DNA of 64,000 nucleotides, from positions 13,731 through 77,730 of the forward strand of contig CAYVWB010000010.1 in the NCBI GenBank assembly GCA_964455395.1, in the 5' to 3' direction. Made by a program: the position numbers and the translations under genes. Under the pieces are notes generated by a model, which was not told the origin of the DNA, did no database searches, and saw only the letters and a program-made list of their open reading frames with translations. Source of the stretch: an uncultured Desulfovibrionaceae bacterium (GTDB lineage Bacteria > Desulfobacterota > Desulfovibrionia > Desulfovibrionales > Desulfovibrionaceae). Below, one piece after another: positions 1-64,000 of the stretch (position 1 is its first letter; each line of letters opens with the position of its first letter).

Positions 1-1
1 T

Positions 2-2530
2 CAAAGCGATGAAGCAGGCCGGTTCCTCGCCGCCAACGCCCAAATGGCCAAACTCTACGGCTACGACACGGCTGAAGAACTCGTGGAATCCGTGGAGGAT
101 ATCGGCCGCGAGCTGTATGTGGACCCCCGCGAACGCGAAGAGATCCGCGAGTTGCTGCGACAGGAGGGCGAAGTGGCCCAAGCCGAGCGACTCCATGTGC
201 GCAAGGACGGCTCCACCTTCTGGGCTCAGCTCAACCTCCGCCTCGTTTTCGATGACCAGGGCAAAGCCCGCTACGAGGGCTTCGTCACGGACGTCACCGC
301 CATGAAGGAGATGGAAGCCTCCCTCCTGCAGACGGCTTCCTGCTACCGCGCCATGGCGGAGCTTTCCCGGTTGGTGCTCAAAAGCACTTCCCTCAAGGAA
401 ATCTCGGACCTCGTGCTGGAAACGGCCAAGGCCTTCACGGAAAGCCGCGTGGGGTTCGCCGGCTACATCGACCGGCGCGAGGGCAAGCTCGTGTGCATCA
501 CCATGGCTGGCGAGGTCTGGAACGCCTGTCGGGTGGAAGGCAAGCGCGAACTCTTCGAACACCGCGCGGGTCTCTTCGGTTGGGTGTTGGATCACGGCGA
601 GCCATTGTTGTTGAACAACCCCGCGGAGGACCCCCGCACCGTGGGCGCGCCGGAGGGGCACCTTCCCATACGCCGTTTTCTGGCCACCCCGGCAGTCAGC
701 CGCGAAGGAAAAGTGCTGGGCCAGATCGTTCTCGCCAATGCGGACCGCGACTACGACGCCGGCGATCTCGAGATCCTCCAGACCGTGGGCGACCTCTACG
801 GCATCGCCCTGGAGCGCACCGTCACCTTGGAGGAGCTCAAGCGCGCCAAGGATACCGCCGAGGAAGCCGACCGCGCCAAAATGCGTTTCCTCGCCGCCAT
901 GAGCCATGAGATCCGCACCCCCATGAACGGCATCCTCGGCATGGCCGAGTACCTTGTCAGCAAGGAAAATCTGGACCAGGCTCCCTTGAGCGAAGAACGC
1001 CGCGAAGGTCTGGAGGTCATCCAGGACTCGGCGCGCCACCTGCTCACCGTGGTCAACGACATTCTGGATTTCTCCCGCATCGAATCCGGAAAGGTCACGC
1101 TCCAGGCGGACCATTTCGATCTCCACCAGCTGCTGGAGGCCACCACACGCGCCATGCGCGTGCAAGCGGACGCCAAGGGCCTGGAACTCGCCATGGATAT
1201 CGCGGAAGACGTCCCCCGCTACATCCAGGGGGATTCCGGACGGCTGCGCCAGATCCTCAACAATCTCCTCGGCAACGCCATCAAGTTCACGGAGCAAGGC
1301 GGGGTGAATCTGCGCGTCGCCCCGTACGGCGCCCAACGCAGGGAGCGCCGTGTGGAACGCCACAAGCTCGTGGCGCTGTTGTTCACCGTGGAAGACTCGG
1401 GCGTGGGCATCCCGGAGTCCCAGCAGAGTGATATCTTCGAGCACTTCGTCCAGGCTCGGGACGGCTACGTGCGTACTGCCGGGGGCACCGGGTTGGGCCT
1501 CGCCATCTGTCGGCGGCTTGTCAAACGCATGGGCGGCCGCATCTGGGTGGAAAGCGAGCTTGGCCGCGGCTCCACCTTCTATTTCACCGCCGTTTTCGGC
1601 GAAAGCGACGCGGAACGCGCGCGGCCTGTGGTCGGCCTGGACGACTCGCCGGATCCCGACCGCGCGCTCAACGTCCTTGTGGTGGAGGACAACCGCGTCA
1701 ACGCCATGGTGGCCTCCAAGTTCCTGGCGCAATCCGGCTGCCGCGCCGTCACCGCCGCCAGCGGCGAGGAGGCGCTGTCCCTGCTGGCCGCCGAGCCCTT
1801 CGACCTCGTGCTCATGGATCTGGAGATGCCCGGCATGGATGGCTTGGAGACCTTCCGCCGTATCCGTGAAGGCGGCGCCGGCGCGCTGAATCGGGAGACC
1901 CCCGTCATCGCAGTCACGGCGCATGTGCTTGCGGAAGCCCGGGAGCGCTGCGAGGAAGCCGGCATGAACGGCTACTTGACCAAGCCCTTGCGGCTGGCGG
2001 ATGTGCGCCGGGCCTTGGCTTGCGCTGCGCCTCATGCGTTCCTGCCCCGGGAGGAGGGCGACGCCGCCCAACAGCCAGCCGGCTCCATGGCGTCCTGCGT
2101 CTCCGCCACGGTTCGCAACACGCGCAGCCCCGTCGCCGAAGACGCTCCCCCGGCGCTCCGCAGACCACGACATCTTGAAGCGCGTCCCGTCATGGACCGG
2201 GGGGTGCTCTGGGAACGCCTCGGCGGGGACGAAGGCCTCTACCGCGAACTTCTGGACGTCTACGCCAAGGAGATGCCCGGGCTGGTGGAAGAAGCCGTCA
2301 TTGCATGGAAGGACGAGGACTTCGACCGCATCTCCAAGAGCGCGCACGGCCTCAAGAGCGCTTCCGCCACCATTGGCGCGGACGCTCTGCGCGACACCGC
2401 CGTGCGGCTGGAGTTCGCTGCCCGGGAACGCCGCCGCGAGGCTGCATCCGTACTTGTCTCCAGGCTGAAAGGGGACCGTGACAGGTTCCTGGACGAATAC
2501 GAACGCCTCAGCCAGCCGAGTGAGGCGTGA
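2..2530 (+). CDS. hybrid sensor histidine kinase (PAS-GAF-HisKA-HATPase-REC-HPt), 5' end outside window
   Basis: The reading frame is open from base 2 (QSDEAGRFLAANAQMAKLYGYD, PAS-like), so the ATG at 44 is probably internal. Motifs seen: H-box AAMSHEIRTPMNGILG; ATPase boxes LNNLLGNAIKFT, DSGVGI and GGTGLGLAI; receiver VLVVEDN...LVLMDLEMPGMDG...TKP; C-terminal HPt SAHGLKSASATIGA. Confidence 0.85.
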   Translation, partial: QSDEAGRFLAANAQMAKLYGYDTAEELVESVEDIGRELYVDPREREEIRELLRQEGEVAQAERLHVRKDGSTFWAQLNLRLVFDDQGKARYEGFVTDVTAMKEMEASLLQTASCYRAMAELSRLVLKSTSLKEISDLVLETAKAFTESRVGFAGYIDRREGKLVCITMAGEVWNACRVEGKRELFEHRAGLFGWVLDHGEPLLLNNPAEDPRTVGAPEGHLPIRRFLATPAVSREGKVLGQIVLANADRDYDAGDLEILQTVGDLYGIALERTVTLEELKRAKDTAEEADRAKMRFLAAMSHEIRTPMNGILGMAEYLVSKENLDQAPLSEERREGLEVIQDSARHLLTVVNDILDFSRIESGKVTLQADHFDLHQLLEATTRAMRVQADAKGLELAMDIAEDVPRYIQGDSGRLRQILNNLLGNAIKFTEQGGVNLRVAPYGAQRRERRVERHKLVALLFTVEDSGVGIPESQQSDIFEHFVQARDGYVRTAGGTGLGLAICRRLVKRMGGRIWVESELGRGSTFYFTAVFGESDAERARPVVGLDDSPDPDRALNVLVVEDNRVNAMVASKFLAQSGCRAVTAASGEEALSLLAAEPFDLVLMDLEMPGMDGLETFRRIREGGAGALNRETPVIAVTAHVLAEARERCEEAGMNGYLTKPLRLADVRRALACAAPHAFLPREEGDAAQQPAGSMASCVSATVRNTRSPVAEDAPPALRRPRHLEARPVMDRGVLWERLGGDEGLYRELLDVYAKEMPGLVEEAVIAWKDEDFDRISKSAHGLKSASATIGADALRDTAVRLEFAARERRREAASVLVSRLKGDRDRFLDEYERLSQPSEA

Positions 2531-2594
2531 CGCCTGGCCTTTCGCCGCCGCGCGAGAAAGCCGTCGCCCATTCCGTGTATTTCACGCCTGGTTG

Positions 2595-2622
2595 TTGAAA
2601 AAAATCTGCGATCCCTTATGAT
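2595..2622 (+). promoter_or_regulatory. sigma70-like promoter candidate (TTGAAA-N16-TATGAT) upstream of bphO
   Basis: TTGAAA lies at 2595-2600 and TATGAT at 2617-2622 with a 16-nt spacer, inside an AT-rich patch of the 294-bp gap before bphO. This is a sequence match only. Confidence 0.35.
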
Positions 2623-2722
2623 GGTATTTGACGGGTACCGCCTCGTCGCGTCTGGTGTTCCCTGTCGTCCGGCAAACGCTCGCATCAGGCGACAGCCGCC
2701 TTCACGATGCGGTGGCCGAACC

Positions 2723-2767
2723 CCACGCCAACCACGCCAACCACGCCAACCACGCCAACCACGCCAA
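2723..2767. repeat. perfect tandem repeat (CCACGCCAA) x5
   Basis: Five identical 9-bp units were read directly at 2723-2731, 2732-2740, 2741-2749, 2750-2758 and 2759-2767, between the candidate promoter and the bphO ATG. Confidence 0.95.
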
Positions 2768-2824
2768 CAGGCCGCCACCAACCTGCACGCCGCGAGGGAG
2801 CTCCCCAGTTTGGAATACGCATTC

Positions 2825-3430
2825 ATGCCGCAACTCAAGGACGCCATCATGGACCTCCATGACGAGGCGGAACAGCACGGCCCGCTCCACGCCATCCGCG
2901 AAGCCTGCATCGACGAGGCGGGCTACGCCGCCGTGCTGAAACGACTCCACGGGTTTGTCGAGCCGGTGGAGGAAGCCCTAGCCAGGACGCTGCCCCCCTC
3001 GGAGGAGCTCCCCCTGCCGCTGCCTTACGAGGCGCTGCGCCGGCTCCCCGACATCAAGCAGGACCTCGTCGTCCTTGGGGTGGACGCCGCGACGCATCAT
3101 ACGCTCCCTCGGTGCGAGACGCTGCCCCCGCTGGACCATGCCGCGGCGGCCGTGGGCGTACTCTATCTGATGGAGGGCTCGCGCTTGGGAGGACTCGTCC
3201 TTGCGGAAGCCCTGGGCCGTTGTCTGGGGCTGGAGCCCTGCCGCGGCGCCGCCTATTTCGGCTCCTGCGGGAAGGATCCCCGCGCCCTCTGGGGGACATT
3301 CGCGCCTGCTCTGGAGCATTACGCCACGGCCCCGGATCCCACGGCTGCCCCCAGCCGGAGCGCACGCGTCATCCAAGGCGCGCGGCAAGGCTTCATCGCC
3401 CTGAACGCTTGGCTGGAAGCCGAATCATGA
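2825..3430 (+). CDS. bphO: biliverdin-producing heme oxygenase (BphO type)
   Basis: About 200 aa starting at MPQLKDAIMDLHDEAEQ. The region AAVGVLYLMEGSRLGG matches the heme oxygenase family YVLEGSTLGG block. The stop overlaps the phytochrome start (ATGA at 3427-3430). The ORF-track extension back to 2618 only adds the repeat-encoded leader. Confidence 0.75.
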   Translation: MPQLKDAIMDLHDEAEQHGPLHAIREACIDEAGYAAVLKRLHGFVEPVEEALARTLPPSEELPLPLPYEALRRLPDIKQDLVVLGVDAATHHTLPRCETLPPLDHAAAAVGVLYLMEGSRLGGLVLAEALGRCLGLEPCRGAAYFGSCGKDPRALWGTFAPALEHYATAPDPTAAPSRSARVIQGARQGFIALNAWLEAES

Positions 3431-5859
3431 GCGAAACGCCTCCCAACGACGGCGACCAGTTCCAGGTCACCCTGGAGACCTGCGACCAGGAGCCCATCCA
3501 CATCCCCGGGGCCGTGCAGCCCCACGGGCTTTTGCTGGCGCTCTCCGAACCGGATCTCACCGTGGCGCAGCTCAGCGACAACGCCGCGGCCTTTCTCGGT
3601 CGTCCCCTGGAAGAAACCCTGGGCGCCCCCGTGGCCGAGCTTTTGGCCGAGGACTCCTTCGAGGAGCTGCGGCGCCGCAGCCGCGCCACCCCCAAGGAAC
3701 GCGCCCTCGCGCCGCTGCGCATGCGGCTCAAACCACCGGGGGAGGCGACGTTTTTCGATGGCATCGTCCACCGCAGCGGGGAGTTGCTCATTCTGGAGTT
3801 GGAGCCCCAACCCAAAGACGAGCCCTTCTCCTTCGAGAACCTCTACGCCATGGTGGCGGGGCCCACCGGGCAGTTGCAGAACGCGCAGACCGTGACCGAG
3901 TTGCGCGAGAAAACGGCCGCCATCTTCAAGCAGCTCACCGGGTTCGACCGCGTCATGGTCTACCAGTTCGACCGGGACTGGCACGGCGAAGTCGTCTCCG
4001 AAGCCAAGGAGGACCGACTGGAGCCGTTTCTGGGGCTGCATTACCCGGCGTCGGACATCCCCCTCCAGGCGCGACGGCTCTACGTGCTCAACCGCATCCG
4101 GCTCATCGCGGACGTCATGGCGGAGCCCGCCCGGCTCAGACCCGAACGCAACCCCCTCACCGGCGACCCCTTGGACCTTTCCCACGCGGTGCTCCGCGCT
4201 GTATCGCCCATCCATATAGAATATCTACAGAATATGGGAGTGGACGCCTCCATGTCCATCTCCCTGGTCAAGCAGGACGAGCTGTGGGGCCTCATCGCCT
4301 GTCACGGCTACTCCGGTCCCCACTACGTGAGCTACGAGGTCCGCCAAGCGTGCGAATTCCTCGGTCAGACCGTCTCCCTGCTCCTGCCGGACCTGCTCAT
4401 CAAGGAAGAATACGAAGACCGCCTGCAGAAAGACCGCATCCATGACGCTTTGGCCGACCGCGTGGAGAAGCTCGGCGCCATCGGCCCCGACCTCTTGAAC
4501 GGCGAGCCCGGCTTGATGGACCTGGTGGAAGCCGACGGCGTCGCCCTCGTCTACGGCGGCGCTGTCCGAACCACCGGCCGCACCCCCTCGCAGACGCAGA
4601 TTCGCGCGCTTGTGGACTGGCTCATCCAGTCGGAGACCTTCGAGCACAGCAAAGTCTGGGAGACCAACCATTTGAGCGGCGCTTTCCCGGAGGCCGAAGC
4701 CTACGCCGACGCGGCCAGCGGGCTCCTTGCCATGGTCATCGCTCGCACTCGGGGGGACTGTGTGCTCTGGTTCCGTGGCGAAGTGGTGCAGACCGTGAGC
4801 TGGGCCGGGGATCCTTCCAAATCCGTTCAAGTGGACCCCGTCAAGGAGCGACTCTCACCCCGCAAGAGCTTCCAGAAGTGGAAGGAAGTGGTGAACCGCC
4901 ACGCTACCCGCTGGAGCGACGCCGAGATCGACGCTGTCAAACGACTGCGCGTCACCATGGTGGAGACGGAGCGCAAGCGCGCAGAAGCCGAGCTCAAACG
5001 CAGCCATGAGCAGATCGAACAGAAAGTGGCGGACCGCACCGCAGAGCTGGAGCGCGTGAACGCCGAACTCAAGAGCGAAGTGGCCGAACGCAAGCGCGCC
5101 GAGGACGAACTGGAGAACTCCCTCCGCCAGCTGGAGGTGAAGAACGCCGAGCTGGAGCGCTTCACCTACACCGTTTCGCACGACCTCAAGAGCCCGCTCA
5201 TCACCATAGTGGGCTTTCTGGGCATGCTGGAAAAGGATGCGCTGGCCGGAGACGAGTCGCGCATCCGCGAGGACATCGAACGCATCGGCAACGCCGCCGA
5301 CCGCATGCGTGATCTGCTGGACGAACTGCTGAAACTCTCCCGTGTGGGACGCCTGGACAATCCCAAGGAATCCATCGACATGCCCGCGCTGGCCAAGGAA
5401 GCCGCGGAGCTCGTCTCCGGCCGGCTTGCGCGACTCGACGCGAACGTGGAGGTGGACGAGTCCATGCCAGCCGCCTGGGGCGACAAACCCCGCTTGCGCG
5501 AGGTCTTCCAGAATCTGCTGGACAACGCCGCCAAATTCATGCCGCAAGGCCGCGAACCCCGCATCCGCGTCTACTGCCGCGATGCTTCCCCCGGAGAGCC
5601 GGAGGGCCCCGTCTACTGCGTGGAAGACAACGGCATGGGCGTGGATGCGCGACACCACGACAAGATATTCAACATATTCGACAAGCTGGATGCTGACAGC
5701 GAAGGCACCGGCGTGGGCCTCGCCATGGTCAAACGCATCATCGAAGACCTGCACGGCGGCGCCATCTGGGTTCTCTCCGAAGGCGCCGACAAAGGCGCGG
5801 CCTTCTGCTTCACCTTGGCGCCCGCGCCACGAGGTGTGGACGCCACGTCCGAGGAATGA
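3427..5859 (+). CDS. bphP: bacteriophytochrome sensor histidine kinase
   Basis: Start MSETPPNDG. An N-terminal Cys sits immediately before the conserved block (TCDQEPIHIPGAVQPHG). GAF motifs PASDIPLQARRLY and SPIHIEYLQNMG; PHY motif PRKSFQKW; coiled coil; H-box TVSHDLKSPL; ATPase boxes DNGMGV and GTGVGLAMV. Confidence 0.9.
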   Translation: MSETPPNDGDQFQVTLETCDQEPIHIPGAVQPHGLLLALSEPDLTVAQLSDNAAAFLGRPLEETLGAPVAELLAEDSFEELRRRSRATPKERALAPLRMRLKPPGEATFFDGIVHRSGELLILELEPQPKDEPFSFENLYAMVAGPTGQLQNAQTVTELREKTAAIFKQLTGFDRVMVYQFDRDWHGEVVSEAKEDRLEPFLGLHYPASDIPLQARRLYVLNRIRLIADVMAEPARLRPERNPLTGDPLDLSHAVLRAVSPIHIEYLQNMGVDASMSISLVKQDELWGLIACHGYSGPHYVSYEVRQACEFLGQTVSLLLPDLLIKEEYEDRLQKDRIHDALADRVEKLGAIGPDLLNGEPGLMDLVEADGVALVYGGAVRTTGRTPSQTQIRALVDWLIQSETFEHSKVWETNHLSGAFPEAEAYADAASGLLAMVIARTRGDCVLWFRGEVVQTVSWAGDPSKSVQVDPVKERLSPRKSFQKWKEVVNRHATRWSDAEIDAVKRLRVTMVETERKRAEAELKRSHEQIEQKVADRTAELERVNAELKSEVAERKRAEDELENSLRQLEVKNAELERFTYTVSHDLKSPLITIVGFLGMLEKDALAGDESRIREDIERIGNAADRMRDLLDELLKLSRVGRLDNPKESIDMPALAKEAAELVSGRLARLDANVEVDESMPAAWGDKPRLREVFQNLLDNAAKFMPQGREPRIRVYCRDASPGEPEGPVYCVEDNGMGVDARHHDKIFNIFDKLDADSEGTGVGLAMVKRIIEDLHGGAIWVLSEGADKGAAFCFTLAPAPRGVDATSEE

Positions 5860-6341
5860 ACTTTGTTCATGATTATATGTTCATGTGTAACCGGTGCAAT
5901 GCGATGCCTGACAAGACGCCCATCGTCCTTCTGGTGGAAGACAACCCGGACCACGCGCTGCTGACCCGGCGCGCTCTGGAAGACGTCACGCCCGCCGTGG
6001 AGTTCATCCACATCGCGGACGGCGACAAAGCCATGACCTTTCTGGAAGACCACGAAGCCGCGCCCTCGGCTCCCTGGCTCATCCTGCTGGATCTCCGGTT
6101 GCCGCGACGCAGCGGCTTCGAAGTGCTGGAGCGCCTCAAGCAGAACGAGTTCTGGCGGCGTGTTCCCGTGGTGATCTTCACTTCCTCCGAACGCGACGCG
6201 GATGTGGAGGAAGCTTTGCGCCTCTTCGCCAACAGTTACGTGGTCAAGCCTACGGATTTCAACAAGTTTCAGGAACTCATCCGCGCCATGGCGGAATATT
6301 GGCTGCAGTGGAGCAAGCTGCCCCACCAACAGAAGGCGTGA
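5856..6341 (+). CDS. single-domain response regulator (phytochrome-associated receiver)
   Basis: Receiver motifs IVLLVEDNPDHA, LILLDLRLP, VVIFTSS and VVKP. The ATG at 5856 overlaps the bphP stop (ATGA). An alternative start is the ATG at 5904 (MPDKTPIVLL). Confidence 0.85.
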   Translation: MNFVHDYMFMCNRCNAMPDKTPIVLLVEDNPDHALLTRRALEDVTPAVEFIHIADGDKAMTFLEDHEAAPSAPWLILLDLRLPRRSGFEVLERLKQNEFWRRVPVVIFTSSERDADVEEALRLFANSYVVKPTDFNKFQELIRAMAEYWLQWSKLPHQQKA

Positions 6342-6379
6342 GCTCCTCCATGCCTGCCCCCTTGTGAGCCCTCGATCCC

Positions 6380-8104
6380 ATGCAGCAAGACCCCTTGAAC
6401 CTGAACGTCTCCGCCAGCGACTCCACGGCGCGCGTCCTGCTCGTGGAGGACGACGAGGACCACGCTCTGCTGGTGGCGCGGGCCTTCGAGGGAGAGGCGT
6501 CGCTCACCCTGGAACGCGTGGCGACCCTGGCGCAAGCCCGCGAAGCCCTTGCCGGAAGCGCATTCCACCTCGTTCTGGCGGATCTCATGTTGCCGGATGG
6601 CCGTGGGCTCGATCTGTTGTCCGAAGACGGCGGCGCGGCGCCCGTCGTCATCATCACCTCCCAAGGGGACGAACGCAGCGCCGTGGAAGCGCTCAAACGC
6701 GGCGCAGTCGATTATGTCCCCAAAACGCCGCAAGCCCTGGGCGACGCCCCCCGGCTCTGTCGGGCCGCCTTGCGGCAGTGGACGGAACAATCGCTACGCC
6801 GCGCGGCGGAAGCGGCCCTGCGCGACGCCAACGAAGTCCTCGAAGCCAGGGTGGCGGAGCGCACCCGCGAGCTTGAAACAGCCAACCGGGTGAAAGCACA
6901 GTTTCTTTCCAACATGAGCCACGAGCTGCGCACGCCTTTGACCGGCATCCTCGGCGTGGCCGAGCTGCTCCAGGACACCACGCTGAGCCAGGAGCAGCGC
7001 GAGTATCTGGACCTCATCGAGCAAGCGGCGCGTCAGCTCAACGCCAACGTCGACAATCTGTTGGAACTTTCCGCGGTGGAGTTCGACGCGCCGGTCATCG
7101 CCGCCAAACCCTTCCATCCCCGTCCGCTGCTGGAATCCATGGCGTTGGCCGCGTCGGTCAAGGCCTCCAGCAAACAGCTCGCGTTCCGGTACGACCTGGC
7201 TGCGGATATCCCGCCCGTGCTGGTGGGGGACGCGCTGCGCATCCGCCAGGCGCTGCTGCAGCTGTTGTTGAACGCCGTGGCTTTCACGCCCCAAGGCGGC
7301 GTGACCATGCGCGCGCATGTGGAGCCGGCGCATGGCGAAGCAACCGTGCGGCCCGGCGCCGCCGCTCTGTTCGTGGTGGCTGTGGAAGACACCGGCGTGG
7401 GCGTGCCTTCAGACAAGCTGGAAGCCATCTTCGAAAATTTCACCCTCGGCGAAGACTATATGGTGAAAGCGCACGGCGGCGCCGGCGTGGGGTTGTCCAT
7501 CGCGCGCAAACTCGCCCGGCTCATGGGGGGCGAGGTGCTGGCGCACAGCGTGGTCAACCAGGGCAGCGTCTTCACCCTCTCCGCGCAGGTCTCCGTGCCG
7601 GAAACAGCCGACGAAACCCCGCGCCATGTGGAGGATGAACAGGCGGTGCGCAATCCTGCCGCCGCGCGACTCACAGGCTGCGCCGAGGCGCCGACGTCCA
7701 TCCTTGTGGTGGAGGACGACGCCGTCATCCGCCGCGCCTTGCGCCGCGCGCTCGTGTCGCACGGCTACGTCACACAGGGTGTCCCCAACGGCCGCGACGC
7801 TCTGCGCAAGCTTGCGACGGACCGTTTCGATTGCGTGCTGATGGACTTGCAGATGCCTGTCATGGACGGCCTGGAAGCCACCCGCCGCATCCGCAGCGGC
7901 GAGGACCCCCGCATCGACGCGCGCATCCCCATCATCGCCATTTCAGCTTTCGCCCAGACGCAGGAGCGAACGCAGCTTCTGGCGCACGGTCTGGACGAAC
8001 TGGCGTTCAAGCCGCTGCAGGGCCGGGCTCTGCTGGAACTCATCCGGGACGTCCTGGAACGCCGCCGGCATACTCCACCCGGGGCCGGCGGGGACCTCGG
8101 CTGA
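6380..8104 (+). CDS. hybrid histidine kinase (REC-HisKA-HATPase-REC)
   Basis: N-terminal receiver (VLLVEDDEDHA, LVLADLMLPDG); H-box SNMSHELRTPLTGILG; ATPase boxes (LLLNAVAFT, DTGVGV, GGAGVGLSIA); C-terminal receiver (ILVVEDD, CVLMDLQMPVMDG). Confidence 0.85.
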   Translation: MQQDPLNLNVSASDSTARVLLVEDDEDHALLVARAFEGEASLTLERVATLAQAREALAGSAFHLVLADLMLPDGRGLDLLSEDGGAAPVVIITSQGDERSAVEALKRGAVDYVPKTPQALGDAPRLCRAALRQWTEQSLRRAAEAALRDANEVLEARVAERTRELETANRVKAQFLSNMSHELRTPLTGILGVAELLQDTTLSQEQREYLDLIEQAARQLNANVDNLLELSAVEFDAPVIAAKPFHPRPLLESMALAASVKASSKQLAFRYDLAADIPPVLVGDALRIRQALLQLLLNAVAFTPQGGVTMRAHVEPAHGEATVRPGAAALFVVAVEDTGVGVPSDKLEAIFENFTLGEDYMVKAHGGAGVGLSIARKLARLMGGEVLAHSVVNQGSVFTLSAQVSVPETADETPRHVEDEQAVRNPAAARLTGCAEAPTSILVVEDDAVIRRALRRALVSHGYVTQGVPNGRDALRKLATDRFDCVLMDLQMPVMDGLEATRRIRSGEDPRIDARIPIIAISAFAQTQERTQLLAHGLDELAFKPLQGRALLELIRDVLERRRHTPPGAGGDLG

Positions 8105-8213
8105 GCTGTCCGTCGAGGGCGTCGGCGGAGCCATCACGGCGCTTTACAGCGGCAGCTCGCGAGGCTACCACTCTGAAGCGCCCCGCGCCATTGTCAGCTC
8201 AAAGGAGAAAGCC

Positions 8214-9407
8214 ATGTCCGTAATTGCAGAATCCGTCGCCGGGTATCTGGAAAAGTCTTCGTGGATCAGGAAAATGTTCGAGGCCGGCGCGGCCATGAAA
8301 GCCGAGCACGGGGAAGACGCCGTTTGCGACTTCAGTCTCGGCAATCCGGACCTGCCGCCGCCCCCCCGTGTGGCCGAGGCGCTGCGAGAGCTGGCGGACA
8401 TGGCGACCACGCCCTTCGCGTTCGGGTACATGCCCAACGCGGGGTATCCTTGGCTGCGGGAGAAACTCGCCGACCATCTGGCCGGGGAGCAGGGCGCCTC
8501 CATCGCAGCGGACGACATCGTCGTCACCTGCGGCGCCGCCGGCGGCCTGAACGCCGTCTTCAAGGCGGTGCTGAACCCCGGGGACGAAGTGCTCTGCCCC
8601 CGGCCTTATTTCGTGGAGTACGGCTTTTACGCGACCAACCACCAGGGCGTACTGACCACCGCCCCCGTGCGGGAGACGGATTTCGGCCTGGACGTGGCGG
8701 CCATGGCTGAAGCCATCACGCCGCGCACCCGCGTGGTGCTGGTGAATTCTCCAAACAACCCCACCGGCGCCATCTACGATGCGCAATCCCTGGCGGAGCT
8801 GGCGGCCCTGCTGGAGGAGAAGCGTCGGGAGCACGGTAGGCCCATTTTCCTGGTTGCAGACGAGCCCTACCGCTTCCTCACCTATGACGACGCCACGGCG
8901 CCCCCACTGCTGGCGGCTTCGCCCTACGCCGTGCTGGTGAGCTCCTTCTCCAAGAATCTCGGCCTGGCCGGGGAACGCATCGGGTATGTCGCGCCCAACC
9001 CGGCCATGCCCGAAAAACAGACGTTCCTTGATGGCGTCATTCTCGCCAACCGCATCCTCGGTTTCGTCAACGCCCCCGCCGTGGGACAACGTCTCGTCCA
9101 TGCGAGCCTCGGCGCGCAGGTGGACACCTCCCGCTACGCGCGCCGCCGCGACGCCATGGCCGCCGTGCTGGATGGCGCAGGGCTGCGTTTCGTTTCCCCC
9201 AAGGGCGGCTTCTATTTCTTCCCGCAGGTCCCGGAAGCCTTCGCCGGGGACGATGTCGCCTTCTGCAAGCGGCTCGCGGAGGAACGCATCCTCGCAGTGC
9301 CGGGCCGCGGGTTCGGCATGCCGGGGTACATCCGGCTCACCTTCTGCGTGCCTACCGAGGTCATCGAGCGGTCCGCCGCCGGCTTCGTCCGCGCCGTCGC
9401 GCCCTGA
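8214..9407 (+). CDS. class I/II PLP-dependent aminotransferase
   Basis: 397 aa. SFSKNLGLAGERIGY matches the PLP-lysine motif, and NSPNNPTG is the typical fold-type I block. The SD AAAGGAG lies upstream of the ATG. Confidence 0.85.
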   Translation: MSVIAESVAGYLEKSSWIRKMFEAGAAMKAEHGEDAVCDFSLGNPDLPPPPRVAEALRELADMATTPFAFGYMPNAGYPWLREKLADHLAGEQGASIAADDIVVTCGAAGGLNAVFKAVLNPGDEVLCPRPYFVEYGFYATNHQGVLTTAPVRETDFGLDVAAMAEAITPRTRVVLVNSPNNPTGAIYDAQSLAELAALLEEKRREHGRPIFLVADEPYRFLTYDDATAPPLLAASPYAVLVSSFSKNLGLAGERIGYVAPNPAMPEKQTFLDGVILANRILGFVNAPAVGQRLVHASLGAQVDTSRYARRRDAMAAVLDGAGLRFVSPKGGFYFFPQVPEAFAGDDVAFCKRLAEERILAVPGRGFGMPGYIRLTFCVPTEVIERSAAGFVRAVAP

Positions 9408-9454
9408 TAGACGTTTGCAGCGTTGCGCTGCGTTCAGTGCAAGAGAAATACGCG

Positions 9455-10729
9455 ATGCTCCGTTTCGTCCACGCCGCCGACATCCACCTGGACAGCCCCC
9501 TGCGCGGTCTCGCCAATTATGACGGGGCCCCCGTGGAGGCCCTGCGCCACGCCACGCGGCGCGCTTTCGACAACCTCGTGCGCTTCGTCAAGCAGGAAGG
9601 CGTCCCCCTGCTGCTCATCAGCGGCGACCTTTACGACGGCGACTGGAAGGACTTCAACACCGGCCTCTACTTCCACCGCGCCATGGTGGAGCTGGGCGCA
9701 GCCGGCGTACGCGTGGCGGTGCTCCGCGGCAATCATGACGCGGCCAACGCCATGACCGCCTCCCTGCCGCCGGCGGAGAACGTCTTCGTGCTGGACCACC
9801 GCGCGCCCCAGACCATCCGCTTCGAAGACCTCGGCGTCGCCGTGCACGGCCAGAGTTTCACTGCGCCCCGGGAGGAACGCAACCTTGCCGCCGACTATCC
9901 GACCGCCGCAGTCGGACTCTTCAACATCGGCATGCTGCACACCGCCATGAACGGCGCCGCCGGCCACGAACGCTACGCTCCCTGTCGCCTGGACGACCTG
10001 CTGTCCAAGGGCTACGACTACTGGGCGCTGGGGCATGTCCATGCGCACGAAGTGGTCCACGCCAGCCCCCCGGTGCTCTGGGCCGGATGCCTGCAAGGCC
10101 GCCACATCCGTGAATCGGGCGTCAAGGGCTGCGTCCTCGTGGAGGTGGAGCCCGGCGGCGGGTCGCCACGCTGGAGCCACGTCCCCATGGACGTCGCGCG
10201 GTGGCTGGAACTTGAGGTTGACATCTCCGGCGCGCGGACCCTGGACGAAGCCGTGGGCCGCTTCGCGGAAGCGCTTCAGACGACCCTCGACGAGATGGCG
10301 ACCCCCTTGCTCGCCACCCGCGTACGCTTTGTCGGCAGCGCTCACGCGCACGAGGAGTTGGCCACGGAGCCCACGGCCCTCGCTGCGTCCTTGCGCGCGG
10401 CGGCGCTCTCCACGGCCCGGGACTTCGCCGGCGAGGTCTGGGTGGAGAAAATTCGTGTGGACACCACGCCCGCCCTGGACTTGGAAGCCCTCGCCGCCAG
10501 CGCGACTCCCCGCGGGGACCTCCTCAGATTCATTGAGGAATGCATCGAAGACGAAGCGCAGTTCGAGGCGCTGGGGCTGGACCTCACCGCGTTGAAAGGC
10601 AAGCTCCGCGCCGCCGGCGTGACGCCTCCCGACCTCGATGACCCGGCAGTGCGGCGGGAGAGCCTGCGCCAAGCGCGAGACCTCATTCTGCCGCAACTCG
10701 CACCCCTCGACGAAGAGGACGAGGACTGA
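9455..10729 (+). CDS. SbcD/YhaO-like metallophosphoesterase (DNA repair exonuclease subunit)
   Basis: MLRFVHAADIHLDSPL, ISGDLYDG and LRGNHD are calcineurin-like phosphoesterase motifs. The ORF track starts 6 codons earlier at 9437. Confidence 0.8.
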   Translation: MLRFVHAADIHLDSPLRGLANYDGAPVEALRHATRRAFDNLVRFVKQEGVPLLLISGDLYDGDWKDFNTGLYFHRAMVELGAAGVRVAVLRGNHDAANAMTASLPPAENVFVLDHRAPQTIRFEDLGVAVHGQSFTAPREERNLAADYPTAAVGLFNIGMLHTAMNGAAGHERYAPCRLDDLLSKGYDYWALGHVHAHEVVHASPPVLWAGCLQGRHIRESGVKGCVLVEVEPGGGSPRWSHVPMDVARWLELEVDISGARTLDEAVGRFAEALQTTLDEMATPLLATRVRFVGSAHAHEELATEPTALAASLRAAALSTARDFAGEVWVEKIRVDTTPALDLEALAASATPRGDLLRFIEECIEDEAQFEALGLDLTALKGKLRAAGVTPPDLDDPAVRRESLRQARDLILPQLAPLDEEDED

Positions 10730-10733
10730 GCCC

Positions 10734-13700
10734 ATGCGCATCCGTCGTTTCGAGCTGCGCGCTTACGGACCCTTCACCGGCGCGGAACTGGACTTCGGGC
10801 CCGGCCCCCACGGCTTCACTCTGGTCTACGGTCCCAACGAGGCCGGCAAAAGCACCGCCTTGCGCGCCATCCGTCGCTATTTCTACGGCATCCCCGTGCG
10901 CATCAACGAGGATATCCAGCGGCACCCCAAGCAACAGCTGGAGCTGGCGGCGGAACTGGAGCTCGGCGACGGCGGAAGGCTCCTCGCCAGCCGTCACAAA
11001 CGCAAGAAGAACTACCTGCTCGACAGCGGGGGCGAGCCCATCGATGACGCGTGGTGGAACGTCAATGTTTTGAACCGACTGGATAAATCCGCTTTTCAAC
11101 GCCTCTTCGGCATCGACCACGAGAGCCTCCGCGACGGCCGCGCCGCCTTGGAGAGCGGGCTGGGGCAAGCCCTCATGGCCGCCGCGGGGGGCGTGGCCGG
11201 ATTGCGCAACGTCATGGCCTCGCTGGAGGAAGAAGCCGGCGAATTGTTCAAACCACGAGGCCGCAAGCTGGTCATCCCGGAACTCGTCGGCGAAATCGTT
11301 GCACTGAACAAGGAGGTGGACCGACTCGCCGCCAAGCCAGCCCACTACGAAGAACTGCGCGAGCACGCAGCTGAATGCGAACGCCGCAAGCGGCGCGCTG
11401 AAGCCCGGCAACGTGAGCTCGCCGCGGAAGAGAGCCTTCTGGATCGCAGGAAACAGGCGCGCCAGCGCGCTCGGGAGCGACTGGAGATTCGGGAACGCCT
11501 CGACGCTTTCGAGAACATTCCGAATCTGCCTGCCGCCTTCGACAGCGAATACGTCCAAGCCGCGGAGGGAGCGCGTCACGCCGAATCGACCTCAGCCAAG
11601 CTTCAGACACGGCTCGAATGGCTGCGTGCGGAGCTCGACCGCCTGCAGCCGGACCGGACCATCCTGGAGGCCGCGCCCCTGGTGGACGGCCTCGCCGAAC
11701 GCCGTTTGGTGCGCGCCGCAAGGCAGGAGGAACAAGAGGAACTGGAGCAGGAACGCCGGGACCTGGAGGCCAGGCGATGCGCCATCCTCCAGACCCTGGA
11801 CCGTGCGGACACCTTGGAGCAAAGCCTCGCGTGGACTCTCCCCCGCGCACGCAAGGACGCGGTCTGGGGACTCGTCAGCGAACGCCAGGCCGCCGAGGAA
11901 ACCTTGCGGCAGACCCAGGCAGCGTGGCGCGAAGCCGAGGCTGAACATCGAGGGCTCGCTCGGCGGCTGGAGGAAACGCCCCTTGCAAGCGATGTGGAGA
12001 CGCTGGACCGTCTGGAACTCGCCGTGCGCGCCGCCGCGGAAACTCCCGCACTGTGCGAACGCCTGGAGGAAGCCGCCGCCGAACACGCGAGACTGGCCCG
12101 TCACGTGGAGGCGGCGTTGCGCGGCCTTGCGCCGTGGCGAGGCGACGCCGCGACGCTGGAGGCCGTATCGTTTCCGCTGGAGTCCACCGTTTCCCGCACG
12201 GGGGAGGCCCTGCATCGCGCCGAAACGCGGCTCGACGCCGCCCGGGACGAGGTCCATCGCCTGCAGACGCACCTGGATGAACGACGGCGCGAGATCCATC
12301 AAATAGAAACAGAGGTCTCGGGAGTCCTCAAGAAAAGCGAGGCGGACGCAGACTCGAGCAGTCTGCCGGACGCCACAACCCTCCAGACGGCCCGTGCGCT
12401 CCGCGACGAAGGGTGGGGGCTTCTGCGTGACCAGTGGACCGGGGTCTCTGCAGCCGGGAACAAGGACGCCATCCATCGGTTTCTCCATCATTTTCCGGCG
12501 CACAGAACGCTGGAGGACGCCTACGCCGCGGCGGTGCGTCAAGCCGACGGCGTGGCAGACGCCATGTTCCATCACGCCGAACGCATCGCCAGACGGGAGC
12601 AAGCCCGCCGCGAAGCCCAGGCGCTGGAGACGGCGCTCGCCGACGCGGAGAGGCTCCGGGACGAAGCGCGCAGCGACCGCGAAACGGCTGCCGCCGCGTG
12701 GGGGGAGCTTTGGCGAGCGGTGCTGGAGGATCCGCCCTCGCCGGCGGAAATGCGCGAGTGGCGGAGCAACGCAGAACGCGCTCGGGAACAGATCCTCGCC
12801 CTGCGCGACGTGGAGGCGCGCCGCACCCGGATGCAGGAGCGCGCGGACTCGCTCTTCAAGGATCTCCGAGAGACCCTCTCCGCATATGCTGCCGTGCAGG
12901 CGGGTGCGAATCCCGACGCGCCGGAGCGCTTGGAGCCTTCGGAGTCGCCCGACGCCCTGCGGCGGTTGCGCGCGCATGCCGAGCAGGTGGCGGCGGAGGG
13001 ACGCGAGCAGGCCAATCGGCGCGTCCGCCTTCGTGAACAGCTCGCCGCCGTCGCCCGACAGGTCCACACCGCGGAAGAGCGGCGCGTCGCCGCCGAAGCC
13101 CGCATGGCGACATGGCGCGAGGCGTGGTTGGCGCAGGTGACGCCGCTGGGGTTCACCCGGGAGAGCGCCGAAGCAGACGACGCGCCCCAACGCGTCACGG
13201 CTTTTCTGGGGGCCATGAGCGAGGCTGCTTCCCTGGCGCAGCGCGTGACGGAACTCGGTCGCAGGTTGGAGGATATTCGGACGGAACAGACGGTTTTCGC
13301 CCAGGAAACCCGGCGACTGGCGGCGCGTGTGGCCCCCGACCTGACGCCCGAAGACGGCGAGGGCATGCGGGCCGAGGACCTGGCTCGCGCCCTGGCCGAA
13401 CGCCTGGATCGCGCCCGCAAGGACGAGACGACGCGCGAAGCAAGGCGGAAAGAGCTGGCCGAGGTCCGCGCCGAAGCCGCCGAAGCCGCCGCCGCCCTGG
13501 AAACGGCGCGAAACCGACTGCTGATCTTGGCCAAGCGCATGGGCGTGGAGCCGGAGCAGGCGCCGGAGCGTCTGGAGCGCATCGCCTTGAAGCGTGAACT
13601 CTTCAGCACGCTGGAAAATCTGGAGTCCGAGTTGCGCGGTTTCGCCCAGGGCGATCCCCTGGAGACCTTCGCCAATGATGCTCTGGCGCACGATCCTGAC

Positions 13701-14375
13701 GAGCTGGCTGCGCGTCGCGCCGAGGTCCGCAGGGAGCTCGCCCTCTGTGAAGAGTCCCGCGATCGGCACCAGGCAGAGCTCACCACCGCCCGCAACGAGC
13801 TTGAGGCCATGGACGGCGAGTCCAGAGCGGCTCTTGTCCGGGAGCAGGCTGCGCAAAAGGCCTCCGCCCTCCAGGGGCATGTGGAGCGCTACGTCGTGCT
13901 TTCGCTGGCGGGCAGGCTCGTGGCTCGGGAGATAGAGCGCTACCGCAAGGCCAATCAGGACCCCGTGCTGCAGTCAGCCAGTCAGTATTTCGCCGCCATG
14001 ACCGCAGGCCGGTATCTGCGTGTTGACGCGGATTACGACGAGAATGGCGACGCCGTGCTCGCAGCCGTGCGGCGGGAGGGCGAAACGGCGTCTCGGCTGG
14101 GCGTCTCCCAGCTGAGCGACGGGACGCGGGATCAGCTCTTCCTCGCCATGCGCTGCGGCGGTCTGGAGCGGTATCTTGAGAACAACGCGCCCCACCCCTT
14201 CATCGTCGACGACATCCTCGTGCATTTCGACGATGCGCGCAGCAAGGCCGCGTTGAAGGCCTTGGGCCAGCTGGCGTCGCGTACACAGGTTATTTTCTTC
14301 ACCCACCACGAGCACCTCGTGGCGCTGGCCGAGGCCGCGGCGCCGACGTTCCTGCGTGTGGTGCGTCTGGAATAA
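10734..14375 (+). CDS. SbcC/YhaN-like AAA ATPase with long coiled coil
   Basis: Start MRIRRFELRAYGPFTG, 5 nt after the upstream stop. Walker A is GPNEAGKST. There is about 900 aa of E/R/A-rich coiled coil. The C-terminus has the signature LSDGTRDQLFLA and Walker B FIVDDIL. No CxxC zinc hook is visible. Confidence 0.8.
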   Translation: MRIRRFELRAYGPFTGAELDFGPGPHGFTLVYGPNEAGKSTALRAIRRYFYGIPVRINEDIQRHPKQQLELAAELELGDGGRLLASRHKRKKNYLLDSGGEPIDDAWWNVNVLNRLDKSAFQRLFGIDHESLRDGRAALESGLGQALMAAAGGVAGLRNVMASLEEEAGELFKPRGRKLVIPELVGEIVALNKEVDRLAAKPAHYEELREHAAECERRKRRAEARQRELAAEESLLDRRKQARQRARERLEIRERLDAFENIPNLPAAFDSEYVQAAEGARHAESTSAKLQTRLEWLRAELDRLQPDRTILEAAPLVDGLAERRLVRAARQEEQEELEQERRDLEARRCAILQTLDRADTLEQSLAWTLPRARKDAVWGLVSERQAAEETLRQTQAAWREAEAEHRGLARRLEETPLASDVETLDRLELAVRAAAETPALCERLEEAAAEHARLARHVEAALRGLAPWRGDAATLEAVSFPLESTVSRTGEALHRAETRLDAARDEVHRLQTHLDERRREIHQIETEVSGVLKKSEADADSSSLPDATTLQTARALRDEGWGLLRDQWTGVSAAGNKDAIHRFLHHFPAHRTLEDAYAAAVRQADGVADAMFHHAERIARREQARREAQALETALADAERLRDEARSDRETAAAAWGELWRAVLEDPPSPAEMREWRSNAERAREQILALRDVEARRTRMQERADSLFKDLRETLSAYAAVQAGANPDAPERLEPSESPDALRRLRAHAEQVAAEGREQANRRVRLREQLAAVARQVHTAEERRVAAEARMATWREAWLAQVTPLGFTRESAEADDAPQRVTAFLGAMSEAASLAQRVTELGRRLEDIRTEQTVFAQETRRLAARVAPDLTPEDGEGMRAEDLARALAERLDRARKDETTREARRKELAEVRAEAAEAAAALETARNRLLILAKRMGVEPEQAPERLERIALKRELFSTLENLESELRGFAQGDPLETFANDALAHDPDELAARRAEVRRELALCEESRDRHQAELTTARNELEAMDGESRAALVREQAAQKASALQGHVERYVVLSLAGRLVAREIERYRKANQDPVLQSASQYFAAMTAGRYLRVDADYDENGDAVLAAVRREGETASRLGVSQLSDGTRDQLFLAMRCGGLERYLENNAPHPFIVDDILVHFDDARSKAALKALGQLASRTQVIFFTHHEHLVALAEAAAPTFLRVVRLE

Positions 14376-14401
14376 AAAAACCGACAGGATGATCCTGTCG
14401 G
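14374..14401 (-). terminator. intrinsic terminator (minus strand), end of RNA candidate copy 1
   Basis: The minus strand reads CCGACAGG-ATCAT-CCTGTCGG followed by T7. On the plus strand this is an A7 run at 14374-14380 followed by the hairpin at 14381-14401. Confidence 0.65.
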
Positions 14402-14584
14402 CGGCGGGGGGGAAATCTTCACGCGGGCTGGGATAACCAGCTGTCTCGAAATCTGTATTCGAGCGGGGATGCGTGTATCAGCGTCTCCCGAAGCGCTTTT
14501 TCGCGCTGTTATGGGGAATCGGCTCCATATTTTTCCTGCATCCTCCGTTGCGTGGTTCTCGAAAACAGCCACTCATCGTCTGTT
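14374..14584 (-). ncRNA. candidate structured small RNA, copy 1 (family not recognised)
   Basis: Bounded by the promoter-like TGGACA-N16-TAATAT (14591-14618) and the terminator at 14374-14401. It shares spaced conserved blocks and hairpins with copy 2. No frame-conserved ORF is present. Confidence 0.4.
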
Positions 14585-14590
14585 ACTTCT

Positions 14591-14618
14591 ATATTAAGCA
14601 CGCTGCGGATGGTGTCCA
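14591..14618 (-). promoter_or_regulatory. sigma70-like promoter candidate for RNA copy 1
   Basis: On the minus strand, TGGACA (14618-14613) is followed by a 16-nt spacer and TAATAT (14596-14591). Confidence 0.45.
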
Positions 14619-14696
14619 GTCCCTCATGATGACTTTTTGCAGTTCTCTGCTTCCTGTGCGCAGTGCGAAGCAGGCTGCGTGCTTCGTCATTCAGAC

Positions 14697-14728
14697 AAAA
14701 AAATACCGTGAGGGTTGCAACCTCACGG
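14697..14728 (-). terminator. intrinsic terminator (minus strand), end of RNA candidate copy 2
   Basis: The minus strand reads CCGTGAGG-TTGCAAC-CCTCACGG, then TA, then T7. On the plus strand this is an A7 run at 14697-14703 and stem arms at 14706-14713 and 14721-14728. Confidence 0.65.
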
Positions 14729-14905
14729 CCAGGGGAACTTGAACTGCGCGCGGTCTGGAATAACCAGCGCTCTCGTGTTGCTCATTACGAGCGGGGATGC
14801 GCGCCTTGTCTGTGTCCCATGCGCCTCGTCGCGCGTTGTATGGGGTCATGTCGCATTAGTAGGCTCGTCCCTCCGTCGCGGTTCAGATACCTTTCCTCTG
14901 CCTCA
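14697..14905 (-). ncRNA. candidate structured small RNA, copy 2 (paralogue of copy 1)
   Basis: It has the same blocks at the same spacing as copy 1, offset by about 328 bp, and its own terminator. A TGGACA box is conserved at 14938-14933, but the -10 region is poor (TACTTC), so the 5' end is uncertain. Confidence 0.35.
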
Positions 14906-15059
14906 CTCATGAAGTAACCATCACTGCGGCGTTGTCCAGAGGCGTCGGGCGAATTTGATGGAACCATGCGTCGGCGATGAAGGGGCGCGGCCCTGTGGCG
15001 CGCCCCTGTGGCTGCGTGTGGGCGCTTGTGGGGACTGCAGAGTGCGGGCGGCGACGGCG

Positions 15060-15590
15060 CTAGCCGCAGGATTTTGTCCCGGCGAAGGCTTTCCACAGCA
15101 CCGAGCTGGAGAGGAAGGAAGACGCGTGGAAGGCCGCATCGAAGACGTCTGCGTCGGTCCAGCCGTGGCCGCGCAGTGTGTCAACATCCGCAGCGGAGAC
15201 AGCTTCGGGGTCTTCCAGCATCGAGAGGATGAAGAGGAAGAGCGCTTTGCGAGCGTCGTCCATCTCCACGGCTTCGGGGGTTTCGCGCAAGGCGCGGAGG
15301 TCGTCTTCCGTCATCATGGCGGCGGCCTGCAGGATGGAGCCGTTGAAGTCGTAGCAGAACTGGTAGCCGTAGCGGTGGGCCAGCACGTAGCGGGTCATGG
15401 CGAGAAGCTCCATGTCCAGCCGCGGATGGGCCATGAAGTACTGCATCAGCGAGGCCTGTCGGGACAGGATTTCCGGGGAGGCGGAGAAGAGGACCATGGG
15501 GTCCGGCACGGGGACGGCCGGGGGGAGCACGGCGTAGGCGTCGGCGATCTTGCCTTCTGCTTCATCTGGCGGGGTGTGGTTCAAGAGCAT
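15060..15590 (-). CDS. carboxymuconolactone decarboxylase / AhpD-like family protein
   Basis: 176 aa starting at MLLNHTPPDEAEG, with the SD AAGGAG upstream. The all-helical sequence and overall resemblance point to CMD/AhpD-like proteins, but no CxxC motif is seen. The assignment is tentative. Confidence 0.5.
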   Translation of the reverse strand: MLLNHTPPDEAEGKIADAYAVLPPAVPVPDPMVLFSASPEILSRQASLMQYFMAHPRLDMELLAMTRYVLAHRYGYQFCYDFNGSILQAAAMMTEDDLRALRETPEAVEMDDARKALFLFILSMLEDPEAVSAADVDTLRGHGWTDADVFDAAFHASSFLSSSVLWKAFAGTKSCG

Positions 15591-15823
15591 GGGGGCTCCT
15601 TGTGAGGGTCGGTGTTGAAGGGCGATTTCCTTCCCTAGCCTCTCGTGAGGAGGGAGGCAAGAGCGGCGCCTGACCGATTTCTCCTCCCTGCGAAGACGCT
15701 GCGCGCCATGGCGTTGCGGATGGCGGACGTGGTAGAATGACCGATGCCGACACCGGCGTTTCCTGCAGACCATCAACCGCCACGACCGCCGCTCGCAGCG
15801 CTGTCGGGCGAGGGAGGAACCCC

Positions 15824-16876
15824 ATGATCAAGGCGAGCATCAATGGTTTCGGTCGCATCGGCCGCACCGCCATGCGGGTCTATCTGAGCCGTCCGGACCT
15901 CCGGGAGGCCCTGGACATCGCAGCCATCAACACCTCCGGCAGCATGAATCTGGAAGGCTGGGCCATGTTGCTGAAGCACGACACAACCTATCGCGGCCTA
16001 CCCAATGAATTCGCCTGGGAAGAAACGCGGCCCGCCAGCGAGGCCACGGACGCCGACCCCGAGATCGGCGTCTTCATCATCGACGGCAAGCGCATCCCCG
16101 TCACGGCGCAACGCGATCCCGCCAAACTCCCGTGGAAGGAGTACGGCGTGGAACTCGTGTTGGAGTGCACCGGCGTCTTCCTGAGCGAAGACAAGGCCAA
16201 AGCGCACCTGGAAGCCGGCGCCAGACGTGTGCTCCTCTCCGCGCCGGCCAAAGGCGGCGGCGTGGAAACCCACCTCCTCGGCGTCTCCAAGCACGCGCCT
16301 TCCGGGGCCATCGTCTCCAACGCCTCCTGCACCACCAACTGCGTGGCCCCTGTCATGGAAGTCCTGCACGAAGCCCTGGGCGTGAAGAAAGCAAGCCTCA
16401 CCACCGTGCATGCCTACACCGACGGGCAGAACATCCAGGACGGCTCGCACAAGAAGGACATGTACCGCGCGCGCGCCGCCGCGGAGAACCTGGCGCCCAC
16501 CTCCACCGGCGCAGCCAAGGCCGTGACCCAGGTCATCCCGGCGTTGGATGGGCTCTTCGACGGTCTGGCCATCCGCACGCCCACGGTCACCGGCTCCATC
16601 TCGGACATCGTGGCGCTCACGAGCCGGGAGACGACCATCGCCGAAGTCAACGAGATCTTCACCAGGGCCGCCGCTTCCAACGCCATGCGCGGCGTGCTCG
16701 GCGTGACCGAAGAACCCCTCGTCTCCAGCGACATCATCGGCTCCAGCTATTCGTGCATTGTGGCGCTGCCCTTCACCAACGTCATCGACGGCGACCTGGT
16801 GAAGGTGCTTGCTTGGTACGACAACGAATGGGGCTACTGCTCACGTCTGGTGGAGCTGGCCACGAAGCTCGACTGA
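15824..16876 (+). CDS. gap: type I glyceraldehyde-3-phosphate dehydrogenase
   Basis: MIKASINGFGRIGR (NAD-binding N-terminus), the active-site block SNASCTTNC, and WYDNEWGY near the C-terminus. The SD GGGAGG lies upstream. Confidence 0.92.
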   Translation: MIKASINGFGRIGRTAMRVYLSRPDLREALDIAAINTSGSMNLEGWAMLLKHDTTYRGLPNEFAWEETRPASEATDADPEIGVFIIDGKRIPVTAQRDPAKLPWKEYGVELVLECTGVFLSEDKAKAHLEAGARRVLLSAPAKGGGVETHLLGVSKHAPSGAIVSNASCTTNCVAPVMEVLHEALGVKKASLTTVHAYTDGQNIQDGSHKKDMYRARAAAENLAPTSTGAAKAVTQVIPALDGLFDGLAIRTPTVTGSISDIVALTSRETTIAEVNEIFTRAAASNAMRGVLGVTEEPLVSSDIIGSSYSCIVALPFTNVIDGDLVKVLAWYDNEWGYCSRLVELATKLD

Positions 16877-16900
16877 ACGGCGTCACCCGGGACTGTGCGC

Positions 16901-16931
16901 AAACGCCGGCGGGGTCATTCCGTCGGCGTTT
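16901..16931 (+). terminator. hairpin terminator candidate after gap
   Basis: AAACGCCGGCGG-GGTCATT-CCGTCGGCGTTT (one mismatch), followed by a short T-rich stretch. Confidence 0.45.
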
Positions 16932-17034
16932 GTCGTGTGCGCGCAGGGGAAGTGGGGCGAGGAAGGGAGACGGGAAACGCCCCCCGGCTGCGGCCGTGGC
17001 GCGTGCTTCGATATGGCGGCCATGGGCGCTCGGA

Positions 17035-17367
17035 TCACGGATGACAGCTGAAATGTCGGCCCCAGTCGCCTGCGGCGGGGGCGGCGCCGCGGCGCACGTC
17101 GTCCAGAAAGGCGGTGTATTCGTCATAGGTCAATGCGCCGTCGCTGCCTGCGGCCGAGGTGAAGTAGCCCAGGCTGGAGAAACGGCAGACCACGCCGAAT
17201 TCCTCGGCGGTGACGGCGCCGTCGCCATCGTGGTCCATGGCTCTGAAACGGCCGATGCGTTGCGCCGCGGCGTTGGGGGTCAGCGGGCCCAGGCTGTGCG
17301 CCAGCATGAGGACGCCGACAAGCGCCAGCGACGTCGCGAGGTGGAGTAGTGGAAACGGGGTGCGCAT
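17035..17367 (-). CDS. secreted EF-hand calcium-binding protein
   Basis: Signal-peptide-like N-terminus (LLHLATSLALVGVLMLAHS). Two EF-hand loops are present: DHDGDGAVTAEEF and a degenerate second loop, GSDGALTYDEY. Confidence 0.65.
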   Translation of the reverse strand: MRTPFPLLHLATSLALVGVLMLAHSLGPLTPNAAAQRIGRFRAMDHDGDGAVTAEEFGVVCRFSSLGYFTSAAGSDGALTYDEYTAFLDDVRRGAAPAAGDWGRHFSCHP

Positions 17368-17460
17368 GCGTCATCCTACCACGACCATGCTGCGTTTCGA
17401 TGACAGCGCGTACGAGGACGCCGCGTACGATGAAAACGCGTGCGGGGACGCCGCAGGCTG

Positions 17461-20400
17461 CTACACGTCCGCAGCGGCGGTCTCGTCCTGGTCTTCGGGC
17501 GCAGTTTCGGCGTGGCGCGCCTTGCGGGCCTCGCGCCATTCGCGCAGCTGCTCCAGGATGTCCCACTCCACGGGGACGATGAAGAGCGTCAGCGCCGTGG
17601 CGGTGAACAGCCCCGTGACGAAGGTGGAGGCCATGGCGCCCCAGACGAGGGAATAGTCCGGAAAACCGATGGCCATGGGCAGCAACCCCAGGGAGGTGGT
17701 GAGCGTCGTCAGCAGGATGGGCCGCAGCCGCACCTGAACGCCTCGTCGGATGGCTTCCGCGCGGGAAGCTCCCTCCGCGCGCACACGATTCATGAAATCC
17801 ACCAGCACCAGGGAATCGTTCACCACCACGCCCGTGACACCCACCGTGGCGATGAAGCTGTTCACCGTGAAGAGCGACTGCGTCACCAGCTTGCCGAAGA
17901 CCACGCCGATGAGCGAAAACACCACCGCCGAAAGGATGATGAGTGGTTGCAGATAGCTGCGGAACTGGTTCGCCAATATAAGATAGATGAGCAGCACCGC
18001 GATGACGAAAGCGTACGCCAGGGACGCATACGACCGCTGCGTGGACTCGAAGTCCCCGCCGAATGCCACTTGCGCGCCGGGGTGTTCCGCTTTGATGGTT
18101 TGGTAGAAGGCTTTGATCTCGTTGACGATGACCGGTACGGAGACGTGCGCCGGCGCGCCGGGAGCGACATTCGCGCTGATGGTGACGGAGCGTTCGCCGT
18201 CGTAGCGGATGAGGTAGGCCGGCTCCGTGTAGGCTTCCAGCCGCGCCAGATCCCCCAGCCGCACGGGGCCGCTGGGGTGCTCCACCAGGGGGATGTTCAG
18301 CGCCATGTCCGGCGAGGTAAGGTACGCTGGCGAGAACCGCAGCTTCAGGTCCACATCCTCGTCCGTCAGGCGGTATTCGCCCACGTAGGCGCCGTCCAAC
18401 ACGCTGGCCGCCAGCCGAGCCACGCGGTCCGGCCGGATGCCGTACTCGGCGGCGCGGGCTTCGTCGATACGCAGATGATAGACGCGGTTGGGCTGCGCCG
18501 TGTCCGCGTTCAGCTCCGTCAAATGGGGCGCATAGCGCTCCGCATCGCGAATCCACCCGAGCAGGGCGTCGGCCAGGCTCTCCACGCTCTGGGGGTTCTG
18601 GCCCAGCACCCGCACGGAGAGGTCCTTGCCGCCGGGCGGGCCGCTCTTCTCCGCGCGCAGACGGTACGTCCAGCCCTCCTTGGCGAAGGCCTCCTTGACC
18701 CGCGTGCGCATGTTTTCCAGGTGGATGAGGGGGTCGTTGCCGGGGGCGTTGCGGAAGTCCTGCAACTCCTTGGCGGGCAAGGTGACAACCACGTAGCCGT
18801 AGTTGTCGCCGAAGACCATCTCGTAGTCCTCGTTCAGATAGAATCCCGCAAAGGCCAGCGCGCTTTCAGCCATGGAGGGGCCATCCGCCATGACGAACTC
18901 CGAAATGTCGCGCAGCGTGGCGGCCACCTCGGTGTTGGGTGTGGAAGCCGGGCCCTCGGCGATGATGTAGTAGAGGTTGTAGTCGTCCGGGAAGAACTTG
19001 ATGCGGATGAGCGGCGCCGCCCCCGTGATGGAAGCCGCCAGCATGCCGATGGCGGCCACGAACAGCACCAGCACCACCCCCAGGCTGAGGAACCGCCGGC
19101 GCAAGGTGAACCGCGTGATCCAGTTGGTGAACCGCCGGCACAAGGCGATGACGAAGTTGTCGCGGTCCTCGTCCGGGATCTTGCTGTGGCGGCGTGGACC
19201 GTGGGAGAGATAGTGGATGGGCAGGATGAAGAGGCATTCGAAGAGCGAGGCGATGAGCGCGAAGGTGATGGCGATGGGGATCTGCGCGAAGAACTCCCCT
19301 GTGGTCCCCGTCATGATGAGCATGGGAAGAAACGCTGCGCCCGTGGTGAGGGTGGCGCTCACCACGGGGAAGAACACCTCCGAAGCGCCGTTGACGATGG
19401 CTTCCCGCAGGGGCTCGCCTTCCTGCACGTGGCGGTAGATGTTCTCCACCACCACGATGGCGTCGTCCACGATGATCCCGGAGACGAGTACGAAGGAAAA
19501 GAGCGTGATTTCGTTGAGTGAATTCCCCGTGAAGTACATCAACGTCATGGTGACGAGGAAAGCGAAGGGGATGCCTACCGTGGTGAGCGCCGCATTGCGA
19601 AAGCCCATGAAATACCAGATGAGGAAAGCCACCAGCACGATGCCCACAAGCAGGTTCATGCCCAGAGTGGAGATGGCGTCCTTGATGTAGACGGTGGAGT
19701 CCTGGCTCAGCACCAGATCCACGCCTTCATCGGCGAGCCGGGGGCCGAAGCTCGCCGTCACCTCGGCCACGGCGTTCTTGATGTCCAGGGCGTTGCCGTT
19801 CTCCGTCTTGATGACTTGCAAGGAGACGGAAGGCCGACCGTTCACCGACGTGATGACAGAGGGGTCGCGGTAGTCCAGCACCGCCGCGCTGATGACGTCC
19901 TCCACCCGCACGAAGGAGCCGTCGCCGTCGCGCCGCACGATGGTCTCCACCACGTCCTGCCGGCTGCGGAAGCGTTCGTCCACCTTCACCACGAATTTGG
20001 CGGCTTGGGCGTCCCCCGTGGTGTAGTCCCCCGCAGGAATGGAGACGTTGGCGTGCGTCAGCGCGGAGACCACATCGTCGTAGGTCACGCCGAGGCGCGT
20101 CATCTTCTCCGGGTCCAGATAGACATGGAACTCGCGCTCGTACTCGCCTTGCAGCTTCACCTCCTGCACGCCGGGGATCTGCCGCAAGGCTATCTTCATC
20201 TCCTCCGCCATCAGGGAGAGCGCGCGGTTGGAGCGGTCCCCCGCCAGATTCACGGCCACCACGGGGAGCCAGTCCGAGGTCTCGATGTTGGTGAACTCGG
20301 GCGGATCGATGCCGTCAGGCAAGTCCTGCAGGATGGAGAGCACCTGGAAGCGCAGCTCGTCATAGAGGCGCTCGTACTCCGAGTCGTCCACGAATTTCAC

Positions 20401-20679
20401 GAGGATGGAGCTGGACTCCTGATAGGAGGTGGAGCGGATGAACTCCACGTCCTCCACATCCTCCAGCGCATCCTCGATCTTGTTGGTGATGAGCGTCTCC
20501 ACTTCTTCAGCGGAAGCGCCCGGATAGACCGTGGTGATGACCACCTTGCCGAAGTTGATGAGGGGGTAGCGCTCGATGGGCATGGCCACCAAGGCGTACG
20601 CTCCCACCACCATCAACAGCACGAAGACGAGATTGAACAGGACCTGTTGCTGCAGGGAGTATTCGACGACAGCTTTCAC
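17461..20679 (-). CDS. RND (AcrB/AcrD/AcrF family) inner-membrane efflux transporter
   Basis: 1072 aa. The N-terminus (SLQQQVLFNLVFVLLMVVG...ERYP) and the 12-TM, two-large-loop layout are typical of ACR_tran proteins. Confidence 0.9.
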   Translation of the reverse strand: MKAVVEYSLQQQVLFNLVFVLLMVVGAYALVAMPIERYPLINFGKVVITTVYPGASAEEVETLITNKIEDALEDVEDVEFIRSTSYQESSSILVKFVDDSEYERLYDELRFQVLSILQDLPDGIDPPEFTNIETSDWLPVVAVNLAGDRSNRALSLMAEEMKIALRQIPGVQEVKLQGEYEREFHVYLDPEKMTRLGVTYDDVVSALTHANVSIPAGDYTTGDAQAAKFVVKVDERFRSRQDVVETIVRRDGDGSFVRVEDVISAAVLDYRDPSVITSVNGRPSVSLQVIKTENGNALDIKNAVAEVTASFGPRLADEGVDLVLSQDSTVYIKDAISTLGMNLLVGIVLVAFLIWYFMGFRNAALTTVGIPFAFLVTMTLMYFTGNSLNEITLFSFVLVSGIIVDDAIVVVENIYRHVQEGEPLREAIVNGASEVFFPVVSATLTTGAAFLPMLIMTGTTGEFFAQIPIAITFALIASLFECLFILPIHYLSHGPRRHSKIPDEDRDNFVIALCRRFTNWITRFTLRRRFLSLGVVLVLFVAAIGMLAASITGAAPLIRIKFFPDDYNLYYIIAEGPASTPNTEVAATLRDISEFVMADGPSMAESALAFAGFYLNEDYEMVFGDNYGYVVVTLPAKELQDFRNAPGNDPLIHLENMRTRVKEAFAKEGWTYRLRAEKSGPPGGKDLSVRVLGQNPQSVESLADALLGWIRDAERYAPHLTELNADTAQPNRVYHLRIDEARAAEYGIRPDRVARLAASVLDGAYVGEYRLTDEDVDLKLRFSPAYLTSPDMALNIPLVEHPSGPVRLGDLARLEAYTEPAYLIRYDGERSVTISANVAPGAPAHVSVPVIVNEIKAFYQTIKAEHPGAQVAFGGDFESTQRSYASLAYAFVIAVLLIYLILANQFRSYLQPLIILSAVVFSLIGVVFGKLVTQSLFTVNSFIATVGVTGVVVNDSLVLVDFMNRVRAEGASRAEAIRRGVQVRLRPILLTTLTTSLGLLPMAIGFPDYSLVWGAMASTFVTGLFTATALTLFIVPVEWDILEQLREWREARKARHAETAPEDQDETAAADV

Positions 20680-20824
20680 GCAAGGCCTCCGACGAGTCGC
20701 GGCTGGCGGTTCGGGCTCATGAGCTCAACCTCCAACTCCTACCCCATTCCTGCCGGAAAGGGAACTCGCATTCACGTGAACTGTCGCAGGAATCCGAAGC
20801 GAAGCCAGTCTGGCGCGCCACCAC

Positions 20825-21298
20825 TCAGCGCAGCTGAAACGCCAGAAACGGCGTCACCGCCAGACGCCCCAGGGTCAGCCACCGCTGGTGCGGCGTCACC
20901 CGCGGGAGGAACTCCGGAACCGGCGCCCACGTCACGGCCAGCGCCATGACCCACGCCGCCGTGACGTCTCCCGCCAACACGCCGAAGAAGCTCCCCACGA
21001 ACGCCAAGCCGCACCCGAACGCCAACAACAGCTTCGTCACCAGAAAGAGAATGGCCACGGCGTGACGCGTCTCCAGCGCCGAAGCGAGCAGGAAGAGGAC
21101 CGCCAGCGTCACCCACACCCACCACTCCTCCTCCTGATACCCCGAGGTCGACAGCGGGATCAGCGTGATGAGCGCAAGCGCATACCATGTGGAGCGGTAC
21201 GCCCATCGCTCCAGCAGGCTGAACACCAGATGCGTTTCCACCTGACGCGCCAGCCACGGGGCTTCCAGAAGCGCATGGAGACGATGAAACGGATGCAT
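20825..21298 (-). CDS. small integral membrane protein, unknown function
   Basis: 157 aa with about 4 hydrophobic spans. It sits 27 nt downstream of the UbiA gene on the same strand. No recognisable motif. Confidence 0.5.
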   Translation of the reverse strand: MHPFHRLHALLEAPWLARQVETHLVFSLLERWAYRSTWYALALITLIPLSTSGYQEEEWWVWVTLAVLFLLASALETRHAVAILFLVTKLLLAFGCGLAFVGSFFGVLAGDVTAAWVMALAVTWAPVPEFLPRVTPHQRWLTLGRLAVTPFLAFQLR

Positions 21299-21325
21299 GG
21301 CGGCGCCAGACGAAAGAGCAGAGGG

Positions 21326-22231
21326 TTACATGACAGCGCCCAGGATATACCCAAGCGCATAGAGTGCAATCATCAGCGTCATCAACAGCATGTACCGCAG
21401 CTGGGCCCCCGCCGAATGCGCGATGTCTCCCAGCGTGAACACCATGGCGAGGAGCAGGGCGAGGCATCCCCCCTGGAAGGCCCCGGCCCACGGCCCCTGC
21501 CACGGGGTGAACAGCACGGAGCTGGACACCGCGCCGAACGCCAGGACAAGAGCCGTTCCTGCCGCAAAACGCACGCCGCCCATGGTGGCCACGGTGCGCT
21601 TGCCTGCGTCACGGTCTGCGGGGACATCCGGCAAGGAGGTGGCGATGCTGCTACAGGTGTGGAGGATCATGAAAGGAATGAGCAGAAGCCAGGGGAATTC
21701 GCCAAAGCCGTCGGCTTGGGCGTAATAGGCCATCACGGGGAGCAGGCCGCCGCAGCCCAGACCTTGCAAGAGTTCACCGCCGCCGCGATAGTTCAGCCGC
21801 CACGGCGGAGCGCTGTACAGCGCGATCAGCATGAGCCCCCCGAGGGCCATGGGAAGAAAGAGCGGTCGGCCAAGCCAAGTGACGACCCCGGCAAGGCACA
21901 GCACCCCCGCTGCAGCGTAGACGCCAGCGCGCTTCAGCTGTGCTGGCGTCAAGTCGCCGTCGGGCAGCACGCGGGAGCCCCCGGAAAACATGGTGTATCC
22001 TGTGTTGATGGCGTCGGCTTCGCGGTCGAAGTAGTCGTTCCAGAAGACGATGGCCAGCTGCTGCGCCCAGCCGTAGAGCATGACGAGCAGGAAGATATCC
22101 CACCGGATGGCGCCTGTGTCGGCATAGGCCAGCGCTTGGCCCAGCAGCAACGGCAGGACAAGATTGATGTTGGAAGGCGGACGGGACGCCTTCAGCCACA
22201 CCCGCAGCTCGGAACGGGGGGTGACGCTCAT
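21326..22231 (-). CDS. UbiA-family prenyltransferase
   Basis: Start MSVTPRSELRVWLKASRPPS. It carries the Asp-rich motif NDYFDREAD and multiple TM segments. The ATG overlaps the upstream stop (ATGA at 22228-22231). Confidence 0.8.
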   Translation of the reverse strand: MSVTPRSELRVWLKASRPPSNINLVLPLLLGQALAYADTGAIRWDIFLLVMLYGWAQQLAIVFWNDYFDREADAINTGYTMFSGGSRVLPDGDLTPAQLKRAGVYAAAGVLCLAGVVTWLGRPLFLPMALGGLMLIALYSAPPWRLNYRGGGELLQGLGCGGLLPVMAYYAQADGFGEFPWLLLIPFMILHTCSSIATSLPDVPADRDAGKRTVATMGGVRFAAGTALVLAFGAVSSSVLFTPWQGPWAGAFQGGCLALLLAMVFTLGDIAHSAGAQLRYMLLMTLMIALYALGYILGAVM

Positions 22232-24606
22232 GGGCTCTCCTGTGGGTTGGATGATCGCGACAGCCGACGCACTTCGCCGGACTGCCCGTCCACGCGGAGG
22301 ATGTCGCCGTTGGTGAAGCGGGTCACGGCGTCGGGAACGCCGGTGACGCAAGGGACGCCGTACTCACGCGCGATGATGGCGCCGTGCACCAGCATGCCGC
22401 CGCGTCGCTCCACGATGGCCGCAGCCAGCGGCGCCACGAAGGTCATGGCGGGGTCCACGGAGTCGCAGACCAGCACCTCCCCTTCGCGCAAGTCGAAGAG
22501 ATCGCCGCGGCGGCGCACCACGCGAGCCGGCCCCTCGGCCACGCCAGCGCTGGCCGGCTGACCGTGGACGACATCGCCCCCGGCGGTGGACATGCCGTTG
22601 CGGGCGCGCGCTTCCCGGCGGCGCGTCTCCAGCCGTTCCCGCAGGGCGGCGCGGCCCCGCAGCACGGCGGCCACGTCCTCAGGGGTGAGCAGCGCCAAGG
22701 CGCGTTGTGTGTTGCGTTTTGCATCAAGCATGTCTGCTGCATGGCGGAAAGCCATGGCGCCTTCGGAGGAAGCACGGGTGTCACGGATGGTAAACGAGTC
22801 GCCTGACTGTGTTTTCTTGTTCTCGATGATGGCGCTTGATGTGGTGCGATGTGCATCAGCGTGGTTCCGCAGACGCCGTCTTCCCTCACTCACGGCGTCC
22901 AGCAGTGCGGCCTCCACACGACCGAGAGCGAAGTTGTCGTCATCGCGGAGACGGAACGCCGCGCGCGCCAGATCCAGCAGTTCATGAGCGAAGGGCTGTT
23001 CCTCCTCGGAGAAAGCGGAGAAATAGCGAGATTCCAGGGATTCCCGGGAAAGGGAGCGGGACGGACGTGTGACGCGGTCGCTGGCGGCCATCCGGGCAAG
23101 CAGTTGCAACAGGGCGTGCTCGCCCTCCTCACACCACGCCTCATGACATGTCAGCGCCCCGAAATCATCCATGAAGTCGTCAAGTTCCCTGGTGAAGTCC
23201 ATGTCTGCGGCGGGGCGTTCGCCCGCTGCGGCCCGTTCTCTGGCGGTGGGGTTTTCCCGCAGGTGTTCGGCCAGCGCATGGAGCGCATTGTTGCGGCGTA
23301 CGCCTTCCAGCTGCTGGCCTGCAAGAAGATCCCTGAAGGCGAATGGGTCCTCGGGCTGCACGCGGTCGTTGTAGATCTGTCCGAAAAGCCGCACAGCGTG
23401 CGCAAGGGGCACACATTCCTCATAATAACGAGTCTTCCAGTGCTCGAAGGCGGCGCGGCGGTGGTCTATCTCTTCGGCCAACTCCTGGTCATCCAGGTCG
23501 GCGGGATGCAGCTCCACGAGTTCGGCTGCGGCGTCCTCCATGGCGGGCATCAATTCCTCCTCCACAGTGGCGCGGAGGCGTTTGAGTTGCGTGAAGCCGC
23601 GACGCAGGGAGAGCTCCCAGGGACGGCGGTCCTTGCGTTCCCAGGGGGCGCGCGGGTCTTCGTCGCCATTGCCGGCAGTGGTCTTGGAGGCGTCGCCCAG
23701 GGTGGTGATGGGTCGCGCCTGGAGCATGATGAAGTCGTCGCGCAGAAGCCACTCGATATCCGCGGGGCGCCCCAGGGCTTCCTCCCCCGTGAGGCACAGC
23801 CGGGCGAGCCGGCGGCGTTCATCCTCGGAGAGCGGGGGCGAGGCGTCCGAGGCCGGCGCGGCATGGTCGAGAAGGGCGAAGTCCTCACGGTCCAGCACCC
23901 AGCGCTCCGGCTCGACCTCCCCGGAAACCAGCGCCTCCCCTGCGCCGGCGTGCGCTTCAATGACGAGGCCTTGCGGCGCCGAGGCGTCTCCCATGGGATT
24001 GCGCGTGAAGCAGACGCCGGCGGCGCGGCCTTCGAGCATGGGGTGCACGAGACCGGCCATGGCGCTCGATTCCTGGTTGAGGCCCAACTCTCGGCGGTAG
24101 AGCAGCGCGCGGTCCGACCAGAGCGAGGCGAAGAGCGCCGGCAGCGTCGCCAGGAAATCGTCCGCATCGCGCACGTTCAAAAAGGAGTCGTGGAGGCCGG
24201 CGAAGGAGCCCCCGGCTGCGTCCTCGGCGGTGCTGGAGGATCGCAGCGCCAGTGGGTACAGTTCGGTGAAGCGCGTCCCGGCGTGGTCCAGGGCGCGGCG
24301 CAAGGCTGTGGCCACGTCCTCCGGCAGGGGGGCGCGCATGAAGCGGTTGCGGAGATCCAGGCTCAGGTCCCAGACGGCTTCCCACCGCATGGCGCGCAGG
24401 TCTTGCGCCAAGGCGTTGGCGATCACCTCGTCGAGGGTGTTGGCGGTGACAAAACGGCGGTAAGCCGCCGTGGTGACGACGAAGCCGTGATGGACCGGCA
24501 ACCCGGCTGTCGCCAGCGCGACGAGGCCGACGGCCTTGCCGCCCACGCGTTGCGCCAGGTCCTCTTCGAGTGAGAGGTCATCGGTCCAGAGCGTATAGGC
24601 TTCCAT
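22228..24606 (-). CDS. PEP-utilising-enzyme-like phosphotransferase (N-terminal PPDK_N ATP-grasp plus C-terminal swivel-His domain, no TIM-barrel domain)
   Basis: N-terminus VGGKAVGLVAL...LRSSSTAEDAAGGSFAGLHDSFLNV matches the pyruvate phosphate dikinase ATP-grasp domain. The extreme C-terminus GQPASAGVAEGPARVV...VERRGGMLVHGAIIAREYGVPCVTGV matches the mobile phosphohistidine domain. This layout resembles rifampin-phosphotransferase-like enzymes rather than PpsA. Confidence 0.75.
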   Translation of the reverse strand: MEAYTLWTDDLSLEEDLAQRVGGKAVGLVALATAGLPVHHGFVVTTAAYRRFVTANTLDEVIANALAQDLRAMRWEAVWDLSLDLRNRFMRAPLPEDVATALRRALDHAGTRFTELYPLALRSSSTAEDAAGGSFAGLHDSFLNVRDADDFLATLPALFASLWSDRALLYRRELGLNQESSAMAGLVHPMLEGRAAGVCFTRNPMGDASAPQGLVIEAHAGAGEALVSGEVEPERWVLDREDFALLDHAAPASDASPPLSEDERRRLARLCLTGEEALGRPADIEWLLRDDFIMLQARPITTLGDASKTTAGNGDEDPRAPWERKDRRPWELSLRRGFTQLKRLRATVEEELMPAMEDAAAELVELHPADLDDQELAEEIDHRRAAFEHWKTRYYEECVPLAHAVRLFGQIYNDRVQPEDPFAFRDLLAGQQLEGVRRNNALHALAEHLRENPTARERAAAGERPAADMDFTRELDDFMDDFGALTCHEAWCEEGEHALLQLLARMAASDRVTRPSRSLSRESLESRYFSAFSEEEQPFAHELLDLARAAFRLRDDDNFALGRVEAALLDAVSEGRRRLRNHADAHRTTSSAIIENKKTQSGDSFTIRDTRASSEGAMAFRHAADMLDAKRNTQRALALLTPEDVAAVLRGRAALRERLETRRREARARNGMSTAGGDVVHGQPASAGVAEGPARVVRRRGDLFDLREGEVLVCDSVDPAMTFVAPLAAAIVERRGGMLVHGAIIAREYGVPCVTGVPDAVTRFTNGDILRVDGQSGEVRRLSRSSNPQESP

Positions 24607-24609
24607 GGC

Positions 24610-25641
24610 TCAGTCCTGGAGGCGGAACCGGTCGCCAGCCCGGACGTTCGGCGCCGTGACGCGCACAAGACCGTCGGGGCCTTCACCGAGGAGAACCACC
24701 TTGAATTCCTCGCCGTCCTCGCGCGTTGCCCAGTATTCATCGTAGCGGCGTTGGAGCGTTTCGGGCGGCAGAAGGACGGTGTCGCGTGCGTCGGGAATCC
24801 GCATGGCGAGGGTGACGCGGCGTCCGCCCCGACGAACGGCGTCCTGCGCGGGGATCTCCAGTTCCACATGAATCTTGCGGGTTTCGGGGTTGAACCCGGG
24901 GGAGATGCGGCCCACGCTGGCGGTCACTTGTCCGGGTGGTTCCGTGGCGTCCGGCATGGTGAGGGCGATGGGGCCACGCTGGTTCATGAGCCACTCGTAT
25001 TCTTCCGGGGTGAGGGCGAACGGGACCACCAGGGTCCGGAAATCGCCGAGTTCACCCAGGGGTTCGCCCACGTTCACCCACTCGCCGGGTTCGATGCGCC
25101 GTTCCATCACGGTCCAGCCGGGAGGGGCGTTGATGACGAAGCGCGCGCGCTGTTCCTCCAGGCGTTCCTGTTCCACCTGGAGCGCGTCCAGCTGGTGTCG
25201 GGCTTCTTCCAGTTGGAGCTGCAGCTCGTCAAGCTGCGCCTGGGCGGCGCTGTCCCGGGTGACGAGCTCCTGATAGCGACGGGTTTCCTTGGTGAAGTAG
25301 GCGATGTTGGAGCGGAGCCGCGCTTGTTCCACCAGCACTTTTTCCAGGTCGAGGCGGGTGAAGGTGTCGTCCAGCACAGCGTAGACGCCCGTCCGACTGA
25401 TGACGTCGCCGACGTCTGCGCGCACCTCCAGCACCTTGCCGGCGAGTTCGCTGACCAGTGTCATGACGGCGCCGGCGCGGGTGAAGCCCACCAGGGTGAC
25501 GCTGCGGGTGGAGGGCTGGGCCGTCGCCACTGGGTGTGGTTCTGCTGCGGCGGCGTGGGGAGTTGGCGCCACGAAGCAGCTCAAGCAAAGGAGCAGCGTG
25601 GATCCAAGCACGGTCAGGCGAAGTGGTGTGGTCGTGGGCAT
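24610..25641 (-). CDS. RND efflux periplasmic adaptor (HlyD/MFP family)
   Basis: Signal peptide, a coiled-coil hairpin (QAQLDELQLQLEEARHQLDALQVEQERLEEQ), and barrel-like flanks. The stop is 3 nt from the next ATG. Confidence 0.8.
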   Translation of the reverse strand: MPTTTPLRLTVLGSTLLLCLSCFVAPTPHAAAAEPHPVATAQPSTRSVTLVGFTRAGAVMTLVSELAGKVLEVRADVGDVISRTGVYAVLDDTFTRLDLEKVLVEQARLRSNIAYFTKETRRYQELVTRDSAAQAQLDELQLQLEEARHQLDALQVEQERLEEQRARFVINAPPGWTVMERRIEPGEWVNVGEPLGELGDFRTLVVPFALTPEEYEWLMNQRGPIALTMPDATEPPGQVTASVGRISPGFNPETRKIHVELEIPAQDAVRRGGRRVTLAMRIPDARDTVLLPPETLQRRYDEYWATREDGEEFKVVLLGEGPDGLVRVTAPNVRAGDRFRLQD

Positions 25642-25686
25642 GGGCGCCTCGCACGGTGGCGTTGGGAAATGCGTGGGAGCGATGCG

Positions 25687-25719
25687 AAAAAAGGGGAACG
25701 GCCGGGTGGGCCGCTCCCC
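25687..25719 (-). terminator. intrinsic terminator after pnp
   Basis: The minus strand reads GGGGAGCGGCC-CACCC-GGCCGTTCCCC followed by T6. Confidence 0.7.
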
Positions 25720-25740
25720 CTTGGGATGCGCAGGGTGCGA

Positions 25741-28011
25741 TCAGTCGTTGCGGTCGCCGCGGCCGCCGCCTCCGCCGCTGCGAGGTGGTCTGCGGTCGCC
25801 GCCGCGGTCGCCGCCGCGTGGGCCCCTGTCATCACGCCGCGGGCCACGGGGTCCGCCGCGTCCACCCCCGCCACGGGGCGGCGAGTCTTTGAACTCGATG
25901 CCTTGTTCTTCGGCAAGGACAGCTGCGCGGGAGAGGCGCATCTTTCCGTTATCCAGCACTTCCAGACACTTGACCTTCAGATTCTCGCCCAGCTTGGCCA
26001 CGTCGGAGACTTTCTCCACACGCTCCAGGTCGAGTTGGGAGATGTGGACAAGCCCCTCGACGCCGGGAAGGATCTCCACGATGGCGCCGATCTCCAGCAG
26101 CTTCTTCACGGGGCCTTCATAGATCTTGCCGACTTCAGGCCTCTGGTCGTAGTGGAGGACCATGGCCTTGGCTTGCTCCATGGCTTCCTTGGAAGGCGCG
26201 AAGATGGAGACTTTGCCGGAGTCCTCGATGTCCACGTCAGCGCCGGTTTCCGCAGTGATCTGCTTGATGTGCTTGCCGCCGGGTCCAATGACCATGCGGA
26301 TGACATCCGGGTTGACGTGCACGATCTCCAGCTGGGGCGCGTTGTCGGAGAGTTCCGGTCGCGGCGCGTCGAGGACCTTGGCCATTTCGCCGAGGATGTG
26401 CAGCCGTGCGTCGCGTGCTTGGGAAAGCGCGCGGGCCATGACTTCTGGCGGAATGCCGGCGATCTTGATGTCCATCTGGAACGCGGTGACGCCTTCCGCA
26501 GTGCCGGCGATCTTGAAGTCCATGTCGCCGAGGGCGTCCTCGTCGCCGAGGATGTCGGTCAACACGAAGTAATCATCGTCTTCCTTGATGAGCCCCATGG
26601 CGATGCCCGCCACCGGCGCGGAGACCGGCACGCCGGCGTCCATGAGCGCCAAGGAAGCGCCACAGACCGTGGCCATGGAGGAGGAGCCGTTGGACTCCAT
26701 GATTTCCGAGACCACGCGCATGGTGAAGGGAAAGCTCTCGGCGTCTGGCAAGGTGGGGGTGATGGCCCGTTCCGCCAGGTTGCCGTGGCCGATTTCCCGC
26801 CGGGAGACGCGCAGCATCTTGATCTCGCCCACACAATAGGGCGGGAAGTTGTAGTGCAGCATGAAGCGCTTGTTCTCATCGCCCATCAGGGTCTCCACAC
26901 GCTGTTCGTCGCGTCCGGAGCCCAAGGTGGCCACGCAGAGCGTCTTGGTCTCGCCGCGGGCGAAGATGGTGGAGCCATGGGTGCGGGGCAGGGGGCTCAC
27001 GTCGATGGTGATGCCGCGCACGGTGGTGAGATCGCGGCCGTCGATGCGGATCTGCTCTTCCTTGATGCGCTTGCGGACGATCTCCTTTTCAAGCGCGCCC
27101 AGCATGTCGCCCACGGTTTTCAGCCGCTCGGGGGCTTCGGCGAAACGCGGGTCCGCTTCGATGGCTTCCTTCATTTTGGCTTTCACGGCGCTGCGGGCTT
27201 CCTTGCGGGCCATCTTGTCGCGCACGGCCAGGGCTTGGATGAGCTCCTCCGTGGCGAGGGCCGCCACGGCTTCCTTGAGCTCCGTGTCCTCAGGCGGAGG
27301 GACGAACTCCATCTTCTCCTTGCCCAGCAGATCGCGCAGCTCTTCCTGCTTGTCCAACATGGGCTGGATGGCTTTGTGGCCCCAGTCGATGGCTGCCGCC
27401 ATGATGTCGTGGGGGATGAACTCCGCGGAACCCTCCACCATCACCACGGCGTCGCGGGAGGCGGCCAGCACCATGTTCAGGTCGGCTTTCTCCAATTCTT
27501 CGTTGAGGGGGTTGAGCACGAAGTCGCCGTCGATGCGCGCCACACGCGCTGCAGCGATGGGACCGTAGAAAGGGATCTTGGAGAGGTGCAGCGCAGCCGA
27601 AGCCCCCGTGACGGCGAGCACGTCCGGGTCGTTCTCCTGATCGGCGGAGAGCACGGTGGCGATGACCTGGACTTCGTCGCGGAAACCCTTGGGGAAGAGG
27701 GGCCGGATGGGCCGGTCGATGAGGCGGGAGCAGAGCGTCTCCCGTTCGCTGGGGCGGCCCATCTCGCGGCGGAAGAAGGAGCCGGGCACACGGCCGGCGG
27801 CGTACATCTTCTCCTGGTAGTCCACCACCAGAGGGAAGAAGCTGATGTCGCGCTCCAGCTTCTGCGTGACCACGGTGACAAGGACGACAGTGCCGCCGGA
27901 CTGAATCCAGACAGCGCCGTCAGCTTGGTTGGCGAGTCGGCCTGTCTCCAGGATGATCTCGCGGCCTTCGGCGTTGATGACGAGTTGGGTGCGTTCGAAG
28001 TTGGATTCCAT
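25741..28011 (-). CDS. pnp: polyribonucleotide nucleotidyltransferase (PNPase) with Arg/Gly-rich C-terminal tail
   Basis: Start MESNFERTQLVINAEGREIILETGRLANQADGAV. It has two RNase PH-like halves, a KH domain (VIGPGGKHIKQI) and an S1 domain (GAIVEILPGVEGLVHISQL), plus a 47-aa RGG tail. Confidence 0.95.
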   Translation of the reverse strand: MESNFERTQLVINAEGREIILETGRLANQADGAVWIQSGGTVVLVTVVTQKLERDISFFPLVVDYQEKMYAAGRVPGSFFRREMGRPSERETLCSRLIDRPIRPLFPKGFRDEVQVIATVLSADQENDPDVLAVTGASAALHLSKIPFYGPIAAARVARIDGDFVLNPLNEELEKADLNMVLAASRDAVVMVEGSAEFIPHDIMAAAIDWGHKAIQPMLDKQEELRDLLGKEKMEFVPPPEDTELKEAVAALATEELIQALAVRDKMARKEARSAVKAKMKEAIEADPRFAEAPERLKTVGDMLGALEKEIVRKRIKEEQIRIDGRDLTTVRGITIDVSPLPRTHGSTIFARGETKTLCVATLGSGRDEQRVETLMGDENKRFMLHYNFPPYCVGEIKMLRVSRREIGHGNLAERAITPTLPDAESFPFTMRVVSEIMESNGSSSMATVCGASLALMDAGVPVSAPVAGIAMGLIKEDDDYFVLTDILGDEDALGDMDFKIAGTAEGVTAFQMDIKIAGIPPEVMARALSQARDARLHILGEMAKVLDAPRPELSDNAPQLEIVHVNPDVIRMVIGPGGKHIKQITAETGADVDIEDSGKVSIFAPSKEAMEQAKAMVLHYDQRPEVGKIYEGPVKKLLEIGAIVEILPGVEGLVHISQLDLERVEKVSDVAKLGENLKVKCLEVLDNGKMRLSRAAVLAEEQGIEFKDSPPRGGGGRGGPRGPRRDDRGPRGGDRGGDRRPPRSGGGGGRGDRND

Positions 28012-28138
28012 GGAATCTCCGGGGTGTGCGCGTTTCCGCGCCTGTTCCCGCAATCTGAAGCTGTCCCGATGTGGGGGGGTGGGTCGGGCCAGAGCCAGAT
28101 TGCGCGAGAGGCGCGCGGACGCAGGGTGGGTGGAAGAA

Positions 28139-28172
28139 CGCGGCCGCAGCCAGCCGGCCCGGCTGCGGCGCG
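28139..28172 (-). promoter_or_regulatory. GC-rich hairpin between rpsO and pnp (terminator/attenuator or RNase III site candidate)
   Basis: Near-perfect inverted repeat CGCGCCGCAGCC...GGCTGCGGCCGCG on the minus strand, followed by TTCTTCC. Its position matches the rpsO-pnp leader hairpin known in E. coli. Confidence 0.4.
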
Positions 28173-28193
28173 TTTTCGGCAAGGGGGTTGACG

Positions 28194-28457
28194 CTACTTG
28201 CGCAGTTTGAGCCGCTGAATGAGGTCGCGGTAGCGCTGGACGTCCTTTTTCTGAAGGTATTTCAAGAGTTTGCGGCGTTGGCCCACAAGTTTCAGCAGTC
28301 CCGTGCGGGAGTGGAAATCCTTCTTGTGTTCCTTGAAGTGGTCGGTGAGGTAGGTGATGCGCGCGGTAAGCAGCGCCACTTGCACCTCGGGGGAGCCGGT
28401 GTCCCCGTCCTTGGTCTTGTACTCCTCGATGATACGCGCCTTGTCTTCAGGCGTCAT
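28194..28457 (-). CDS. rpsO: 30S ribosomal protein S15
   Basis: [55 protein letters not shown] aligns by eye with E. coli S15. A GTG at 28463 has better SD spacing (AGGAGG-N8) and may be the real start. Confidence 0.9.
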
Positions 28458-28551
28458 GACCACAGCGATACCCTCCTGGTTGGGCCCGTGGCGGCCGGTT
28501 CGCAACAGGGCGCGGACCGGGCCGGGGCGGTGCATGGATGAGGCTGTCGCA

Positions 28552-29550
28552 TCAGGACCAGAGGCCCCGCAACAGCGCCCAGACCGGTTGGCCGTCCTTC
28601 ACCGCGTGCTGCGCCAAGGCCACGGCGTCGCCGTGCTGGTCCACGAAGAGCGCGCGTTGCGTCACGGCGGCGGGGGCGCATGGCGCTTCCTCCTCCGTGA
28701 GAGCCGCCGCCGCACGCGTCGCCGCCGGGGGCGGGGCGTAGGGCAGCTGCGCGCCGTTCTTGACCAGCTTGGTCTCCTGCGCATCCAATGTCACGCGGGG
28801 CCAGTGCGGCAGCGCCTGCGCCAGGGGGATGACCCGGCTGGGCAGCGCTTCGGGGGCGTCCAGGACGGCATCCAGAGGATGCGCCTGCGCCAGAGTGAAG
28901 GGTCGGCTCTCCTCCCGGGTGAGCGCGGTAAGGTGGGCGCCGCAACCAAGCCGCATCCCCAGGCTGTGGACCAGGGACCGGATGTAGACGCCCGCGCCGC
29001 ACTGCACGCGGAAAGCAACGTGGGGCAGGTCCATATGGAGGACTGACGCCCCGAAAATGGTGACAGGTTTCGTCTTGACAGGCACGTCCTTGCCTGCGCG
29101 CGCCAAGGCGTAGAGCGCTTTGCCCTTGTGCTTGGCGGCGGAGTAGGGCGGGACGGTCTGGGTGGTGTCTTCGCGCCAGGCGAGCACGGCTGCGTGGACA
29201 TCGTCTGTGGTCAGGCCGCGCCAGTCCGCTTCCTCCACCACGGCGCCTTCGGCGTCGTAGGTGTCCGTGGTCACCCCCAGGGTCATTTCGCCGCGGTAGG
29301 TCTTGAACCCTTCGGTGAGGTACGGCGCGAGCTTGGTGGCTTGCCCCAGCATGACGAGGAGCACGCCGCTGGCCATGGGATCCAGCGTGCCGGCGTGGCC
29401 GATTTTCTTCTGACCCAGCGTGCGTTTGATGCGCTCCAGACAAGCGGTGGAGGTAGGGCCTTTGGGTTTGTCCAGCACCAACACGCCGTGCTGTTGCGCG
29501 GGCCGGGTGTGGGCTGAGTGCTCCTGTGGAGGGTGCGTGGCGGCGTTCAT
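28552..29550 (-). CDS. truB: tRNA pseudouridine(55) synthase
   Basis: [21 protein letters not shown]...[16 protein letters not shown] contains the catalytic Asp motif. The start overlaps the upstream stop (ATGA). Confidence 0.9.
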
Positions 29551-30638
29551 GCGGCGGGTCCTTTGGGTGCGGACCCGATGGCCGGGGGCAAGTCGTGGGC
29601 TTTCACTTGGCAGCCCAAGCCCAGCATTTCGCTGCAGTGACTCACGAGCAGGGCTTCCACGTCGCGCAAGGGGCCGGCCACGGAGGCTCCCGCAGCGTTC
29701 TTGTGACCGCCGCCGCCAAGGCGCTTGGCGAGGAGTTGGACGTCATCCTCCCCGTGGGAGCGCAAGCTGATGCGTACGGATCCCTCGGCGTCTTCGCGCA
29801 GGGAGGCGGCCACGCGCACGCCCCGTACGCGGCGCATGATCTCCACGAGGCCGTCGCAGTCGTAGCGGGTGGCGCCGGTGTCGTCGAGGATGGCTGCGTC
29901 GATGCGCACCACCCCCACCAGCCCCCCGCAGTGCAGGGCGGTGTTCTGCAGCGCGCTGGCCCAGAGCTTGAGCCGTGTGGGCGACCAATTTTTCTCGAAA
30001 CGCGCGTTGAATTCACCCACGTCCAGACCGGCGCGCAGGATCTCCGCCGCCAGCTCCAGGGTCTCCGGCTTCGTGTTGGAGTAGCTGAAGTGCCCGGTGT
30101 CGCTGATGATCGCGAGGTAGACGGCCTCGCCCAGGGCGCCGCCGAGCGTCATGCCGAATGCCTTGGCGATTTCCGCCACCATGACGCCAACGGCTGGCTG
30201 GTTCGTATCCACCCAGTTCACGGCGGCGAAGCGGGTGTTGCCCACATGGTGGTCGATGTTGAGCATGCGTTCCGGGGCAGCGAGTTTGAGCACGGCTTCG
30301 TCGAGTCGGTCGGCGGCGCCGCAGTCCAGGGTGACGACCCATCGCGGCGTGAAGTTCCCCAGCTCCTCCGCAGAGCCGAGAACGGGGCCGGCGGTTTCCA
30401 CCCAATCCAGGGAAAGGGGCACGCCGCCCGCGGCGAAGTGGCGGTAGCGTTTGCCCAGCTTGCGCAACACGCAGCACAAGGCCACGCCGGAACCGAGGGC
30501 GTCGCCGTCCGGGCTGGAGTGACCCGCCACAAGGAAATCGTCTTCCCGGCGCAAGATGTCGAGCACGGCCTGTGGGGGCCCTGTGGGGGAGGGCGTGGTC
30601 GTCTCGGCGGCGTTGAGGGCGCTGTGCTGGAACTTCAT
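29547..30638 (-). CDS. DHH/DHHA1 phosphoesterase (NrnA-like oligoribonuclease/pAp phosphatase)
   Basis: Motifs HSSPDGDALGS, DHH-type NIDHH, and the C-terminal DHHA1 block GGGGHKNAAG. The start is taken at MKFQHSALN; the ORF track offers 30701. Confidence 0.8.
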   Translation of the reverse strand: MKFQHSALNAAETTTPSPTGPPQAVLDILRREDDFLVAGHSSPDGDALGSGVALCCVLRKLGKRYRHFAAGGVPLSLDWVETAGPVLGSAEELGNFTPRWVVTLDCGAADRLDEAVLKLAAPERMLNIDHHVGNTRFAAVNWVDTNQPAVGVMVAEIAKAFGMTLGGALGEAVYLAIISDTGHFSYSNTKPETLELAAEILRAGLDVGEFNARFEKNWSPTRLKLWASALQNTALHCGGLVGVVRIDAAILDDTGATRYDCDGLVEIMRRVRGVRVAASLREDAEGSVRISLRSHGEDDVQLLAKRLGGGGHKNAAGASVAGPLRDVEALLVSHCSEMLGLGCQVKAHDLPPAIGSAPKGPAA

Positions 30639-30731
30639 GACCCGATCGTTTCGCGACGTCTCTGGAATGCGGTAAAAGCGCAGCGCGTTCCGGGGACGCA
30701 TGCTGACTGCGAGGCGTCCCGGGTTGCGGAG

Positions 30732-31022
30732 CTATTCGGGAACGAACAGCTCCATGCTGCTGTCCGTGATCTCTTCCGGGGCGGCAGCTTCCACCATGTT
30801 GAGGCACTTCGTCAAACGGCTCTCCGCGTGTTTCCATTCGTTGCTCACCGTGACCGCGGCGAGCACCAGCCGGACGTGGTTGTCCAGGCTTTCAACTTCC
30901 GCCACGGAGACGTTGAACTTGTTGCGCATCTTGCGCTTGAGGGAGTTGGCGACGGAGCGTTTGCCCTTGAGCGAATCGTTACCGTGCAAGGTAAGCTCCA
31001 CGCGTAGAACGCCAATGACCAT
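30732..31022 (-). CDS. DUF503 (YlxP-like) protein
   Basis: 96 aa; MVIGVLRVELTLHGNDSLKGKRSV is the typical DUF503 N-terminus. It lies downstream of infB, as in many bacteria. Confidence 0.75.
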   Translation of the reverse strand: MVIGVLRVELTLHGNDSLKGKRSVANSLKRKMRNKFNVSVAEVESLDNHVRLVLAAVTVSNEWKHAESRLTKCLNMVEAAAPEEITDSSMELFVPE

Positions 31023-31096
31023 AGTGTAATGGGAAAACGGCCCGGCGTCTATGCGCGGGGCGTGGTTTGACGCGCCGAGGCGCGGGATGATCCCAG

Positions 31097-31143
31097 GGAG
31101 CCGAGGGAGCCGGAGCAGCGCAGTGCGTGGCTCCCTCGGCTCC
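31097..31143 (-). other. 15-bp perfect-stem hairpin in the infB-DUF503 spacer
   Basis: GGAGCCGAGGGAGCC (31097-31111) pairs perfectly with GGCTCCCTCGGCTCC (31129-31143), leaving a 17-nt loop. Confidence 0.6.
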
Positions 31144-31202
31144 TCCGGCTCCAGCAGCGCGTCGGGGTGACGTCGCGTGATGCGAACGCGATGGCGGCGA
31201 CG

Positions 31203-34200
31203 CTAGTCGAGGCTGCGGGCCTCCTCGACCTCTTCGAAGGCTTCGATGATGTCGCCCACTTTGATGTCGTTGTAGTTTTCCAGACCGATGCCGCATTCGT
31301 AGCCCTTGGCCACTTCCTTGACGTCGTCCTTGAAACGCTTCAGGGACGAAACGCCGCCGGTGTAGGTGACCACGCCGTCGCGCAGCAGGCGGATGCCAGC
31401 GTGGCGGGTGATCTTGCCGTCCACCACGGCGCACCCGGCGATGACGCCCACCTTGGGCACCGAGAAGGTGTCGCGGACCTCGGCCTGACCCAGGTAGACT
31501 TCCTTGATCTCCGGCGAGAGCATGCCGGAGAGCGCGTCCTTGATCTCGCCCACGAGCTTGTAGATGATGTCGTAGAAGCGGATCTCCACGCTTTCCTGTT
31601 CGGCGACGTCCTTCACCTTGGCGGAAGGCCGCACGTTGAAGCCGATGATGATGGCGTCCGACGCGGAAGCCAGCATGATGTCCGATTCCGTGATGGCGCC
31701 GGCGCCGGCGTGGATGATGCGCACCTTGACTTCGTCGGTGGAGAGTTTGCCCAGCGCCTCGCTGACGGCTTCCAGCGAGCCTTGCACGTCCGCTTTGAGC
31801 ACGAGGTTGAGGATGGCGGCTTCTTCCTCGGCGGTCTTGGCCAGGAAGGTCTCCAGGGTGATCTTGGACTCCTTGGCCAGTTCCTTTTCGCGTTGCTTCA
31901 GCTGTCGGGCTTCCGCAATGCGCCGCGCGACCTTGTCGTCCTCCACGCCCACGAACTCGTCACCCGCTTCGGGAACGCCTTCAAAGCCCTGCACTTCCAG
32001 AGGAATGGCGGGACCGGCGTACTCGATCTTCTGACCCTGGTCGTTGAACATGGCGCGCACCCGACCGGAGTAGAGACCGCAGACGAAGGCGTCCCCCTGG
32101 CGCAGCGCGCCTTCCTGGATGAGCACCGTGGCCACGGCGCCGCGACCCTTGTCCAGCCGGGCCTCCACGATGTGGCCGCGCGCTGGCTTGTCCGGGTTGG
32201 CTTTCAGCTCCAGCACCTCGGCTTGCAGCAGCACCAGTTCCAACAGGTTGTCGATGCCGTCCCGGTTCTTGGCGGAAACGTGGGCGTAGATGGTCTCGCC
32301 GCCCCAGTCCTCGGGCAGAAGGCCGAGCTCGGCGAGCTCGCGCTTCACCCGGTCGGGCTCCGCGCCTTCCTTGTCCATCTTGTTGACAGCCACGACGATG
32401 GGCACGCCGGCGGCGCGGGAGTGGTTGATGGCTTCGCGGGTCTGATCCATGACGCCGTCGTCGGCAGCGACCACGAGGATGACGATATCCGTCACCTGGG
32501 CGCCCCGCGCACGCATGGCGGTGAAGGCTTCGTGGCCCGGGGTGTCCAGGAAGACGATTTCGCCGCGCGGCGTCTGCACGTGGTACGCGCCGATATGCTG
32601 GGTGATGCCGCCGGCTTCGCCCGAGGTGATGTTGGAGGCGCGGATGGCGTCCAGCAGCGAGGTCTTGCCGTGGTCGACGTGGCCCATGATGGTGACAACG
32701 GGAGGCCGCGGCTTGAGGGCTTCGGGCGCGTCCGCTTCCTGCGGCACGATGTAGACGTCCTCGGAGAAGCCTGTTTTTTCGGCTTCATAGCCGAATTCGG
32801 CGGCGACGAGGGAGGCCGTGTCGAAATCCAGGGACTGGTTGATGGTGGCCATCACGCCGAGTCCGAGCAGGACTTTGATGAGCGCTTGGGACTTGACGCC
32901 CATCTGGTGGGCCATGTCCGCCACCCGAATGGCTTCGTCGATACGAATCTTGCGCTTTGCCTGCTTCAGCGGATGCGCCGCCTGTTCGGCCATGGTGGCG
33001 CTGGCGGCGTGTTCCGTGTCGAACTGCTGGTGGCGTTTGCGCTTGCCGCGCATCTTGCCGCCGGTCTTGTCGCGCAGGGGCTGGCCTTTCTTGGTTTTGG
33101 CCTGCAGGGAGGCGCGGCGGCGATCTTCTTCCTCCGAGAGGTTCTGGGAGAAGTCCACCACGCGGCGGTCTTTCTTGCGGCCTTTGCGACCGGCGTCGTC
33201 GCGTGTGGGCGCGCCGCCGGGGGCGCCGGGACCACCGGGGCCGGCTGGACCAGCCGGACCAGCCGGACCGGCCGGGCCGGGAGCGGGACCGCCAGGGCCT
33301 CGCCGGGGGCCGGCGGGGGCTTCCTGCTTGGCAAGCTGGGCTTCCGCTTGTTGCCGCGCCACTTCCGCGGGATCCGGCATGGAGATGACGCGCACTTGCG
33401 GCCCGGCTGCGGGCTCCTCGCGTTTCTTCTTCTTTTTCTTTGGCTTGGCTTCCTGCGAGGGTTCGGTTTCGGCGTCCGCCGCGGTGTCTTCCCCCTCTTT
33501 CCCGGCAGCGACTTCCGGCGCTTCCGTGGCTTCGGGTTGGGGCTCGTGCGCTGTCGCAGGCGTTTCCACGGTGGGGGAGACTTCGGGGGCTTCGTCGGCA
33601 TCAGCAGCGCTCAAGGTCTCGGCGGCTTGGGCCGGCGCTGCCGTGGGGGGAGCTGCATCGGGCGCGGGGGCGGCGTCCGGCTCGGCGGTCTCGACGGCTT
33701 CGGCGGTCTCGACGGCTTCGGCGACTTCGGCGATGGGCGCAGCCGTTTCTTCAGCGGAGCCGGATGCGGGTTCCGCCGGAGGAGTCGACGCAGGCGTCTC
33801 GGCGGCGGGTTGGGGCTCCGGCGCGTCCGGATGACTGATGATGCGCGCGCCGGCGGGGGCGGCTTCTTCCGCAGCGGGTTCGGCGGCCTGCGGCGTGGGC
33901 GCTTCTTTCGTCACCGGGGGCGCCGGTTGCGCTTCCGCTGGGGCGGGCTGACTGGCCGGCGCGGCTGGCGCCGGCGTTTCCGCGGCGGGCGCCGGGGCTT
34001 CCGATTCGCCTTTGCCTTTGCGACGGCGACGGACGATGACGCCTGGCTGGACTTCCTTGCGCACCACGTCGCGACCGCCGTCTGTGGTGGCGCGGAACTT
34101 GGCGCGCATCTCGGCGGCTTCCTCGTCGGAGACGGCGCTCATGTGGCTTTTCACCTGGACGCCGAGTTCCCGCAGCGCGTGGATCAACTCTTTCTTGTTG

Positions 34201-34241
34201 ACGCCGAGTTCGTTGGAGAGGTCATGTACTGTTGTGGTCAT
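31203..34241 (-). CDS. infB: translation initiation factor IF-2
   Basis: 1012 aa. GTPase G1 is [16 protein letters not shown] and G3 is DTPGHEAF. The long low-complexity N-terminal half is rich in A, P, E and G. Confidence 0.95.
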
Positions 34242-34244
34242 GCG

Positions 34245-34478
34245 TCACCCCCTAGGCTTCCGCCGGCTCCGACGCTGTCGGAACCGCTCCCGGCACTGCT
34301 CGTCGTGCAGACATGTGTAGCAGCCGCGACCGTGCATGCGTTGGCGCGGGTCCGGGGTGTATTCCCCATGGACCAGCACGTGCCGCAGGAGTTGGTCTTT
34401 GGGCAGTTTCTTTCGGCAGACCACGCAGGTGCGCAGCGGCGCGCGGGGTCGGTCTGCGTGGGAGTCTTCATGTGGCAT
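34245..34478 (-). CDS. YlxR/DUF448 family RNA-binding protein
   Basis: RTCVVCRKKLPKDQLLRHV...GRGCY is the typical YlxR motif. It lies between nusA and infB. Confidence 0.8.
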   Translation of the reverse strand: MPHEDSHADRPRAPLRTCVVCRKKLPKDQLLRHVLVHGEYTPDPRQRMHGRGCYTCLHDEQCRERFRQRRSRRKPRG

Positions 34479-34513
34479 TGCGCGGTGCGTGATGGCATTA
34501 CGTTCTTGATTCG

Positions 34514-36010
34514 CTATTCGTTCTCGTCGTTGGGACGGGTCGTCTGTGCGTCGGCGTCGAGGGCTTCGGGGTCGATGGGTTGCTCCACGCGCTTGGCGTC
34601 GTCCGGCTGCGCCAAGGGCTCGTCGGGCGTGGCCACGGCGTCGGGGCTGGGCGATGCGTCAGCGTCGTCTGTCGTCTCGGGCGTTGGAGCAGCGTCTTCC
34701 TGCACATTGGTCGGCTCGTCTGCGTGCGCGTCGTCCCCGGCTTCTGTTTCATCAAGGTCTTCTTCAGGCGTCGGTTTGGGCGCAAGACCGAGGAAGTTGA
34801 TGGCGGCGCGGATCTGGTCCACTTTTTCCTGCGGCAGGGAGAGTTTCTCCATGAGCTCTTCGTCATCGGTGATGGCGATCTGCTCGGGGTTCTCCAAGTT
34901 GGCGCGGAAGAAGCGGTCCATGGGAATTTCCGCCACGCTGGCGAGCTGCTCCAGCTGTTCGCGGCCAAGGTTGAGCTCGCTGTAGCGGCTTTCCGTGTAG
35001 ATGTCGATCTTCCAGCCAAGCAACTTGGAGGCGAGCTTGACGTTTTGCCCCTTGCGACCGATGGCGAGGGTGAGCTGATCGTCAGGCACCACCACTTCCA
35101 GCAGCTTGTCCTCGTCATCCACGGTGATGCGGCTGATGAGCGCGGGGGCCAGCGCATGGGCTGCATAAGTGGCTATTTCGGGGCTCCACACCACGATGTC
35201 GATGCGTTCCCCGCGCAGCTCCTGCACCACGTTCTGGATGCGCGAGCCGCGGATGCCCACACAGGCGCCCACGGGGTCCACGTCCCGGTCGCGGGAGTAG
35301 ACAGCCACTTTGGCGCGGCTGCCGGGATCGCGGGCGATGCCCATGATCTGCACGGTCTGGTCGTCCACTTCGGGTACTTCGCGTTTGAACAGAGCAGCCA
35401 TGTAGTCCGGGTGGGAGCGCGAGACGATGACTTGGGGCCCGCGGCCTTCCTTGCGCACTTCGATGAGGTAGGCTTGCACGCGGTCGCCGCGCTTGAAGCG
35501 TTCCTTGGGGATCTGTTCTTCCTTGGGCAGCAGGGCTTCTGTGCGGCCGAGGTTGATGATCCAGCCCATGCGGTCGCGGCGTTGGATGATGCCGCTGATG
35601 ATTTCGCCTTGGCGTTCCTTGAATTCCTCGTAGATGATTTCCTGCTCGGCGTCGCGCATGCGCTGGATGATGACCTGCTTGGCGGACTGTGCAGCGATGC
35701 GGCCCAGGTCCTCCACCTTGAGCTTGAAGCCGATTTCGTCTTCCAGCACCACGCCGGGGTCGTGCAGGACAGCTTCTTCCAGGGAGATCTCTGTGTCCGG
35801 GTCGCCCACGTCGTCCGTGACGATCTTGAACTGGTAGACATCGATTTCGCCGGTTTCCTCGTTGAAGCTCACTTCGATGTCACGGTGTTCGCCGTACTTG
35901 CGCACCACGGAGGAGCGCACTGCTTCTTCGAGGGTGTCGACGAGGAGGTCGCGGTCGATGCCGCGGTCCTTGCTGATCTGGTCGATGGCTTTTTTCAGTT
36001 CACTGCTCAT
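34514..36010 (-). CDS. nusA: transcription termination/antitermination factor NusA
   Basis: Start MSSELKKAIDQISKDRGI. It has S1 and two KH regions (GACVGIRGSRIQNVVQEL, AIGRKGQNVKLASKLLG) and an acidic C-terminal tail. Confidence 0.95.
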   Translation of the reverse strand: MSSELKKAIDQISKDRGIDRDLLVDTLEEAVRSSVVRKYGEHRDIEVSFNEETGEIDVYQFKIVTDDVGDPDTEISLEEAVLHDPGVVLEDEIGFKLKVEDLGRIAAQSAKQVIIQRMRDAEQEIIYEEFKERQGEIISGIIQRRDRMGWIINLGRTEALLPKEEQIPKERFKRGDRVQAYLIEVRKEGRGPQVIVSRSHPDYMAALFKREVPEVDDQTVQIMGIARDPGSRAKVAVYSRDRDVDPVGACVGIRGSRIQNVVQELRGERIDIVVWSPEIATYAAHALAPALISRITVDDEDKLLEVVVPDDQLTLAIGRKGQNVKLASKLLGWKIDIYTESRYSELNLGREQLEQLASVAEIPMDRFFRANLENPEQIAITDDEELMEKLSLPQEKVDQIRAAINFLGLAPKPTPEEDLDETEAGDDAHADEPTNVQEDAAPTPETTDDADASPSPDAVATPDEPLAQPDDAKRVEQPIDPEALDADAQTTRPNDENE

Positions 36011-36068
36011 GTCGTTCTCCGCAGGGTCGAGGGGGCGTTGGCCTTGTCGACCGTGCTCGTCCGGCTGT

Positions 36069-36647
36069 TCACTTGCCGCGTTTTTCGCGGGGGGGGCGTT
36101 TGCCGGGGCTTTCGAAATGGTGGACGAGATGGACCGAGGCGAGCTGGCCCCAGTCGAGCGTCAGAGTCGCAGCGTCGACGGAGCTGTCGTCGTCGGACAG
36201 GTCGTCGAGCGCGGCGCCCTCGGGGTGCGCCAGCGTGATGGTCAGGCGGTCGTCTTCCACGGCGCGCAGCTTCCCTTGGAAGCGCTTGCGACCGGGAAAA
36301 CGCGTTTCGTCCGGGGGCGTCTTGGCGGTGAGGTTCAGTTCGCGACCACTATATGGAATGAGCTGCGACGGTTCGAAGAAGCGGCGTTCCAGACCTGGCG
36401 AGGAGACTTCCAGCACGTACTGCCCCGGCACCACGTCTTCCGCGTCCAGCGCCACGGAAAGCGCGCGGGAGACCTCAGCACACTGGTCGATGGTCACTTC
36501 ACCTTCGTCGGGCGTATCCAGAAAAACGCGCACGATGCTTTTTCGCTCCGAGCCCCTGACGTCCACACCCCAGAGCGTGAGCCCGGAGGCTTCGGCCATG
36601 GCGCGCGCGAGGCGCGCGATGTGTTTCTGGACGGCGGTCAATGTCAT
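36069..36647 (-). CDS. rimP: ribosome maturation factor RimP
   Basis: 192 aa immediately upstream of nusA. LEVSSPGLERRF is the conserved RimP block. Confidence 0.85.
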   Translation of the reverse strand: MTLTAVQKHIARLARAMAEASGLTLWGVDVRGSERKSIVRVFLDTPDEGEVTIDQCAEVSRALSVALDAEDVVPGQYVLEVSSPGLERRFFEPSQLIPYSGRELNLTAKTPPDETRFPGRKRFQGKLRAVEDDRLTITLAHPEGAALDDLSDDDSSVDAATLTLDWGQLASVHLVHHFESPGKRPPREKRGK

Positions 36648-37136
36648 GGAAGCGGAGTCCTCGCCGGGGTGTCAGTTAAAGGGTGAAGGGTTGCGCCTTC
36701 CTTGCCGGAGCGCAGGGGGCGTTCGCCAACAAAAAAGGGGGGACCCGAAAGGCCCACCCGCGAATCGAAGACGCTGCAGCGCCTGAGACAACGCCTGTTC
36801 CGCAGCGTCTTGCGGAGTGGCGGCGTCTTGCGACATCCGCCGCGCGTTTCCGCGACCTCTCCTGCCGGCCGTGTCCTTCCGGGAGCGTGCACGGACGACG
36901 GAGGACGGGGGCTGCAAGACCTTGAGACCACGAGACCACGAGGCCTTGAAACAGGGCCGCTGGCGGAGCCGTGCGCCGTCGCCTGCGAGGTCCGTGGCGC
37001 TGGTCGTGCGCCGCCGCTCTGTGTCGCGCTGCGATCTGGAGCCTTGGCCTGGCGCTTCGGGGAAAAGCGCTGCGGGCCGACTGTTCGGGAAGCAGACGGC
37101 GCCGTCCTGATGTCGCACGATGGCGCAGAGCGACCC

Positions 37137-37212
37137 TGGAGCGGGCGACGGGATTCGAACCCGCGACCCCAAGCTTGGGAAGCTTGTACTCTACCAGCTG
37201 AGTTACACCCGC
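37137..37212 (-). tRNA. tRNA-Gly (anticodon CCC), CCA encoded
   Basis: The minus strand reads GCGGGTG TA ACTCAGCTGGTAGAGT A CAAGC TTCCCAA GCTTG GGGTC GCGGG TTCGAAT CCCGT CGCCCGC T CCA. The cloverleaf was folded by eye and has a 7-bp acceptor stem and a TPsiC arm with loop TTCGAAT. Confidence 0.9.
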
Positions 37213-37329
37213 CCTCGGGAACAAGCACAGATACACAGGGCGGGGTGGGGTGTCAAGCCTTTTCCCCCCTTGCTGCGAACCCTTTCCGCATGGCCCGACG
37301 CGCGATCCGGACCACGCCCGACGCGCACA

Positions 37330-37347
37330 TTGGAACGCAATCTGCAT
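37330..37347 (+). promoter_or_regulatory. sigma54 (-24/-12) promoter candidate upstream of flgF
   Basis: TTGGAACGCAATCTGCAT has GG and GC at the canonical 12-nt register of the consensus TGGCACG-N4-TTGCA. It lies about 40 nt upstream of the flgF ATG. Confidence 0.5.
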
Positions 37348-37386
37348 CCCATTCCGCAAGACACGGCCACAAAGGAGGTCGCAACC

Positions 37387-38172
37387 ATGCAAGACAGCAT
37401 GATTTCAGCACTTTTTGGCGCGATGACCTGTGAGCACAGGCTCAACATCACCGCCAACAATCTGGCGAACGCCAACACCACAGGCTACAAGCGCGACACG
37501 CTCGCTTTCAAGGATGTCTTCGTGCCGTACGCGCATGACAAGATCATGGAGCCGGTGCTCGCCGTGCGGGACAAGAAGCTCTTCCCGCCGCCTGTGCACA
37601 TCGCCAAGACCCGCATCGCCGAAGAGCAGATCCAGTTCGAGCAAGGCGGCCTCAAGCAGACGGGCTCCCCCTTGGATGTCGCCATCCGCGGCGACGGCTT
37701 CTTCAAGATCCAGACCGAGGACGGAACCCAGTTCTACAGCAGAAACGGCAACTTCCACCGAAACGCCGATGGGCAACTCGTCAACGCCCGCGGCGACGCC
37801 GTTCTTGCCGGCGGCGCCGCCGTGGAGATTCCCCCCAATGCGGAGCAAGTGGAATTCGGCCCTTCCGGGCAGGTGTATGCAGACGGCGTCAACCTCGGCC
37901 AGCTCGATCTCGTCTCCTTCGAGGATCTCCAGAGTCTGGAGAAGGTGGGACGCAACTACTACCAGCTCAAGGAGGGCGTGAACGCTGCGGAGATTCAGCC
38001 GCAGGACGCCGAGCTCGCCCAGGGGTATCTGGAGAGCTCCAACGTCAATGTGGTGACAGCCATGGTGGACATGATCGAAACCCAGCGCGCTTTCGAAGCG
38101 TACGGCAAAGTCATCACCACCACCAACGAGACCGACAAGAACGCCATCACGCGCGTCGGCAGAGCCACTTAA
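37387..38172 (+). CDS. flgF: flagellar basal-body rod protein FlgF
   Basis: Start MQDSMISALFGAMTCEHRLNITANNLANANTTGYKRD, with the SD AAAGGAGG upstream. The C-terminal rod motif LESSNVNVVTAMVDMIETQRAFE is present. Confidence 0.85.
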   Translation: MQDSMISALFGAMTCEHRLNITANNLANANTTGYKRDTLAFKDVFVPYAHDKIMEPVLAVRDKKLFPPPVHIAKTRIAEEQIQFEQGGLKQTGSPLDVAIRGDGFFKIQTEDGTQFYSRNGNFHRNADGQLVNARGDAVLAGGAAVEIPPNAEQVEFGPSGQVYADGVNLGQLDLVSFEDLQSLEKVGRNYYQLKEGVNAAEIQPQDAELAQGYLESSNVNVVTAMVDMIETQRAFEAYGKVITTTNETDKNAITRVGRAT

Positions 38173-38200
38173 CCCCTAGCAGTACGGAGGCGACACCGCC

Positions 38201-38983
38201 ATGATGCGTTCTCTCTGGACGGCGGCCACGGGCATGATCGCGCAGCAGCTCAACATCGACGTGATCTCCAACAACCTGGCCAACGTCAACACCATCGGTT
38301 TCAAGAAGAACCGCGCCGAGTTCGAGGACTTGCTCTACCAGAACCAGCGTATCGCCGGCACGGAGACAGAATCCGGGCAGCGGCTGCCCACGGGCATCCA
38401 GGTCGGCATGGGCGTGCGGCCCACCACGGTTCACAAGTTCTTCAGCCAAGGCGACTATCAGAACACCGAGAACCCACTGGACCTCGCCATCGAAGGCGAC
38501 GGCTTTTTCCAGGTGGACGTCAATGGCGAGCAGGCCTACACCCGCGCCGGCGCGTTCAAGCTCAACGACGAAGGAACCGTGGTCACGGCCAACGGCTACC
38601 CCTTGCAGCCGGAGTTCACCGTGCCGGCGGACACCGTCAACGTGGTGGTCACCTCGGACGGCCGCATCTCCGCTCTGGACTCCGGCGGGGAAGAGCTGGC
38701 CGGGGCGGACATCCCCATCTACTCCTTCATCAACCCCCCGGGTCTCACTGCGGCGGGCCGGAACCTCTACTATCCCACGGAAGCCTCGGGCGATCCTGTG
38801 GAGGGCGTGCCCGGCACGGAGAATTTCGGCACCATCACCCAAGGCTATCTGGAGATGTCCAATGTGGAGATCGTGGACGAGATGGTTCAGATGATCGTGG
38901 GTCAGCGCGCTTACGAGATCAACTCCAAAGCCATCCAGACCTCGGACGCCATGCTCCAGACCGCCACCAACCTGAAACGCTAG
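38201..38983 (+). CDS. flgG: flagellar distal rod protein FlgG
   Basis: MMRSLWTAATGMIAQQLNIDVISNNLANVNTIGFKK and LEMSNVEIVDEMVQMIVGQRAYEINSK. Confidence 0.9.
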   Translation: MMRSLWTAATGMIAQQLNIDVISNNLANVNTIGFKKNRAEFEDLLYQNQRIAGTETESGQRLPTGIQVGMGVRPTTVHKFFSQGDYQNTENPLDLAIEGDGFFQVDVNGEQAYTRAGAFKLNDEGTVVTANGYPLQPEFTVPADTVNVVVTSDGRISALDSGGEELAGADIPIYSFINPPGLTAAGRNLYYPTEASGDPVEGVPGTENFGTITQGYLEMSNVEIVDEMVQMIVGQRAYEINSKAIQTSDAMLQTATNLKR

Positions 38984-39018
38984 CCCCACGCTGCATGCAG
39001 AACGCTTCAGGAGGCCTC

Positions 39019-40107
39019 ATGCCACACGTTGCGCCCCCCCACACCGAGCCCGAGCTTGCGGCCCGCATCGCCGCTCCCGCTCCTCCCGCAATCGCCGACC
39101 CCGTGGAGACCCGATGGTCCCTGCGGCTGCCCCTGGGGCTGGCGCTGGCCACGGGGCTGCTCGCGGTCTGTCTGGCTGTCGCGCCCACGCTCATCGCCTT
39201 CGCCAATGCTTCGCCAGCATGGCGCATCGCCGTGCAGGAAGCTGCGGTGACGAGCGGCGAAAAAGTGACGCTCGGGGAGATCGCTCGCCCCTTGGGTCCC
39301 ATGCCCGAAGCGCACTGGAAGGCCCTGGCCGCCACCGAGTTGTGGCCCGCCCCCCCGGCGGACGGCAAACCCATGGCCGTGAATCGCGACAAGCTGGAAA
39401 AGGCCCTGAAGCACTACCTGGGTGAGAACGCCGACTACTGCCTGCTGCCGGACCGGCTGGTGCTGCGTCGCGGGGGCAAGTTGCTGGGCGAAGACGACTT
39501 GGCGCAGCTGGTGGTCAAGAATCTGACGCCGCAGATCAAAGCCCTGGGACGGGAGGCTTCCTTCCGGGACTACCGCCTCCCAGAGAGCTATTTCATGGAC
39601 GACCCCACCAACGAACTCGCCGTGGACGTGGTGGGCCGGCTGGAGCCGGGGCGACTCTCCCTGCGCTTCGTGGAGCGCGACCTGCGCGGACAAGAGGTGC
39701 GCAAGGTGTCCGGCAGCGTTTTTCTTGACTGCTACAAGGATGTGATGGCCGCCGCAGAGCCCCTGGACCGCGATCAGGCCTTGACTCCCGAAGCGGTGAC
39801 CACCAAGCGCGTGAACCTCGCCTACATGCGCGGCGACCCCTGGGACGGCCGTGGCGGTCCTTGGCGGCTGACGCGTCCCGTGGGCGCCGGCGAACCCATC
39901 TACCAGGACGATCTGGAACCCCTGCCCATGGTGCGCCGGGGCGAAGCCGTCACCCTGAAATACGAAGGCCGCCACGTCACCCTGCAGGTCATGGCTGAAG
40001 CCTTGGAAGACGCCGGCCCCGGGCAGACGGTGCGAGTGCGCAACACCCAGTCCAGCCGCGAAGTGGTGGCCCGTGTGCGCGACGCGCATACCGTGGTGGT
40101 CCGATAG
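39019..40107 (+). CDS. flgA: flagellar P-ring assembly chaperone FlgA (long N-terminal region)
   Basis: The C-terminal part (MVRRGEAVTLKYEGRHVTLQVMAEALEDAGPGQTVRVRNTQSSREVVARV) matches the FlgA/SAF-type domain. The start was chosen at the ATG preceded by AGGAGG; the ORF track starts at 38995. Confidence 0.75.
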   Translation: MPHVAPPHTEPELAARIAAPAPPAIADPVETRWSLRLPLGLALATGLLAVCLAVAPTLIAFANASPAWRIAVQEAAVTSGEKVTLGEIARPLGPMPEAHWKALAATELWPAPPADGKPMAVNRDKLEKALKHYLGENADYCLLPDRLVLRRGGKLLGEDDLAQLVVKNLTPQIKALGREASFRDYRLPESYFMDDPTNELAVDVVGRLEPGRLSLRFVERDLRGQEVRKVSGSVFLDCYKDVMAAAEPLDRDQALTPEAVTTKRVNLAYMRGDPWDGRGGPWRLTRPVGAGEPIYQDDLEPLPMVRRGEAVTLKYEGRHVTLQVMAEALEDAGPGQTVRVRNTQSSREVVARVRDAHTVVVR

Positions 40108-40134
40108 CTGCATAGCCCCCCGCAGGAGCAAGAC

Positions 40135-41025
40135 ATGAACGCCTACAGCCAACGCATCCTCACCATCCTTCAGGGTCTGCGACCCGCCGCCGGCGAAGCC
40201 GCGGCCGAGCGCCACGCCAACCACCCCCAGCCGGAGCCCACGCTCCGCCAGGAGCCGCGCCCCATGCGCCACGCCGACGCTTCTTCCCGGTCCGCCCGCA
40301 GCGGATGGCGACGTTTCGCTGCGTTGCTGGTCCTCTGCATGGCCCTCACCGCTTGCAACCAGACCAAGCAGAACGTGCAGACCACCCCCGTGCTGAACCC
40401 GCCCCCCGTGGAGGACCTGGAACCCTCCATCGCGGAGAATCCGGGCTCCATCTACAATCCCGGCCATTCCGAATTTCTTTTCGAGGACAACCGCGCCCGT
40501 CGCGTGGGCGATGTGGTGCTCATCAACGTGGTGGAGAACACCACCAGCACGTTGGAAACGGAGACCACCTCGGAGCGGCAGTCCACCACGAACTTGCAGG
40601 TGCAAGCCGCTTTCGGCCAACAGACGGTTGGCCTGGGCACGCTGATGGGCTTGGCCCCCTACGCCCTGGACGGCGAAACGGGCGCGGACCCCATCCTCCA
40701 GTTCAACACGCAGAACGAGTTCGAAGGCGAAGGCGAGACGAGCCGCGAAGCGCAGATCTCCGCCACCATCGGCGCGCGGGTGGTCAAGGTGTTGCCTGGC
40801 GGTCTCTTGCAGATCCAGGGCTCCCGCGAAGTCCGCGTCAACGACGAGATCCAGATGCTGCTGGTGCAGGGGCTGGTGCGTCCCCGCGACATCGGGCCGG
40901 ACAACTCCATCCTCTCCACCCAACTGGCGGACGCCCGCGTGGAATACTACGGCCGCGGCGTGCTGACAGACCGTCAGTCCCCTGGTTGGGGCGCCCGCGT
41001 CATCGACAACATCTGGCCGTTCTAA
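40135..41025 (+). CDS. flgH: flagellar L-ring lipoprotein FlgH
   Basis: Lipobox LTAC, plus GDVVLINVVENT...REVRVNDEIQMLLVQGLVRPRDI. An internal ATG at 40264, also preceded by AGGAG, would place the signal peptide at the N-terminus and may be the true start. Confidence 0.85.
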   Translation: MNAYSQRILTILQGLRPAAGEAAAERHANHPQPEPTLRQEPRPMRHADASSRSARSGWRRFAALLVLCMALTACNQTKQNVQTTPVLNPPPVEDLEPSIAENPGSIYNPGHSEFLFEDNRARRVGDVVLINVVENTTSTLETETTSERQSTTNLQVQAAFGQQTVGLGTLMGLAPYALDGETGADPILQFNTQNEFEGEGETSREAQISATIGARVVKVLPGGLLQIQGSREVRVNDEIQMLLVQGLVRPRDIGPDNSILSTQLADARVEYYGRGVLTDRQSPGWGARVIDNIWPF

Positions 41026-41049
41026 GCCGTCGGGAACCGTCCAGTCAGC

Positions 41050-42234
41050 ATGCACAGCCTCAGGAGCCACGCCATGTCCCGCCACTGCAGTCCCATCCGC
41101 CAAAGCATCCGCCCCCCTCATCGCCATCGCGCCTTGCTGCGCCGTGTTCTTTGCATCGCGCTGGTGGGGATGAGCCTCCTCGCCTTCGCGGAACGCGCCG
41201 AGGCGGTCCGCCTGAAGGACATCGCCACCTTCGGCGGGGTGCGCAACAACCAGCTCGTGGGCTACGGTCTGGTGGTGGGCCTCGCCGGGACGGGGGACTC
41301 CAACCGCAGCGAGTTCACCATCCAGTCCATGGTCAACATGCTGGAGGTCCTCGGCGTGGCGGTGGACAGACGCAACCTCCGGCCCCGCAACGTGGCTGCG
41401 GTGATGATCACCTGTCCCATGCCCGTCTCCTCCAAGCCGGGCGCGCGGCTGGACGTCACTGTCTCCTCACTGGGCGACGCCGACAGCCTGCTCGGCGGGG
41501 TGTTGCTCATGGCGCCCCTCAAAGGCGTGGACGGCAAAGTCTACGCGCTGGCGCAAGGGCCGCTCACCGTGGGCGGGTTCTCTGCGCAAGGCGAGGCCGC
41601 CGGGGTGAGCCAGAACATCGCCACCGTGGCCATGATTCCCAACGGCGCCACCGTGGAACGCGCCGTGCCCTTCGAATACAACGAGCAGGAATCACTCACC
41701 ATCCATATGAGCCAGGCGGACTTCACCACCACCATGGAAGTGGTGACGAAGATCAACGAGACCCTCGGCGGACAATACGCCAAAGCCCGGGACATCTCCA
41801 CCATTTCGCTGGATGTGCCTGAAGGCTTCCAAGGCGACCTGGTGCCTTTCATCGCCGGGCTGGAAACGCTTGAAGTAACCCCGGACGTGAAAGCCAAGGT
41901 GGTGGTGGACGAAAAAACCGGCACCGTGGTGCTGGGCCGTCACGTGCGGCTCTCCAAAGCAGCGGTGGCGCACGGCAACCTGCAGATCGTCATCCGCGAA
42001 GGCGCCAACGTGGTCCAGCCGGGGCCTTTCAGCCAAGGCCAGACCGTGGTGGTGCCGGAGACGGACGTGGCCGTCACAGAGGAGAACCGCCGTCTCGTGA
42101 TGGTGGAGGGCGCCACGCTCCAGGAACTGGTGGACGGCTTGAACGCCATCGGCGCCACCCCCCGGGACCTCATCTCCATTCTCCGCACCCTCAAGACCGC
42201 AGGCGCTCTGCACGCGGAGCTGGAGGTGATGTAG
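41050..42234 (+). CDS. flgI: flagellar P-ring protein FlgI
   Basis: Signal peptide followed by [31 protein letters not shown]. The C-terminus is [18 protein letters not shown]. Confidence 0.9.
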
Positions 42235-43629
42235 ATGCTCCCCAAGCCCACGGCCATGGACATCGATCTGACCGGGCGGCCGCAAGAGGACGCCCTGCGC
42301 AGGAAACTGGAAGCGGACCGGCTGCAGCAACGTCTGCAACACACGCCGGACAAGGACGCTGAACTGCGCGAGGCGTGTGAAGGGTTCGAGTCCATCTTCC
42401 TGAACAAGCTCTGGTCGCAGATGCGCAAGTCCGTGCCCAAGGAAGGCTTCCTCCACAGCAAGGAGGAGGAGTTCTACCAGTCCATGTTCGATCAGGAGAT
42501 GGCCAAGAAGATGTCGCAAGGCGGCGGCATCGGCCTGGCGGACATGCTCCACCGGCAGCTGCGGGAACAGGCGGAGCTCGTGAGTCGCGCCACCTCGCCG
42601 CCGCGTCATGAAGATCCCTTGCCCATCGACCTCGCTTCAGGCAAAGGGCCCGCCACAGGCGGCGAGCTGCCCGCGAGCGACGTCGCCCCCCTGCGGGAGG
42701 CCTCGGCGGCGGTTCCGGCCGCTGCAACCGCGCCCGCTTCCAAGCAACCTTTGGCCGCCAGCGACTTCGCTGCTTCCGGCGAGGCCTCCCGCGCCGGGAA
42801 CGACCCCTTGGCGGACCTCTATTCCCCTGTGGAGCAGAGCGCCGGTGGTCTGGCGGCCGACGCCATGTACGAGCCGCTGGCGGATGGGACGGACGGGGAG
42901 GACGGAGTATACGCCGGCGCGGCTTCGCAAGACGTGCGGCTGGCGGCCGGTCCCCCTGCGACCACAGCCAACGCCGCCGCCGGCGGGGACCTGGAGCCTG
43001 CGCTGTCGGCAGCCGCCGGCGAACCACTGACCAAGCCCCAGCCCCTGGCGGACAAGAGTCGTGCAGCGCCCCAAGGCGAATACGCCCCCGGCGCGCTGGT
43101 GCCGCCCCGGTTGTTGAGCGGCGCGCCCATGACTCTCATGGCCGGGCAAACTGCTGCAGCACCCGCCCAGACCGCGTTCATGAAGAACCTGGATGCGGAC
43201 ACCCGCCAGCAGGTGGCGAGCCTGCCGTTGATGACAGACCCCACGAACGGCCCTGTGAGCTCGTCCTTCGGGTGGCGCAACGATCCCTTCACGGGCAAGC
43301 GCGCGTGGCACGCCGGGGTGGACTACGCTGCGCCGGCTGGCGCGCCCATCAAGGCGTGTTGGGACGGGGAGGTCGTTTTTTCCGGGGAGAAGCCGGGCTA
43401 TGGCGCCATCGTGGTGCTGGAGCATGCCGGGGGATGGCGGAGTTTCTATGGTCATGCCGGTGGGTTGCAGGTGAATGTGGGCGATGCGGTGCGCGCTGGC
43501 CAGGAAATTGCAGAAGTCGGGTCGAGCGGTCGCGCCACTGGCCCCCATCTCCATTTCGAGATCCGTCGCGAGGGCCGCGCCTTCGACCCCGAAGGCCTGC
43601 GACAGACCCTGCTGGCGATGGCGCAGTAA
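42235..43629 (+). CDS. flgJ: FlgJ-like rod-binding protein fused to an M23 peptidase domain
   Basis: N-terminal rod-binding block ACEGFESIFLNKLWSQMRKS. C-terminal M23 motifs are HAGVDYAAPAGAPI and GPHLHFEIR. An A/P-rich linker joins them. Confidence 0.8.
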   Translation: MLPKPTAMDIDLTGRPQEDALRRKLEADRLQQRLQHTPDKDAELREACEGFESIFLNKLWSQMRKSVPKEGFLHSKEEEFYQSMFDQEMAKKMSQGGGIGLADMLHRQLREQAELVSRATSPPRHEDPLPIDLASGKGPATGGELPASDVAPLREASAAVPAAATAPASKQPLAASDFAASGEASRAGNDPLADLYSPVEQSAGGLAADAMYEPLADGTDGEDGVYAGAASQDVRLAAGPPATTANAAAGGDLEPALSAAAGEPLTKPQPLADKSRAAPQGEYAPGALVPPRLLSGAPMTLMAGQTAAAPAQTAFMKNLDADTRQQVASLPLMTDPTNGPVSSSFGWRNDPFTGKRAWHAGVDYAAPAGAPIKACWDGEVVFSGEKPGYGAIVVLEHAGGWRSFYGHAGGLQVNVGDAVRAGQEIAEVGSSGRATGPHLHFEIRREGRAFDPEGLRQTLLAMAQ

Positions 43630-43659
43630 GCCGCTCCCACCGTTACCCGAGGGCACGCC

Positions 43660-44196
43660 ATGTACAGAATCCTCATCGAAAATCTCCTCCGCCAGGACAA
43701 AGCCTACATGCTTCTGGAGTTGCTGCTGAAGGAAGAATTTTCCCTGCTCTCCAAGCGCGACCCGGAAGCGGTCACCAGCCTGGAGTGGAAGGTCCACGAG
43801 CTCACGCGGCAGATCATCGCTGAACGCGAAGTGGTGCGCGCCATGGCGCCGGGCCGGCTGGCGGGGCTCATCCGGGAGTTGCCGGCGGAGCTCGTCGCGG
43901 CGGACATGGTTCCGGATCTGCAGATGATTCCCGGCCTCCCCGAGGGCGCGGCGAAACGCAGCCTGGCCGAGCTGCTGGCGCAATTGCTGAAAAACGTGGA
44001 CAGCCGAGAGCAGCGCGCCGTGCGTCAGGCGGAGAAGAACTCCAAGCTGGCGCTGGCGCTGATGGACCAGAGCCAAGGCATGCTCCAGTTCCTCTATGAC
44101 AAGGCGGCGCCCAAGGAGAAGCAGCAGACCTATTCGAAGCAGGGCGCGTTCAAGCAGGCGCGTGGCGAGGCCTCGCTGCTGCGCGGGAGGCTCTGA
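43660..44196 (+). CDS. flgN: FlgN-like flagellar export chaperone
   Basis: 178-aa helical protein directly upstream of flgK, with stop and start overlapping (TGATG). The call rests on position and resemblance of the N-terminus (LIENLLRQDKAYMLLELLLKEEFSLL) to the FlgN family. Confidence 0.5.
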   Translation: MYRILIENLLRQDKAYMLLELLLKEEFSLLSKRDPEAVTSLEWKVHELTRQIIAEREVVRAMAPGRLAGLIRELPAELVAADMVPDLQMIPGLPEGAAKRSLAELLAQLLKNVDSREQRAVRQAEKNSKLALALMDQSQGMLQFLYDKAAPKEKQQTYSKQGAFKQARGEASLLRGRL

Positions 44197-46361
44197 TGGG
44201 CGTCGGCATCAATTCCCTGCTGGACATGGGCAAGTGGGCTCTCTTCGGGACCCAGGCCGCCATCCAGACCACGGGTAACAACATCGCCAACGTGCACACG
44301 GAGGGGTATTCCCGCCGCTCCGTGCGTTTCGAGGAGAATTTCTCCATCGACACGCGGCCGGGCCAGATAGGCACGGGCGTGCGCGCCGCCGAGGTGTTGC
44401 GGCACTTCGATGAGTTCATCGAGACCCAGTATCTGGAAAAGCATGCGGACGAGTCCCGCTACGAAGCGCTGTCGAGCAACCTCTCCAGCATCAACAGTCT
44501 CATCAGCGAAGCCAACACGGACGGTTTGCACGACTCCATCGATCAGTTCTTCCGCGACTGGCAGGACATGACCCAGCGGCCCGAGGACTATTCCTCCCGC
44601 GAGACCCTGCTGGCGGACACGGAAAAGCTCGTGAGCCTCTTCCGCAACATGGACGAGGACTTCCAGCTTTTGCAGGATCAGGCTGGCGACGTCATCCGTC
44701 AGCAAGTGGAGGACGTCAACGACATCCTGTACAAAATCGCGGATGTCAACAAGCGCATCAACGCGCACGACAATCCCGGCGTGAACAACGCCAACGCTCT
44801 CTACGACGAGCGCGACCAGCTGTTGCGCGACCTCTCCGGCTACATGGACATCAACATCGCCAACCGCGGCGGCGAGTTCAACGACCCCACCCGTGTGGAG
44901 TTCGGCACAGGCGCGGACTACGCCATCACCACCAAAGCCGGGCATCTGCTCGTGCAAGGGGTAGAGTTCAACGAGATCACCTACGAGGGCCCCCAGTCCG
45001 ACGCCAAGCTCATCCCTTCTTCCAACTTCGATGGGGAGATCCAGTTCTCCGGCAGCGACGACTTCGAATACACCGTGGAAGTGATCCGCGGCGGCCAGGT
45101 CTCCAACGCTTCCGGGCCCGGCACGGCGCAGTTCCGCGTCTCCCTGGACGGCGGCTTCACGTGGCTGAAGGACACCAACGGCGAGGAGCAGGTCTTTTTC
45201 GCCGGGCCGCAGCAATCGCGCATCGGCGCAGGCGATCTGGAGATATGGTTCGAAGGCGCCACCCAGAACCTCGAAGTGGGCGACACCTTTTCCATCATGC
45301 CCCGCGATGGCATCTACTGGTACCAGAACACCTCCAGCAAGCTCAACATCACCCCCCAGATCCGCGGCGACGGCTCCGACGATCCCAAGCGTCTGGTGGG
45401 CGGCTCCCTGACGGCGCTTTCCAACTTCTCCGGTCCTGTGGTGGGGACCTACCGCGACCAGATGGACGCCATGGTCAAGAGCATGGTCTGGGCTGTGAAC
45501 CGCCAGCACAGCCAGGGCGCGGGCTTGAGCTTCCAGTCTCAGGCGCAGGGGTCCTACCAGGTCAACGACCCCACCATCGCCTTGGGGGACGATGCTTCCG
45601 GCTTGCCCATGAGCACGTTTCTGGAAGACGGCGCCGGCAACATGAGCCTCTATTTCTTCGATGAAGACACCGGCGACGCCGTGCTGGATGGCGGCGGGCA
45701 GCCCGTGGGCGGGCCGCTCACCTTCCCTGGCGGCAACTTCGATCCCGCCACGGATTCCTTGCAGGATGTGGTGGACGCCATCAACACCACCTACAGCCCG
45801 GCGTACATGACAGCGGACATCGTCAACAATCGGATTCGTCTCACTGCTGCGGACGGCGTGGAGTTCGCGTTCGGCTCGGACTCCACAGGCGTGTGGGCCG
45901 CGCTGGGTGTGAACACGTATTTCACCGGCAGCAAGATGAACGATATCGCCATCAAAGACGACATCGTGGCCAACACGGACCGCATCAACGCAAGCCATGT
46001 CAACGGCGCCTACGAAGTGAACCGTGGAGACAACACCACGGCCTTGGCCATTGCAGCCATCGCGGACACGGACCTCACCATCGTCAGCGCGTTCGGCGTC
46101 TCCAACAAGCAGACCATTGGTGAATACTACGCCACCACCATGGCGCGCGTGGGCGCAGACGCCGCCACCGCGGAGTTCAACTACACCTACAACAAGACCC
46201 TTGCGGACGACCTCGCCGAACGCCAGAACCAGGTGGCTGGCGTGAACCTGGACGAGGAGATGTCCAACCTCATCAAATTCCAGAATTCCTACCGCGCAGC
46301 AGCCAAGCTCATCACCACGGCGGACCAGATGCTGCAAACCGTGCTCGGACTCAAGCAATAG
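44196..46361 (+). CDS. flgK: flagellar hook-associated protein 1 FlgK
   Basis: N-terminus LFGTQAAIQTTGNNIANVHTEGYSRRSV and C-terminus MSNLIKFQNSYRAAAKLITTADQMLQTVL. Confidence 0.85.
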   Translation: MGVGINSLLDMGKWALFGTQAAIQTTGNNIANVHTEGYSRRSVRFEENFSIDTRPGQIGTGVRAAEVLRHFDEFIETQYLEKHADESRYEALSSNLSSINSLISEANTDGLHDSIDQFFRDWQDMTQRPEDYSSRETLLADTEKLVSLFRNMDEDFQLLQDQAGDVIRQQVEDVNDILYKIADVNKRINAHDNPGVNNANALYDERDQLLRDLSGYMDINIANRGGEFNDPTRVEFGTGADYAITTKAGHLLVQGVEFNEITYEGPQSDAKLIPSSNFDGEIQFSGSDDFEYTVEVIRGGQVSNASGPGTAQFRVSLDGGFTWLKDTNGEEQVFFAGPQQSRIGAGDLEIWFEGATQNLEVGDTFSIMPRDGIYWYQNTSSKLNITPQIRGDGSDDPKRLVGGSLTALSNFSGPVVGTYRDQMDAMVKSMVWAVNRQHSQGAGLSFQSQAQGSYQVNDPTIALGDDASGLPMSTFLEDGAGNMSLYFFDEDTGDAVLDGGGQPVGGPLTFPGGNFDPATDSLQDVVDAINTTYSPAYMTADIVNNRIRLTAADGVEFAFGSDSTGVWAALGVNTYFTGSKMNDIAIKDDIVANTDRINASHVNGAYEVNRGDNTTALAIAAIADTDLTIVSAFGVSNKQTIGEYYATTMARVGADAATAEFNYTYNKTLADDLAERQNQVAGVNLDEEMSNLIKFQNSYRAAAKLITTADQMLQTVLGLKQ

Positions 46362-46387
46362 GCCCAGAAGCCTGAAGGAGGCCCGCC

Positions 46388-47884
46388 ATGACGTTCATGC
46401 GCGTGTCCCAGAACATTCTCTTCGACAATTTCATCCGCAACATGAACAGCTCCCTTTCGGAGCTCATGGAGCTGAATATTCAGGCTTCCAGCCAGAAGCG
46501 GATCAACAAGCCTTCCGACGACCCCTCCGGCACGGCCATCGTCATGGACTACCGTCGGGAGCTCTCCGAGATCGACCAGTTCCAGGAGAACATCTCCACG
46601 GCGCGCGGCTGGCTGAGCCAGCAAGACGAGACCCTCATCCAGGTCAACACCGTCATCACCCGCTGCAAGGAGCTCGCCGAGCAAGCTGCATCCGGCACGT
46701 ACGACAAGGACAACCGCGAGCAGATTTCCTTCGAGATGCGTCAGCTCTTCCAGCAGCTCGTGTCGCTCTCCAATACCGAATACGAGGGCAAGCACGTCTT
46801 CGCCGGTCACAAGACCGAGCAAACCGCCTTCGTGCAAGGCCTCGCCGCCACCACGGCGGGCGTCACCCCCCCGGACGCGGAGTTCTACGTGGAAGGCGAC
46901 CTGGGTCGCACGGCGCTCGTCCAGTTCCTCGACGACGGCAGCCTGCCCAGCCCCGGCGTCCCCTTGGACTACCGCTTCTCCTTCGACGGCGGCGAGACTT
47001 GGTCCACAGGCCAGACCAGCAACACCGCCTTCGACGTGGGGGGCGCGCGCGTCACCCTCGTCTCCAGCGGCGCGACCTTCTCCGCCGTGGATCCCGACAA
47101 CCAGAGCTCTTCCGTGAGCAATGGCACATGGATGTGGATTCGACCCACAGCCATCTATCAAGGCGACGATGAAGACACCATCCAGGTGGACTCCTACGGC
47201 GCCACCACCGCCACTGCAGACGGCGTCTTCAAGGAAAACATCTACGTCCGTATCGACCAGGACGCGCCCAACCTGGAGTATTCCTTCAGCCAGGACCGCG
47301 GCTTGACCTGGGTGACAGGCAACACCACCACCGCGCCGCCCAACGTGCTGGCTGTGCCCGGGGGCGTGCTCACGGCCAGCGCCGTGCCCTCCGCTGGGGA
47401 GCAGTTCGTCATCCGGCCCAACCGCGCTTCCCTGGAGCTGGACATCGCCCCCAACGAACGCATCGGCATCAACTCCGTGGGCAAGGACATCTTCGGCGGC
47501 ATCTACTACGAACCCTTCGCGAACTCGCCCACCACGGTCTTCGACGGCGCCGGCAAGAACCTCTTCGAGACCGTGGGCAAGCTCGTGGGGTACATGGAGA
47601 CGAACAACCAAAGCGGCATCCAGGAAGGTCTGGAAGACCTGCGCGAAGCCAGCGAACACATGCTGACCCAAGCCGCCCGGGTGGGCGGCAAGGAAAATCG
47701 TCTGGATGTGGCGGAGCATATCCTCCAAGGGTTGGAGCTCAACCGCAAGGAACGGGTGAGCGACATCGAGGACGTGGACGTGAGCGAACTCATGACCAAG
47801 CTCGCTCAGCAGCAGATCGTCTACGAGAGCGTGCTCAAGAGCTCCTCCACCATCATGCGCATGAGCCTCGTCAACTACATCTGA
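46388..47884 (+). CDS. flgL: flagellar hook-associated protein 3 FlgL
   Basis: Flagellin-like N-terminus ([17 protein letters not shown]) and C-terminus ([32 protein letters not shown]). It follows flgK. Confidence 0.8.
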
Positions 47885-48051
47885 GGCGGCGGCTTGTCCG
47901 TGGCGGCGTGAGCCCTGTGCGCGCAACCCGGACCGATGCGTGGAATATCCCTTTACGCCGCGCTCGTGTTGTGGAATGTAGACTCTCTACGCGGCGCAGG
48001 GGCGGCCCCTGCGCGCTGGCGTCACCGTTCGGCAAGGATCGTGGAGTAGGC

Positions 48052-48294
48052 ATGCTCATCCTCACCCGCCGCCCCGGCGAAAGTCTCTACCTCGGCGACG
48101 ACATCAAGGTCACCGTCCTCGGCGTCCAAGGCAAGCAGATCAAGCTGGGCCTGGAAGTCCCCCGGGAGATGACGGTCTATCGCGAGGAAGTCTACAGGCG
48201 GGTGCAAGAGCAGAACGCGGACGCCTTGGACACCAACCAGGAAGACGTGCAGGCGGTGGCGGCCCTATGGCGCGGCAAGGCACACAAGTCATAG
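48052..48294 (+). CDS. csrA: carbon storage regulator CsrA
   Basis: [48 protein letters not shown] is a near-canonical CsrA sequence. Confidence 0.92.
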
Positions 48295-48791
48295 AGACAC
48301 GGCTTGGCGAACGGGAGGTGCGGCTGGACAAGGTGCTCACCTTCCCGCGCGGCCTCATCGGATTCGAACGCATCCACGAGTTCATCCTGCTCCAACTGGA
48401 GGAGGACTCGCCGTTCCTCATGCTGCAAGCCTTCCAGCAACCCACCGTGGGCCTGCTTGTGGCGGATCCCTTCAGCTTCACCACGGACTACGACGTGAAG
48501 CTGACCCAGGCGGAAAAGGCGCTCATCCAGCTGGAGAACCTCGCGGACGCCGCCATCCTCGTCACTGTCTCCATCCCGCCGGGACAGCCGGAGCGCACGG
48601 CGCTGAACCTCATGGGCCCCATCTGCGTGAACAACGCCTCCCAGCTCGGCGTGCAGGCGCCGCAGGTGGACGCCGCCTATCCCTCCAAGGTCTACATCCA
48701 GGACCTCTTCGCCCAAGACGCCCAGAGCGAGCAGAAGGCCCCGGGGACGCAGCCCGACGGGGACGCTCCGGACACGCCCGACGCTCCGTAA
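48267..48791 (+). CDS. fliW: flagellar assembly factor FliW
   Basis: [31 protein letters not shown]...LLVADPFSF is FliW-like. It overlaps the csrA 3' end by 28 nt. Confidence 0.85.
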
Positions 48792-48971
48792 GCGCCAGGG
48801 GCTGGAGACGGCTTCTCCTGAATCCCTTGAATTCCGAGATTTTCCGGACTACGGGGATGACACGGCAGCTTCAACGCCTGTCTGCACACATCGCCGTGGC
48901 CTGTCCCGGGCCCCCTCGATCGGGGCGTCTTCACCATACAGTCAAGACGAACCGCAGAGCCCCCGTCCATC

Positions 48972-49006
48972 AAAAAAAACGCCGCAGGCGCGAACCCTGC
49001 GGCGTT
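48972..49006 (-). terminator. intrinsic terminator after the serine hydrolase gene (may also stop fliW transcription)
   Basis: The minus strand reads AACGCCGCAGG-GTTCGCG-CCTGCGGCGTT followed by a T run (the plus-strand A run at 48972-48979, which overlaps the first two stem nt). Confidence 0.65.
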
Positions 49007-49036
49007 GTGGCGTCAGCTGTCGGGAGGGGCGTCCCC

Positions 49037-50125
49037 TCACGGCGCGGCGGCCATGTGCTCGCTCACCTTGCGCGTGAGGCGGGGGATGAACGTCCCGGCC
49101 TGACGAGGCACGCCCTTGCCCGTGAGCAGAGTGACCAGCGCGAAGGTCTCGCCGGTGGGCAGTACGATGATCCCAGCGTCGTGGAACGTGTCGCTGGTGG
49201 TGCCCGTCTTGGAGTAGACCGAGGCGCCCGGAGGCGCTCCCCCGGCGATGCGGCGTTTCTGATACGCCTGCTGGTTCACGTCGCGCGCCATGAGGCGGCG
49301 CATGGCTTGGCAGCTTTCGGGTGTGGCCAGCTTGTCCTGCGCGAGCAGTTGGAGGAACCGCGCCGCGGCAAGGGCTGTCATGGCGTTGCGGTTGGTCCAG
49401 GGGCCGCCGAAGGCGCCGTCGCTGAGGAACTGGCGTTCGCCGTGGGGGATGGTTCCGCCCCAGGTCTTCTGGTTGGCGTTCACGTCCTCGATGGCGAGGG
49501 GGCCTTGCAGCCACCGGTTGCAGGCGTTGCGTTTCTGCGCGAACTCCTGGAACTTCTGGTCGTCCATGAGGGCGTCGTGCCGCACGCCGCTCCAGAGGTC
49601 AACAATCTTGCCGGTGGCCACGTTGGAGGAAGGTCGGATCATCTGCAGCAGCAGGTCTTCGATGGCGGGGGTCAGGGTCAGCTCGCCTTGTTCGGCGAGG
49701 TGATAGACGTAAGCCATGTAGTACATCTTGATGACGCTGGCGGGGTAGACGGAGATGTCGCCGCGGAAGTGCGCGCTGGAAGGATGGGCCTTGTCGCGCA
49801 GGTCCAGAAGCGCGATGTGGATCTGGGATTCTTCCAGACCGCCGCGTTCTTCGGCCAGGGTCTCGCGCACCATGCGGGTGAGCGCGGCTTGCAGCTCCGG
49901 GTCGGGGCGGGGCTCCGGCGCCAGGGCCAAGGCCTGCGCCGGGTCGGCGAGCGCCTTGGCGTCAACGGAATCATCGGAAGCCGTGGCGTCCGCAGACTGC
50001 GATGGCGCAGTGGGTGGAACCGTGGCCGGCGCGGCGCGCAGGGGCTGGGGGGCAAGCCAGCAGGCGGCCAGGAGCACAGCCGCAGCCAGAACGCAGAGGG
50101 TGGGGCGTGAGATGGAATGCTTCAT
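49037..50125 (-). CDS. secreted class A beta-lactamase-fold serine hydrolase
   Basis: Signal peptide, plus SxxK (SVIK), SxN (SSN) and KTG (SKTG) motifs in the correct order. Confidence 0.7.
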   Translation of the reverse strand: MKHSISRPTLCVLAAAVLLAACWLAPQPLRAAPATVPPTAPSQSADATASDDSVDAKALADPAQALALAPEPRPDPELQAALTRMVRETLAEERGGLEESQIHIALLDLRDKAHPSSAHFRGDISVYPASVIKMYYMAYVYHLAEQGELTLTPAIEDLLLQMIRPSSNVATGKIVDLWSGVRHDALMDDQKFQEFAQKRNACNRWLQGPLAIEDVNANQKTWGGTIPHGERQFLSDGAFGGPWTNRNAMTALAAARFLQLLAQDKLATPESCQAMRRLMARDVNQQAYQKRRIAGGAPPGASVYSKTGTTSDTFHDAGIIVLPTGETFALVTLLTGKGVPRQAGTFIPRLTRKVSEHMAAAP

Positions 50126-50262
50126 GGGTCGGGAGAATAAGCACCCTTCCGGAAAAGGGAAGGGGCAGTCGGCTGGAATGCCGTGAACGGCTGCGTCCCG
50201 GCGTGCAGCAGGGATGTGTCGGTTCCTCTAGACCCGACGCGCAGGGGCCCTTCCGGGAGGGC

Positions 50263-51237
50263 TCATCCCTTGCCCAGCAGCCGCGCCATGATGCTGAAGA
50301 TGGAGGGCCGGTGGGTCTGAGCCGTGCTGGCGCTGGTCGTCGTCGCGTGCGGGTCCGGCTCGATGGCGACATCCAGGATGACGAGGCAGATATTGTCTTC
50401 TCCGCCGCGTTCGTTGGCCAAGGCCACCAGTTTTTCGCAGGCGGTCTTGGGGTCGTGGGTGGCCAGGTAGGGTGCGAGTTCTTCGGGGTCCACCTTGTTG
50501 GAGAGCCCGTCCGTGCAAAGAAGGAGCGCGTCGCCGTGTCGCAAGGCGAACTCGTCCATGTGCACTTTGATCCTGGGGGCCACGCCCACGGCGCGGGTCA
50601 GCACGTGGCGGTAGCGGCGGTCCAGCGGGGGGGAATTGATGTCCAGTTCCCCGGAAGCGATGCGTTGCGCATGCTCGGCTTCCACGGTGTGGGTCACGGA
50701 GAGCTGGGTGATGTCGCCTTCGCGCATGAGATAGATGGGGCTGTCGCCCACGTTGGCGATGGAGGCGATGCCCTCATGCACCAGCACGGCGGCCACGGTG
50801 GAGCCCATGCCTTTGAGTTTGCGGTGCTTGACGGCGCGGTCGTAGACGGCTCGGTTGGCGAGCCGGACGCCGCCTTGGAGGATGGCGCCGTAGCGGGAGA
50901 GCTTGAGGCCCTCGCCCTCCGGGCCATCCGCAGCTGTGGTGAGGGGGGGCTCATTGGGGTCGGGGGCGGGAGCGTCCTTGGCGAGGTAGCGCGCCAGGGT
51001 GTTCTTCAGCGATTCCACCACGAGTGTGCTGGCGACGCCGCCGCCTTGGCGGCCGCCCATGCCGTCGGCGACGACGAAGAGCCCCATGTCCTCGGCGATG
51101 CCGTAGGAGTCCTGGTTCGTGTCGCGGCGCATGCCGATATGGGTGAGGCCTGCGGCGTTGATGTGCACGACGTCAGCCAATGGTGGTGTCCTTGAAACGG
51201 TTGCGGATTCGCGGGATCGGCGAGACGCCGCCGCCAT
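50263..51237 (-). CDS. PP2C-family Ser/Thr protein phosphatase
   Basis: GLTHIGMRRDTNQDSY, FVVADGMGG and LLLCTDGLS are PP2C metal-binding motifs. Confidence 0.8.
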   Translation of the reverse strand: MAAASRRSRESATVSRTPPLADVVHINAAGLTHIGMRRDTNQDSYGIAEDMGLFVVADGMGGRQGGGVASTLVVESLKNTLARYLAKDAPAPDPNEPPLTTAADGPEGEGLKLSRYGAILQGGVRLANRAVYDRAVKHRKLKGMGSTVAAVLVHEGIASIANVGDSPIYLMREGDITQLSVTHTVEAEHAQRIASGELDINSPPLDRRYRHVLTRAVGVAPRIKVHMDEFALRHGDALLLCTDGLSNKVDPEELAPYLATHDPKTACEKLVALANERGGEDNICLVILDVAIEPDPHATTTSASTAQTHRPSIFSIMARLLGKG

Positions 51238-51431
51238 GGTCGCATCAGCAATTCCATAAATGGTTGAAAATCCCTACACCAATTAAGAATTCATGACAAG
51301 GTGGGGCGTTTGTGAAGACACAGGCCGCCTTAGGCCTTTTTCCTGATCCCATGGCATGCTATGTAGGGGGAGCGAAGGCGTTTTCGCCGGGTCATTTCTC
51401 TTCCCATCACCGACGCAGGAGTCCAGGCGCC

Positions 51432-53051
51432 ATGGCTCAAAAGAACCAGACGAAGCAGGCGGAAGGCCGCACCAAAAAGCAGGAACGCGATCACGAGCAG
51501 CTCGTGGAGTACCTCTCAGAGCAGCTCAAGGTGGAGAAATACGACCCCGCCAAACACAAGCGGGACGCGGACGCGCAGGCTTTCGCCCCGGGGGACCTGG
51601 CGCAGGAGCTGCGCTTCGTGCCCCTCTTCAAGCGCGACAACCTGCTCTACATCGCCTCTGCGGACCCCAGCGACATCACTGCGCTGGACACCATCCAGGC
51701 CAAGACCGGCATGGACATCGAGCCCCTCATCTGCTCGGACCAAGCGCTCAACTCCCTGGCGCAGGAAGTCTACGGCATGAACTTCGACATCAAAGAGATG
51801 TTGACGGACATGGAAGGCGAGGACTTCGCCCAGAGCGACGAAGAGGAGCGCGAGACGGACATCAACCTCGGCTCCGTGGCGGACATGGCGCAGGAAGCGC
51901 CGGTCATCCGCATGGTCAACTCCATCCTCAAGCAAGCCGTGCGCGATGGCGCAAGCGACATCCACATCAGTCCGGAGAAGGACCGCATCCAGCTGCGTTT
52001 CCGCGTGGACGGCGAACTGCAAGAAATCCCCGCGCCGCCCAAGTCCTACTTCTTTCCGCTCATTTCACGGCTCAAGCTGTTGGGAAACATGGATATCTCC
52101 GTGACGCGCGCCCCCCAGGACGGCCGCTTCACCTTCCGCTCCGAAGGCCAGGAGGTGAGCGTGCGGGCTTCCAGCTTGCCCACCATCTACGGGGAGAACA
52201 TGGTCCTGCGGCTGCTCAAGCAATCCAAGAAACCGCTGGAGCTTGCCGACCTGGGCTTGAGTGAAATGCAGGAGAAGCTCTTCCGGGAAGCGTCCAAGAA
52301 ACCATACGGCATGGTGCTCGCCACCGGCCCCACAGGCAGCGGTAAATCCACGCTGCTGTATGCGCTTCTGCGACACGTGAACAAGCCCAACATCAACATC
52401 ATCACGCTTGAGGACCCGGTGGAGTACCGCCAGGCAGGCATCCGCCAGGTGCAGCTCAACCGGAAAGCCGGCATGACTTTCGCCTCGGGCTTGCGCGCCA
52501 TCCTGCGGCAGGACCCCAACGTCATCATGGTGGGTGAGATTCGTGACGGCGAGACAGCCGCCATCGCCGTGGAAAGCGCGCTCACAGGGCACTTGGTGCT
52601 TTCCACGTTACACACCAACACGGCGGCGGGCGCTGTCTCCCGTTTCGTGGAGATGGGGGTGGAGCCCTTCCTCATCGCCTCCACGCTGCTGGTGGTGGGC
52701 GCGCAGCGGCTGGTGCGGCGCATCTGTCGCCATTGCATGGAATCCTACGAAGCGCCGGTGGAAGCCATGGAAGCGCTGGGGCTGGAGCCCATCGAAGGAG
52801 CGCGTTTCCTGCGGGGCAAAGGCTGCTACCAGTGCAACAACTCGGGCTTCAGCGGTCGTGTGGGCTTGTACGAAGCGCTTTCCATCACGGACGACGTGAA
52901 GGATTTGATCGTCAAGGGGGCCTCCACCCACGAGATCGAGAACGAAGCCGTGAAGCGGGGCATTCTGCGCACTTTGAAGATGGACGCAGCGGACAAAGTG
53001 CTCAAGGGGTACACCACGCTGGAGGAAGCAGCCTCCGCTGTGCTGGTGTAA
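51432..53051 (+). CDS. GspE/PilB-family secretion ATPase
   Basis: Start MAQKNQTKQ after the SD AGGAG. An N-terminal T2SE_N-like domain is present. Walker A is GPTGSGKST and Walker B is IIMVGEIRD. A tetra-Cys Zn site is present (CRHC...CYQC). Confidence 0.85.
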   Translation: MAQKNQTKQAEGRTKKQERDHEQLVEYLSEQLKVEKYDPAKHKRDADAQAFAPGDLAQELRFVPLFKRDNLLYIASADPSDITALDTIQAKTGMDIEPLICSDQALNSLAQEVYGMNFDIKEMLTDMEGEDFAQSDEEERETDINLGSVADMAQEAPVIRMVNSILKQAVRDGASDIHISPEKDRIQLRFRVDGELQEIPAPPKSYFFPLISRLKLLGNMDISVTRAPQDGRFTFRSEGQEVSVRASSLPTIYGENMVLRLLKQSKKPLELADLGLSEMQEKLFREASKKPYGMVLATGPTGSGKSTLLYALLRHVNKPNINIITLEDPVEYRQAGIRQVQLNRKAGMTFASGLRAILRQDPNVIMVGEIRDGETAAIAVESALTGHLVLSTLHTNTAAGAVSRFVEMGVEPFLIASTLLVVGAQRLVRRICRHCMESYEAPVEAMEALGLEPIEGARFLRGKGCYQCNNSGFSGRVGLYEALSITDDVKDLIVKGASTHEIENEAVKRGILRTLKMDAADKVLKGYTTLEEAASAVLV

Positions 53052-53060
53052 GAAACGGAG

Positions 53061-53094
53061 GAAGCCGCCGACCGGGGTGTCCGGCGGCGGCTTC
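53061..53094. terminator. GC-rich hairpin between convergent genes (pilB-like / pal)
   Basis: GAAGCCGCCGACCGG-GGTGT-CCGGCGGCGGCTTC forms a near-perfect stem. No U tract follows on either strand. Confidence 0.4.
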
Positions 53095-53120
53095 ACGATC
53101 GAACGTACGAAATTCGCAGC

Positions 53121-53630
53121 TTACCAGACGGCTTTGAACTCGCAACGGCGGTTCTGAGCCCACGCGTTCTCATTGCTGCCGAGCACGGCGGGGCGCTCTT
53201 CACCGTAGCTCACGGTCTCCAGCTGGGTGGGGCCCACCCCGAGCATGGCGAGATACTTGGCTGCCGCCATGGCCCGGCGTTCACCCAAGGCCAGGTTGTA
53301 CTCCTGCGTGCCGCGCTCATCACAGTGGCCTTCCACCAGCACTTTCAGCTCCGGCTTGGAGCGGATGAGCTGCGCCTTGCGGTCCAGCACGGCCCGCGCT
53401 TCGGGGGAGAGGTCGTAGCGGTCGAAGCCGAAGTAGATCTTTTCGCCCAGCACGATACGCTCGGATTCGGTGAGCTCCCCGGCCACGATCTGGCTGGGGT
53501 TCATGCCGTCCATGCCGGAGCCGGGGCCATCGGCTCCCACATTCTTCTTGGCGCAGCCGAATGCTGCCGCCAGGCACACCAACAGCGCCAGCAGGGTCAG
53601 TTGCTTGATGCGCATGTCCATCCTCCTCAC
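53121..53630 (-). CDS. pal: peptidoglycan-associated lipoprotein Pal (OmpA-like)
   Basis: Lipobox LAAAFGC and an OmpA-like C-terminal domain (IYFGFDRYDL, VEGHCDERGTQEYNLALGERRA). Confidence 0.9.
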   Translation of the reverse strand: MRRMDMRIKQLTLLALLVCLAAAFGCAKKNVGADGPGSGMDGMNPSQIVAGELTESERIVLGEKIYFGFDRYDLSPEARAVLDRKAQLIRSKPELKVLVEGHCDERGTQEYNLALGERRAMAAAKYLAMLGVGPTQLETVSYGEERPAVLGSNENAWAQNRRCEFKAVW

Positions 53631-53759
53631 ACAGTTGTTGCGTGTGTTGGTTGCGGTCGGCGAGATGACCGACCGCGGGTTGTTGCTCTATCGCCGTTCC
53701 TGGAAGAGGTCAAGCCTCTCCTGGGGTAGCGCCAACTATTCCAGCGGTTTAGTCCGTCG

Positions 53760-55088
53760 TTACGGAGCGTCGGTCAAGCCCCAGGCCGGGAAGCCGGCAG
53801 GGCCGCCCGTGGGCACGGGCACAGGCTCGTCGCCGTTGCGGGTGGTCATGAAAACCTGACGTCCTCCGCTGCGGGTGGAGGAGAACGCCACGAAGTAGTT
53901 GTCCGGCGCGAAGGCGGGTTGTTCGTCGCTGCCGGGTCCGAAGGTAATCTGCCGTTCCTGGCTGGTCTTGCGGTCGTGGATGAAGATGCGGTGCCCACCG
54001 CCGGTCATGCGGGTGAACGCCACCATGGAGCCGTCCGGACTGATGGAGGGGTCCGTGTTGTAGCCCGTGGTGGTGATGCGCATGTCCTGACCGGAGGCGA
54101 GGTCGCGCACGAAAATGTGCGGGTTGCCGAAGCGGCTGGAGACGTACGCCATGAGCCGGCCCGAGGCGTCGAAACTGGGCGAGACGTTGATGGAGTCGCC
54201 TTGCACGAGGGGTCGTTCCGGCTGCAGGGAGGCGTTCAGCAGGTAGATGTCCGGGTTCTCCTTGGTGGTCAGGCTCACGGCGATGCGGCCCTGGGGCGTG
54301 AACTCCGGCGCGATGACGGTGTTGCCTTTGTAACGCTCCCGGGTGATGGAGCCGCCCCGCCACAACCCAAGGTAGTGGTAGCGTTCCGCCACGATGCTGA
54401 AGACGATGGCCGAGGCGTCCTTGGACCACGCCGGGGAAAGGCACGCGCCTTCCACGTCCGTGATGCGGCGCAGATTCCTGCCTGTGGGACGCACCGTGAA
54501 GACGTTGCGATTGGTCCCGGGCCCGGAAGCGCGCACGAACGCCAGGGTGGAGCGGAAGAAGTCCCCCGAGCCGGTGAGCACCTCCAGAAGCGCCGCGCAG
54601 AAGCGGTCCGCCACGGTGGGCACGGTCTCCTGAGTGACCTGGGAATAGGCTTTGCCCACCACCAGGTTGGAGCCGTACGCGGTGTAGACGCGCAGCTCCA
54701 CGCTGGAATCGGAGGTCCATCCGGCAGTGAGCACATAGTCCGCGCCGGCGAGCTGGAAGCGGCGGAAGTCGATCTGGTCGCGCTCCACGCCTTGCAGCCG
54801 AGAACCGCCGAGCACGGCGTTTTCCGAGGTGACGCCCAAAAACGGCAGCACGGCCAGGTTCTCGCGCAGGGTGTTGTCCAGAGGCTGACCAAGCGCCGGC
54901 GCGCCGCCGCCGTTGGCAGCCATGGGCGACGCCAAAGCGATGTACTGCTTGGCCTGTCCCGCCTGGGTGATGCGCAGATCCAGCACGGTTTGCGCCGACG
55001 CTGCGCCAGCCAGGGCGTGCGTCAAGAGCGCGCCACACGCGAGCATCGCTGCGGCGAAACGCAGGAGGGTGAGAGGGACTCGCTTCAC
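53760..55088 (-). CDS. tolB: Tol-Pal system beta-propeller protein TolB
   Basis: 442 aa with a signal peptide. Repeated PxFSPDG-type propeller motifs are present (SPAWSKDAS, SPSFDASGR, SISPDGS, AFAPDN). Confidence 0.9.
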   Translation of the reverse strand: MKRVPLTLLRFAAAMLACGALLTHALAGAASAQTVLDLRITQAGQAKQYIALASPMAANGGGAPALGQPLDNTLRENLAVLPFLGVTSENAVLGGSRLQGVERDQIDFRRFQLAGADYVLTAGWTSDSSVELRVYTAYGSNLVVGKAYSQVTQETVPTVADRFCAALLEVLTGSGDFFRSTLAFVRASGPGTNRNVFTVRPTGRNLRRITDVEGACLSPAWSKDASAIVFSIVAERYHYLGLWRGGSITRERYKGNTVIAPEFTPQGRIAVSLTTKENPDIYLLNASLQPERPLVQGDSINVSPSFDASGRLMAYVSSRFGNPHIFVRDLASGQDMRITTTGYNTDPSISPDGSMVAFTRMTGGGHRIFIHDRKTSQERQITFGPGSDEQPAFAPDNYFVAFSSTRSGGRQVFMTTRNGDEPVPVPTGGPAGFPAWGLTDAP

Positions 55089-55100
55089 GGGTGGTCTCCT

Positions 55101-56150
55101 TTAGAATTCTGCGGAGTCGAACTCGATGCGGAGCACGAGCTGGTTGTTCACGGGGGGGGGCTCCAAGGCGCCGAGGCGTTTCGTCTGGTCCACGGCCTTG
55201 ATGGCGGAGAGGTCGAAGTCCTGCCTGCCGGAGGTCTGATCCACATAGACGTTGGTGATCTGCCCTGTTGGCTCCACCGTGACCACCAGCCGCGCGGAGT
55301 AGCGCAAGGAGCGGTCGATGATGGGCGGCAGCGACCAGAACTGCTTGATGGTGTTCTCGATGTACTTGCCGTAGGCGCTCAAGGGGTCGGCGCCGCCGCC
55401 CCCCCCGGTCCCGCCGCTACGGCGTGGGGCTGCGCCTTGGCCTTGCCCGGTCCCGGCGCCTTCGCCGGCGCCGCCGTAGGAGCTCTTCAGGGCTTGCAGC
55501 TCGGCGTCCAGCACGGCTTGCTGTTCCTCGCGTTCGATGGCGGCTTCGCGCTGCATCTCCTGGAGGGCGCTCGCCAACAGCTCCTGCTGAGTGGGTTGGC
55601 GGGGCTTCTCGGGCGTTTTGGGCGCCGGCGGCTTTTGGGCCGTCTGAGGTTTGGGCGGCTCGGGTTTCTTCTCGGGCTGTTTGGGTGGCTCGGGCTTTTT
55701 CTCGGCGACTTCCGGTTTGGGCGGCTCGGGTTTGGGCTCGGGCTTGGGGGGCTCCGGCTGTTTTTGCGCGCTGATGGCTTTGCCTTTCTCCGTGGGCTGG
55801 GCTTCGGGGGTGGGCGTTGGCTTGGGCGGCTCGGGTTTGGGCTCGGGCTCCGGCGCAGCAGCAATCTCTTTGGGCGCAGGCTTGGGCGCAGGTTCGGGTT
55901 CGGGCGCAGGGGGCGCCACCTCTTCGATTTCAGCAGGACGCGCCTTGGGGCCGCCGCCGGGGTCGCCGGCGTCTTCAGGCAGGTCGGGGTCGCCTTTGGG
56001 CCCCAGGGGGAGAGTCGGGTCGCCCACGATATCCACCGTATAGACCTGCTGGGTGAGGTCGATGCGTTGCTCCGAACCCAGGCCGCCCATGGTGACGGCG
56101 AGGGCGACCAGCGCGTGGAGCGAAATGGAGAGCAGCCAGCTGATGCGCAT
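55101..56150 (-). CDS. tolA: TolA/TonB-family energy-transducing protein
   Basis: N-terminal TM anchor, a long (E/K)P-rich spacer (PEPEPKPEPPKP...), and a C-terminal TonB_C/TolA-like domain. It lies between tolR and tolB. Confidence 0.7.
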   Translation of the reverse strand: MRISWLLSISLHALVALAVTMGGLGSEQRIDLTQQVYTVDIVGDPTLPLGPKGDPDLPEDAGDPGGGPKARPAEIEEVAPPAPEPEPAPKPAPKEIAAAPEPEPKPEPPKPTPTPEAQPTEKGKAISAQKQPEPPKPEPKPEPPKPEVAEKKPEPPKQPEKKPEPPKPQTAQKPPAPKTPEKPRQPTQQELLASALQEMQREAAIEREEQQAVLDAELQALKSSYGGAGEGAGTGQGQGAAPRRSGGTGGGGGADPLSAYGKYIENTIKQFWSLPPIIDRSLRYSARLVVTVEPTGQITNVYVDQTSGRQDFDLSAIKAVDQTKRLGALEPPPVNNQLVLRIEFDSAEF

Positions 56151-56165
56151 GAGCGTGGGGGAAGG

Positions 56166-56618
56166 CTACTGAGCGGCCTCGGGTTGGGGTTGGGCGTCGT
56201 CCTCGGCGGGAGCGCTGATGTCCTGCTCCGCCACCACGCCGATTTTCTCCTGCCCGGCAGCTTTTATCTCGCCCATGGCGCGCACCACCACGCCGTACGG
56301 CACGGCTTGGTCCGCTTTCAGAAAGAGCAGCTTGTTCTGCTTGACCACGTTGTTCTCCACCAGGGGCCGGAGGGTCGTCATGGTGGCGTTGTACTCATCC
56401 AGCATCATGGAGCCGTCGGCGTCAATGGTGAGAACAAGGTGGTCCGAGTCCGTGGGCAAGGCGGCCACGCTGCGGGTCTGCGGCAAGTCCACCTCCATGC
56501 CTTGGGTGAGCATGGGCGCGGTGACCATGAAGATGATGAGCAGCACGAGCATCACGTCCACGAAGGGGGTGACGTTGATCTCGGACATGAAGCCGCCGGG
56601 ACGCAAGTTCATGGCCAT
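56166..56618 (-). CDS. tolR: TolR/ExbD biopolymer transport protein
   Basis: SEINVTPFVDVMLVLLIIFMV is the ExbD/TolR signature TM region. Confidence 0.85.
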   Translation of the reverse strand: MAMNLRPGGFMSEINVTPFVDVMLVLLIIFMVTAPMLTQGMEVDLPQTRSVAALPTDSDHLVLTIDADGSMMLDEYNATMTTLRPLVENNVVKQNKLLFLKADQAVPYGVVVRAMGEIKAAGQEKIGVVAEQDISAPAEDDAQPQPEAAQ

Positions 56619-56627
56619 GGCGGGCTC

Positions 56628-57335
56628 CTAGACGCGGGGCGCGGGTTCGTCCGCGAGCAAGGTGGGCAGCTCGCGCTGGACGCGGTTCATGAAAACGCTG
56701 GCGAAGCTGCCCAGCTCCGCTTCCACGCTGCCCACCACGCCCATGAAATAGTTGTAAGCCACTGTGGCGGGGATGGCCACGCCCAAGCCGATGGCTGTGG
56801 CGATGAGCGCTTCGGAGATGCCTGGCGCCACCACGGCGAGCGCCGCCGTCTGCATCTGCCCGATCTGGTGGAAAGCGTGCATGATGCCCCACACCGTGCC
56901 GAAGAGGCCGATGAATGGCGCGGCGTTGGCGCAGGTGGCCAGAAAGGAGAGGGACCCCGTCATGCGGGTGGCCTCGCTGGAGACGCCCCGGGTGAGGGAC
57001 CGGCCCAGATTCTCCTTGAGCGCTTCGAGGGGCGCGTCGCCATCCGCTTCGCCGAAACGGTTCAGCTCGGTCACGCCTTCCACGGCCACGCGGTAGGCTG
57101 GCGAATTCTGGTCCATACCCAGGATGGAAATGGCGCCGTGCAGGTCCGGCGCCTCCATGAAGGCTTCCGAGTCCTTGTAGACGCGTTTGCGCGCGCCCAC
57201 CAGAGTGAGCGCTTTGGTGAAAATGATGGCCCAGCTGGTGAGGGACATGAGCGCCAACAGCACGAGCACCCCCTTCACCACCGGCGTCGCTTGACCCATG
57301 AGTTCCCAGAAACCCATTTCCATGGCTGTCGTCAC
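56628..57335 (-). CDS. tolQ: TolQ/ExbB (MotA/TolQ/ExbB proton channel)
   Basis: 235 aa with 3 TM segments and the conserved block LATCANAAPFIGLFGTVWGIM. Confidence 0.85.
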   Translation of the reverse strand: MTTAMEMGFWELMGQATPVVKGVLVLLALMSLTSWAIIFTKALTLVGARKRVYKDSEAFMEAPDLHGAISILGMDQNSPAYRVAVEGVTELNRFGEADGDAPLEALKENLGRSLTRGVSSEATRMTGSLSFLATCANAAPFIGLFGTVWGIMHAFHQIGQMQTAALAVVAPGISEALIATAIGLGVAIPATVAYNYFMGVVGSVEAELGSFASVFMNRVQRELPTLLADEPAPRV

Positions 57336-57392
57336 TCCCGGGGCCGTCCCGCAAGGGACGGGTTGTTCGCCGCCGGCATCATAGCGCGGGGC

Positions 57393-58148
57393 TCATTGCA
57401 ACAGCGCGGCGATGGCGGGCAAGGCGCGTTCCGCGCTTGTCCGGACCACCACGTCGGCCATGTCGCCGAAAGCGCTCTGGCCGAGGTTGATTTCGATCAT
57501 GGTCCCGCCGTGCGCTTTGATGCGACCCGGCAGGGTGTTCGCCGGGGCCACTTCCCCGGAGGAACCCACCACCACGACGAGGTCCGCCGTCTCCGCAAGC
57601 CGCAGACTCTCGGACAAGGCGTGCGGCGGGATGTGTTCGCCGAAGAAGACGATGTCCGGCCGCACCACGCCCCCGCACTCGCACAACCAAGGCAATTCGT
57701 GACGCTGCAACGTTCTGGCGTGGGCGGCGTCGTGGTCAGTCTTGCAGCGCATGCAGTAGAAACGCATGCCGTTGCCGTGGAATTCCACCACGTTGCGGGA
57801 CCCTGCCGCTTGGTGCAACCCATCGATATTCTGGGTGATGACCCCCTCCAGCCGACCAGCCTCCTCCAGCTGCGCCAAGGCCGTGTGCGCCGGGTTCGGC
57901 GTAGCGGCGCCAAAGATGGCCATGGCGTCGTAGAGGAACTCCCAGACGCGGTCCGGACGCGACCGCAACGCCGCGAGAGTGGCCACCTCGCCGGGGGCGT
58001 GCGTCTCCCAGAGACCCCCGGGGCTGCGGAAATCCGGGATGCCGCTGGGAACGCTGATCCCTGCGCCGGTGATGGCCACGGCGTGCGAGGCCTCGCGCCA
58101 CAGCGCAGCAGCGCGCTTCACGGCGGTGTCTGGTGCGGGAGTCGTCAT
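57393..58148 (-). CDS. cobB: NAD-dependent protein deacylase (Sir2 family)
   Basis: Start [10 protein letters not shown]. Motifs seen: [22 protein letters not shown], the catalytic His in EFHGN, and the Zn ribbon CMRC...CECGG. Confidence 0.85.
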
Positions 58149-58556
58149 GAATGGCTCGTGGGTGGCTCGGCGCGTTTCCGCAAAAGGTGTTTGTTCGGGC
58201 GATCCAGCGTGGATGCGCTGTGTGGGCGTCGGTGCGTGGTTGTGTGGTGCAAGGCGCCGAGGCGCGCCGGATGCGTTCCGCAAAAGCGGAGTCGATCCCG
58301 GTTCGGAGCGTTCAATGTCGAGTCGCGCGATGCGGGTGCGCTTTCCGCGTCTCCTCCGGTCCTCGCCGTGGCGTCTATGAGCAAACCCTTCAGTTCTTTA
58401 AAGGGATCGCCAGGGTCTCTTCAAGGCTTCGTCGCATTACAAATATTTTAGACACTCTCTACAGTTTCTTTAACATGATTTCAAACACTTCTGCAAGGGG
58501 GCGTCAGGGTGGACGCGCATCCCCCCGACGCCCCTCCCGCACGGCTCGCTGTGCGC

Positions 58557-60059
58557 CTATGGCGCGGGCTGCTCCTTGGCGCGGCGGCTCTGATATCCCT
58601 CGTATTGCAGCGTTTTGCTGGTCTGCTTGCGGAGGACTTCAGCTTCGGCGGCCGGCGCTGGCGCAAATGCCGCTCCCAAGGCGTCCTCAAGCTCCGTCAC
58701 GTCCTCCTCCAGATTTCTGTTGACTGCAGCCGATCCCACAGCTTGGTTCTGCGCCGCAGTCTGCTGACGGTATGCTTCAATCTTGGCGCGGGCCGCGCCC
58801 TCGTCGCCGGCGGCCACGGCCTCGGCCACGTCCTCGCGCAGTCGGCCGTAGTCCTCCTGGAGGACCTTGCGTTCCCAGGCGTCGCGTTTGATGGAAGCCG
58901 TGGCCTCGGCGGCGTCCTTCACCACGGCCATGGCCAGCGGCGTGGTCAGGTTCTGGGTCCGGACAGCGCCGTCATGGTCGTAACGCACGGCGAGCTTGTC
59001 CAGCGCGAACCGGGCTTCCTCGGCCGTGGAGGCCTCCAGAGCGAGGTGCAGGGTGCGCTTCTCCCCGGCGGCCAGTTCCCCGGCAAGGAACGAGTAGGTC
59101 GAGCCCTCTTGTCGGATGGTGTAGCCAGCGGCGTCACGGAGGGTGACGCGCGGCGGCAGCGTGAGCTCGATGGTCACTCCATGCGCCGCGATGCGCCGGG
59201 TCCGCTGCAGCTCGTGGAGGAAGAGGTCCGCAAAGGCCTGGGGTTCCTGGATGAAGTAGTAGCCGCCACCGCCGGCGTCTGCGAGGCGGGTCATGAGGCG
59301 TTCGTCGAAGTCGAGCCCCACGCCCACCGCCGTCACGGCGACGCCCGAGGCTGCTGCGGATTGCGCCATGGCCGCCAGCATGTGCGGGTCGGTGACGCCA
59401 CGGTTGGCCAAGCCGTCCGAGACGAGGAGCAACTTCGCGCTCCGGCGCGGCGAGGGGAAGGACTCGGGGCAGTCGCCATGGCAGGGGGGCGCTTCTCCGG
59501 GCGTGAACCGGCCGAGCAATTGCAACCCCACATCCAGACCGGCGCCCAGGTTCGTGTTGCCGCCGGCGACCACGCCGTGCACCATCCGGGTCAACAGCCG
59601 CTTGTTCGAGGGGGTGGCGTGCAGGGGGATGGAGTGCGAAGCGACGCCATCCGCATAGGAGACGAGGCCCAAGCGATCGTGTGGCGCGAGGTGGCGGATG
59701 AGCAGCCCCAGGGCGGCTTGCGCATCCTGGAGTTTGAGGCCGCGCATGGAGCCGCTGCGGTCCAGCACGACCATGAAATCCACGCCGTGGGGCGGTGTGG
59801 GGAGCAATTCGGCTGTGTCGTCCGTGATGGGGGAGGCGACATCCGTGGGCGCAGCCGGCGCCGTGAGGGTGAGGGCGAGGACGAAGCCGCCGTCCCCGCC
59901 GGCGGCGAGTTTGCTGCGCGTCAGCTCGGCGGAAAGCTCCAGCGGGCCGCGCTCGAAGCGCGCGTGGACGGCGGCGGGTGACGCCGCGATGAGCATGGCG
60001 GTCGCAAGCAAACCGAACAACGACGTGGCGAGAACAAGGCGGCGAGTGGCGATGGGCAT
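58557..60059 (-). CDS. secreted von Willebrand factor type A (vWA) domain protein
   Basis: Signal peptide, the MIDAS motif VVLDRSGSM, later LVSDGLAN, and a C-terminal helical region. Confidence 0.8.
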   Translation of the reverse strand: MPIATRRLVLATSLFGLLATAMLIAASPAAVHARFERGPLELSAELTRSKLAAGGDGGFVLALTLTAPAAPTDVASPITDDTAELLPTPPHGVDFMVVLDRSGSMRGLKLQDAQAALGLLIRHLAPHDRLGLVSYADGVASHSIPLHATPSNKRLLTRMVHGVVAGGNTNLGAGLDVGLQLLGRFTPGEAPPCHGDCPESFPSPRRSAKLLLVSDGLANRGVTDPHMLAAMAQSAAASGVAVTAVGVGLDFDERLMTRLADAGGGGYYFIQEPQAFADLFLHELQRTRRIAAHGVTIELTLPPRVTLRDAAGYTIRQEGSTYSFLAGELAAGEKRTLHLALEASTAEEARFALDKLAVRYDHDGAVRTQNLTTPLAMAVVKDAAEATASIKRDAWERKVLQEDYGRLREDVAEAVAAGDEGAARAKIEAYRQQTAAQNQAVGSAAVNRNLEEDVTELEDALGAAFAPAPAAEAEVLRKQTSKTLQYEGYQSRRAKEQPAP

Positions 60060-60157
60060 GAAAGCCTCCTGGTCGCGCCTCCCGAGAGCCGGGAGGGATG
60101 GCGGTGCGTGATGGGGGCCATCCTATCGTGTGGCCTGCCTCGCTCAAGACATCGGCA

Positions 60158-60185
60158 TGTAAAAGAAAACGCGTCGTTTTTTACA
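60158..60185. promoter_or_regulatory. AT-rich imperfect palindrome in a divergent promoter region
   Basis: In TGTAAAAGAAAACG-CGT-CGTTTTTTACA, the outer arms TGTAAAA/TTTTACA and the inner arms AAAACG/CGTTTT are complementary. It lies between the vWA gene (-) and the response regulator gene (+). Confidence 0.3.
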
Positions 60186-60254
60186 CAGACTTCACACAAG
60201 GCGAGTCGACGCCCCGTGGCGGATGCGCTAGGGTGCGCCCATGGAGGTGTCGCC

Positions 60255-60995
60255 ATGGCGCAAACCAAGCCGAGCATTCTCGTGGTGGAGGACGACCACG
60301 CCATCCTCAGCGGCCTGCTGGACCTGCTCGTCTTCCACGGCTTTACCGTGGAGGGCGTCAGCGACGGCGAAACAGGCTTGGAGCGCGCTTTGGCCGGCGC
60401 ATTCGATCTGGTCATTCTGGACGTCATGCTTCCGGGTATGGACGGCTTCGCCCTCTGCAAGACGTTGAAATCCCGTCGGCCGGCGCAAGCCGTGCTCATG
60501 CTCACGGCCAAAGGCGCGGAGGACGACGTGGTCCACGGCCTGGGCGTGGGCGCGGACGACTACGTCACCAAGCCCTTCTCCCTGAAGGAACTGCTGGCGC
60601 GGGTGGAGGCGGTGCTGCGCCGTGTGGGACGTGACCGCGGCGACGGCGTGTTGCGGTTGGGCGGCGTGGCCTTCGATTTCGCGAGCCTCACCGCCGCGCG
60701 GGAAGAAGCCGACGCACACGGGGGCGTTACACCCCCAGCCGTCGCCATGACGCGTCGGGAGCTGGACCTGGTGCGCTGCCTCCACCGCCACGCGCCGGGC
60801 GTCGTTTCCCGCGGCGCATTGCTGGCGGAGGTCTGGGGCTACCCCGAAACGGACATCGAGACCCGCACCGTGGACGCTCACGTGGCCAAATTGCGTCGGA
60901 AACTGGAGACCCTGGTGGGAGACAGACCATTCATCGCGGCGGTGCGTGGCGAAGGCTATCGACTGCATCCCGACCTGCTCGAGGACGCTTCCTGA
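60255..60995 (+). CDS. OmpR-family response regulator
   Basis: Receiver motifs ILVVEDDHAI, LVILDVMLPGMDG and VTKP. The C-terminal winged helix has the typical ending GEGYRL. The SD GGAGG lies upstream. Confidence 0.9.
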   Translation: MAQTKPSILVVEDDHAILSGLLDLLVFHGFTVEGVSDGETGLERALAGAFDLVILDVMLPGMDGFALCKTLKSRRPAQAVLMLTAKGAEDDVVHGLGVGADDYVTKPFSLKELLARVEAVLRRVGRDRGDGVLRLGGVAFDFASLTAAREEADAHGGVTPPAVAMTRRELDLVRCLHRHAPGVVSRGALLAEVWGYPETDIETRTVDAHVAKLRRKLETLVGDRPFIAAVRGEGYRLHPDLLEDAS

Positions 60996-63170
60996 ATGCG
61001 CAATCCCATGCGGAAACTCGGCTGGCGCATGGCGGCCCTGTGCGTGATGCTGGCGCCGTTGCTGGCGGCCGTCTTCTGGTGGAGCTATGTCAGTCAAGCC
61101 CGCGACGAAGCCGCTGCGCTGCGCTATTTCGGTGAAGCGCTCTTCGAGGACATGGAGGAGGAACTGCGCCGCTTCGTGGAGGCGGAGGAAACCCGCGCCG
61201 TGGACGAGTACGCTCCGGTGTTGGCGGCGGATCGCGGAGCTGACGAGGGCGAAGCCTCCCCGCTGGCGGAACAACCCGCGGCGGCCTTCGTTGTCGGTTA
61301 CTTCCAGGTGCTGGGCGGCGGCGTCTTCCAGACCCCGCACGTCACGCCTTCGCCAACACGGCTGGCCGTGCTGGAGCGTGCTCGCGATCGCGTCTTGGCC
61401 ATGCGGGACAAAGCGGCGCGCGCCGAGACTATTCAGCCTCCGCGCGGGGGAACTCGCGAGAGGGAGGAGCAGGCAGGGACGAAGGCCGCGCCTCCTTCCC
61501 CTCACCCCGAGGCGCAACCACTCGATGCGGCGGAACGCAAACAAACCGCGCAGGAACTCGTCGTGAAGTCGCCGGTAGCCGCGCCCAAGGCGAAGCCCGT
61601 TCCGCCTACCCTTCGGGACCGCTACCTGCGACCCGCCGAGGAACCCCAGCGCGAAGCCTTGGGACAGCTCGCGGAGGAGACCCGCCGCATCACCCCGGGC
61701 CAGGCGCTCAACCTGAGCGCACGGGCGCCCATCCAGGCGCAGTCCCCCATCCCACCGCAACCGGAAGCGGCTTCCCCTCTGGCGCAGCAGCGGGCGTCCG
61801 CGCAGCCGGAGGGAGCCGGCGCCGTGACTGAGCCTGCCACCCCCGAAGCAGAGCCCACAGCGCCCACACCGGATACGTCCTCTGGGTCGAGGGCCAGGGG
61901 ATTCTTTTTGTTCGAGAGAGACCCCGGTTCCCGGCAGGATGCGAACATGACAACGCCGCCGGGGCCTCCACCGTTTGCCGCGCCCTCACCGGAAACCGCC
62001 GGCCAGGAAAGTCCGCCGCGGGCGGTGCGCGCCGAGGTGGCCCCCTTGACATCCGCACTGCTGGACGAAAACCACGCCGTGCTCTACCGGCGGGTGGTGG
62101 TGGACGGCGCCGTGGCGCGGCAGGGGTTCGTGGTGAATCTGCCGGCGTTTCTGGCGCATCTTGAACGTCGTCATTACCGGGATCAGCCCTTGGAGGCCGT
62201 CACCCGCCTGACGCTGACAGCCGCCGCCGACGGTCTCGGCGTCTCTCGAACGGGGGGGCTTGGCGGCGATCCGGGCTTCGCGCCCGCCGTGGACCTGTTC
62301 CGCACTTTCCCCCGGCCCTTCGCGTTTCTCTCGGCGCGGCTGACCGCGCAGCACATCCCCATGGGGACGGGACGTTACGCGGTGCTCGCAGCTGCAGCGG
62401 CCACTGCCTTGGTGCTGTTTCTGGGGTTGACCGCCGTCTGGTTGGCGGCGCGGGCCGCCGTGGAACTGGCGCAACGCCGCGCGGGGTTCGTCTCTTCCGT
62501 GACCCATGAGCTGAAGACGCCGCTGACTTCCATCCGCATGTATTCCGAGATGTTGGAAGAGGGGATGGCGTCGGACGAGTCGACCCGCCGGCGCTACCTC
62601 GGGGTCATCCGCTCGGAGGCGGCGCGGCTCTCCCGGCTCATCGGCAATGTGCTGGAATTCTCGCGTCTGGAGCGGCGGGAGCGACCGCTGGTCATGGAGC
62701 TCGGCCGACTGGACGACGTTTTCGCCGAGACGCGCGCGACGCTTGCCCCCGCGTTGGAGCACGCCGGTTTCAACCTCGCCGTCGAGAACGCCTTGGAGAC
62801 GCCCTTCCCCTACGACCGCGAGGCCATGACGCAGGTGCTCATCAACCTCGTGGAGAACAGCGTGAAGTTCGGCGCAGCCGCCCCGCCCGAGGCGCGCCGC
62901 GTGGTGGCGCAGGTCCGCCGTGACGCCGCCGGCGCCGTGCGGCTTACCGTGCGTGACTTCGGCCCCGGCGCGCCGGCCCACGCCCTGCCGCGCCTCTTCG
63001 AGGACTTCTACCGCGCTGACGACTCCCTCACCCGCCAGACCGCGGGCGCCGGCCTGGGGCTCGCCCTGGTCAAAGGGCTCGTGGAGGCCATGGGGGGGAG
63101 CATCACCGCGCGCAATGCCGAATACGGCGGATTTCTTGTCGAAATGGTGTTCGCCCCGCCGGGTCGCTAG
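60996..63170 (+). CDS. sensor histidine kinase with a large extracytoplasmic N-terminal region
   Basis: TM1 near aa 10-30 and TM2 near aa 455-478. The H-box VTHELKTPLTSI follows TM2 directly with no HAMP domain evident. ATPase boxes are INLVENSVKF, DFGPG and GAGLGLALV. The ATG abuts the regulator stop (TGAATG). Confidence 0.85.
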   Translation: MRNPMRKLGWRMAALCVMLAPLLAAVFWWSYVSQARDEAAALRYFGEALFEDMEEELRRFVEAEETRAVDEYAPVLAADRGADEGEASPLAEQPAAAFVVGYFQVLGGGVFQTPHVTPSPTRLAVLERARDRVLAMRDKAARAETIQPPRGGTREREEQAGTKAAPPSPHPEAQPLDAAERKQTAQELVVKSPVAAPKAKPVPPTLRDRYLRPAEEPQREALGQLAEETRRITPGQALNLSARAPIQAQSPIPPQPEAASPLAQQRASAQPEGAGAVTEPATPEAEPTAPTPDTSSGSRARGFFLFERDPGSRQDANMTTPPGPPPFAAPSPETAGQESPPRAVRAEVAPLTSALLDENHAVLYRRVVVDGAVARQGFVVNLPAFLAHLERRHYRDQPLEAVTRLTLTAAADGLGVSRTGGLGGDPGFAPAVDLFRTFPRPFAFLSARLTAQHIPMGTGRYAVLAAAAATALVLFLGLTAVWLAARAAVELAQRRAGFVSSVTHELKTPLTSIRMYSEMLEEGMASDESTRRRYLGVIRSEAARLSRLIGNVLEFSRLERRERPLVMELGRLDDVFAETRATLAPALEHAGFNLAVENALETPFPYDREAMTQVLINLVENSVKFGAAAPPEARRVVAQVRRDAAGAVRLTVRDFGPGAPAHALPRLFEDFYRADDSLTRQTAGAGLGLALVKGLVEAMGGSITARNAEYGGFLVEMVFAPPGR

Positions 63171-63391
63171 CGGCCCGCAGGCGGTCTTGACGTCCGCTTC
63201 CCCGGCGGGAGGGGGTCGTTTCAGGCGTCTTCTTGCAAGAGTGAGCAGGGGATCACGAGGTGGGGATTGCAGCAAGGCAGTGTGGAAGGAGGGGGGGACA
63301 TCGCGCTTTCTCTTGAGATTCCATGGTGCTGTCGGAATGCGCTGCATATTGACAGGGCGTGGTTCGAAACGCGTGCGCCATCACCGCATGC

Positions 63392-64000
63392 TCACGCCCG
63401 CAGCCGCGTCAAGGCGCGCTGGAGCACCCGTTCCGCGTTCACCTGGGTCGCCTGGACTTCCGCGGCGGAGAGCCCCGCGCCAAGAGCCACGGCCTTGCGG
63501 AAGGCCGCGGGGTAGTAGTGGTCGTGGGTGTGGGCGTCCGTGTTGACCACGAGACGCGCGCCATGGGCTTGCGCCAACCGCGCCACGAGACCGTTGGTGA
63601 GGGAGTGCAGGGGTTTGGTGGAAAGCTCCAGGCAGACGTCGCGTTCGGCGGCGAGGGCGGCTTCCTGCGGGGTGAGCAGACCCGGGTGGGCCAGCACGTC
63701 CACGCCAGCTTCGATGGCGGCGAGGTTCACCCCGCGTGGGATGGGCTCCATGAGCGTCTCCCCGTGGACCACGACGACCACGGCGCCCAGTTCACGCGCG
63801 CGGGCCACGGTCTCCGCCATCAAGGCGGGGGGGACGTGGGTGAGCTCCACGCCTGGGTAGACGTCGATTTCCGCGTGCAAGGCGTCTCGGGCGGCGGCTT
63901 TGGTGGCGGCCACCACTGTGGGCAGGGATGTTTGGTCCGCGTGGTCGGCGAGGACGATGGCGCGGCAGCCGGCGGCTTTGGCGCGCTGTGCTGCTTCCGC
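63392..64000 (-). CDS. PHP-domain (histidinol-phosphatase-like) metal-dependent phosphoesterase, N-terminus outside window
   Basis: The frame stays open to the window edge. VVVVHGE and VNTDAHTHDH are PHP-type His/Asp metal ligand motifs. Confidence 0.6.
   Translation of the reverse strand, partial: AEAAQRAKAAGCRAIVLADHADQTSLPTVVAATKAAARDALHAEIDVYPGVELTHVPPALMAETVARARELGAVVVVVHGETLMEPIPRGVNLAAIEAGVDVLAHPGLLTPQEAALAAERDVCLELSTKPLHSLTNGLVARLAQAHGARLVVNTDAHTHDHYYPAAFRKAVALGAGLSAAEVQATQVNAERVLQRALTRLRA

Follow-up and report, generated by a model that had tools for sequence, protein, structure and literature searches.

Known tandem small RNAs and the present locus

Tandem paralogous small RNAs are represented by PrrF1/PrrF2 in Pseudomonas, OmrA/OmrB in E. 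coli, AbcR1/AbcR2 in Rhizobiales, and LhrC1-4 in Listeria. The locus described here resembles these systems in that neighboring copies lie on the same strand in intergenic DNA, each closed by an intrinsic terminator of its own, and conserved blocks are preserved between diverged segments. In contrast to all of them, the present units are longer (~210 nt) and more branched, match no Rfam 15 family by sequence or structure, and have no homologue found outside the source genome; they are also far more diverged from each other (57% identity in alignment) than PrrF1 and PrrF2.

Another well-described group is formed by the C-rich anti-Shine-Dalgarno small RNAs, namely RsaE/RoxS, LhrC, and the UCCC-motif RNAs of Staphylococcus. 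As in RsaE/RoxS and LhrC, CCCC motifs occur here, three per unit and at equivalent positions (CCCCAUA, AUCCCCGCU, and the C run before the terminator), although by our estimate three per ~215 nt is roughly the number expected from composition in a G+C-rich genome. Unlike in those RNAs, the ensemble prediction places the motifs largely in helices and leaves open only the C run toward the 3' end of unit 1 (0.84), and the RsaE model does not match the units. The raiA motif RNA is similar in being ~200 nt long, multi-branched and terminated on its own, with a conserved junction core and a variable periphery, and in standing alone rather than upstream of a gene; orphan RNAs of this type, however, are defined by hundreds of covarying homologues, whereas the present family consists of two sequences and matches no Rfam model. 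Finally, unit 2 recalls the 3'-UTR-derived RNAs CpxQ, SroC, and DapZ, since it lies directly downstream of a CMD gene on the same strand and contains the first canonical terminator after it, whereas unit 1 differs from them in having its own putative promoter outside any UTR.

The units are located in a 684-bp gap (14376-15059) between convergent genes of the window, that is, of the whole 64-kb stretch of DNA that was analyzed. The genome is Oceanidesulfovibrio-like, and the Logan assembly of SRR7048223 contains the same sequence. On one side, the YhaN-like (SbcC-like) gene on the plus strand ends at 14375, and on the other lies the CMD (AhpD-like) gene on the minus strand. The G+C content is 50-58% inside the gap and 63-73% in the flanks, as the first-pass annotation had indicated in calling the gap less GC-rich than its surroundings. 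It had also seen no convincing ORF there; indeed, none of the eight gap ORFs searched has a Pfam match at E <= 1, but mechanical ORFs of up to 103 aa do exist.

In the reading that we prefer, and consider somewhat more probable than otherwise, a pair of paralogous genes that encode a structured ~210-nt non-coding RNA occupies the gap, having arisen by an old tandem duplication and being transcribed from the minus strand and terminated individually. A duplicated structured RNA gene had already been proposed from first inspection; of that proposal the paralogy, the terminators, the non-coding pattern, the structure, and the lack of an Rfam family are upheld, while homologues were not found.

Paralogy, boundaries, and predicted fold of the two units

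Unit 1, with a predicted RNA of ~210 nt, occupies positions 14374-14586 of the minus strand, beginning at an inferred start ~7 nt past the -10 hexamer and closing with the U tract. The paralogous unit 2 (~215 nt) occupies 14697-14912 on the same strand, its 5' end being placed by alignment with unit 1, and the repeat period is 327-329 bp. After removal of the terminators, the local alignment of the two units scores 52, compared with a maximum of 29 in 1000 dinucleotide shuffles and of 27 against 1110 other segments of the window. The 143-nt core covariance model R1 assigns 158.5 bits to unit 1 and 158.1 bits to unit 2; there is no third copy within the window, where the next-best score with filters off is 6.7 bits. 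Exact blocks common to both units are kept at fixed spacing with diverged sequence between them, and GCATCCCCGCTCG and GCTGGTTATYCCAG have exact matches at the two unit sites only in the 64 kb. The identities are clustered, with a longest run of 17 (p = 0.005) and a sum of squared run lengths to which p = 0.001 corresponds. By these alignments, the units are homologous well beyond chance and are true paralogues. Both the existence of two copies of one unit and all five conserved blocks listed for them at the outset were confirmed in place.

When folded separately, units 1 and 2 are predicted to form the same four-way junction, P0-P1-H1-H2. The minimum free energy is -71.7 kcal/mol for unit 1 (z = -3.1 versus shuffles) and -73 kcal/mol for unit 2, where the single-sequence z is only -1.4. 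For the consensus fold of whole units, comparison with 300 column shuffles gave z = -5.8 and an SCI of 0.62 versus 0.31 in the shuffles; for the core without terminators, the values were z = -3.2 and 0.50 versus 0.33, with 2 of the 300 shuffles as good. The core consensus fold is weaker on the plus strand (z = -2.0). The shared secondary structure therefore exceeds the column-shuffled controls, slightly more on the minus strand than on the plus strand. The helices are nearly invariant (45 of 48 paired columns are identical between the copies) and therefore offer only ~3-5 compensatory changes, located in H1, the local closing stem, and the terminator stems; this near-invariance is neutral as to pairing. 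Identity is 87% in the junction core versus 42% in the periphery, a contrast that is post hoc because these same conserved columns helped to define the structure.

Two invariant boxes are central to the predicted junction. The box CGCAUCCCCGCUCG (14460-14473 in unit 1 and 14788-14801 in unit 2, minus strand) serves twice, as the 3' side of helix P1 and as the 5' side of hairpin H1. Its CCCCG is predicted to pair with the second box, ACGGAGG (14542-14548 and 14870-14876), to give P1. Ensemble predictions leave almost none of the AUCCCCG box unpaired (probability 0.00-0.12), and the ACGGAGG box has an unpaired probability of 0.20-0.22. Hairpin H2, (G)CUGG-UUAUY-CCAG(C), at 14427-14441 and 14755-14768, is conserved in both stem and loop. 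Hairpin H1, at 14445-14463 and 14772-14791, reads CUCGAA-7 nt-UUCGAG in unit 1 and CUCGU-10 nt-ACGAG in unit 2, with differing loops and a fifth pair that is A:U in the first and U:A in the second. A GCGC hairpin with a variable 6-nt loop lies inside a CCC/GGG helix at 14492-14507 and 14821-14834. This agrees with the first description of two internal hairpins at equivalent positions and of the A:U to U:A swap in the CTCG hairpin. From the folds and the alignment, the 3' strand of the closing helix P0 was assigned to GCGUG at 14420-14424 in unit 1 and to GCGCG at approximately 14745-14749 in unit 2; since two CRCGC segments upstream are both possible partners for it, two alternative folds result, one with the long-range P1 and one with a local three-way junction in which the AUCCCCG and GGAGG boxes would be free.

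Each unit ends in its own strong Rho-independent terminator, identified by a terminator scan of the minus strand. The terminator of unit 1 (14374-14402, also recovered as inverted repeat I2) has a 10-bp stem, a 3-nt loop, and U7, and its U tract shares 2 nt with the TAA stop codon of the convergent YhaN-like gene; that of unit 2 (14697-14729) has a 9-bp stem, a 7-nt loop, and AU7. A terminator for each copy had been anticipated, with stems and tails there given as 8 bp and T7. The sole promoter-like site in 14000-15400 (one found, 0.3 expected in shuffles) is a putative sigma-70-type promoter of unit 1, TGGACA-N16-TAATAT, found by the promoter scan at 14591-14618 of the minus strand, exactly the element noticed earlier ahead of copy 1. 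For unit 2, the scan called no promoter: the CTGGACA..CCGCAG box, which corresponds to the -35 hexamer plus spacer of unit 1, is present at 14924-14940 (minus strand) with no acceptable -10 hexamer (TACTTC or TTACTT). A sigma-54 promoter was rejected on inspection, as the GG and GC elements of this box are 10-11 nt apart in the two copies and not at the invariant distance of 12.

Search for relatives

Comparison of the whole window with Rfam 15 (4227 models) yielded a single match, a tRNA at 37140-37212. Even at E <= 10, the region 14300-15100 gave only three noise matches (mir-2830, s2m, and SNORA77) of 12.8-17.1 bits, with thresholds of 42-70, in agreement with the initial failure to recognize the family. 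The pattern CATCCCCGCN{12,36}CTGGTTATNCCAG, scanned over 185,579 species genomes, found no homologue and one chance match, to a GC-rich and apparently coding stretch of an Ardenticatenaceae MAG. The scan of JGI metagenomes with GCATCCCCGCTCGN{7,18}CGAGN{2,7}CTGG returned 96 loci, all of them due to chance: none is extended by blastn past the forced 13-16 nt, and the best covariance-model scores among them are weak (14.6-19.7 bits). The two best-scoring loci, L019 and L023, were judged to be chance matches, and L042 (14.6 bits) lies inside an ORF and has no terminator. No homologue was found in viral contigs by two pattern scans, in plasmid and phage records by blastn, or in the whole window and ~650 kb of related and other loci by covariance-model search. 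As the pattern searches required exact blocks of 9-13 nt, diverged relatives could have escaped them.

Synteny was uninformative, because both flanking genes sit in other contexts in the nearest relatives. The nearest homologues of the CMD gene (71-74% identity), compared in O. marinus, an Oceanidesulfovibrio MAG, and ENA and JGI contigs, all occur in the context AzlC-AzlD-CMD-rhodanese, where the gaps measure 50-160 bp and contain no unit. For the C-terminal third of the YhaN-like gene, the best homologues are at most 62% identical, and nothing similar was seen in the two contexts examined. The adjacent GAPDH gene is a divergent accessory copy, with a best identity of 68% and unrelated neighbors. 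In the literature, no small RNAs are reported in Oceanidesulfovibrio, and nothing similar in Desulfovibrio.

The candidate RNA family would be undescribed and is apparently lineage-restricted. Homologues and covariation were among the decisive tests named in the first-pass annotation; since no homologue came from any collection searched, covariation rests on two sequences, and for this reason the pair is a good candidate rather than a demonstrated pair of RNA genes. It is one among many plausible candidates for orphan small RNAs. Little has been charted of the regulatory RNAs of sulfate-reducing bacteria, and, if confirmed, the pair would add a lineage-specific regulator beside an AhpD-like peroxidase-family gene and would provide a clean natural case of a duplicated RNA gene diverging with its core kept and its periphery free.

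Alternative readings and possible function

The short ORFs drawn through the conserved blocks had been described at first as lying in different frames in the two copies. This is incorrect: a 93-nt core aligns without gaps between the units, therefore every reading frame is common to both, and there is a same-frame pair of ATG mini-ORFs, MEPIPHNSAKKRFGRR (16 aa, unit 1) and MRHDPIQRATRRMGHRQGAHPRS (23 aa, unit 2). The conclusion that a protein gene fits less well nevertheless stands, because mismatches fall 15/12/14 on codon positions 1/2/3, with no third-position excess or other period-3 pattern (with low power, as only two sequences are compared). That the units encode these small basic peptides has a very slight probability in our view, despite both ATGs falling in the same aligned column and frame 13 nt past the conserved GGAGG. 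The stop codons are at different positions, the peptides differ in length and have 6 of 16 residues in common, the best-conserved nucleotides fall beyond the stop codon of unit 1, the gap ORFs lack Pfam matches, and the GGAGG box is predicted to be paired.

Among the other explanations, the one that concerns unit 2 only is unlikely but deserves to be kept in mind. Here unit 1 alone would be an independent small-RNA gene, and unit 2 would be the structured 3' UTR of the CMD mRNA, ending at the unit 2 terminator and perhaps processed into a 3'-UTR-derived small RNA. The CMD gene lies directly upstream on the same strand, and unit 2 has no -10 hexamer; moreover, the only hairpin after the CMD stop codon, a G+C-rich one ~50 nt past it and outside the repeat (14979-15009, minus strand), has no U tract and is not called by the terminator scan, which bears on whether CMD transcripts continue into unit 2. 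On the other hand, the CTGGACA..CCGCAG box is kept ahead of unit 2, suggesting a promoter or operator there too, and in the nearest relatives the rhodanese gene follows CMD after 50-160 bp with no such UTR. A non-functional tandem duplication of intergenic DNA, or a set of DNA-level protein-binding palindromes (CTGG-N5-CCAG and CTCGAA-N7-TTCGAG) with no functional RNA, would accord with the orphan status of the element in all collections searched and with the palindromic nature of the conserved blocks, which read alike on both strands; yet neutral decay would not account for 17 consecutive identical nucleotides where the alignment as a whole is 57% identical, nor for two full terminators with stems of different sequence, and we regard this explanation as improbable. 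Still less credence is given to tandem orphan riboswitch-like cis elements, each an aptamer with a terminator, whose ligand-dependent read-through would yield antisense RNA against the convergent YhaN/YhaO genes. Riboswitch leaders typically combine, as the units do, a conserved junction core, a variable periphery, and an intrinsic terminator ~20 nt further on, and past the units the minus strand carries nothing but the antisense of the YhaN-like gene. Downstream of unit 1, the same strand offers no gene that a cis element could control. In addition, inspection of sequences and folds showed no antiterminator pairing of the junction with the 5' strands of the terminators, the putative unit 1 promoter sits between the units, there are no Rfam riboswitch matches, and no homologues were found upstream of genes.

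If the paralogous RNA genes are real, the following scheme may be proposed. The old tandem duplication with its 327-329 bp period would have created two RNA genes, of which the first would be transcribed from its own sigma-70-type promoter, a site present in the sequence, and the second either from a weak promoter that shares the -35 box or as the 3' end of the upstream CMD transcript. Each RNA would stop at its own terminator. Its predicted order is a 5' hairpin, the four-way junction (closing helix P0, long arm P1 formed by the invariant ACGGAGG and AUCCCCG boxes, H1, and H2), a C-rich linker, and the terminator. Selection would keep the junction core and the H2 loop while the periphery drifts. 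Once released at the terminator, the RNAs most likely act in trans. They may regulate by base pairing, in which case G-rich ribosome-binding sites would be bound by C-rich segments (AUCCCCGCU and the CCCC run ahead of the terminator); the internal GGAGG box could then be a self-mask exposed by the alternative fold. The near-full pairing of the AUCCCCG box is unusual for a seed region. Alternatively, the conserved junction may be a protein-binding platform.

Target prediction with RNAduplex against the translation start regions of the window produced uniformly long, meaningless duplexes (mean -47 to -51 kcal/mol). A role as a CsrA sponge was rejected: unit 1 has only ~6 GGA motifs, and the loops of unit 2 do not conserve them. 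A more speculative proposal, to which we attach a low probability, is that the units are the first two members of an undescribed RNA class whose four-way-junction core binds a ligand or protein, that is, an orphan riboswitch-like or RNP-forming RNA that is restricted to a lineage within Desulfovibrionaceae and might control the entry of antisense transcription into the convergent YhaO/YhaN nuclease-ATPase operon. The core in question comprises the ACGGAGG/CCCCG helix, the base of the CUCG hairpin, and the CUGG-UUAUY-CCAG hairpin.

Two paralogous units between convergent genes

The YhaN/SbcC-like ATPase gene (1214 aa, AAA_27; plus strand, ending at 14375) and the CMD-family gene (minus strand, stop codon end at 15060) are separated by a gap of 684 bp between their stop codons; the gap has a G+C content of 50-58%, and coding DNA of the window 63-73%. 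Two units lie here on the minus strand, unit 1 at about 14374-14586 and unit 2 at about 14697-14912, and every sequence feature listed for them in the first-pass annotation was found where it had been placed. The GCATCCCCGCTCG and GCTGGTTATYCCAG blocks occur exactly twice each in the 64 kb, with a spacing of 327-328 bp. With the terminators removed, the local alignment of the units scores 52, against maxima of 29 (1000 dinucleotide-preserving shuffles) and 27 (1110 other segments of the window), and their paralogy is established. Identity is only 57% across 209 aligned columns, and the identities are clustered (longest run 17, p = 0.005; sum of squared run lengths, p = 0.001). As judged from the alignment, the units arose by an old duplication and have kept some segments constant since.

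Of the named taxa, Oceanidesulfovibrio stands closest by protein similarity, O. marinus and an Oceanidesulfovibrio MAG having proteins with 71-74% identity to the window's CMD/AhpD-like protein. In these two and in metagenome contigs (fetched loci L001-L005 and L109) the gene stands in the order AzlC-AzlD-CMD-rhodanese, whereas here (15060-15590, minus strand) it lies between an accessory GAPDH gene and the units, which implies a local rearrangement. The type I GAPDH (15824-16876, plus strand) shows unusual divergence, with no database match above 68% identity; a Desulfovibrionales MAG, Desulfovermiculus, and candidate-phyla-radiation bacteria supply the top matches, and no Oceanidesulfovibrio orthologue was found among the top 120. 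Probably this gene is an acquired second copy.

Transcription signals and predicted structure

Both intrinsic terminators on the minus strand and the unit 1 promoter are supported by the sequence data. The terminators are canonical and consist of GCCGACAGGAUCAUCCUGUCGGU followed by U7 in unit 1 (10 bp stem) and GCCGUGAGGUUGCAACCCUCACGGU followed by AU7 in unit 2 (9 bp stem); the stems differ at two paired positions, both compensatory. The putative promoter TGGACA-N16-TAATAT, preceding unit 1, is the sole promoter-like site detected by a promoter scan of 14000-15400.

Several smaller features surround these signals. The unit 1 promoter is bracketed by an 11-nt inverted repeat, AAGCACGCTGC / GCTGCGTGCTT (14596-14606 and 14674-14684), with 91% complementarity between its arms; the first arm falls within the promoter spacer, the second 67 nt upstream. 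An operator pair is one possibility, RNA structure in unit 2 read-through transcripts another. The minus strand carries the motif (C/G)ATGAG(T/G)G three times, in the loop of the unit 1 5' hairpin (14572-14579), shortly before the unit 1 -35 hexamer (14621-14628), and at the unit 2 5' end (14904-14911), at offsets that do not match the 327-bp repeat period. At the unit 1 terminator, 2 nt of the U7 tract also belong to the YhaN stop codon, and on the plus strand YhaN lacks its own U-tract terminator. Its last 11 nt (GTCTGGAATAA, stop codon included; 14365-14375) are identical to the plus-strand H2 hairpin of unit 2 (14753-14763), probably by chance.

Folded separately, the units yield the same predicted architecture: a 5' hairpin; helix P0 (CACGC/GCGUG in unit 1, CGCG/CGCG in unit 2) closing a four-way junction; a long arm, P1, with pairing between the invariant segments CGG-A-GG and CC-CCG; the hairpins H1 (CUCGAA..UUCGAG in unit 1, CUCGU..ACGAG in unit 2) and H2 (CUGG-UUAUY-CCAG); and a C-rich linker before the 3' terminator. 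In an alternative local fold GCGYG pairs with the nearer CRCGC to form a three-way junction, which frees the AUCCCCG and GGAGG boxes and holds an A:U to G:C compensatory change.

The consensus fold is significantly more stable than those of 300 column-shuffled alignments evaluated by RNAalifold. For the whole units z is -5.8, with 0/300 shuffles as good (SCI 0.62 vs 0.31 shuffled); for the 143-nt core without terminators z is -3.2, with two of the 300 as good (SCI 0.50 vs 0.33), and for the plus strand of the core -2.0, with 10/300 as good. Identical columns make up 45 of the 48 paired and 38 of the 94 unpaired positions, and identity reaches 87% in the junction core vs 42% in the periphery, a split made post hoc. 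Since the helices are near-invariant, they contain very little true covariation.

Search for relatives and interpretation

The units match no known family. A cmscan search against the 4227 models of Rfam 15, suggested in the first-pass annotation, gave them no match at gathering thresholds and only three noise matches at E <= 10; the sole gathering-level match in the window is a tRNA gene (37140-37212, minus strand). The covariance model built from the two units (R1), run with filters off, gives 158 bits for each of them and 6.7 bits for the next match in the window, while Desulfovibrionales loci totalling about 92 kb gave it no match. Among 185,579 species genomes, a pattern scan with two blocks produced a single match, dismissed as chance (GC-rich DNA with no unit-like features). 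The JGI metagenome scan with block 1 and the H1 and H2 stems produced 96 loci, none of which extends by blastn past the forced 13-16 nt or exceeds 19.7 bits with R1; L042, the one inspected, lies inside an ORF. Viral contigs, plasmids and phages gave no match. These pattern scans need exact blocks, so diverged relatives may have escaped. Synteny was of no use on either side: a rhodanese gene follows CMD in all relatives, the neighbouring GAPDH is an accessory copy whose relatives have unrelated contexts, and no close homologue of the YhaN-like gene was found. We found no publication on small RNAs of Oceanidesulfovibrio, and none for Desulfovibrio that describes anything comparable.

We place the feature with tandem small-RNA genes and on balance favour reading it as two paralogous genes in tandem for structured non-coding RNAs, whose family is undescribed and apparently lineage-restricted. 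The duplicated structured RNA gene pair proposed in the first-pass annotation is partly supported, namely in its paralogy, terminators, unit 1 promoter, lack of coding signal and a predicted structure shared beyond shuffled controls; expression and action in trans are presumed. The annotation's argument that short ORFs run in different frames is not borne out, because the 93-nt core (ACGGAGG to GCAUCCCCGCUCG) is gap-free in the alignment and all reading frames are common to both units. In one shared frame an ATG is aligned between the copies, and the resulting peptides would be 16 and 23 aa long. However, the 41 mismatches are spread over codon positions as 15/12/14, the stop codons differ, and conservation peaks downstream of the unit 1 stop codon, which argues against translation. 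None of eight ORFs drawn through the gap has a Pfam match at E <= 1. A comparison of two sequences has low power, but nothing supports a protein, and small peptides appear the least probable explanation.

That unit 2 is the 3' UTR of CMD is unlikely, though the most probable of the alternatives. The only hairpin from the CMD stop codon to unit 2 (14979-15009, G+C-rich, ~50 nt past the stop codon) lacks a U tract; CMD thus has no canonical terminator before unit 2, and its transcripts may end at the unit 2 terminator. The scan called no promoter at unit 2, where the CTGGACA..CCGCAG box is kept and TACTTC or TTACTT occupies the -10 position. The hairpin at 14979-15009 is at the same time a tandem 13-nt direct repeat, GGCGCGGCCCTGT / GGCGCGCCCCTGT. 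A non-functional duplication or DNA-level binding sites we consider rather improbable. It is very improbable that the units are orphan riboswitch-like elements by which antisense transcription into YhaN is gated.

If the preferred small-RNA reading is correct, the units might act by base-pairing via C-rich segments that the internal GGAGG box would mask, or by binding a protein or ligand at the conserved junction. The AUCCCCG box is almost completely paired in the predicted ensemble; together with the conserved core and variable periphery, this leans slightly towards a function dependent on structure, as opposed to a simple seed.

Sensor kinases elsewhere in the window

Three sensor kinases are clustered at 44-8104 on the plus strand. 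One, at 3112-5859, is a bacteriophytochrome-type histidine kinase (PAS_2-GAF-PHY-HisKA-HATPase), and its neighbours are a hybrid kinase (GAF/PAS, with an Hpt domain) and a kinase carrying two receiver domains; such a light- or bilin-sensing module is notable for a sulfate reducer.

What the first reader, a model, noticed from the sequence alone, without database searches (positions are those of the whole stretch)
17035..25641. RND pump and its membrane-fusion partner split by a swivel-His phosphotransferase, a UbiA prenyltransferase and a small membrane protein
All six genes lie on the minus strand, in this order:
- MFP/HlyD adaptor (24610-25641)
- PPDK_N ATP-grasp plus C-terminal phosphohistidine swivel domain protein (22228-24606)
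- UbiA prenyltransferase with NDYFDREAD (21326-22231)
- 4-TM protein (20825-21298)
- AcrB-type RND transporter (17461-20679)
- secreted EF-hand protein (17035-17367)

The junctions are tight. The MFP stop is 3 nt from the next ATG, the phosphotransferase and UbiA genes share an ATGA overlap, and 27 nt separate the UbiA and membrane-protein genes. The operon begins right after the pnp terminator.

Adaptor and pump genes are normally adjacent, so three intervening enzyme or membrane genes are unusual. The kinase-like protein ends with its swivel-His domain and has no room for the PEP/pyruvate TIM-barrel domain. It is therefore not a standard PpsA. Its layout resembles small-molecule phosphotransferases such as rifampin phosphotransferase.

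The arrangement suggests that a phosphorylated and/or prenylated membrane metabolite is made and then exported or inserted by a dedicated RND system, by analogy with HpnN or MmpL lipid transporters. That is inference only. No outer-membrane factor gene is present.
Basis: partly seen in the sequence, partly recalled or inferred. Interest (0 to 1): 0.65.

Follow-up and report, generated by a model that had tools for sequence, protein, structure and literature searches.

The report
Efflux operon split by kinase–prenyltransferase pair
In one small group of sulfate-reducing bacteria, an otherwise ordinary efflux-pump gene pair has been split by a rifampin-phosphotransferase-like kinase gene and a lipid-tail-adding (prenyltransferase) gene, which hints at an undescribed membrane metabolite pathway that no experiment has yet tested.

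Summary
All six minus-strand genes, their domains and their tight junctions are as described. The kinase-like protein is a three-domain small-molecule dikinase (ATP-grasp, all-helical substrate domain, C-terminal swivel-His) with no TIM barrel. Its best whole-protein fold match is rifampin phosphotransferase, but it fails every curated equivalog cut-off.

The order MFP–kinase–UbiA–RND–EF-hand protein, just downstream of pnp, is conserved in Oceanidesulfovibrio (kinase 44–50% identical, RND 74%). It was not found elsewhere:
- 0 of 80 loci of the wider kinase family have UbiA or MFP nearby. Those kinases pair with a PNPOx-type gene instead.
- 0 of 80 loci of the UbiA subfamily have RND or MFP nearby.
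- Orthologues of this pump elsewhere sit in ordinary TetR–MFP–RND operons with a 3-nt junction.

The split is therefore a derived, lineage-specific insertion into a standard AcrB-type pump, and the pump is not an HpnN/MmpL-like lipid transporter. Two independent UbiA–kinase adjacencies in soda-lake contigs give modest support for a functional kinase–UbiA link. The idea that a prenylated or phosphorylated product is exported remains inference. I rate it a new variant of a known kind, of moderate interest.

The parts
25687..25720 (-). Intrinsic-terminator-like hairpin plus T6 after pnp. It marks the upstream boundary of the cluster.
   Evidence: Read directly from the sequence: GGGGGAGCGGCC-CACC-CGGCCGTTCCCC followed by TTTTTT, 45 nt upstream of the MFP ATG.
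24610..25641 (-). Periplasmic adaptor (membrane-fusion protein), 343 aa, with a signal peptide and a coiled-coil hairpin.
   Evidence: Pfam HlyD_3 and HlyD_D23. TIGR01730 scores 92.0 bits against a cut-off of 94.9. Best PDB matches are MexJ and TriA/B. It is 62-64% identical to the Oceanidesulfovibrio orthologue and 45-48% identical to adaptors that directly abut RND orthologues in Desulfocurvus and a Solemya symbiont.
22228..24606 (-). RPH-type small-molecule dikinase, 792 aa. It has an ATP-grasp domain (about 1-300), an all-helical putative substrate domain (about 338-670, with a 50-aa lineage-specific insertion at 590-639) and a swivel domain with His741.
   Evidence: Pfam PPDK_N plus PEP-utilizers. 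All NCBIfam hits fall far below their cut-offs. AlphaFold2 model: pLDDT 85, pTM 0.82. Foldseek top hit 5HV1, E = 2e-31. His741 in GGML.HGAIIAREYG is invariant across 40 family members. Insertion mapped.
21326..22231 (-). MenA-like UbiA-superfamily prenyltransferase, 301 aa, translationally coupled to the kinase gene by an ATGA overlap.
   Evidence: Pfam UbiA 93.7 bits. The best NCBIfam hits are MenA models, but at 62.7 bits against a cut-off of 277. Both Asp-rich motifs are intact and the subfamily motifs FSGGSRVL and NYRGGGELLQ are present. The ATGA overlap was read directly and is conserved in L003.
20825..21298 (-). Small hydrophobic membrane protein, 157 aa. It is specific to the window and absent from the Oceanidesulfovibrio cluster.
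   Evidence: No Pfam or NCBIfam hit. Coding-like composition: GC3 0.84, best frame on codon usage. It has 43 weak full-length relatives of 160-180 aa among 1.84 billion representatives. It is not related to Lycopene_cyc. There is no counterpart in L001 or L003.
20676..20824 (-). The 145-nt spacer between the 4-TM and RND genes (20680-20824), together with a 14-codon uORF (20720-20676) that overlaps the RND GTG start. A possible internal regulatory or promoter region.
   Evidence: Read directly from the sequence. No Rfam match and no sigma-70-like consensus site. Its function was not tested.
17461..20679 (-). AcrB-type RND permease, 1072 aa, with a GTG start.
   Evidence: ACR_tran 587.8 bits. 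Best PDB matches are HAE1 pumps at about 1e-70. The VDDAIVVVEN (D405/D406) and RLRP motifs are present. It is 74-75% identical to the Oceanidesulfovibrio orthologue and about 60% identical to orthologues in several phyla.
17035..17367 (-). Secreted EF-hand protein, 110 aa, with a conserved C-terminal WGRHF[ST]CHP.
   Evidence: EF-hand_5/1/6 score just above or near their Pfam cut-offs. It is 50-53% identical to the 101-aa protein at the same position in Oceanidesulfovibrio. It is absent downstream of the pump in L091-L093.
16902..16931 (.). Inverted repeat between the convergent EF-hand and GAPDH genes, probably the downstream boundary of the cluster.
   Evidence: Read directly from the sequence: AAACGCCGACGG-AATGACC-CCGCCGGCGTTT, with one mismatch. 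That it acts as a terminator is inference.

Best explanation
**What the locus is**

This is a lineage-specific operon. It was found only in the window's organism and in Oceanidesulfovibrio. A translationally coupled gene pair was inserted between the adaptor and pump genes of an otherwise ordinary, widely conserved AcrB-type MFP-RND efflux pair. The inserted pair consists of an RPH-type small-molecule dikinase and a MenA-like UbiA prenyltransferase.

Relative to related pump operons, this lineage lacks the TetR gene and has an added periplasmic EF-hand protein. The window alone also carries a small membrane protein.

**Proposed mechanism**
1. The cytoplasmic dikinase binds ATP in its ATP-grasp domain and transfers the beta-phosphate to His741 on the swivel domain.
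2. It then delivers that phosphate to a hydroxyl on a hydrophobic, probably aromatic or phenolic, small molecule held in the helical domain.
3. The membrane-embedded UbiA enzyme attaches a prenyl chain to the same aromatic scaffold at the cytoplasmic face of the inner membrane.
4. The resulting amphipathic prenylated (phospho-)aromatic is picked up from the membrane or periplasm by the RND/MFP complex. It is then passed outward through an outer-membrane channel encoded elsewhere.

**What is shown and what is inferred**
- Shown: the domain architectures, the intact catalytic motifs, the conserved gene order and junctions, and the derived nature of the insertion.
- Inferred: the nature of the substrate, the order of the two reactions, co-transcription, and any link between the enzymes and the pump.
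For: - **Architecture and motifs:** establish the domains and intact catalytic motifs. One search shows the RND proton-relay motifs.
- **Conserved cluster:** MFP-KIN-UbiA-RND-EF sits behind pnp in Oceanidesulfovibrio indonesiensis and a Logan MAG, with the KIN/UbiA ATGA overlap retained. This holds although the kinase is only 44-50% identical and the downstream flank is rearranged. In O. marinus the UbiA and RND orthologues are listed with the same longest-contig length, which suggests one contig. In an Oceanidesulfovibrio MAG the same holds for the kinase and UbiA.
- **Ancestral state:** TetR-MFP-RND with a 3-nt junction occurs in Desulfocurvus and a Solemya symbiont.
- **Independent pairing:** two further UbiA-then-kinase adjacencies, from different subclades and in a different gene order, occur in soda-lake contigs L136 and L170. 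They suggest the two enzyme families can work together.
- **Substrate class:** characterised relatives of the kinase act on hydrophobic or phenolic hydroxyls. Examples are RPH, PpsAB, CreHI and HpeHI (PMC12167813, PMC4844700). The nearest UbiA relatives are MenA, UBIAD1 and ChlG, which act on ring-type acceptors.
- **Divergence:** the kinase clade is a divergent branch. It is 41% identical to the rest of the family, against 52% within the rest. That fits a change of role after the PNPOx partner was lost.
Against: - There is no experimental data and no transcript evidence.
- The cluster is known from only one lineage, so conserved order could simply be inherited.
- The pump's orthologues elsewhere, at about 60% identity, sit in generic TetR-MFP-RND operons. 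Nothing in its sequence marks it as a dedicated lipid or metabolite exporter.
- A 145-nt spacer (79 nt in Oceanidesulfovibrio) before the RND gene could hold an independent promoter.
- The central-domain residues that are invariant across the wider PNPOx-linked family are retained here. The kinase may therefore still act on that family's unknown usual substrate and not on a UbiA-related one.
- Kinase-UbiA pairing is rare: 2 of 80 UbiA loci and 0 of 80 kinase loci.
Confidence: 0.4

Rival explanations
1. Hitch-hiking insertion. The kinase-UbiA cassette landed in the 3-nt MFP/RND junction of a generic efflux operon and is merely co-transcribed with it. The pump remains a general efflux pump, and the two enzymes do an unrelated job, for example making or modifying an intracellular or membrane cofactor.
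For: - Orthologous pumps elsewhere are ordinary TetR-MFP-RND pairs.
- The RND (74%) and MFP (62%) are much better conserved than the kinase and UbiA (about 50%), as expected if their constraints are unrelated.
- Neither enzyme family associates with RND or MFP anywhere else: 0 of 80 in each survey.
- The spacer before the RND gene could hold its own promoter.
Against: - The arrangement has survived a divergence in which the kinase fell to 44-50% identity and the downstream flank was rearranged.
- Relative to related pump operons, the same lineage also lacks the TetR gene and has an EF-hand periplasmic protein. This looks like remodelling of the whole locus and not a single neutral insertion.
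Confidence: 0.35
2. Detoxification module. The dikinase inactivates a toxic hydrophobic or phenolic compound or antibiotic by phosphorylation, as RPH does with rifampin. The RND pump then expels the compound or its phosphate ester. UbiA plays an accessory or unrelated role.
For: - The best full-length structural match is rifampin phosphotransferase.
- RPH belongs to a broad dikinase family, some members of which act on antibiotics (PMC4844700, cited through PMC12167813).
- The pump is of the multidrug (HAE1-like) type.
Against: - The protein fails the RPH equivalog model by a wide margin: 239.5 bits against a cut-off of 999. Only the ATP-grasp part aligns.
- The kinase family is a conserved, vertically widespread family in anaerobes and methanogens, with a fixed PNPOx partner. 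That points to an endogenous substrate.
- The tight ATGA coupling to a prenyltransferase has no precedent in resistance determinants (my own knowledge).
Confidence: 0.15
3. Quinone or cofactor variant. The UbiA enzyme is a MenA paralogue that makes a menaquinone-like prenylquinol. The dikinase phosphorylates or salvages an intermediate. The pump link is incidental.
For: - The best NCBIfam hits are MenA models.
- UBIAD1 is among the three PDB sequence hits, all weak; chlorophyll synthase scores best.
- Both Asp-rich motifs are intact.
Against: - The scores are far below the MenA cut-offs: 62.7 bits against 277.
- Elsewhere the subfamily pairs with a second UbiA, an unknown soluble protein and Lycopene_cyc-like proteins, not with men genes.
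- No men or isoprenoid genes are in the window.
Confidence: 0.1

Closest known systems
Rifampin phosphotransferase (RPH, e.g. Listeria RPH-Lm, PDB 5HV1/5FBS)
   Same: It has the same three-domain order: an N-terminal ATP-grasp, a helical small-molecule-binding domain and a C-terminal swivel domain carrying the catalytic His. It is the best full-length Foldseek match (E = 2e-31). The presumed chemistry is also the same: ATP + X-OH + H2O gives AMP + Pi + X-O-P.
   Different: Identity is only about 20%, and only the ATP-grasp and swivel parts align by sequence. It scores 239.5 bits against the equivalog cut-off of 999. It is about 75 residues shorter than RPH. It belongs to a separate, large family from anaerobes, and its substrate is unknown.
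Phenol-type dikinases PpsAB, CreHI and HpeHI (phenylphosphate synthase family)
   Same: They share the swivel-His dikinase mechanism on hydrophobic phenolic acceptors. The HpeI ATP-grasp domain (PDB 9GOJ) is a fold match. HpeH resembles the RIF-binding and swivel domains of RPH (PMC12167813).
   Different: Those enzymes are two-component and catabolic, and they sit beside carboxylase or catabolic genes. This protein is a single fused chain, coupled to a prenyltransferase inside an efflux operon.
TetR-MFP-RND efflux operons of the same RND subfamily (e.g. Desulfocurvus sp. DL9XJH121 and the Solemya gill symbiont)
   Same: The adaptor (45-48% identical) and the pump (60% identical) are orthologous. 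Neither locus has an adjacent OMF gene.
   Different: In those operons the adaptor and pump genes are 3 nt apart behind a TetR (CecR_C) regulator. Here they are separated by 3.9 kb (3.2 kb in Oceanidesulfovibrio) of enzyme genes, the TetR is missing, and an EF-hand protein gene follows the pump.
MenA / UBIAD1 / chlorophyll synthase branch of the UbiA superfamily
   Same: It has the membrane prenyltransferase fold, both Asp-rich motifs and a YS.PP..L.Y.GGGE-type motif. These are the best NCBIfam and PDB hits.
   Different: It falls far below every equivalog cut-off. It has its own signatures, FSGGSRVL and NYRGGGELLQ. Its usual partners elsewhere are a second UbiA, an unknown 250-aa protein and Lycopene_cyc-like proteins.
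RND transporters embedded in lipid biosynthetic clusters (HpnN in hopanoid clusters, MmpL in mycobacterial lipid loci)
   Same: The concept is the same: an RND transporter encoded beside enzymes that make a membrane lipid, which it then moves outward.
   Different: Those transporters belong to different RND families and work without an AcrA-type adaptor. This pump is AcrB-type with an adaptor. It scores 17.5 bits on HpnN against a cut-off of 751.85.

Membership tests
Rifamycin-inactivating phosphotransferase (RPH) | Three-domain architecture: ATP-grasp, helical substrate-binding domain, C-terminal swivel-His domain | tested here: met
   Pfam PPDK_N at residues 19-310 and PEP-utilizers at 707-777. 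The AlphaFold2 model shows a helical domain at 338-670. Foldseek gives 5HV1 over the full length, E = 2e-31.
Rifamycin-inactivating phosphotransferase (RPH) | Passes the curated equivalog model (NF041857, cut-off 999 bits; NF000283, cut-off 1700 bits) | tested here: not met
   The scores are 239.5 and 154.5 bits, and the best-scoring stretch in each is the ATP-grasp region.
Rifamycin-inactivating phosphotransferase (RPH) | Phosphorylates rifamycins and confers resistance | not testable with these tools
   This needs an enzyme assay or MIC testing.
PEP synthase / pyruvate phosphate dikinase | C-terminal PEP/pyruvate-binding TIM-barrel domain | tested here: not met
   The protein ends with the swivel domain at residue 792. 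There is no PEP-utilizers_C hit and no beta/alpha barrel in the model. It scores 255 bits against a cut-off of 598 for NF005057.
Small-molecule (swivel-His) dikinase superfamily | ATP-grasp nucleotide domain plus a phosphocarrier His in a GG...H swivel motif | tested here: met
   His741 in RGGMLVHGAIIAREYG is invariant in 40 family members, together with K24, R122, E128 and D129 of the ATP-grasp domain.
UbiA prenyltransferase superfamily | Pfam UbiA above the gathering score, and two Asp-rich motifs (NDxxDxxxD and DxxxD) | tested here: met
   It scores 93.7 bits against a cut-off of 34.2. N65-D66, D69, D73, D202 and D206 are invariant in the subfamily alignment.
MenA (1,4-dihydroxy-2-naphthoate polyprenyltransferase) | Passes a MenA equivalog model | tested here: not met
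   The best score is 62.7 bits against a cut-off of 277 (NF004749). The window protein did not hit TIGR00751 at all.
RND permease, AcrB/HAE1 type | Full-length ACR_tran domain and the TM4 Asp-Asp / TM11 Arg proton-relay motifs | tested here: met
   ACR_tran 587.8 bits over residues 5-1037. VDDAIVVVEN at 405-406 and RLRP at 984. It falls below the NCBIfam multidrug subfamily cut-off, at 495.6 bits against 1250, so it is a divergent subfamily.
HpnN / MmpL-type lipid RND transporters | Passes the HpnN model, or has MMPL as its principal domain; works without an AcrA-type adaptor | tested here: not met
   HpnN scores 17.5 bits against a cut-off of 751.85. MMPL gives only a 22.8-bit partial hit that lies under ACR_tran. 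An AcrA-type adaptor gene is part of the cluster.
RND periplasmic adaptor (MFP) | HlyD-type barrel-sandwich and beta-barrel domains plus a coiled-coil hairpin | tested here: met
   HlyD_3 scores 52.4 bits against 22.2, and HlyD_D23 scores 32.1 against 30. TIGR01730 scores 92.0, just under its cut-off of 94.9. MexJ and TriA/B are the best PDB hits.
EF-hand calcium-binding proteins | Canonical 12-residue DxDxDG...E loop | tested here: met
   EF-hand_5 scores 27.9 bits against 25.9, and EF-hand_1 scores 25.7 against 25.4, on the loop DHDGDGAVTAEE. It is not a lanmodulin: 21.4 bits against a cut-off of 135.

The most novel reading that the evidence does not exclude
The cluster encodes a self-contained pathway in Oceanidesulfovibrio-like sulfate reducers. 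The pathway would build a previously unknown prenylated aryl-phosphate (or similar phospho-prenyl) envelope lipid or signal molecule and hand it directly to a dedicated AcrB-type tripartite pump. This would be the first case of an RPH-type dikinase working with a UbiA prenyltransferase. It would also be the first substrate clue for a very large uncharacterised dikinase family in anaerobic bacteria and methanogens.
Probability: 0.2. Interest if true: 0.7.

Novelty: new variant of a known kind. Interest (0 to 1): 0.4.

Why it matters
If the three functions are truly linked, the locus defines a new route for making and exporting a prenylated, possibly phosphorylated, membrane metabolite in sulfate-reducing bacteria. 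It would also give the first functional lead on a dikinase family with thousands of members in anaerobes and methanogens, for which I found no characterised substrate. Oceanidesulfovibrio species are named in NCBI and carry the same cluster, so if isolates are available (I did not check this) the hypothesis can be tested directly. If the link is only an insertion accident, the locus is a tidy example of operon remodelling and has little wider consequence.

Tried and rejected
1. **Is the 4-TM protein a diverged Lycopene_cyc-type protein?** Such a gene lies next to UbiA in 28 of 80 metagenomic loci, often directly downstream. hhalign gave probability 0.2% and hmmsearch was not significant, so I rejected this.
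2. **Is the 4-TM ORF spurious?** I rejected this too. GC3 is 0.84, its own frame scores best on codon usage, and it has 43 weak full-length relatives. It matches no Pfam family.
3. **Known RNA elements or riboswitches in the cluster:** Rfam finds only a distant tRNA.
4. **Sigma-70 promoter scan:** no sites. The terminator-like sites found within the ORFs are fewer than expected by chance, so the scan is uninformative.
5. **Genome-collection scan with the kinase alignment:** The organism remains unidentified, and the scan samples only the wider family.
6. **Structure prediction of the X250 partner of the UbiA subfamily:** X250 has no PDB, Pfam or NCBIfam match.
7. **Literature searches** for UbiA + RND + PEP-synthase-like, and for UbiA + lycopene cyclase clusters, found nothing specific.
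8. **Heavy-metal (CusF-like) reading of the EF-hand/CHP protein and pump:** I considered this, but the pump scores higher on multidrug-type models than on CusA/CzcA models. I did not pursue it.

Full report
**1. Observation**

Pfam confirms the domain assignments:

| Gene | Coordinates | Pfam result |
|---|---|---|
| Adaptor (MFP) | 24610-25641 | HlyD_3, HlyD_D23 |
| Kinase-like | 22228-24606 | PPDK_N (residues 19-310) and PEP-utilizers (707-777), nothing between them |
| UbiA | 21326-22231 | UbiA |
| 4-TM protein | 20825-21298 | no family |
| RND | 17461-20679 | ACR_tran, 588 bits |
| EF-hand protein | 17035-17367 | single EF-hand loop, just above cut-off |
| Upstream gene | 25741-28182 | pnp |

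The junctions read as follows:
- MFP to kinase: TGA-GCC-ATG, a 3-nt gap.
- Kinase to UbiA: an ATGA overlap.
- UbiA to 4-TM: 27 nt.
- 4-TM to RND: 145 nt. The RND start is GTG.
- RND to EF-hand gene: 93 nt.

A hairpin followed by T6 sits between pnp and the adaptor ATG. All six ORFs have coding-type GC3 (0.80-0.88), and each scores best in its annotated frame.

The rest of the window is ordinary chromosomal core sequence:
- the rimP-nusA-infB-DHH-truB-rpsO-pnp block
- flagellar genes
- Tol-Pal-like genes
- two-component systems

None of the window ORFs I scanned is an OMF, TetR or isoprenoid gene.

**2. The kinase-like protein**

Every NCBIfam hit falls far below its cut-off, and only the ATP-grasp and swivel parts align:

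| Model | Score (bits) | Cut-off (bits) |
|---|---|---|
| PEP synthase | 255 | 598 |
| RPH | 239.5 | 999 |
| PigC | 207 | 1300 |

PDB sequence search gives the same picture, with no match for residues 310-680.

An AlphaFold2 model built on 40 homologues is confident (pLDDT 85, pTM 0.82). It shows an ATP-grasp domain, an all-helical central domain (about 338-670) and a C-terminal swivel domain. There is no beta/alpha barrel.

Foldseek ranks Listeria rifampin phosphotransferase first over the full length (5HV1, E = 2e-31). Matches to PEP synthase and to HpeI cover only the ATP-grasp domain.

His741 in the RGGMLVHGAIIAREYG motif is invariant across the family. So is a set of polar residues in the central domain: R328, H403, R406, N413, R438, N439, R554, D555, D557 and N558.

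The literature describes RPH as one member of a broad family of small-molecule dikinases. Its characterised relatives phosphorylate rifampin or phenolic compounds, namely PpsAB, CreHI and HpeHI (PMC12167813, PMC4844700). It is not an RPH orthologue.

**3. Is the arrangement conserved?**

Yes, but only narrowly. The same order occurs in Oceanidesulfovibrio indonesiensis and in a related Logan MAG: pnp, adaptor, kinase, UbiA, RND, then a 101-aa protein. The 4-nt kinase/UbiA overlap is retained there.

Identities to the window proteins are:

| Protein | Identity (%) |
|---|---|
| PNPase | 78 |
| RND | 74-75 |
| Adaptor (MFP) | 62-64 |
| EF-hand protein | 50-53 |
| UbiA | 52 |
| Kinase | 44-50 |

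The 4-TM gene is absent there; the UbiA-RND gap is only 79 nt. The downstream flank also differs, with hemC in Oceanidesulfovibrio and GAPDH in the window.

In O. marinus the UbiA and RND orthologues are listed with the same longest-contig length, which suggests one contig. The same holds for the kinase and UbiA in an Oceanidesulfovibrio MAG.

Outside this lineage the combination disappears:
- A 43%-identical kinase in Desulfohalovibrio stands alone.
- In 80 genome loci of the wider kinase family (36-42% identity), none has UbiA or an adaptor within 10 kb, and one has a weak distant RND hit. The family spans Desulfobacterota, Methanosarcinales, Anaerolineales and Holophagae.
- In 80 metagenomic loci of the UbiA subfamily, none has RND or an adaptor.

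**4. The split is derived**

The RND belongs to a subfamily that is about 60% identical across Desulfobacterota and gammaproteobacterial symbionts. In Desulfocurvus sp. DL9XJH121 and in the Solemya gill symbiont, the order is a TetR (CecR_C) gene, an adaptor (45-48% identical to the window's) and the pump (60% identical). The adaptor-pump junction there is 3 nt.

Relative to those operons, the window/Oceanidesulfovibrio lineage differs in three ways:
- It has the kinase-UbiA pair between the adaptor and pump genes.
- It lacks the TetR gene.
- It has the EF-hand protein gene downstream.

The window alone also has the 4-TM gene.

The pump itself is AcrB/HAE1-like. MexK, AcrB and TriC are its best PDB matches, the proton-relay motifs are intact, and HpnN scores 17.5 bits against a cut-off of 751.85. 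The HpnN/MmpL analogy therefore holds only as a concept, not as family membership.

**5. What the two enzyme families do elsewhere**

*Kinase family.* In the wider family, 54 of 80 loci carry a clustered PNPOx_N-type gene of about 150 aa within 4 kb of the kinase, usually directly upstream on the same strand. By tblastn the count is 76 of 80. About half the loci also carry photolyase, DPRP, SDR-DUF2867 or DUF523-DUF1722 genes, and a few carry DUF1365-CFA or DUF1295 genes. None of these genes is in the window.

The window/Oceanidesulfovibrio kinases form a divergent branch. They are 41% identical to the rest of the family, against 52% within the rest. The window protein also has a 50-residue insertion at 590-639.

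*UbiA subfamily.* Its motifs are FSGGSRVL and NYRGGGELLQ. Elsewhere it sits beside one or more of these partners:
- a second UbiA of about 315 aa
- an unknown soluble protein of about 250 aa
- a Lycopene_cyc-like membrane protein

*Independent pairing.* In two soda-lake contigs the UbiA gene is followed by a kinase-family gene. L136 has a full-length gene and L170 a swivel-only ORF. Both the kinase and the UbiA there belong to different subclades from the window's, and the gene order is reversed. This is a second, independent kinase-UbiA association. It gives modest support to the idea that the two enzymes can work on a common substrate.

**6. Mechanism**

*Shown*
- A fused swivel-His dikinase with all family-invariant residues.
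- A UbiA enzyme with both Asp-rich motifs.
- An AcrB-type pump with an intact proton relay.
- An adaptor with a coiled-coil hairpin.
- A conserved, tightly packed gene order.

*Inferred*
- The dikinase phosphorylates a hydroxyl of a hydrophobic, probably aromatic, molecule by way of His741~P.
- UbiA prenylates the same scaffold at the cytoplasmic face of the inner membrane.
- The amphipathic product is taken up by the RND/adaptor complex and passed to an outer-membrane channel encoded elsewhere.

I put this at about 0.4. The rivals are:
- neutral co-transcription after an insertion, with unrelated functions (0.35)
- a phosphorylate-and-expel detoxification module (0.15)
- a MenA-paralogue quinone variant (0.1)

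Three points weigh against a dedicated exporter. The pump's orthologues elsewhere are generic. Neither enzyme family is ever linked to RND genes in other lineages. The retained central-domain invariants suggest the kinase may keep the wider family's unknown substrate.

**7. Novelty and verdict**

Every part belongs to a known superfamily. The combination, and the splitting of an adaptor/pump pair by enzyme genes, has no described counterpart that I could find. It is confined to one lineage and has no functional data. I rate it a new variant of a known kind, with interest 0.4.

The most useful by-product is the recognition that the kinase belongs to a very large uncharacterised dikinase family with a fixed PNPOx partner. 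Named Oceanidesulfovibrio species carry the same cluster and could be used to test the hypothesis.

Noticed in passing
L011-L090 (genome loci of the wider kinase family), e.g. L056:5184-5639, L013:13823-15364, L020:4055-5005, L043:12651-14204: The dikinase family of about 720-750 aa is widespread in anaerobes, including Desulfobacterota, Methanosarcinales, Anaerolineales and Holophagae. A PNPOx_N-type gene of about 150 aa accompanies it in 54 of 80 loci by neighbour clustering, usually directly upstream on the same strand, and in 76 of 80 by tblastn. About half the loci also carry photolyase, DPRP, SDR-DUF2867 or DUF523-DUF1722 genes. This looks like an uncharacterised conserved module, possibly tied to light or UV stress or to flavin chemistry.
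   Followed up: partly
L005, L008, L010 and L094-L173, e.g. L010:8302-10900 and L008:8332-11618: The window's UbiA subfamily recurs in a cluster UbiA(315 aa)-unknown soluble protein (about 250 aa)-UbiA(300 aa), often alongside a Lycopene_cyc-like (PF18916) membrane protein. The 250-aa protein has no Pfam, NCBIfam or PDB match, although many of its residues are invariant. This is probably an undescribed prenyl-lipid or terpenoid pathway.
   Followed up: partly
L136:1419-4391 and L170:3463-11605 (soda-lake sediment contigs): Here the UbiA gene is followed by a kinase-family gene: full-length in L136 and a swivel-only ORF in L170. In L170 it lies next to a divergent DUF1295 / FAD-oxidase / DUF1365-CFA synthase / PNPOx / SDR-DUF2867 cluster; the shorter L136 contig shows only DUF1295 and a partial CFA-synthase hit. 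This kinase-UbiA association is independent of the one in the window.
   Followed up: partly
window 20676-20720 (-): A 14-codon uORF (ATG at 20720) ends in a TGA that overlaps the GTG start of the RND gene (GTGA). It lies inside the 145-nt spacer, which has no counterpart in Oceanidesulfovibrio. It could be translational coupling or mere chance.
   Followed up: no
window 17035-17367 (-); L003:16446-16751; L001:16438-16743: The secreted EF-hand protein has a strictly conserved C-terminal WGRHF[S/T]CHP motif, a possible Cys/His metal site. It occurs only downstream of the pump in this lineage. It gives a weak sub-threshold hit to lanmodulin, which reflects only the EF-hand loops.
   Followed up: partly
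window 17461-20679 (-); L091-L093: This RND subfamily is unusually conserved, at about 60% identity from Desulfobacterota to gammaproteobacterial chemosynthetic symbionts. It usually sits behind a TetR with a CecR_C domain and has no adjacent OMF gene. That suggests a specific conserved substrate, which is unknown.
   Followed up: partly
window 44-8104 (+): A bacteriophytochrome histidine kinase (PAS_2-GAF-PHY-HisKA-HATPase, 3112-5859) is flanked by a GAF/PAS hybrid kinase with an Hpt domain (44-2530), a single-domain response regulator (5856-6341) and another hybrid kinase (6380-8104). This is a light-sensing phosphorelay in what appears to be a sulfate reducer.
   Followed up: no
window 22690-22839 (-), kinase residues 590-639: The window kinase carries a 50-residue insertion in the helical domain that is absent from all 39 aligned relatives, including Oceanidesulfovibrio. 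Part of it has low pLDDT.
   Followed up: no
window 10638-14375 (+): This is a 1245-aa AAA_27/SMC-like ATPase of unknown role. The neighbouring ORF at 15060-15776 (-) has no Pfam match and overlaps the annotated GAPDH start.
   Followed up: no
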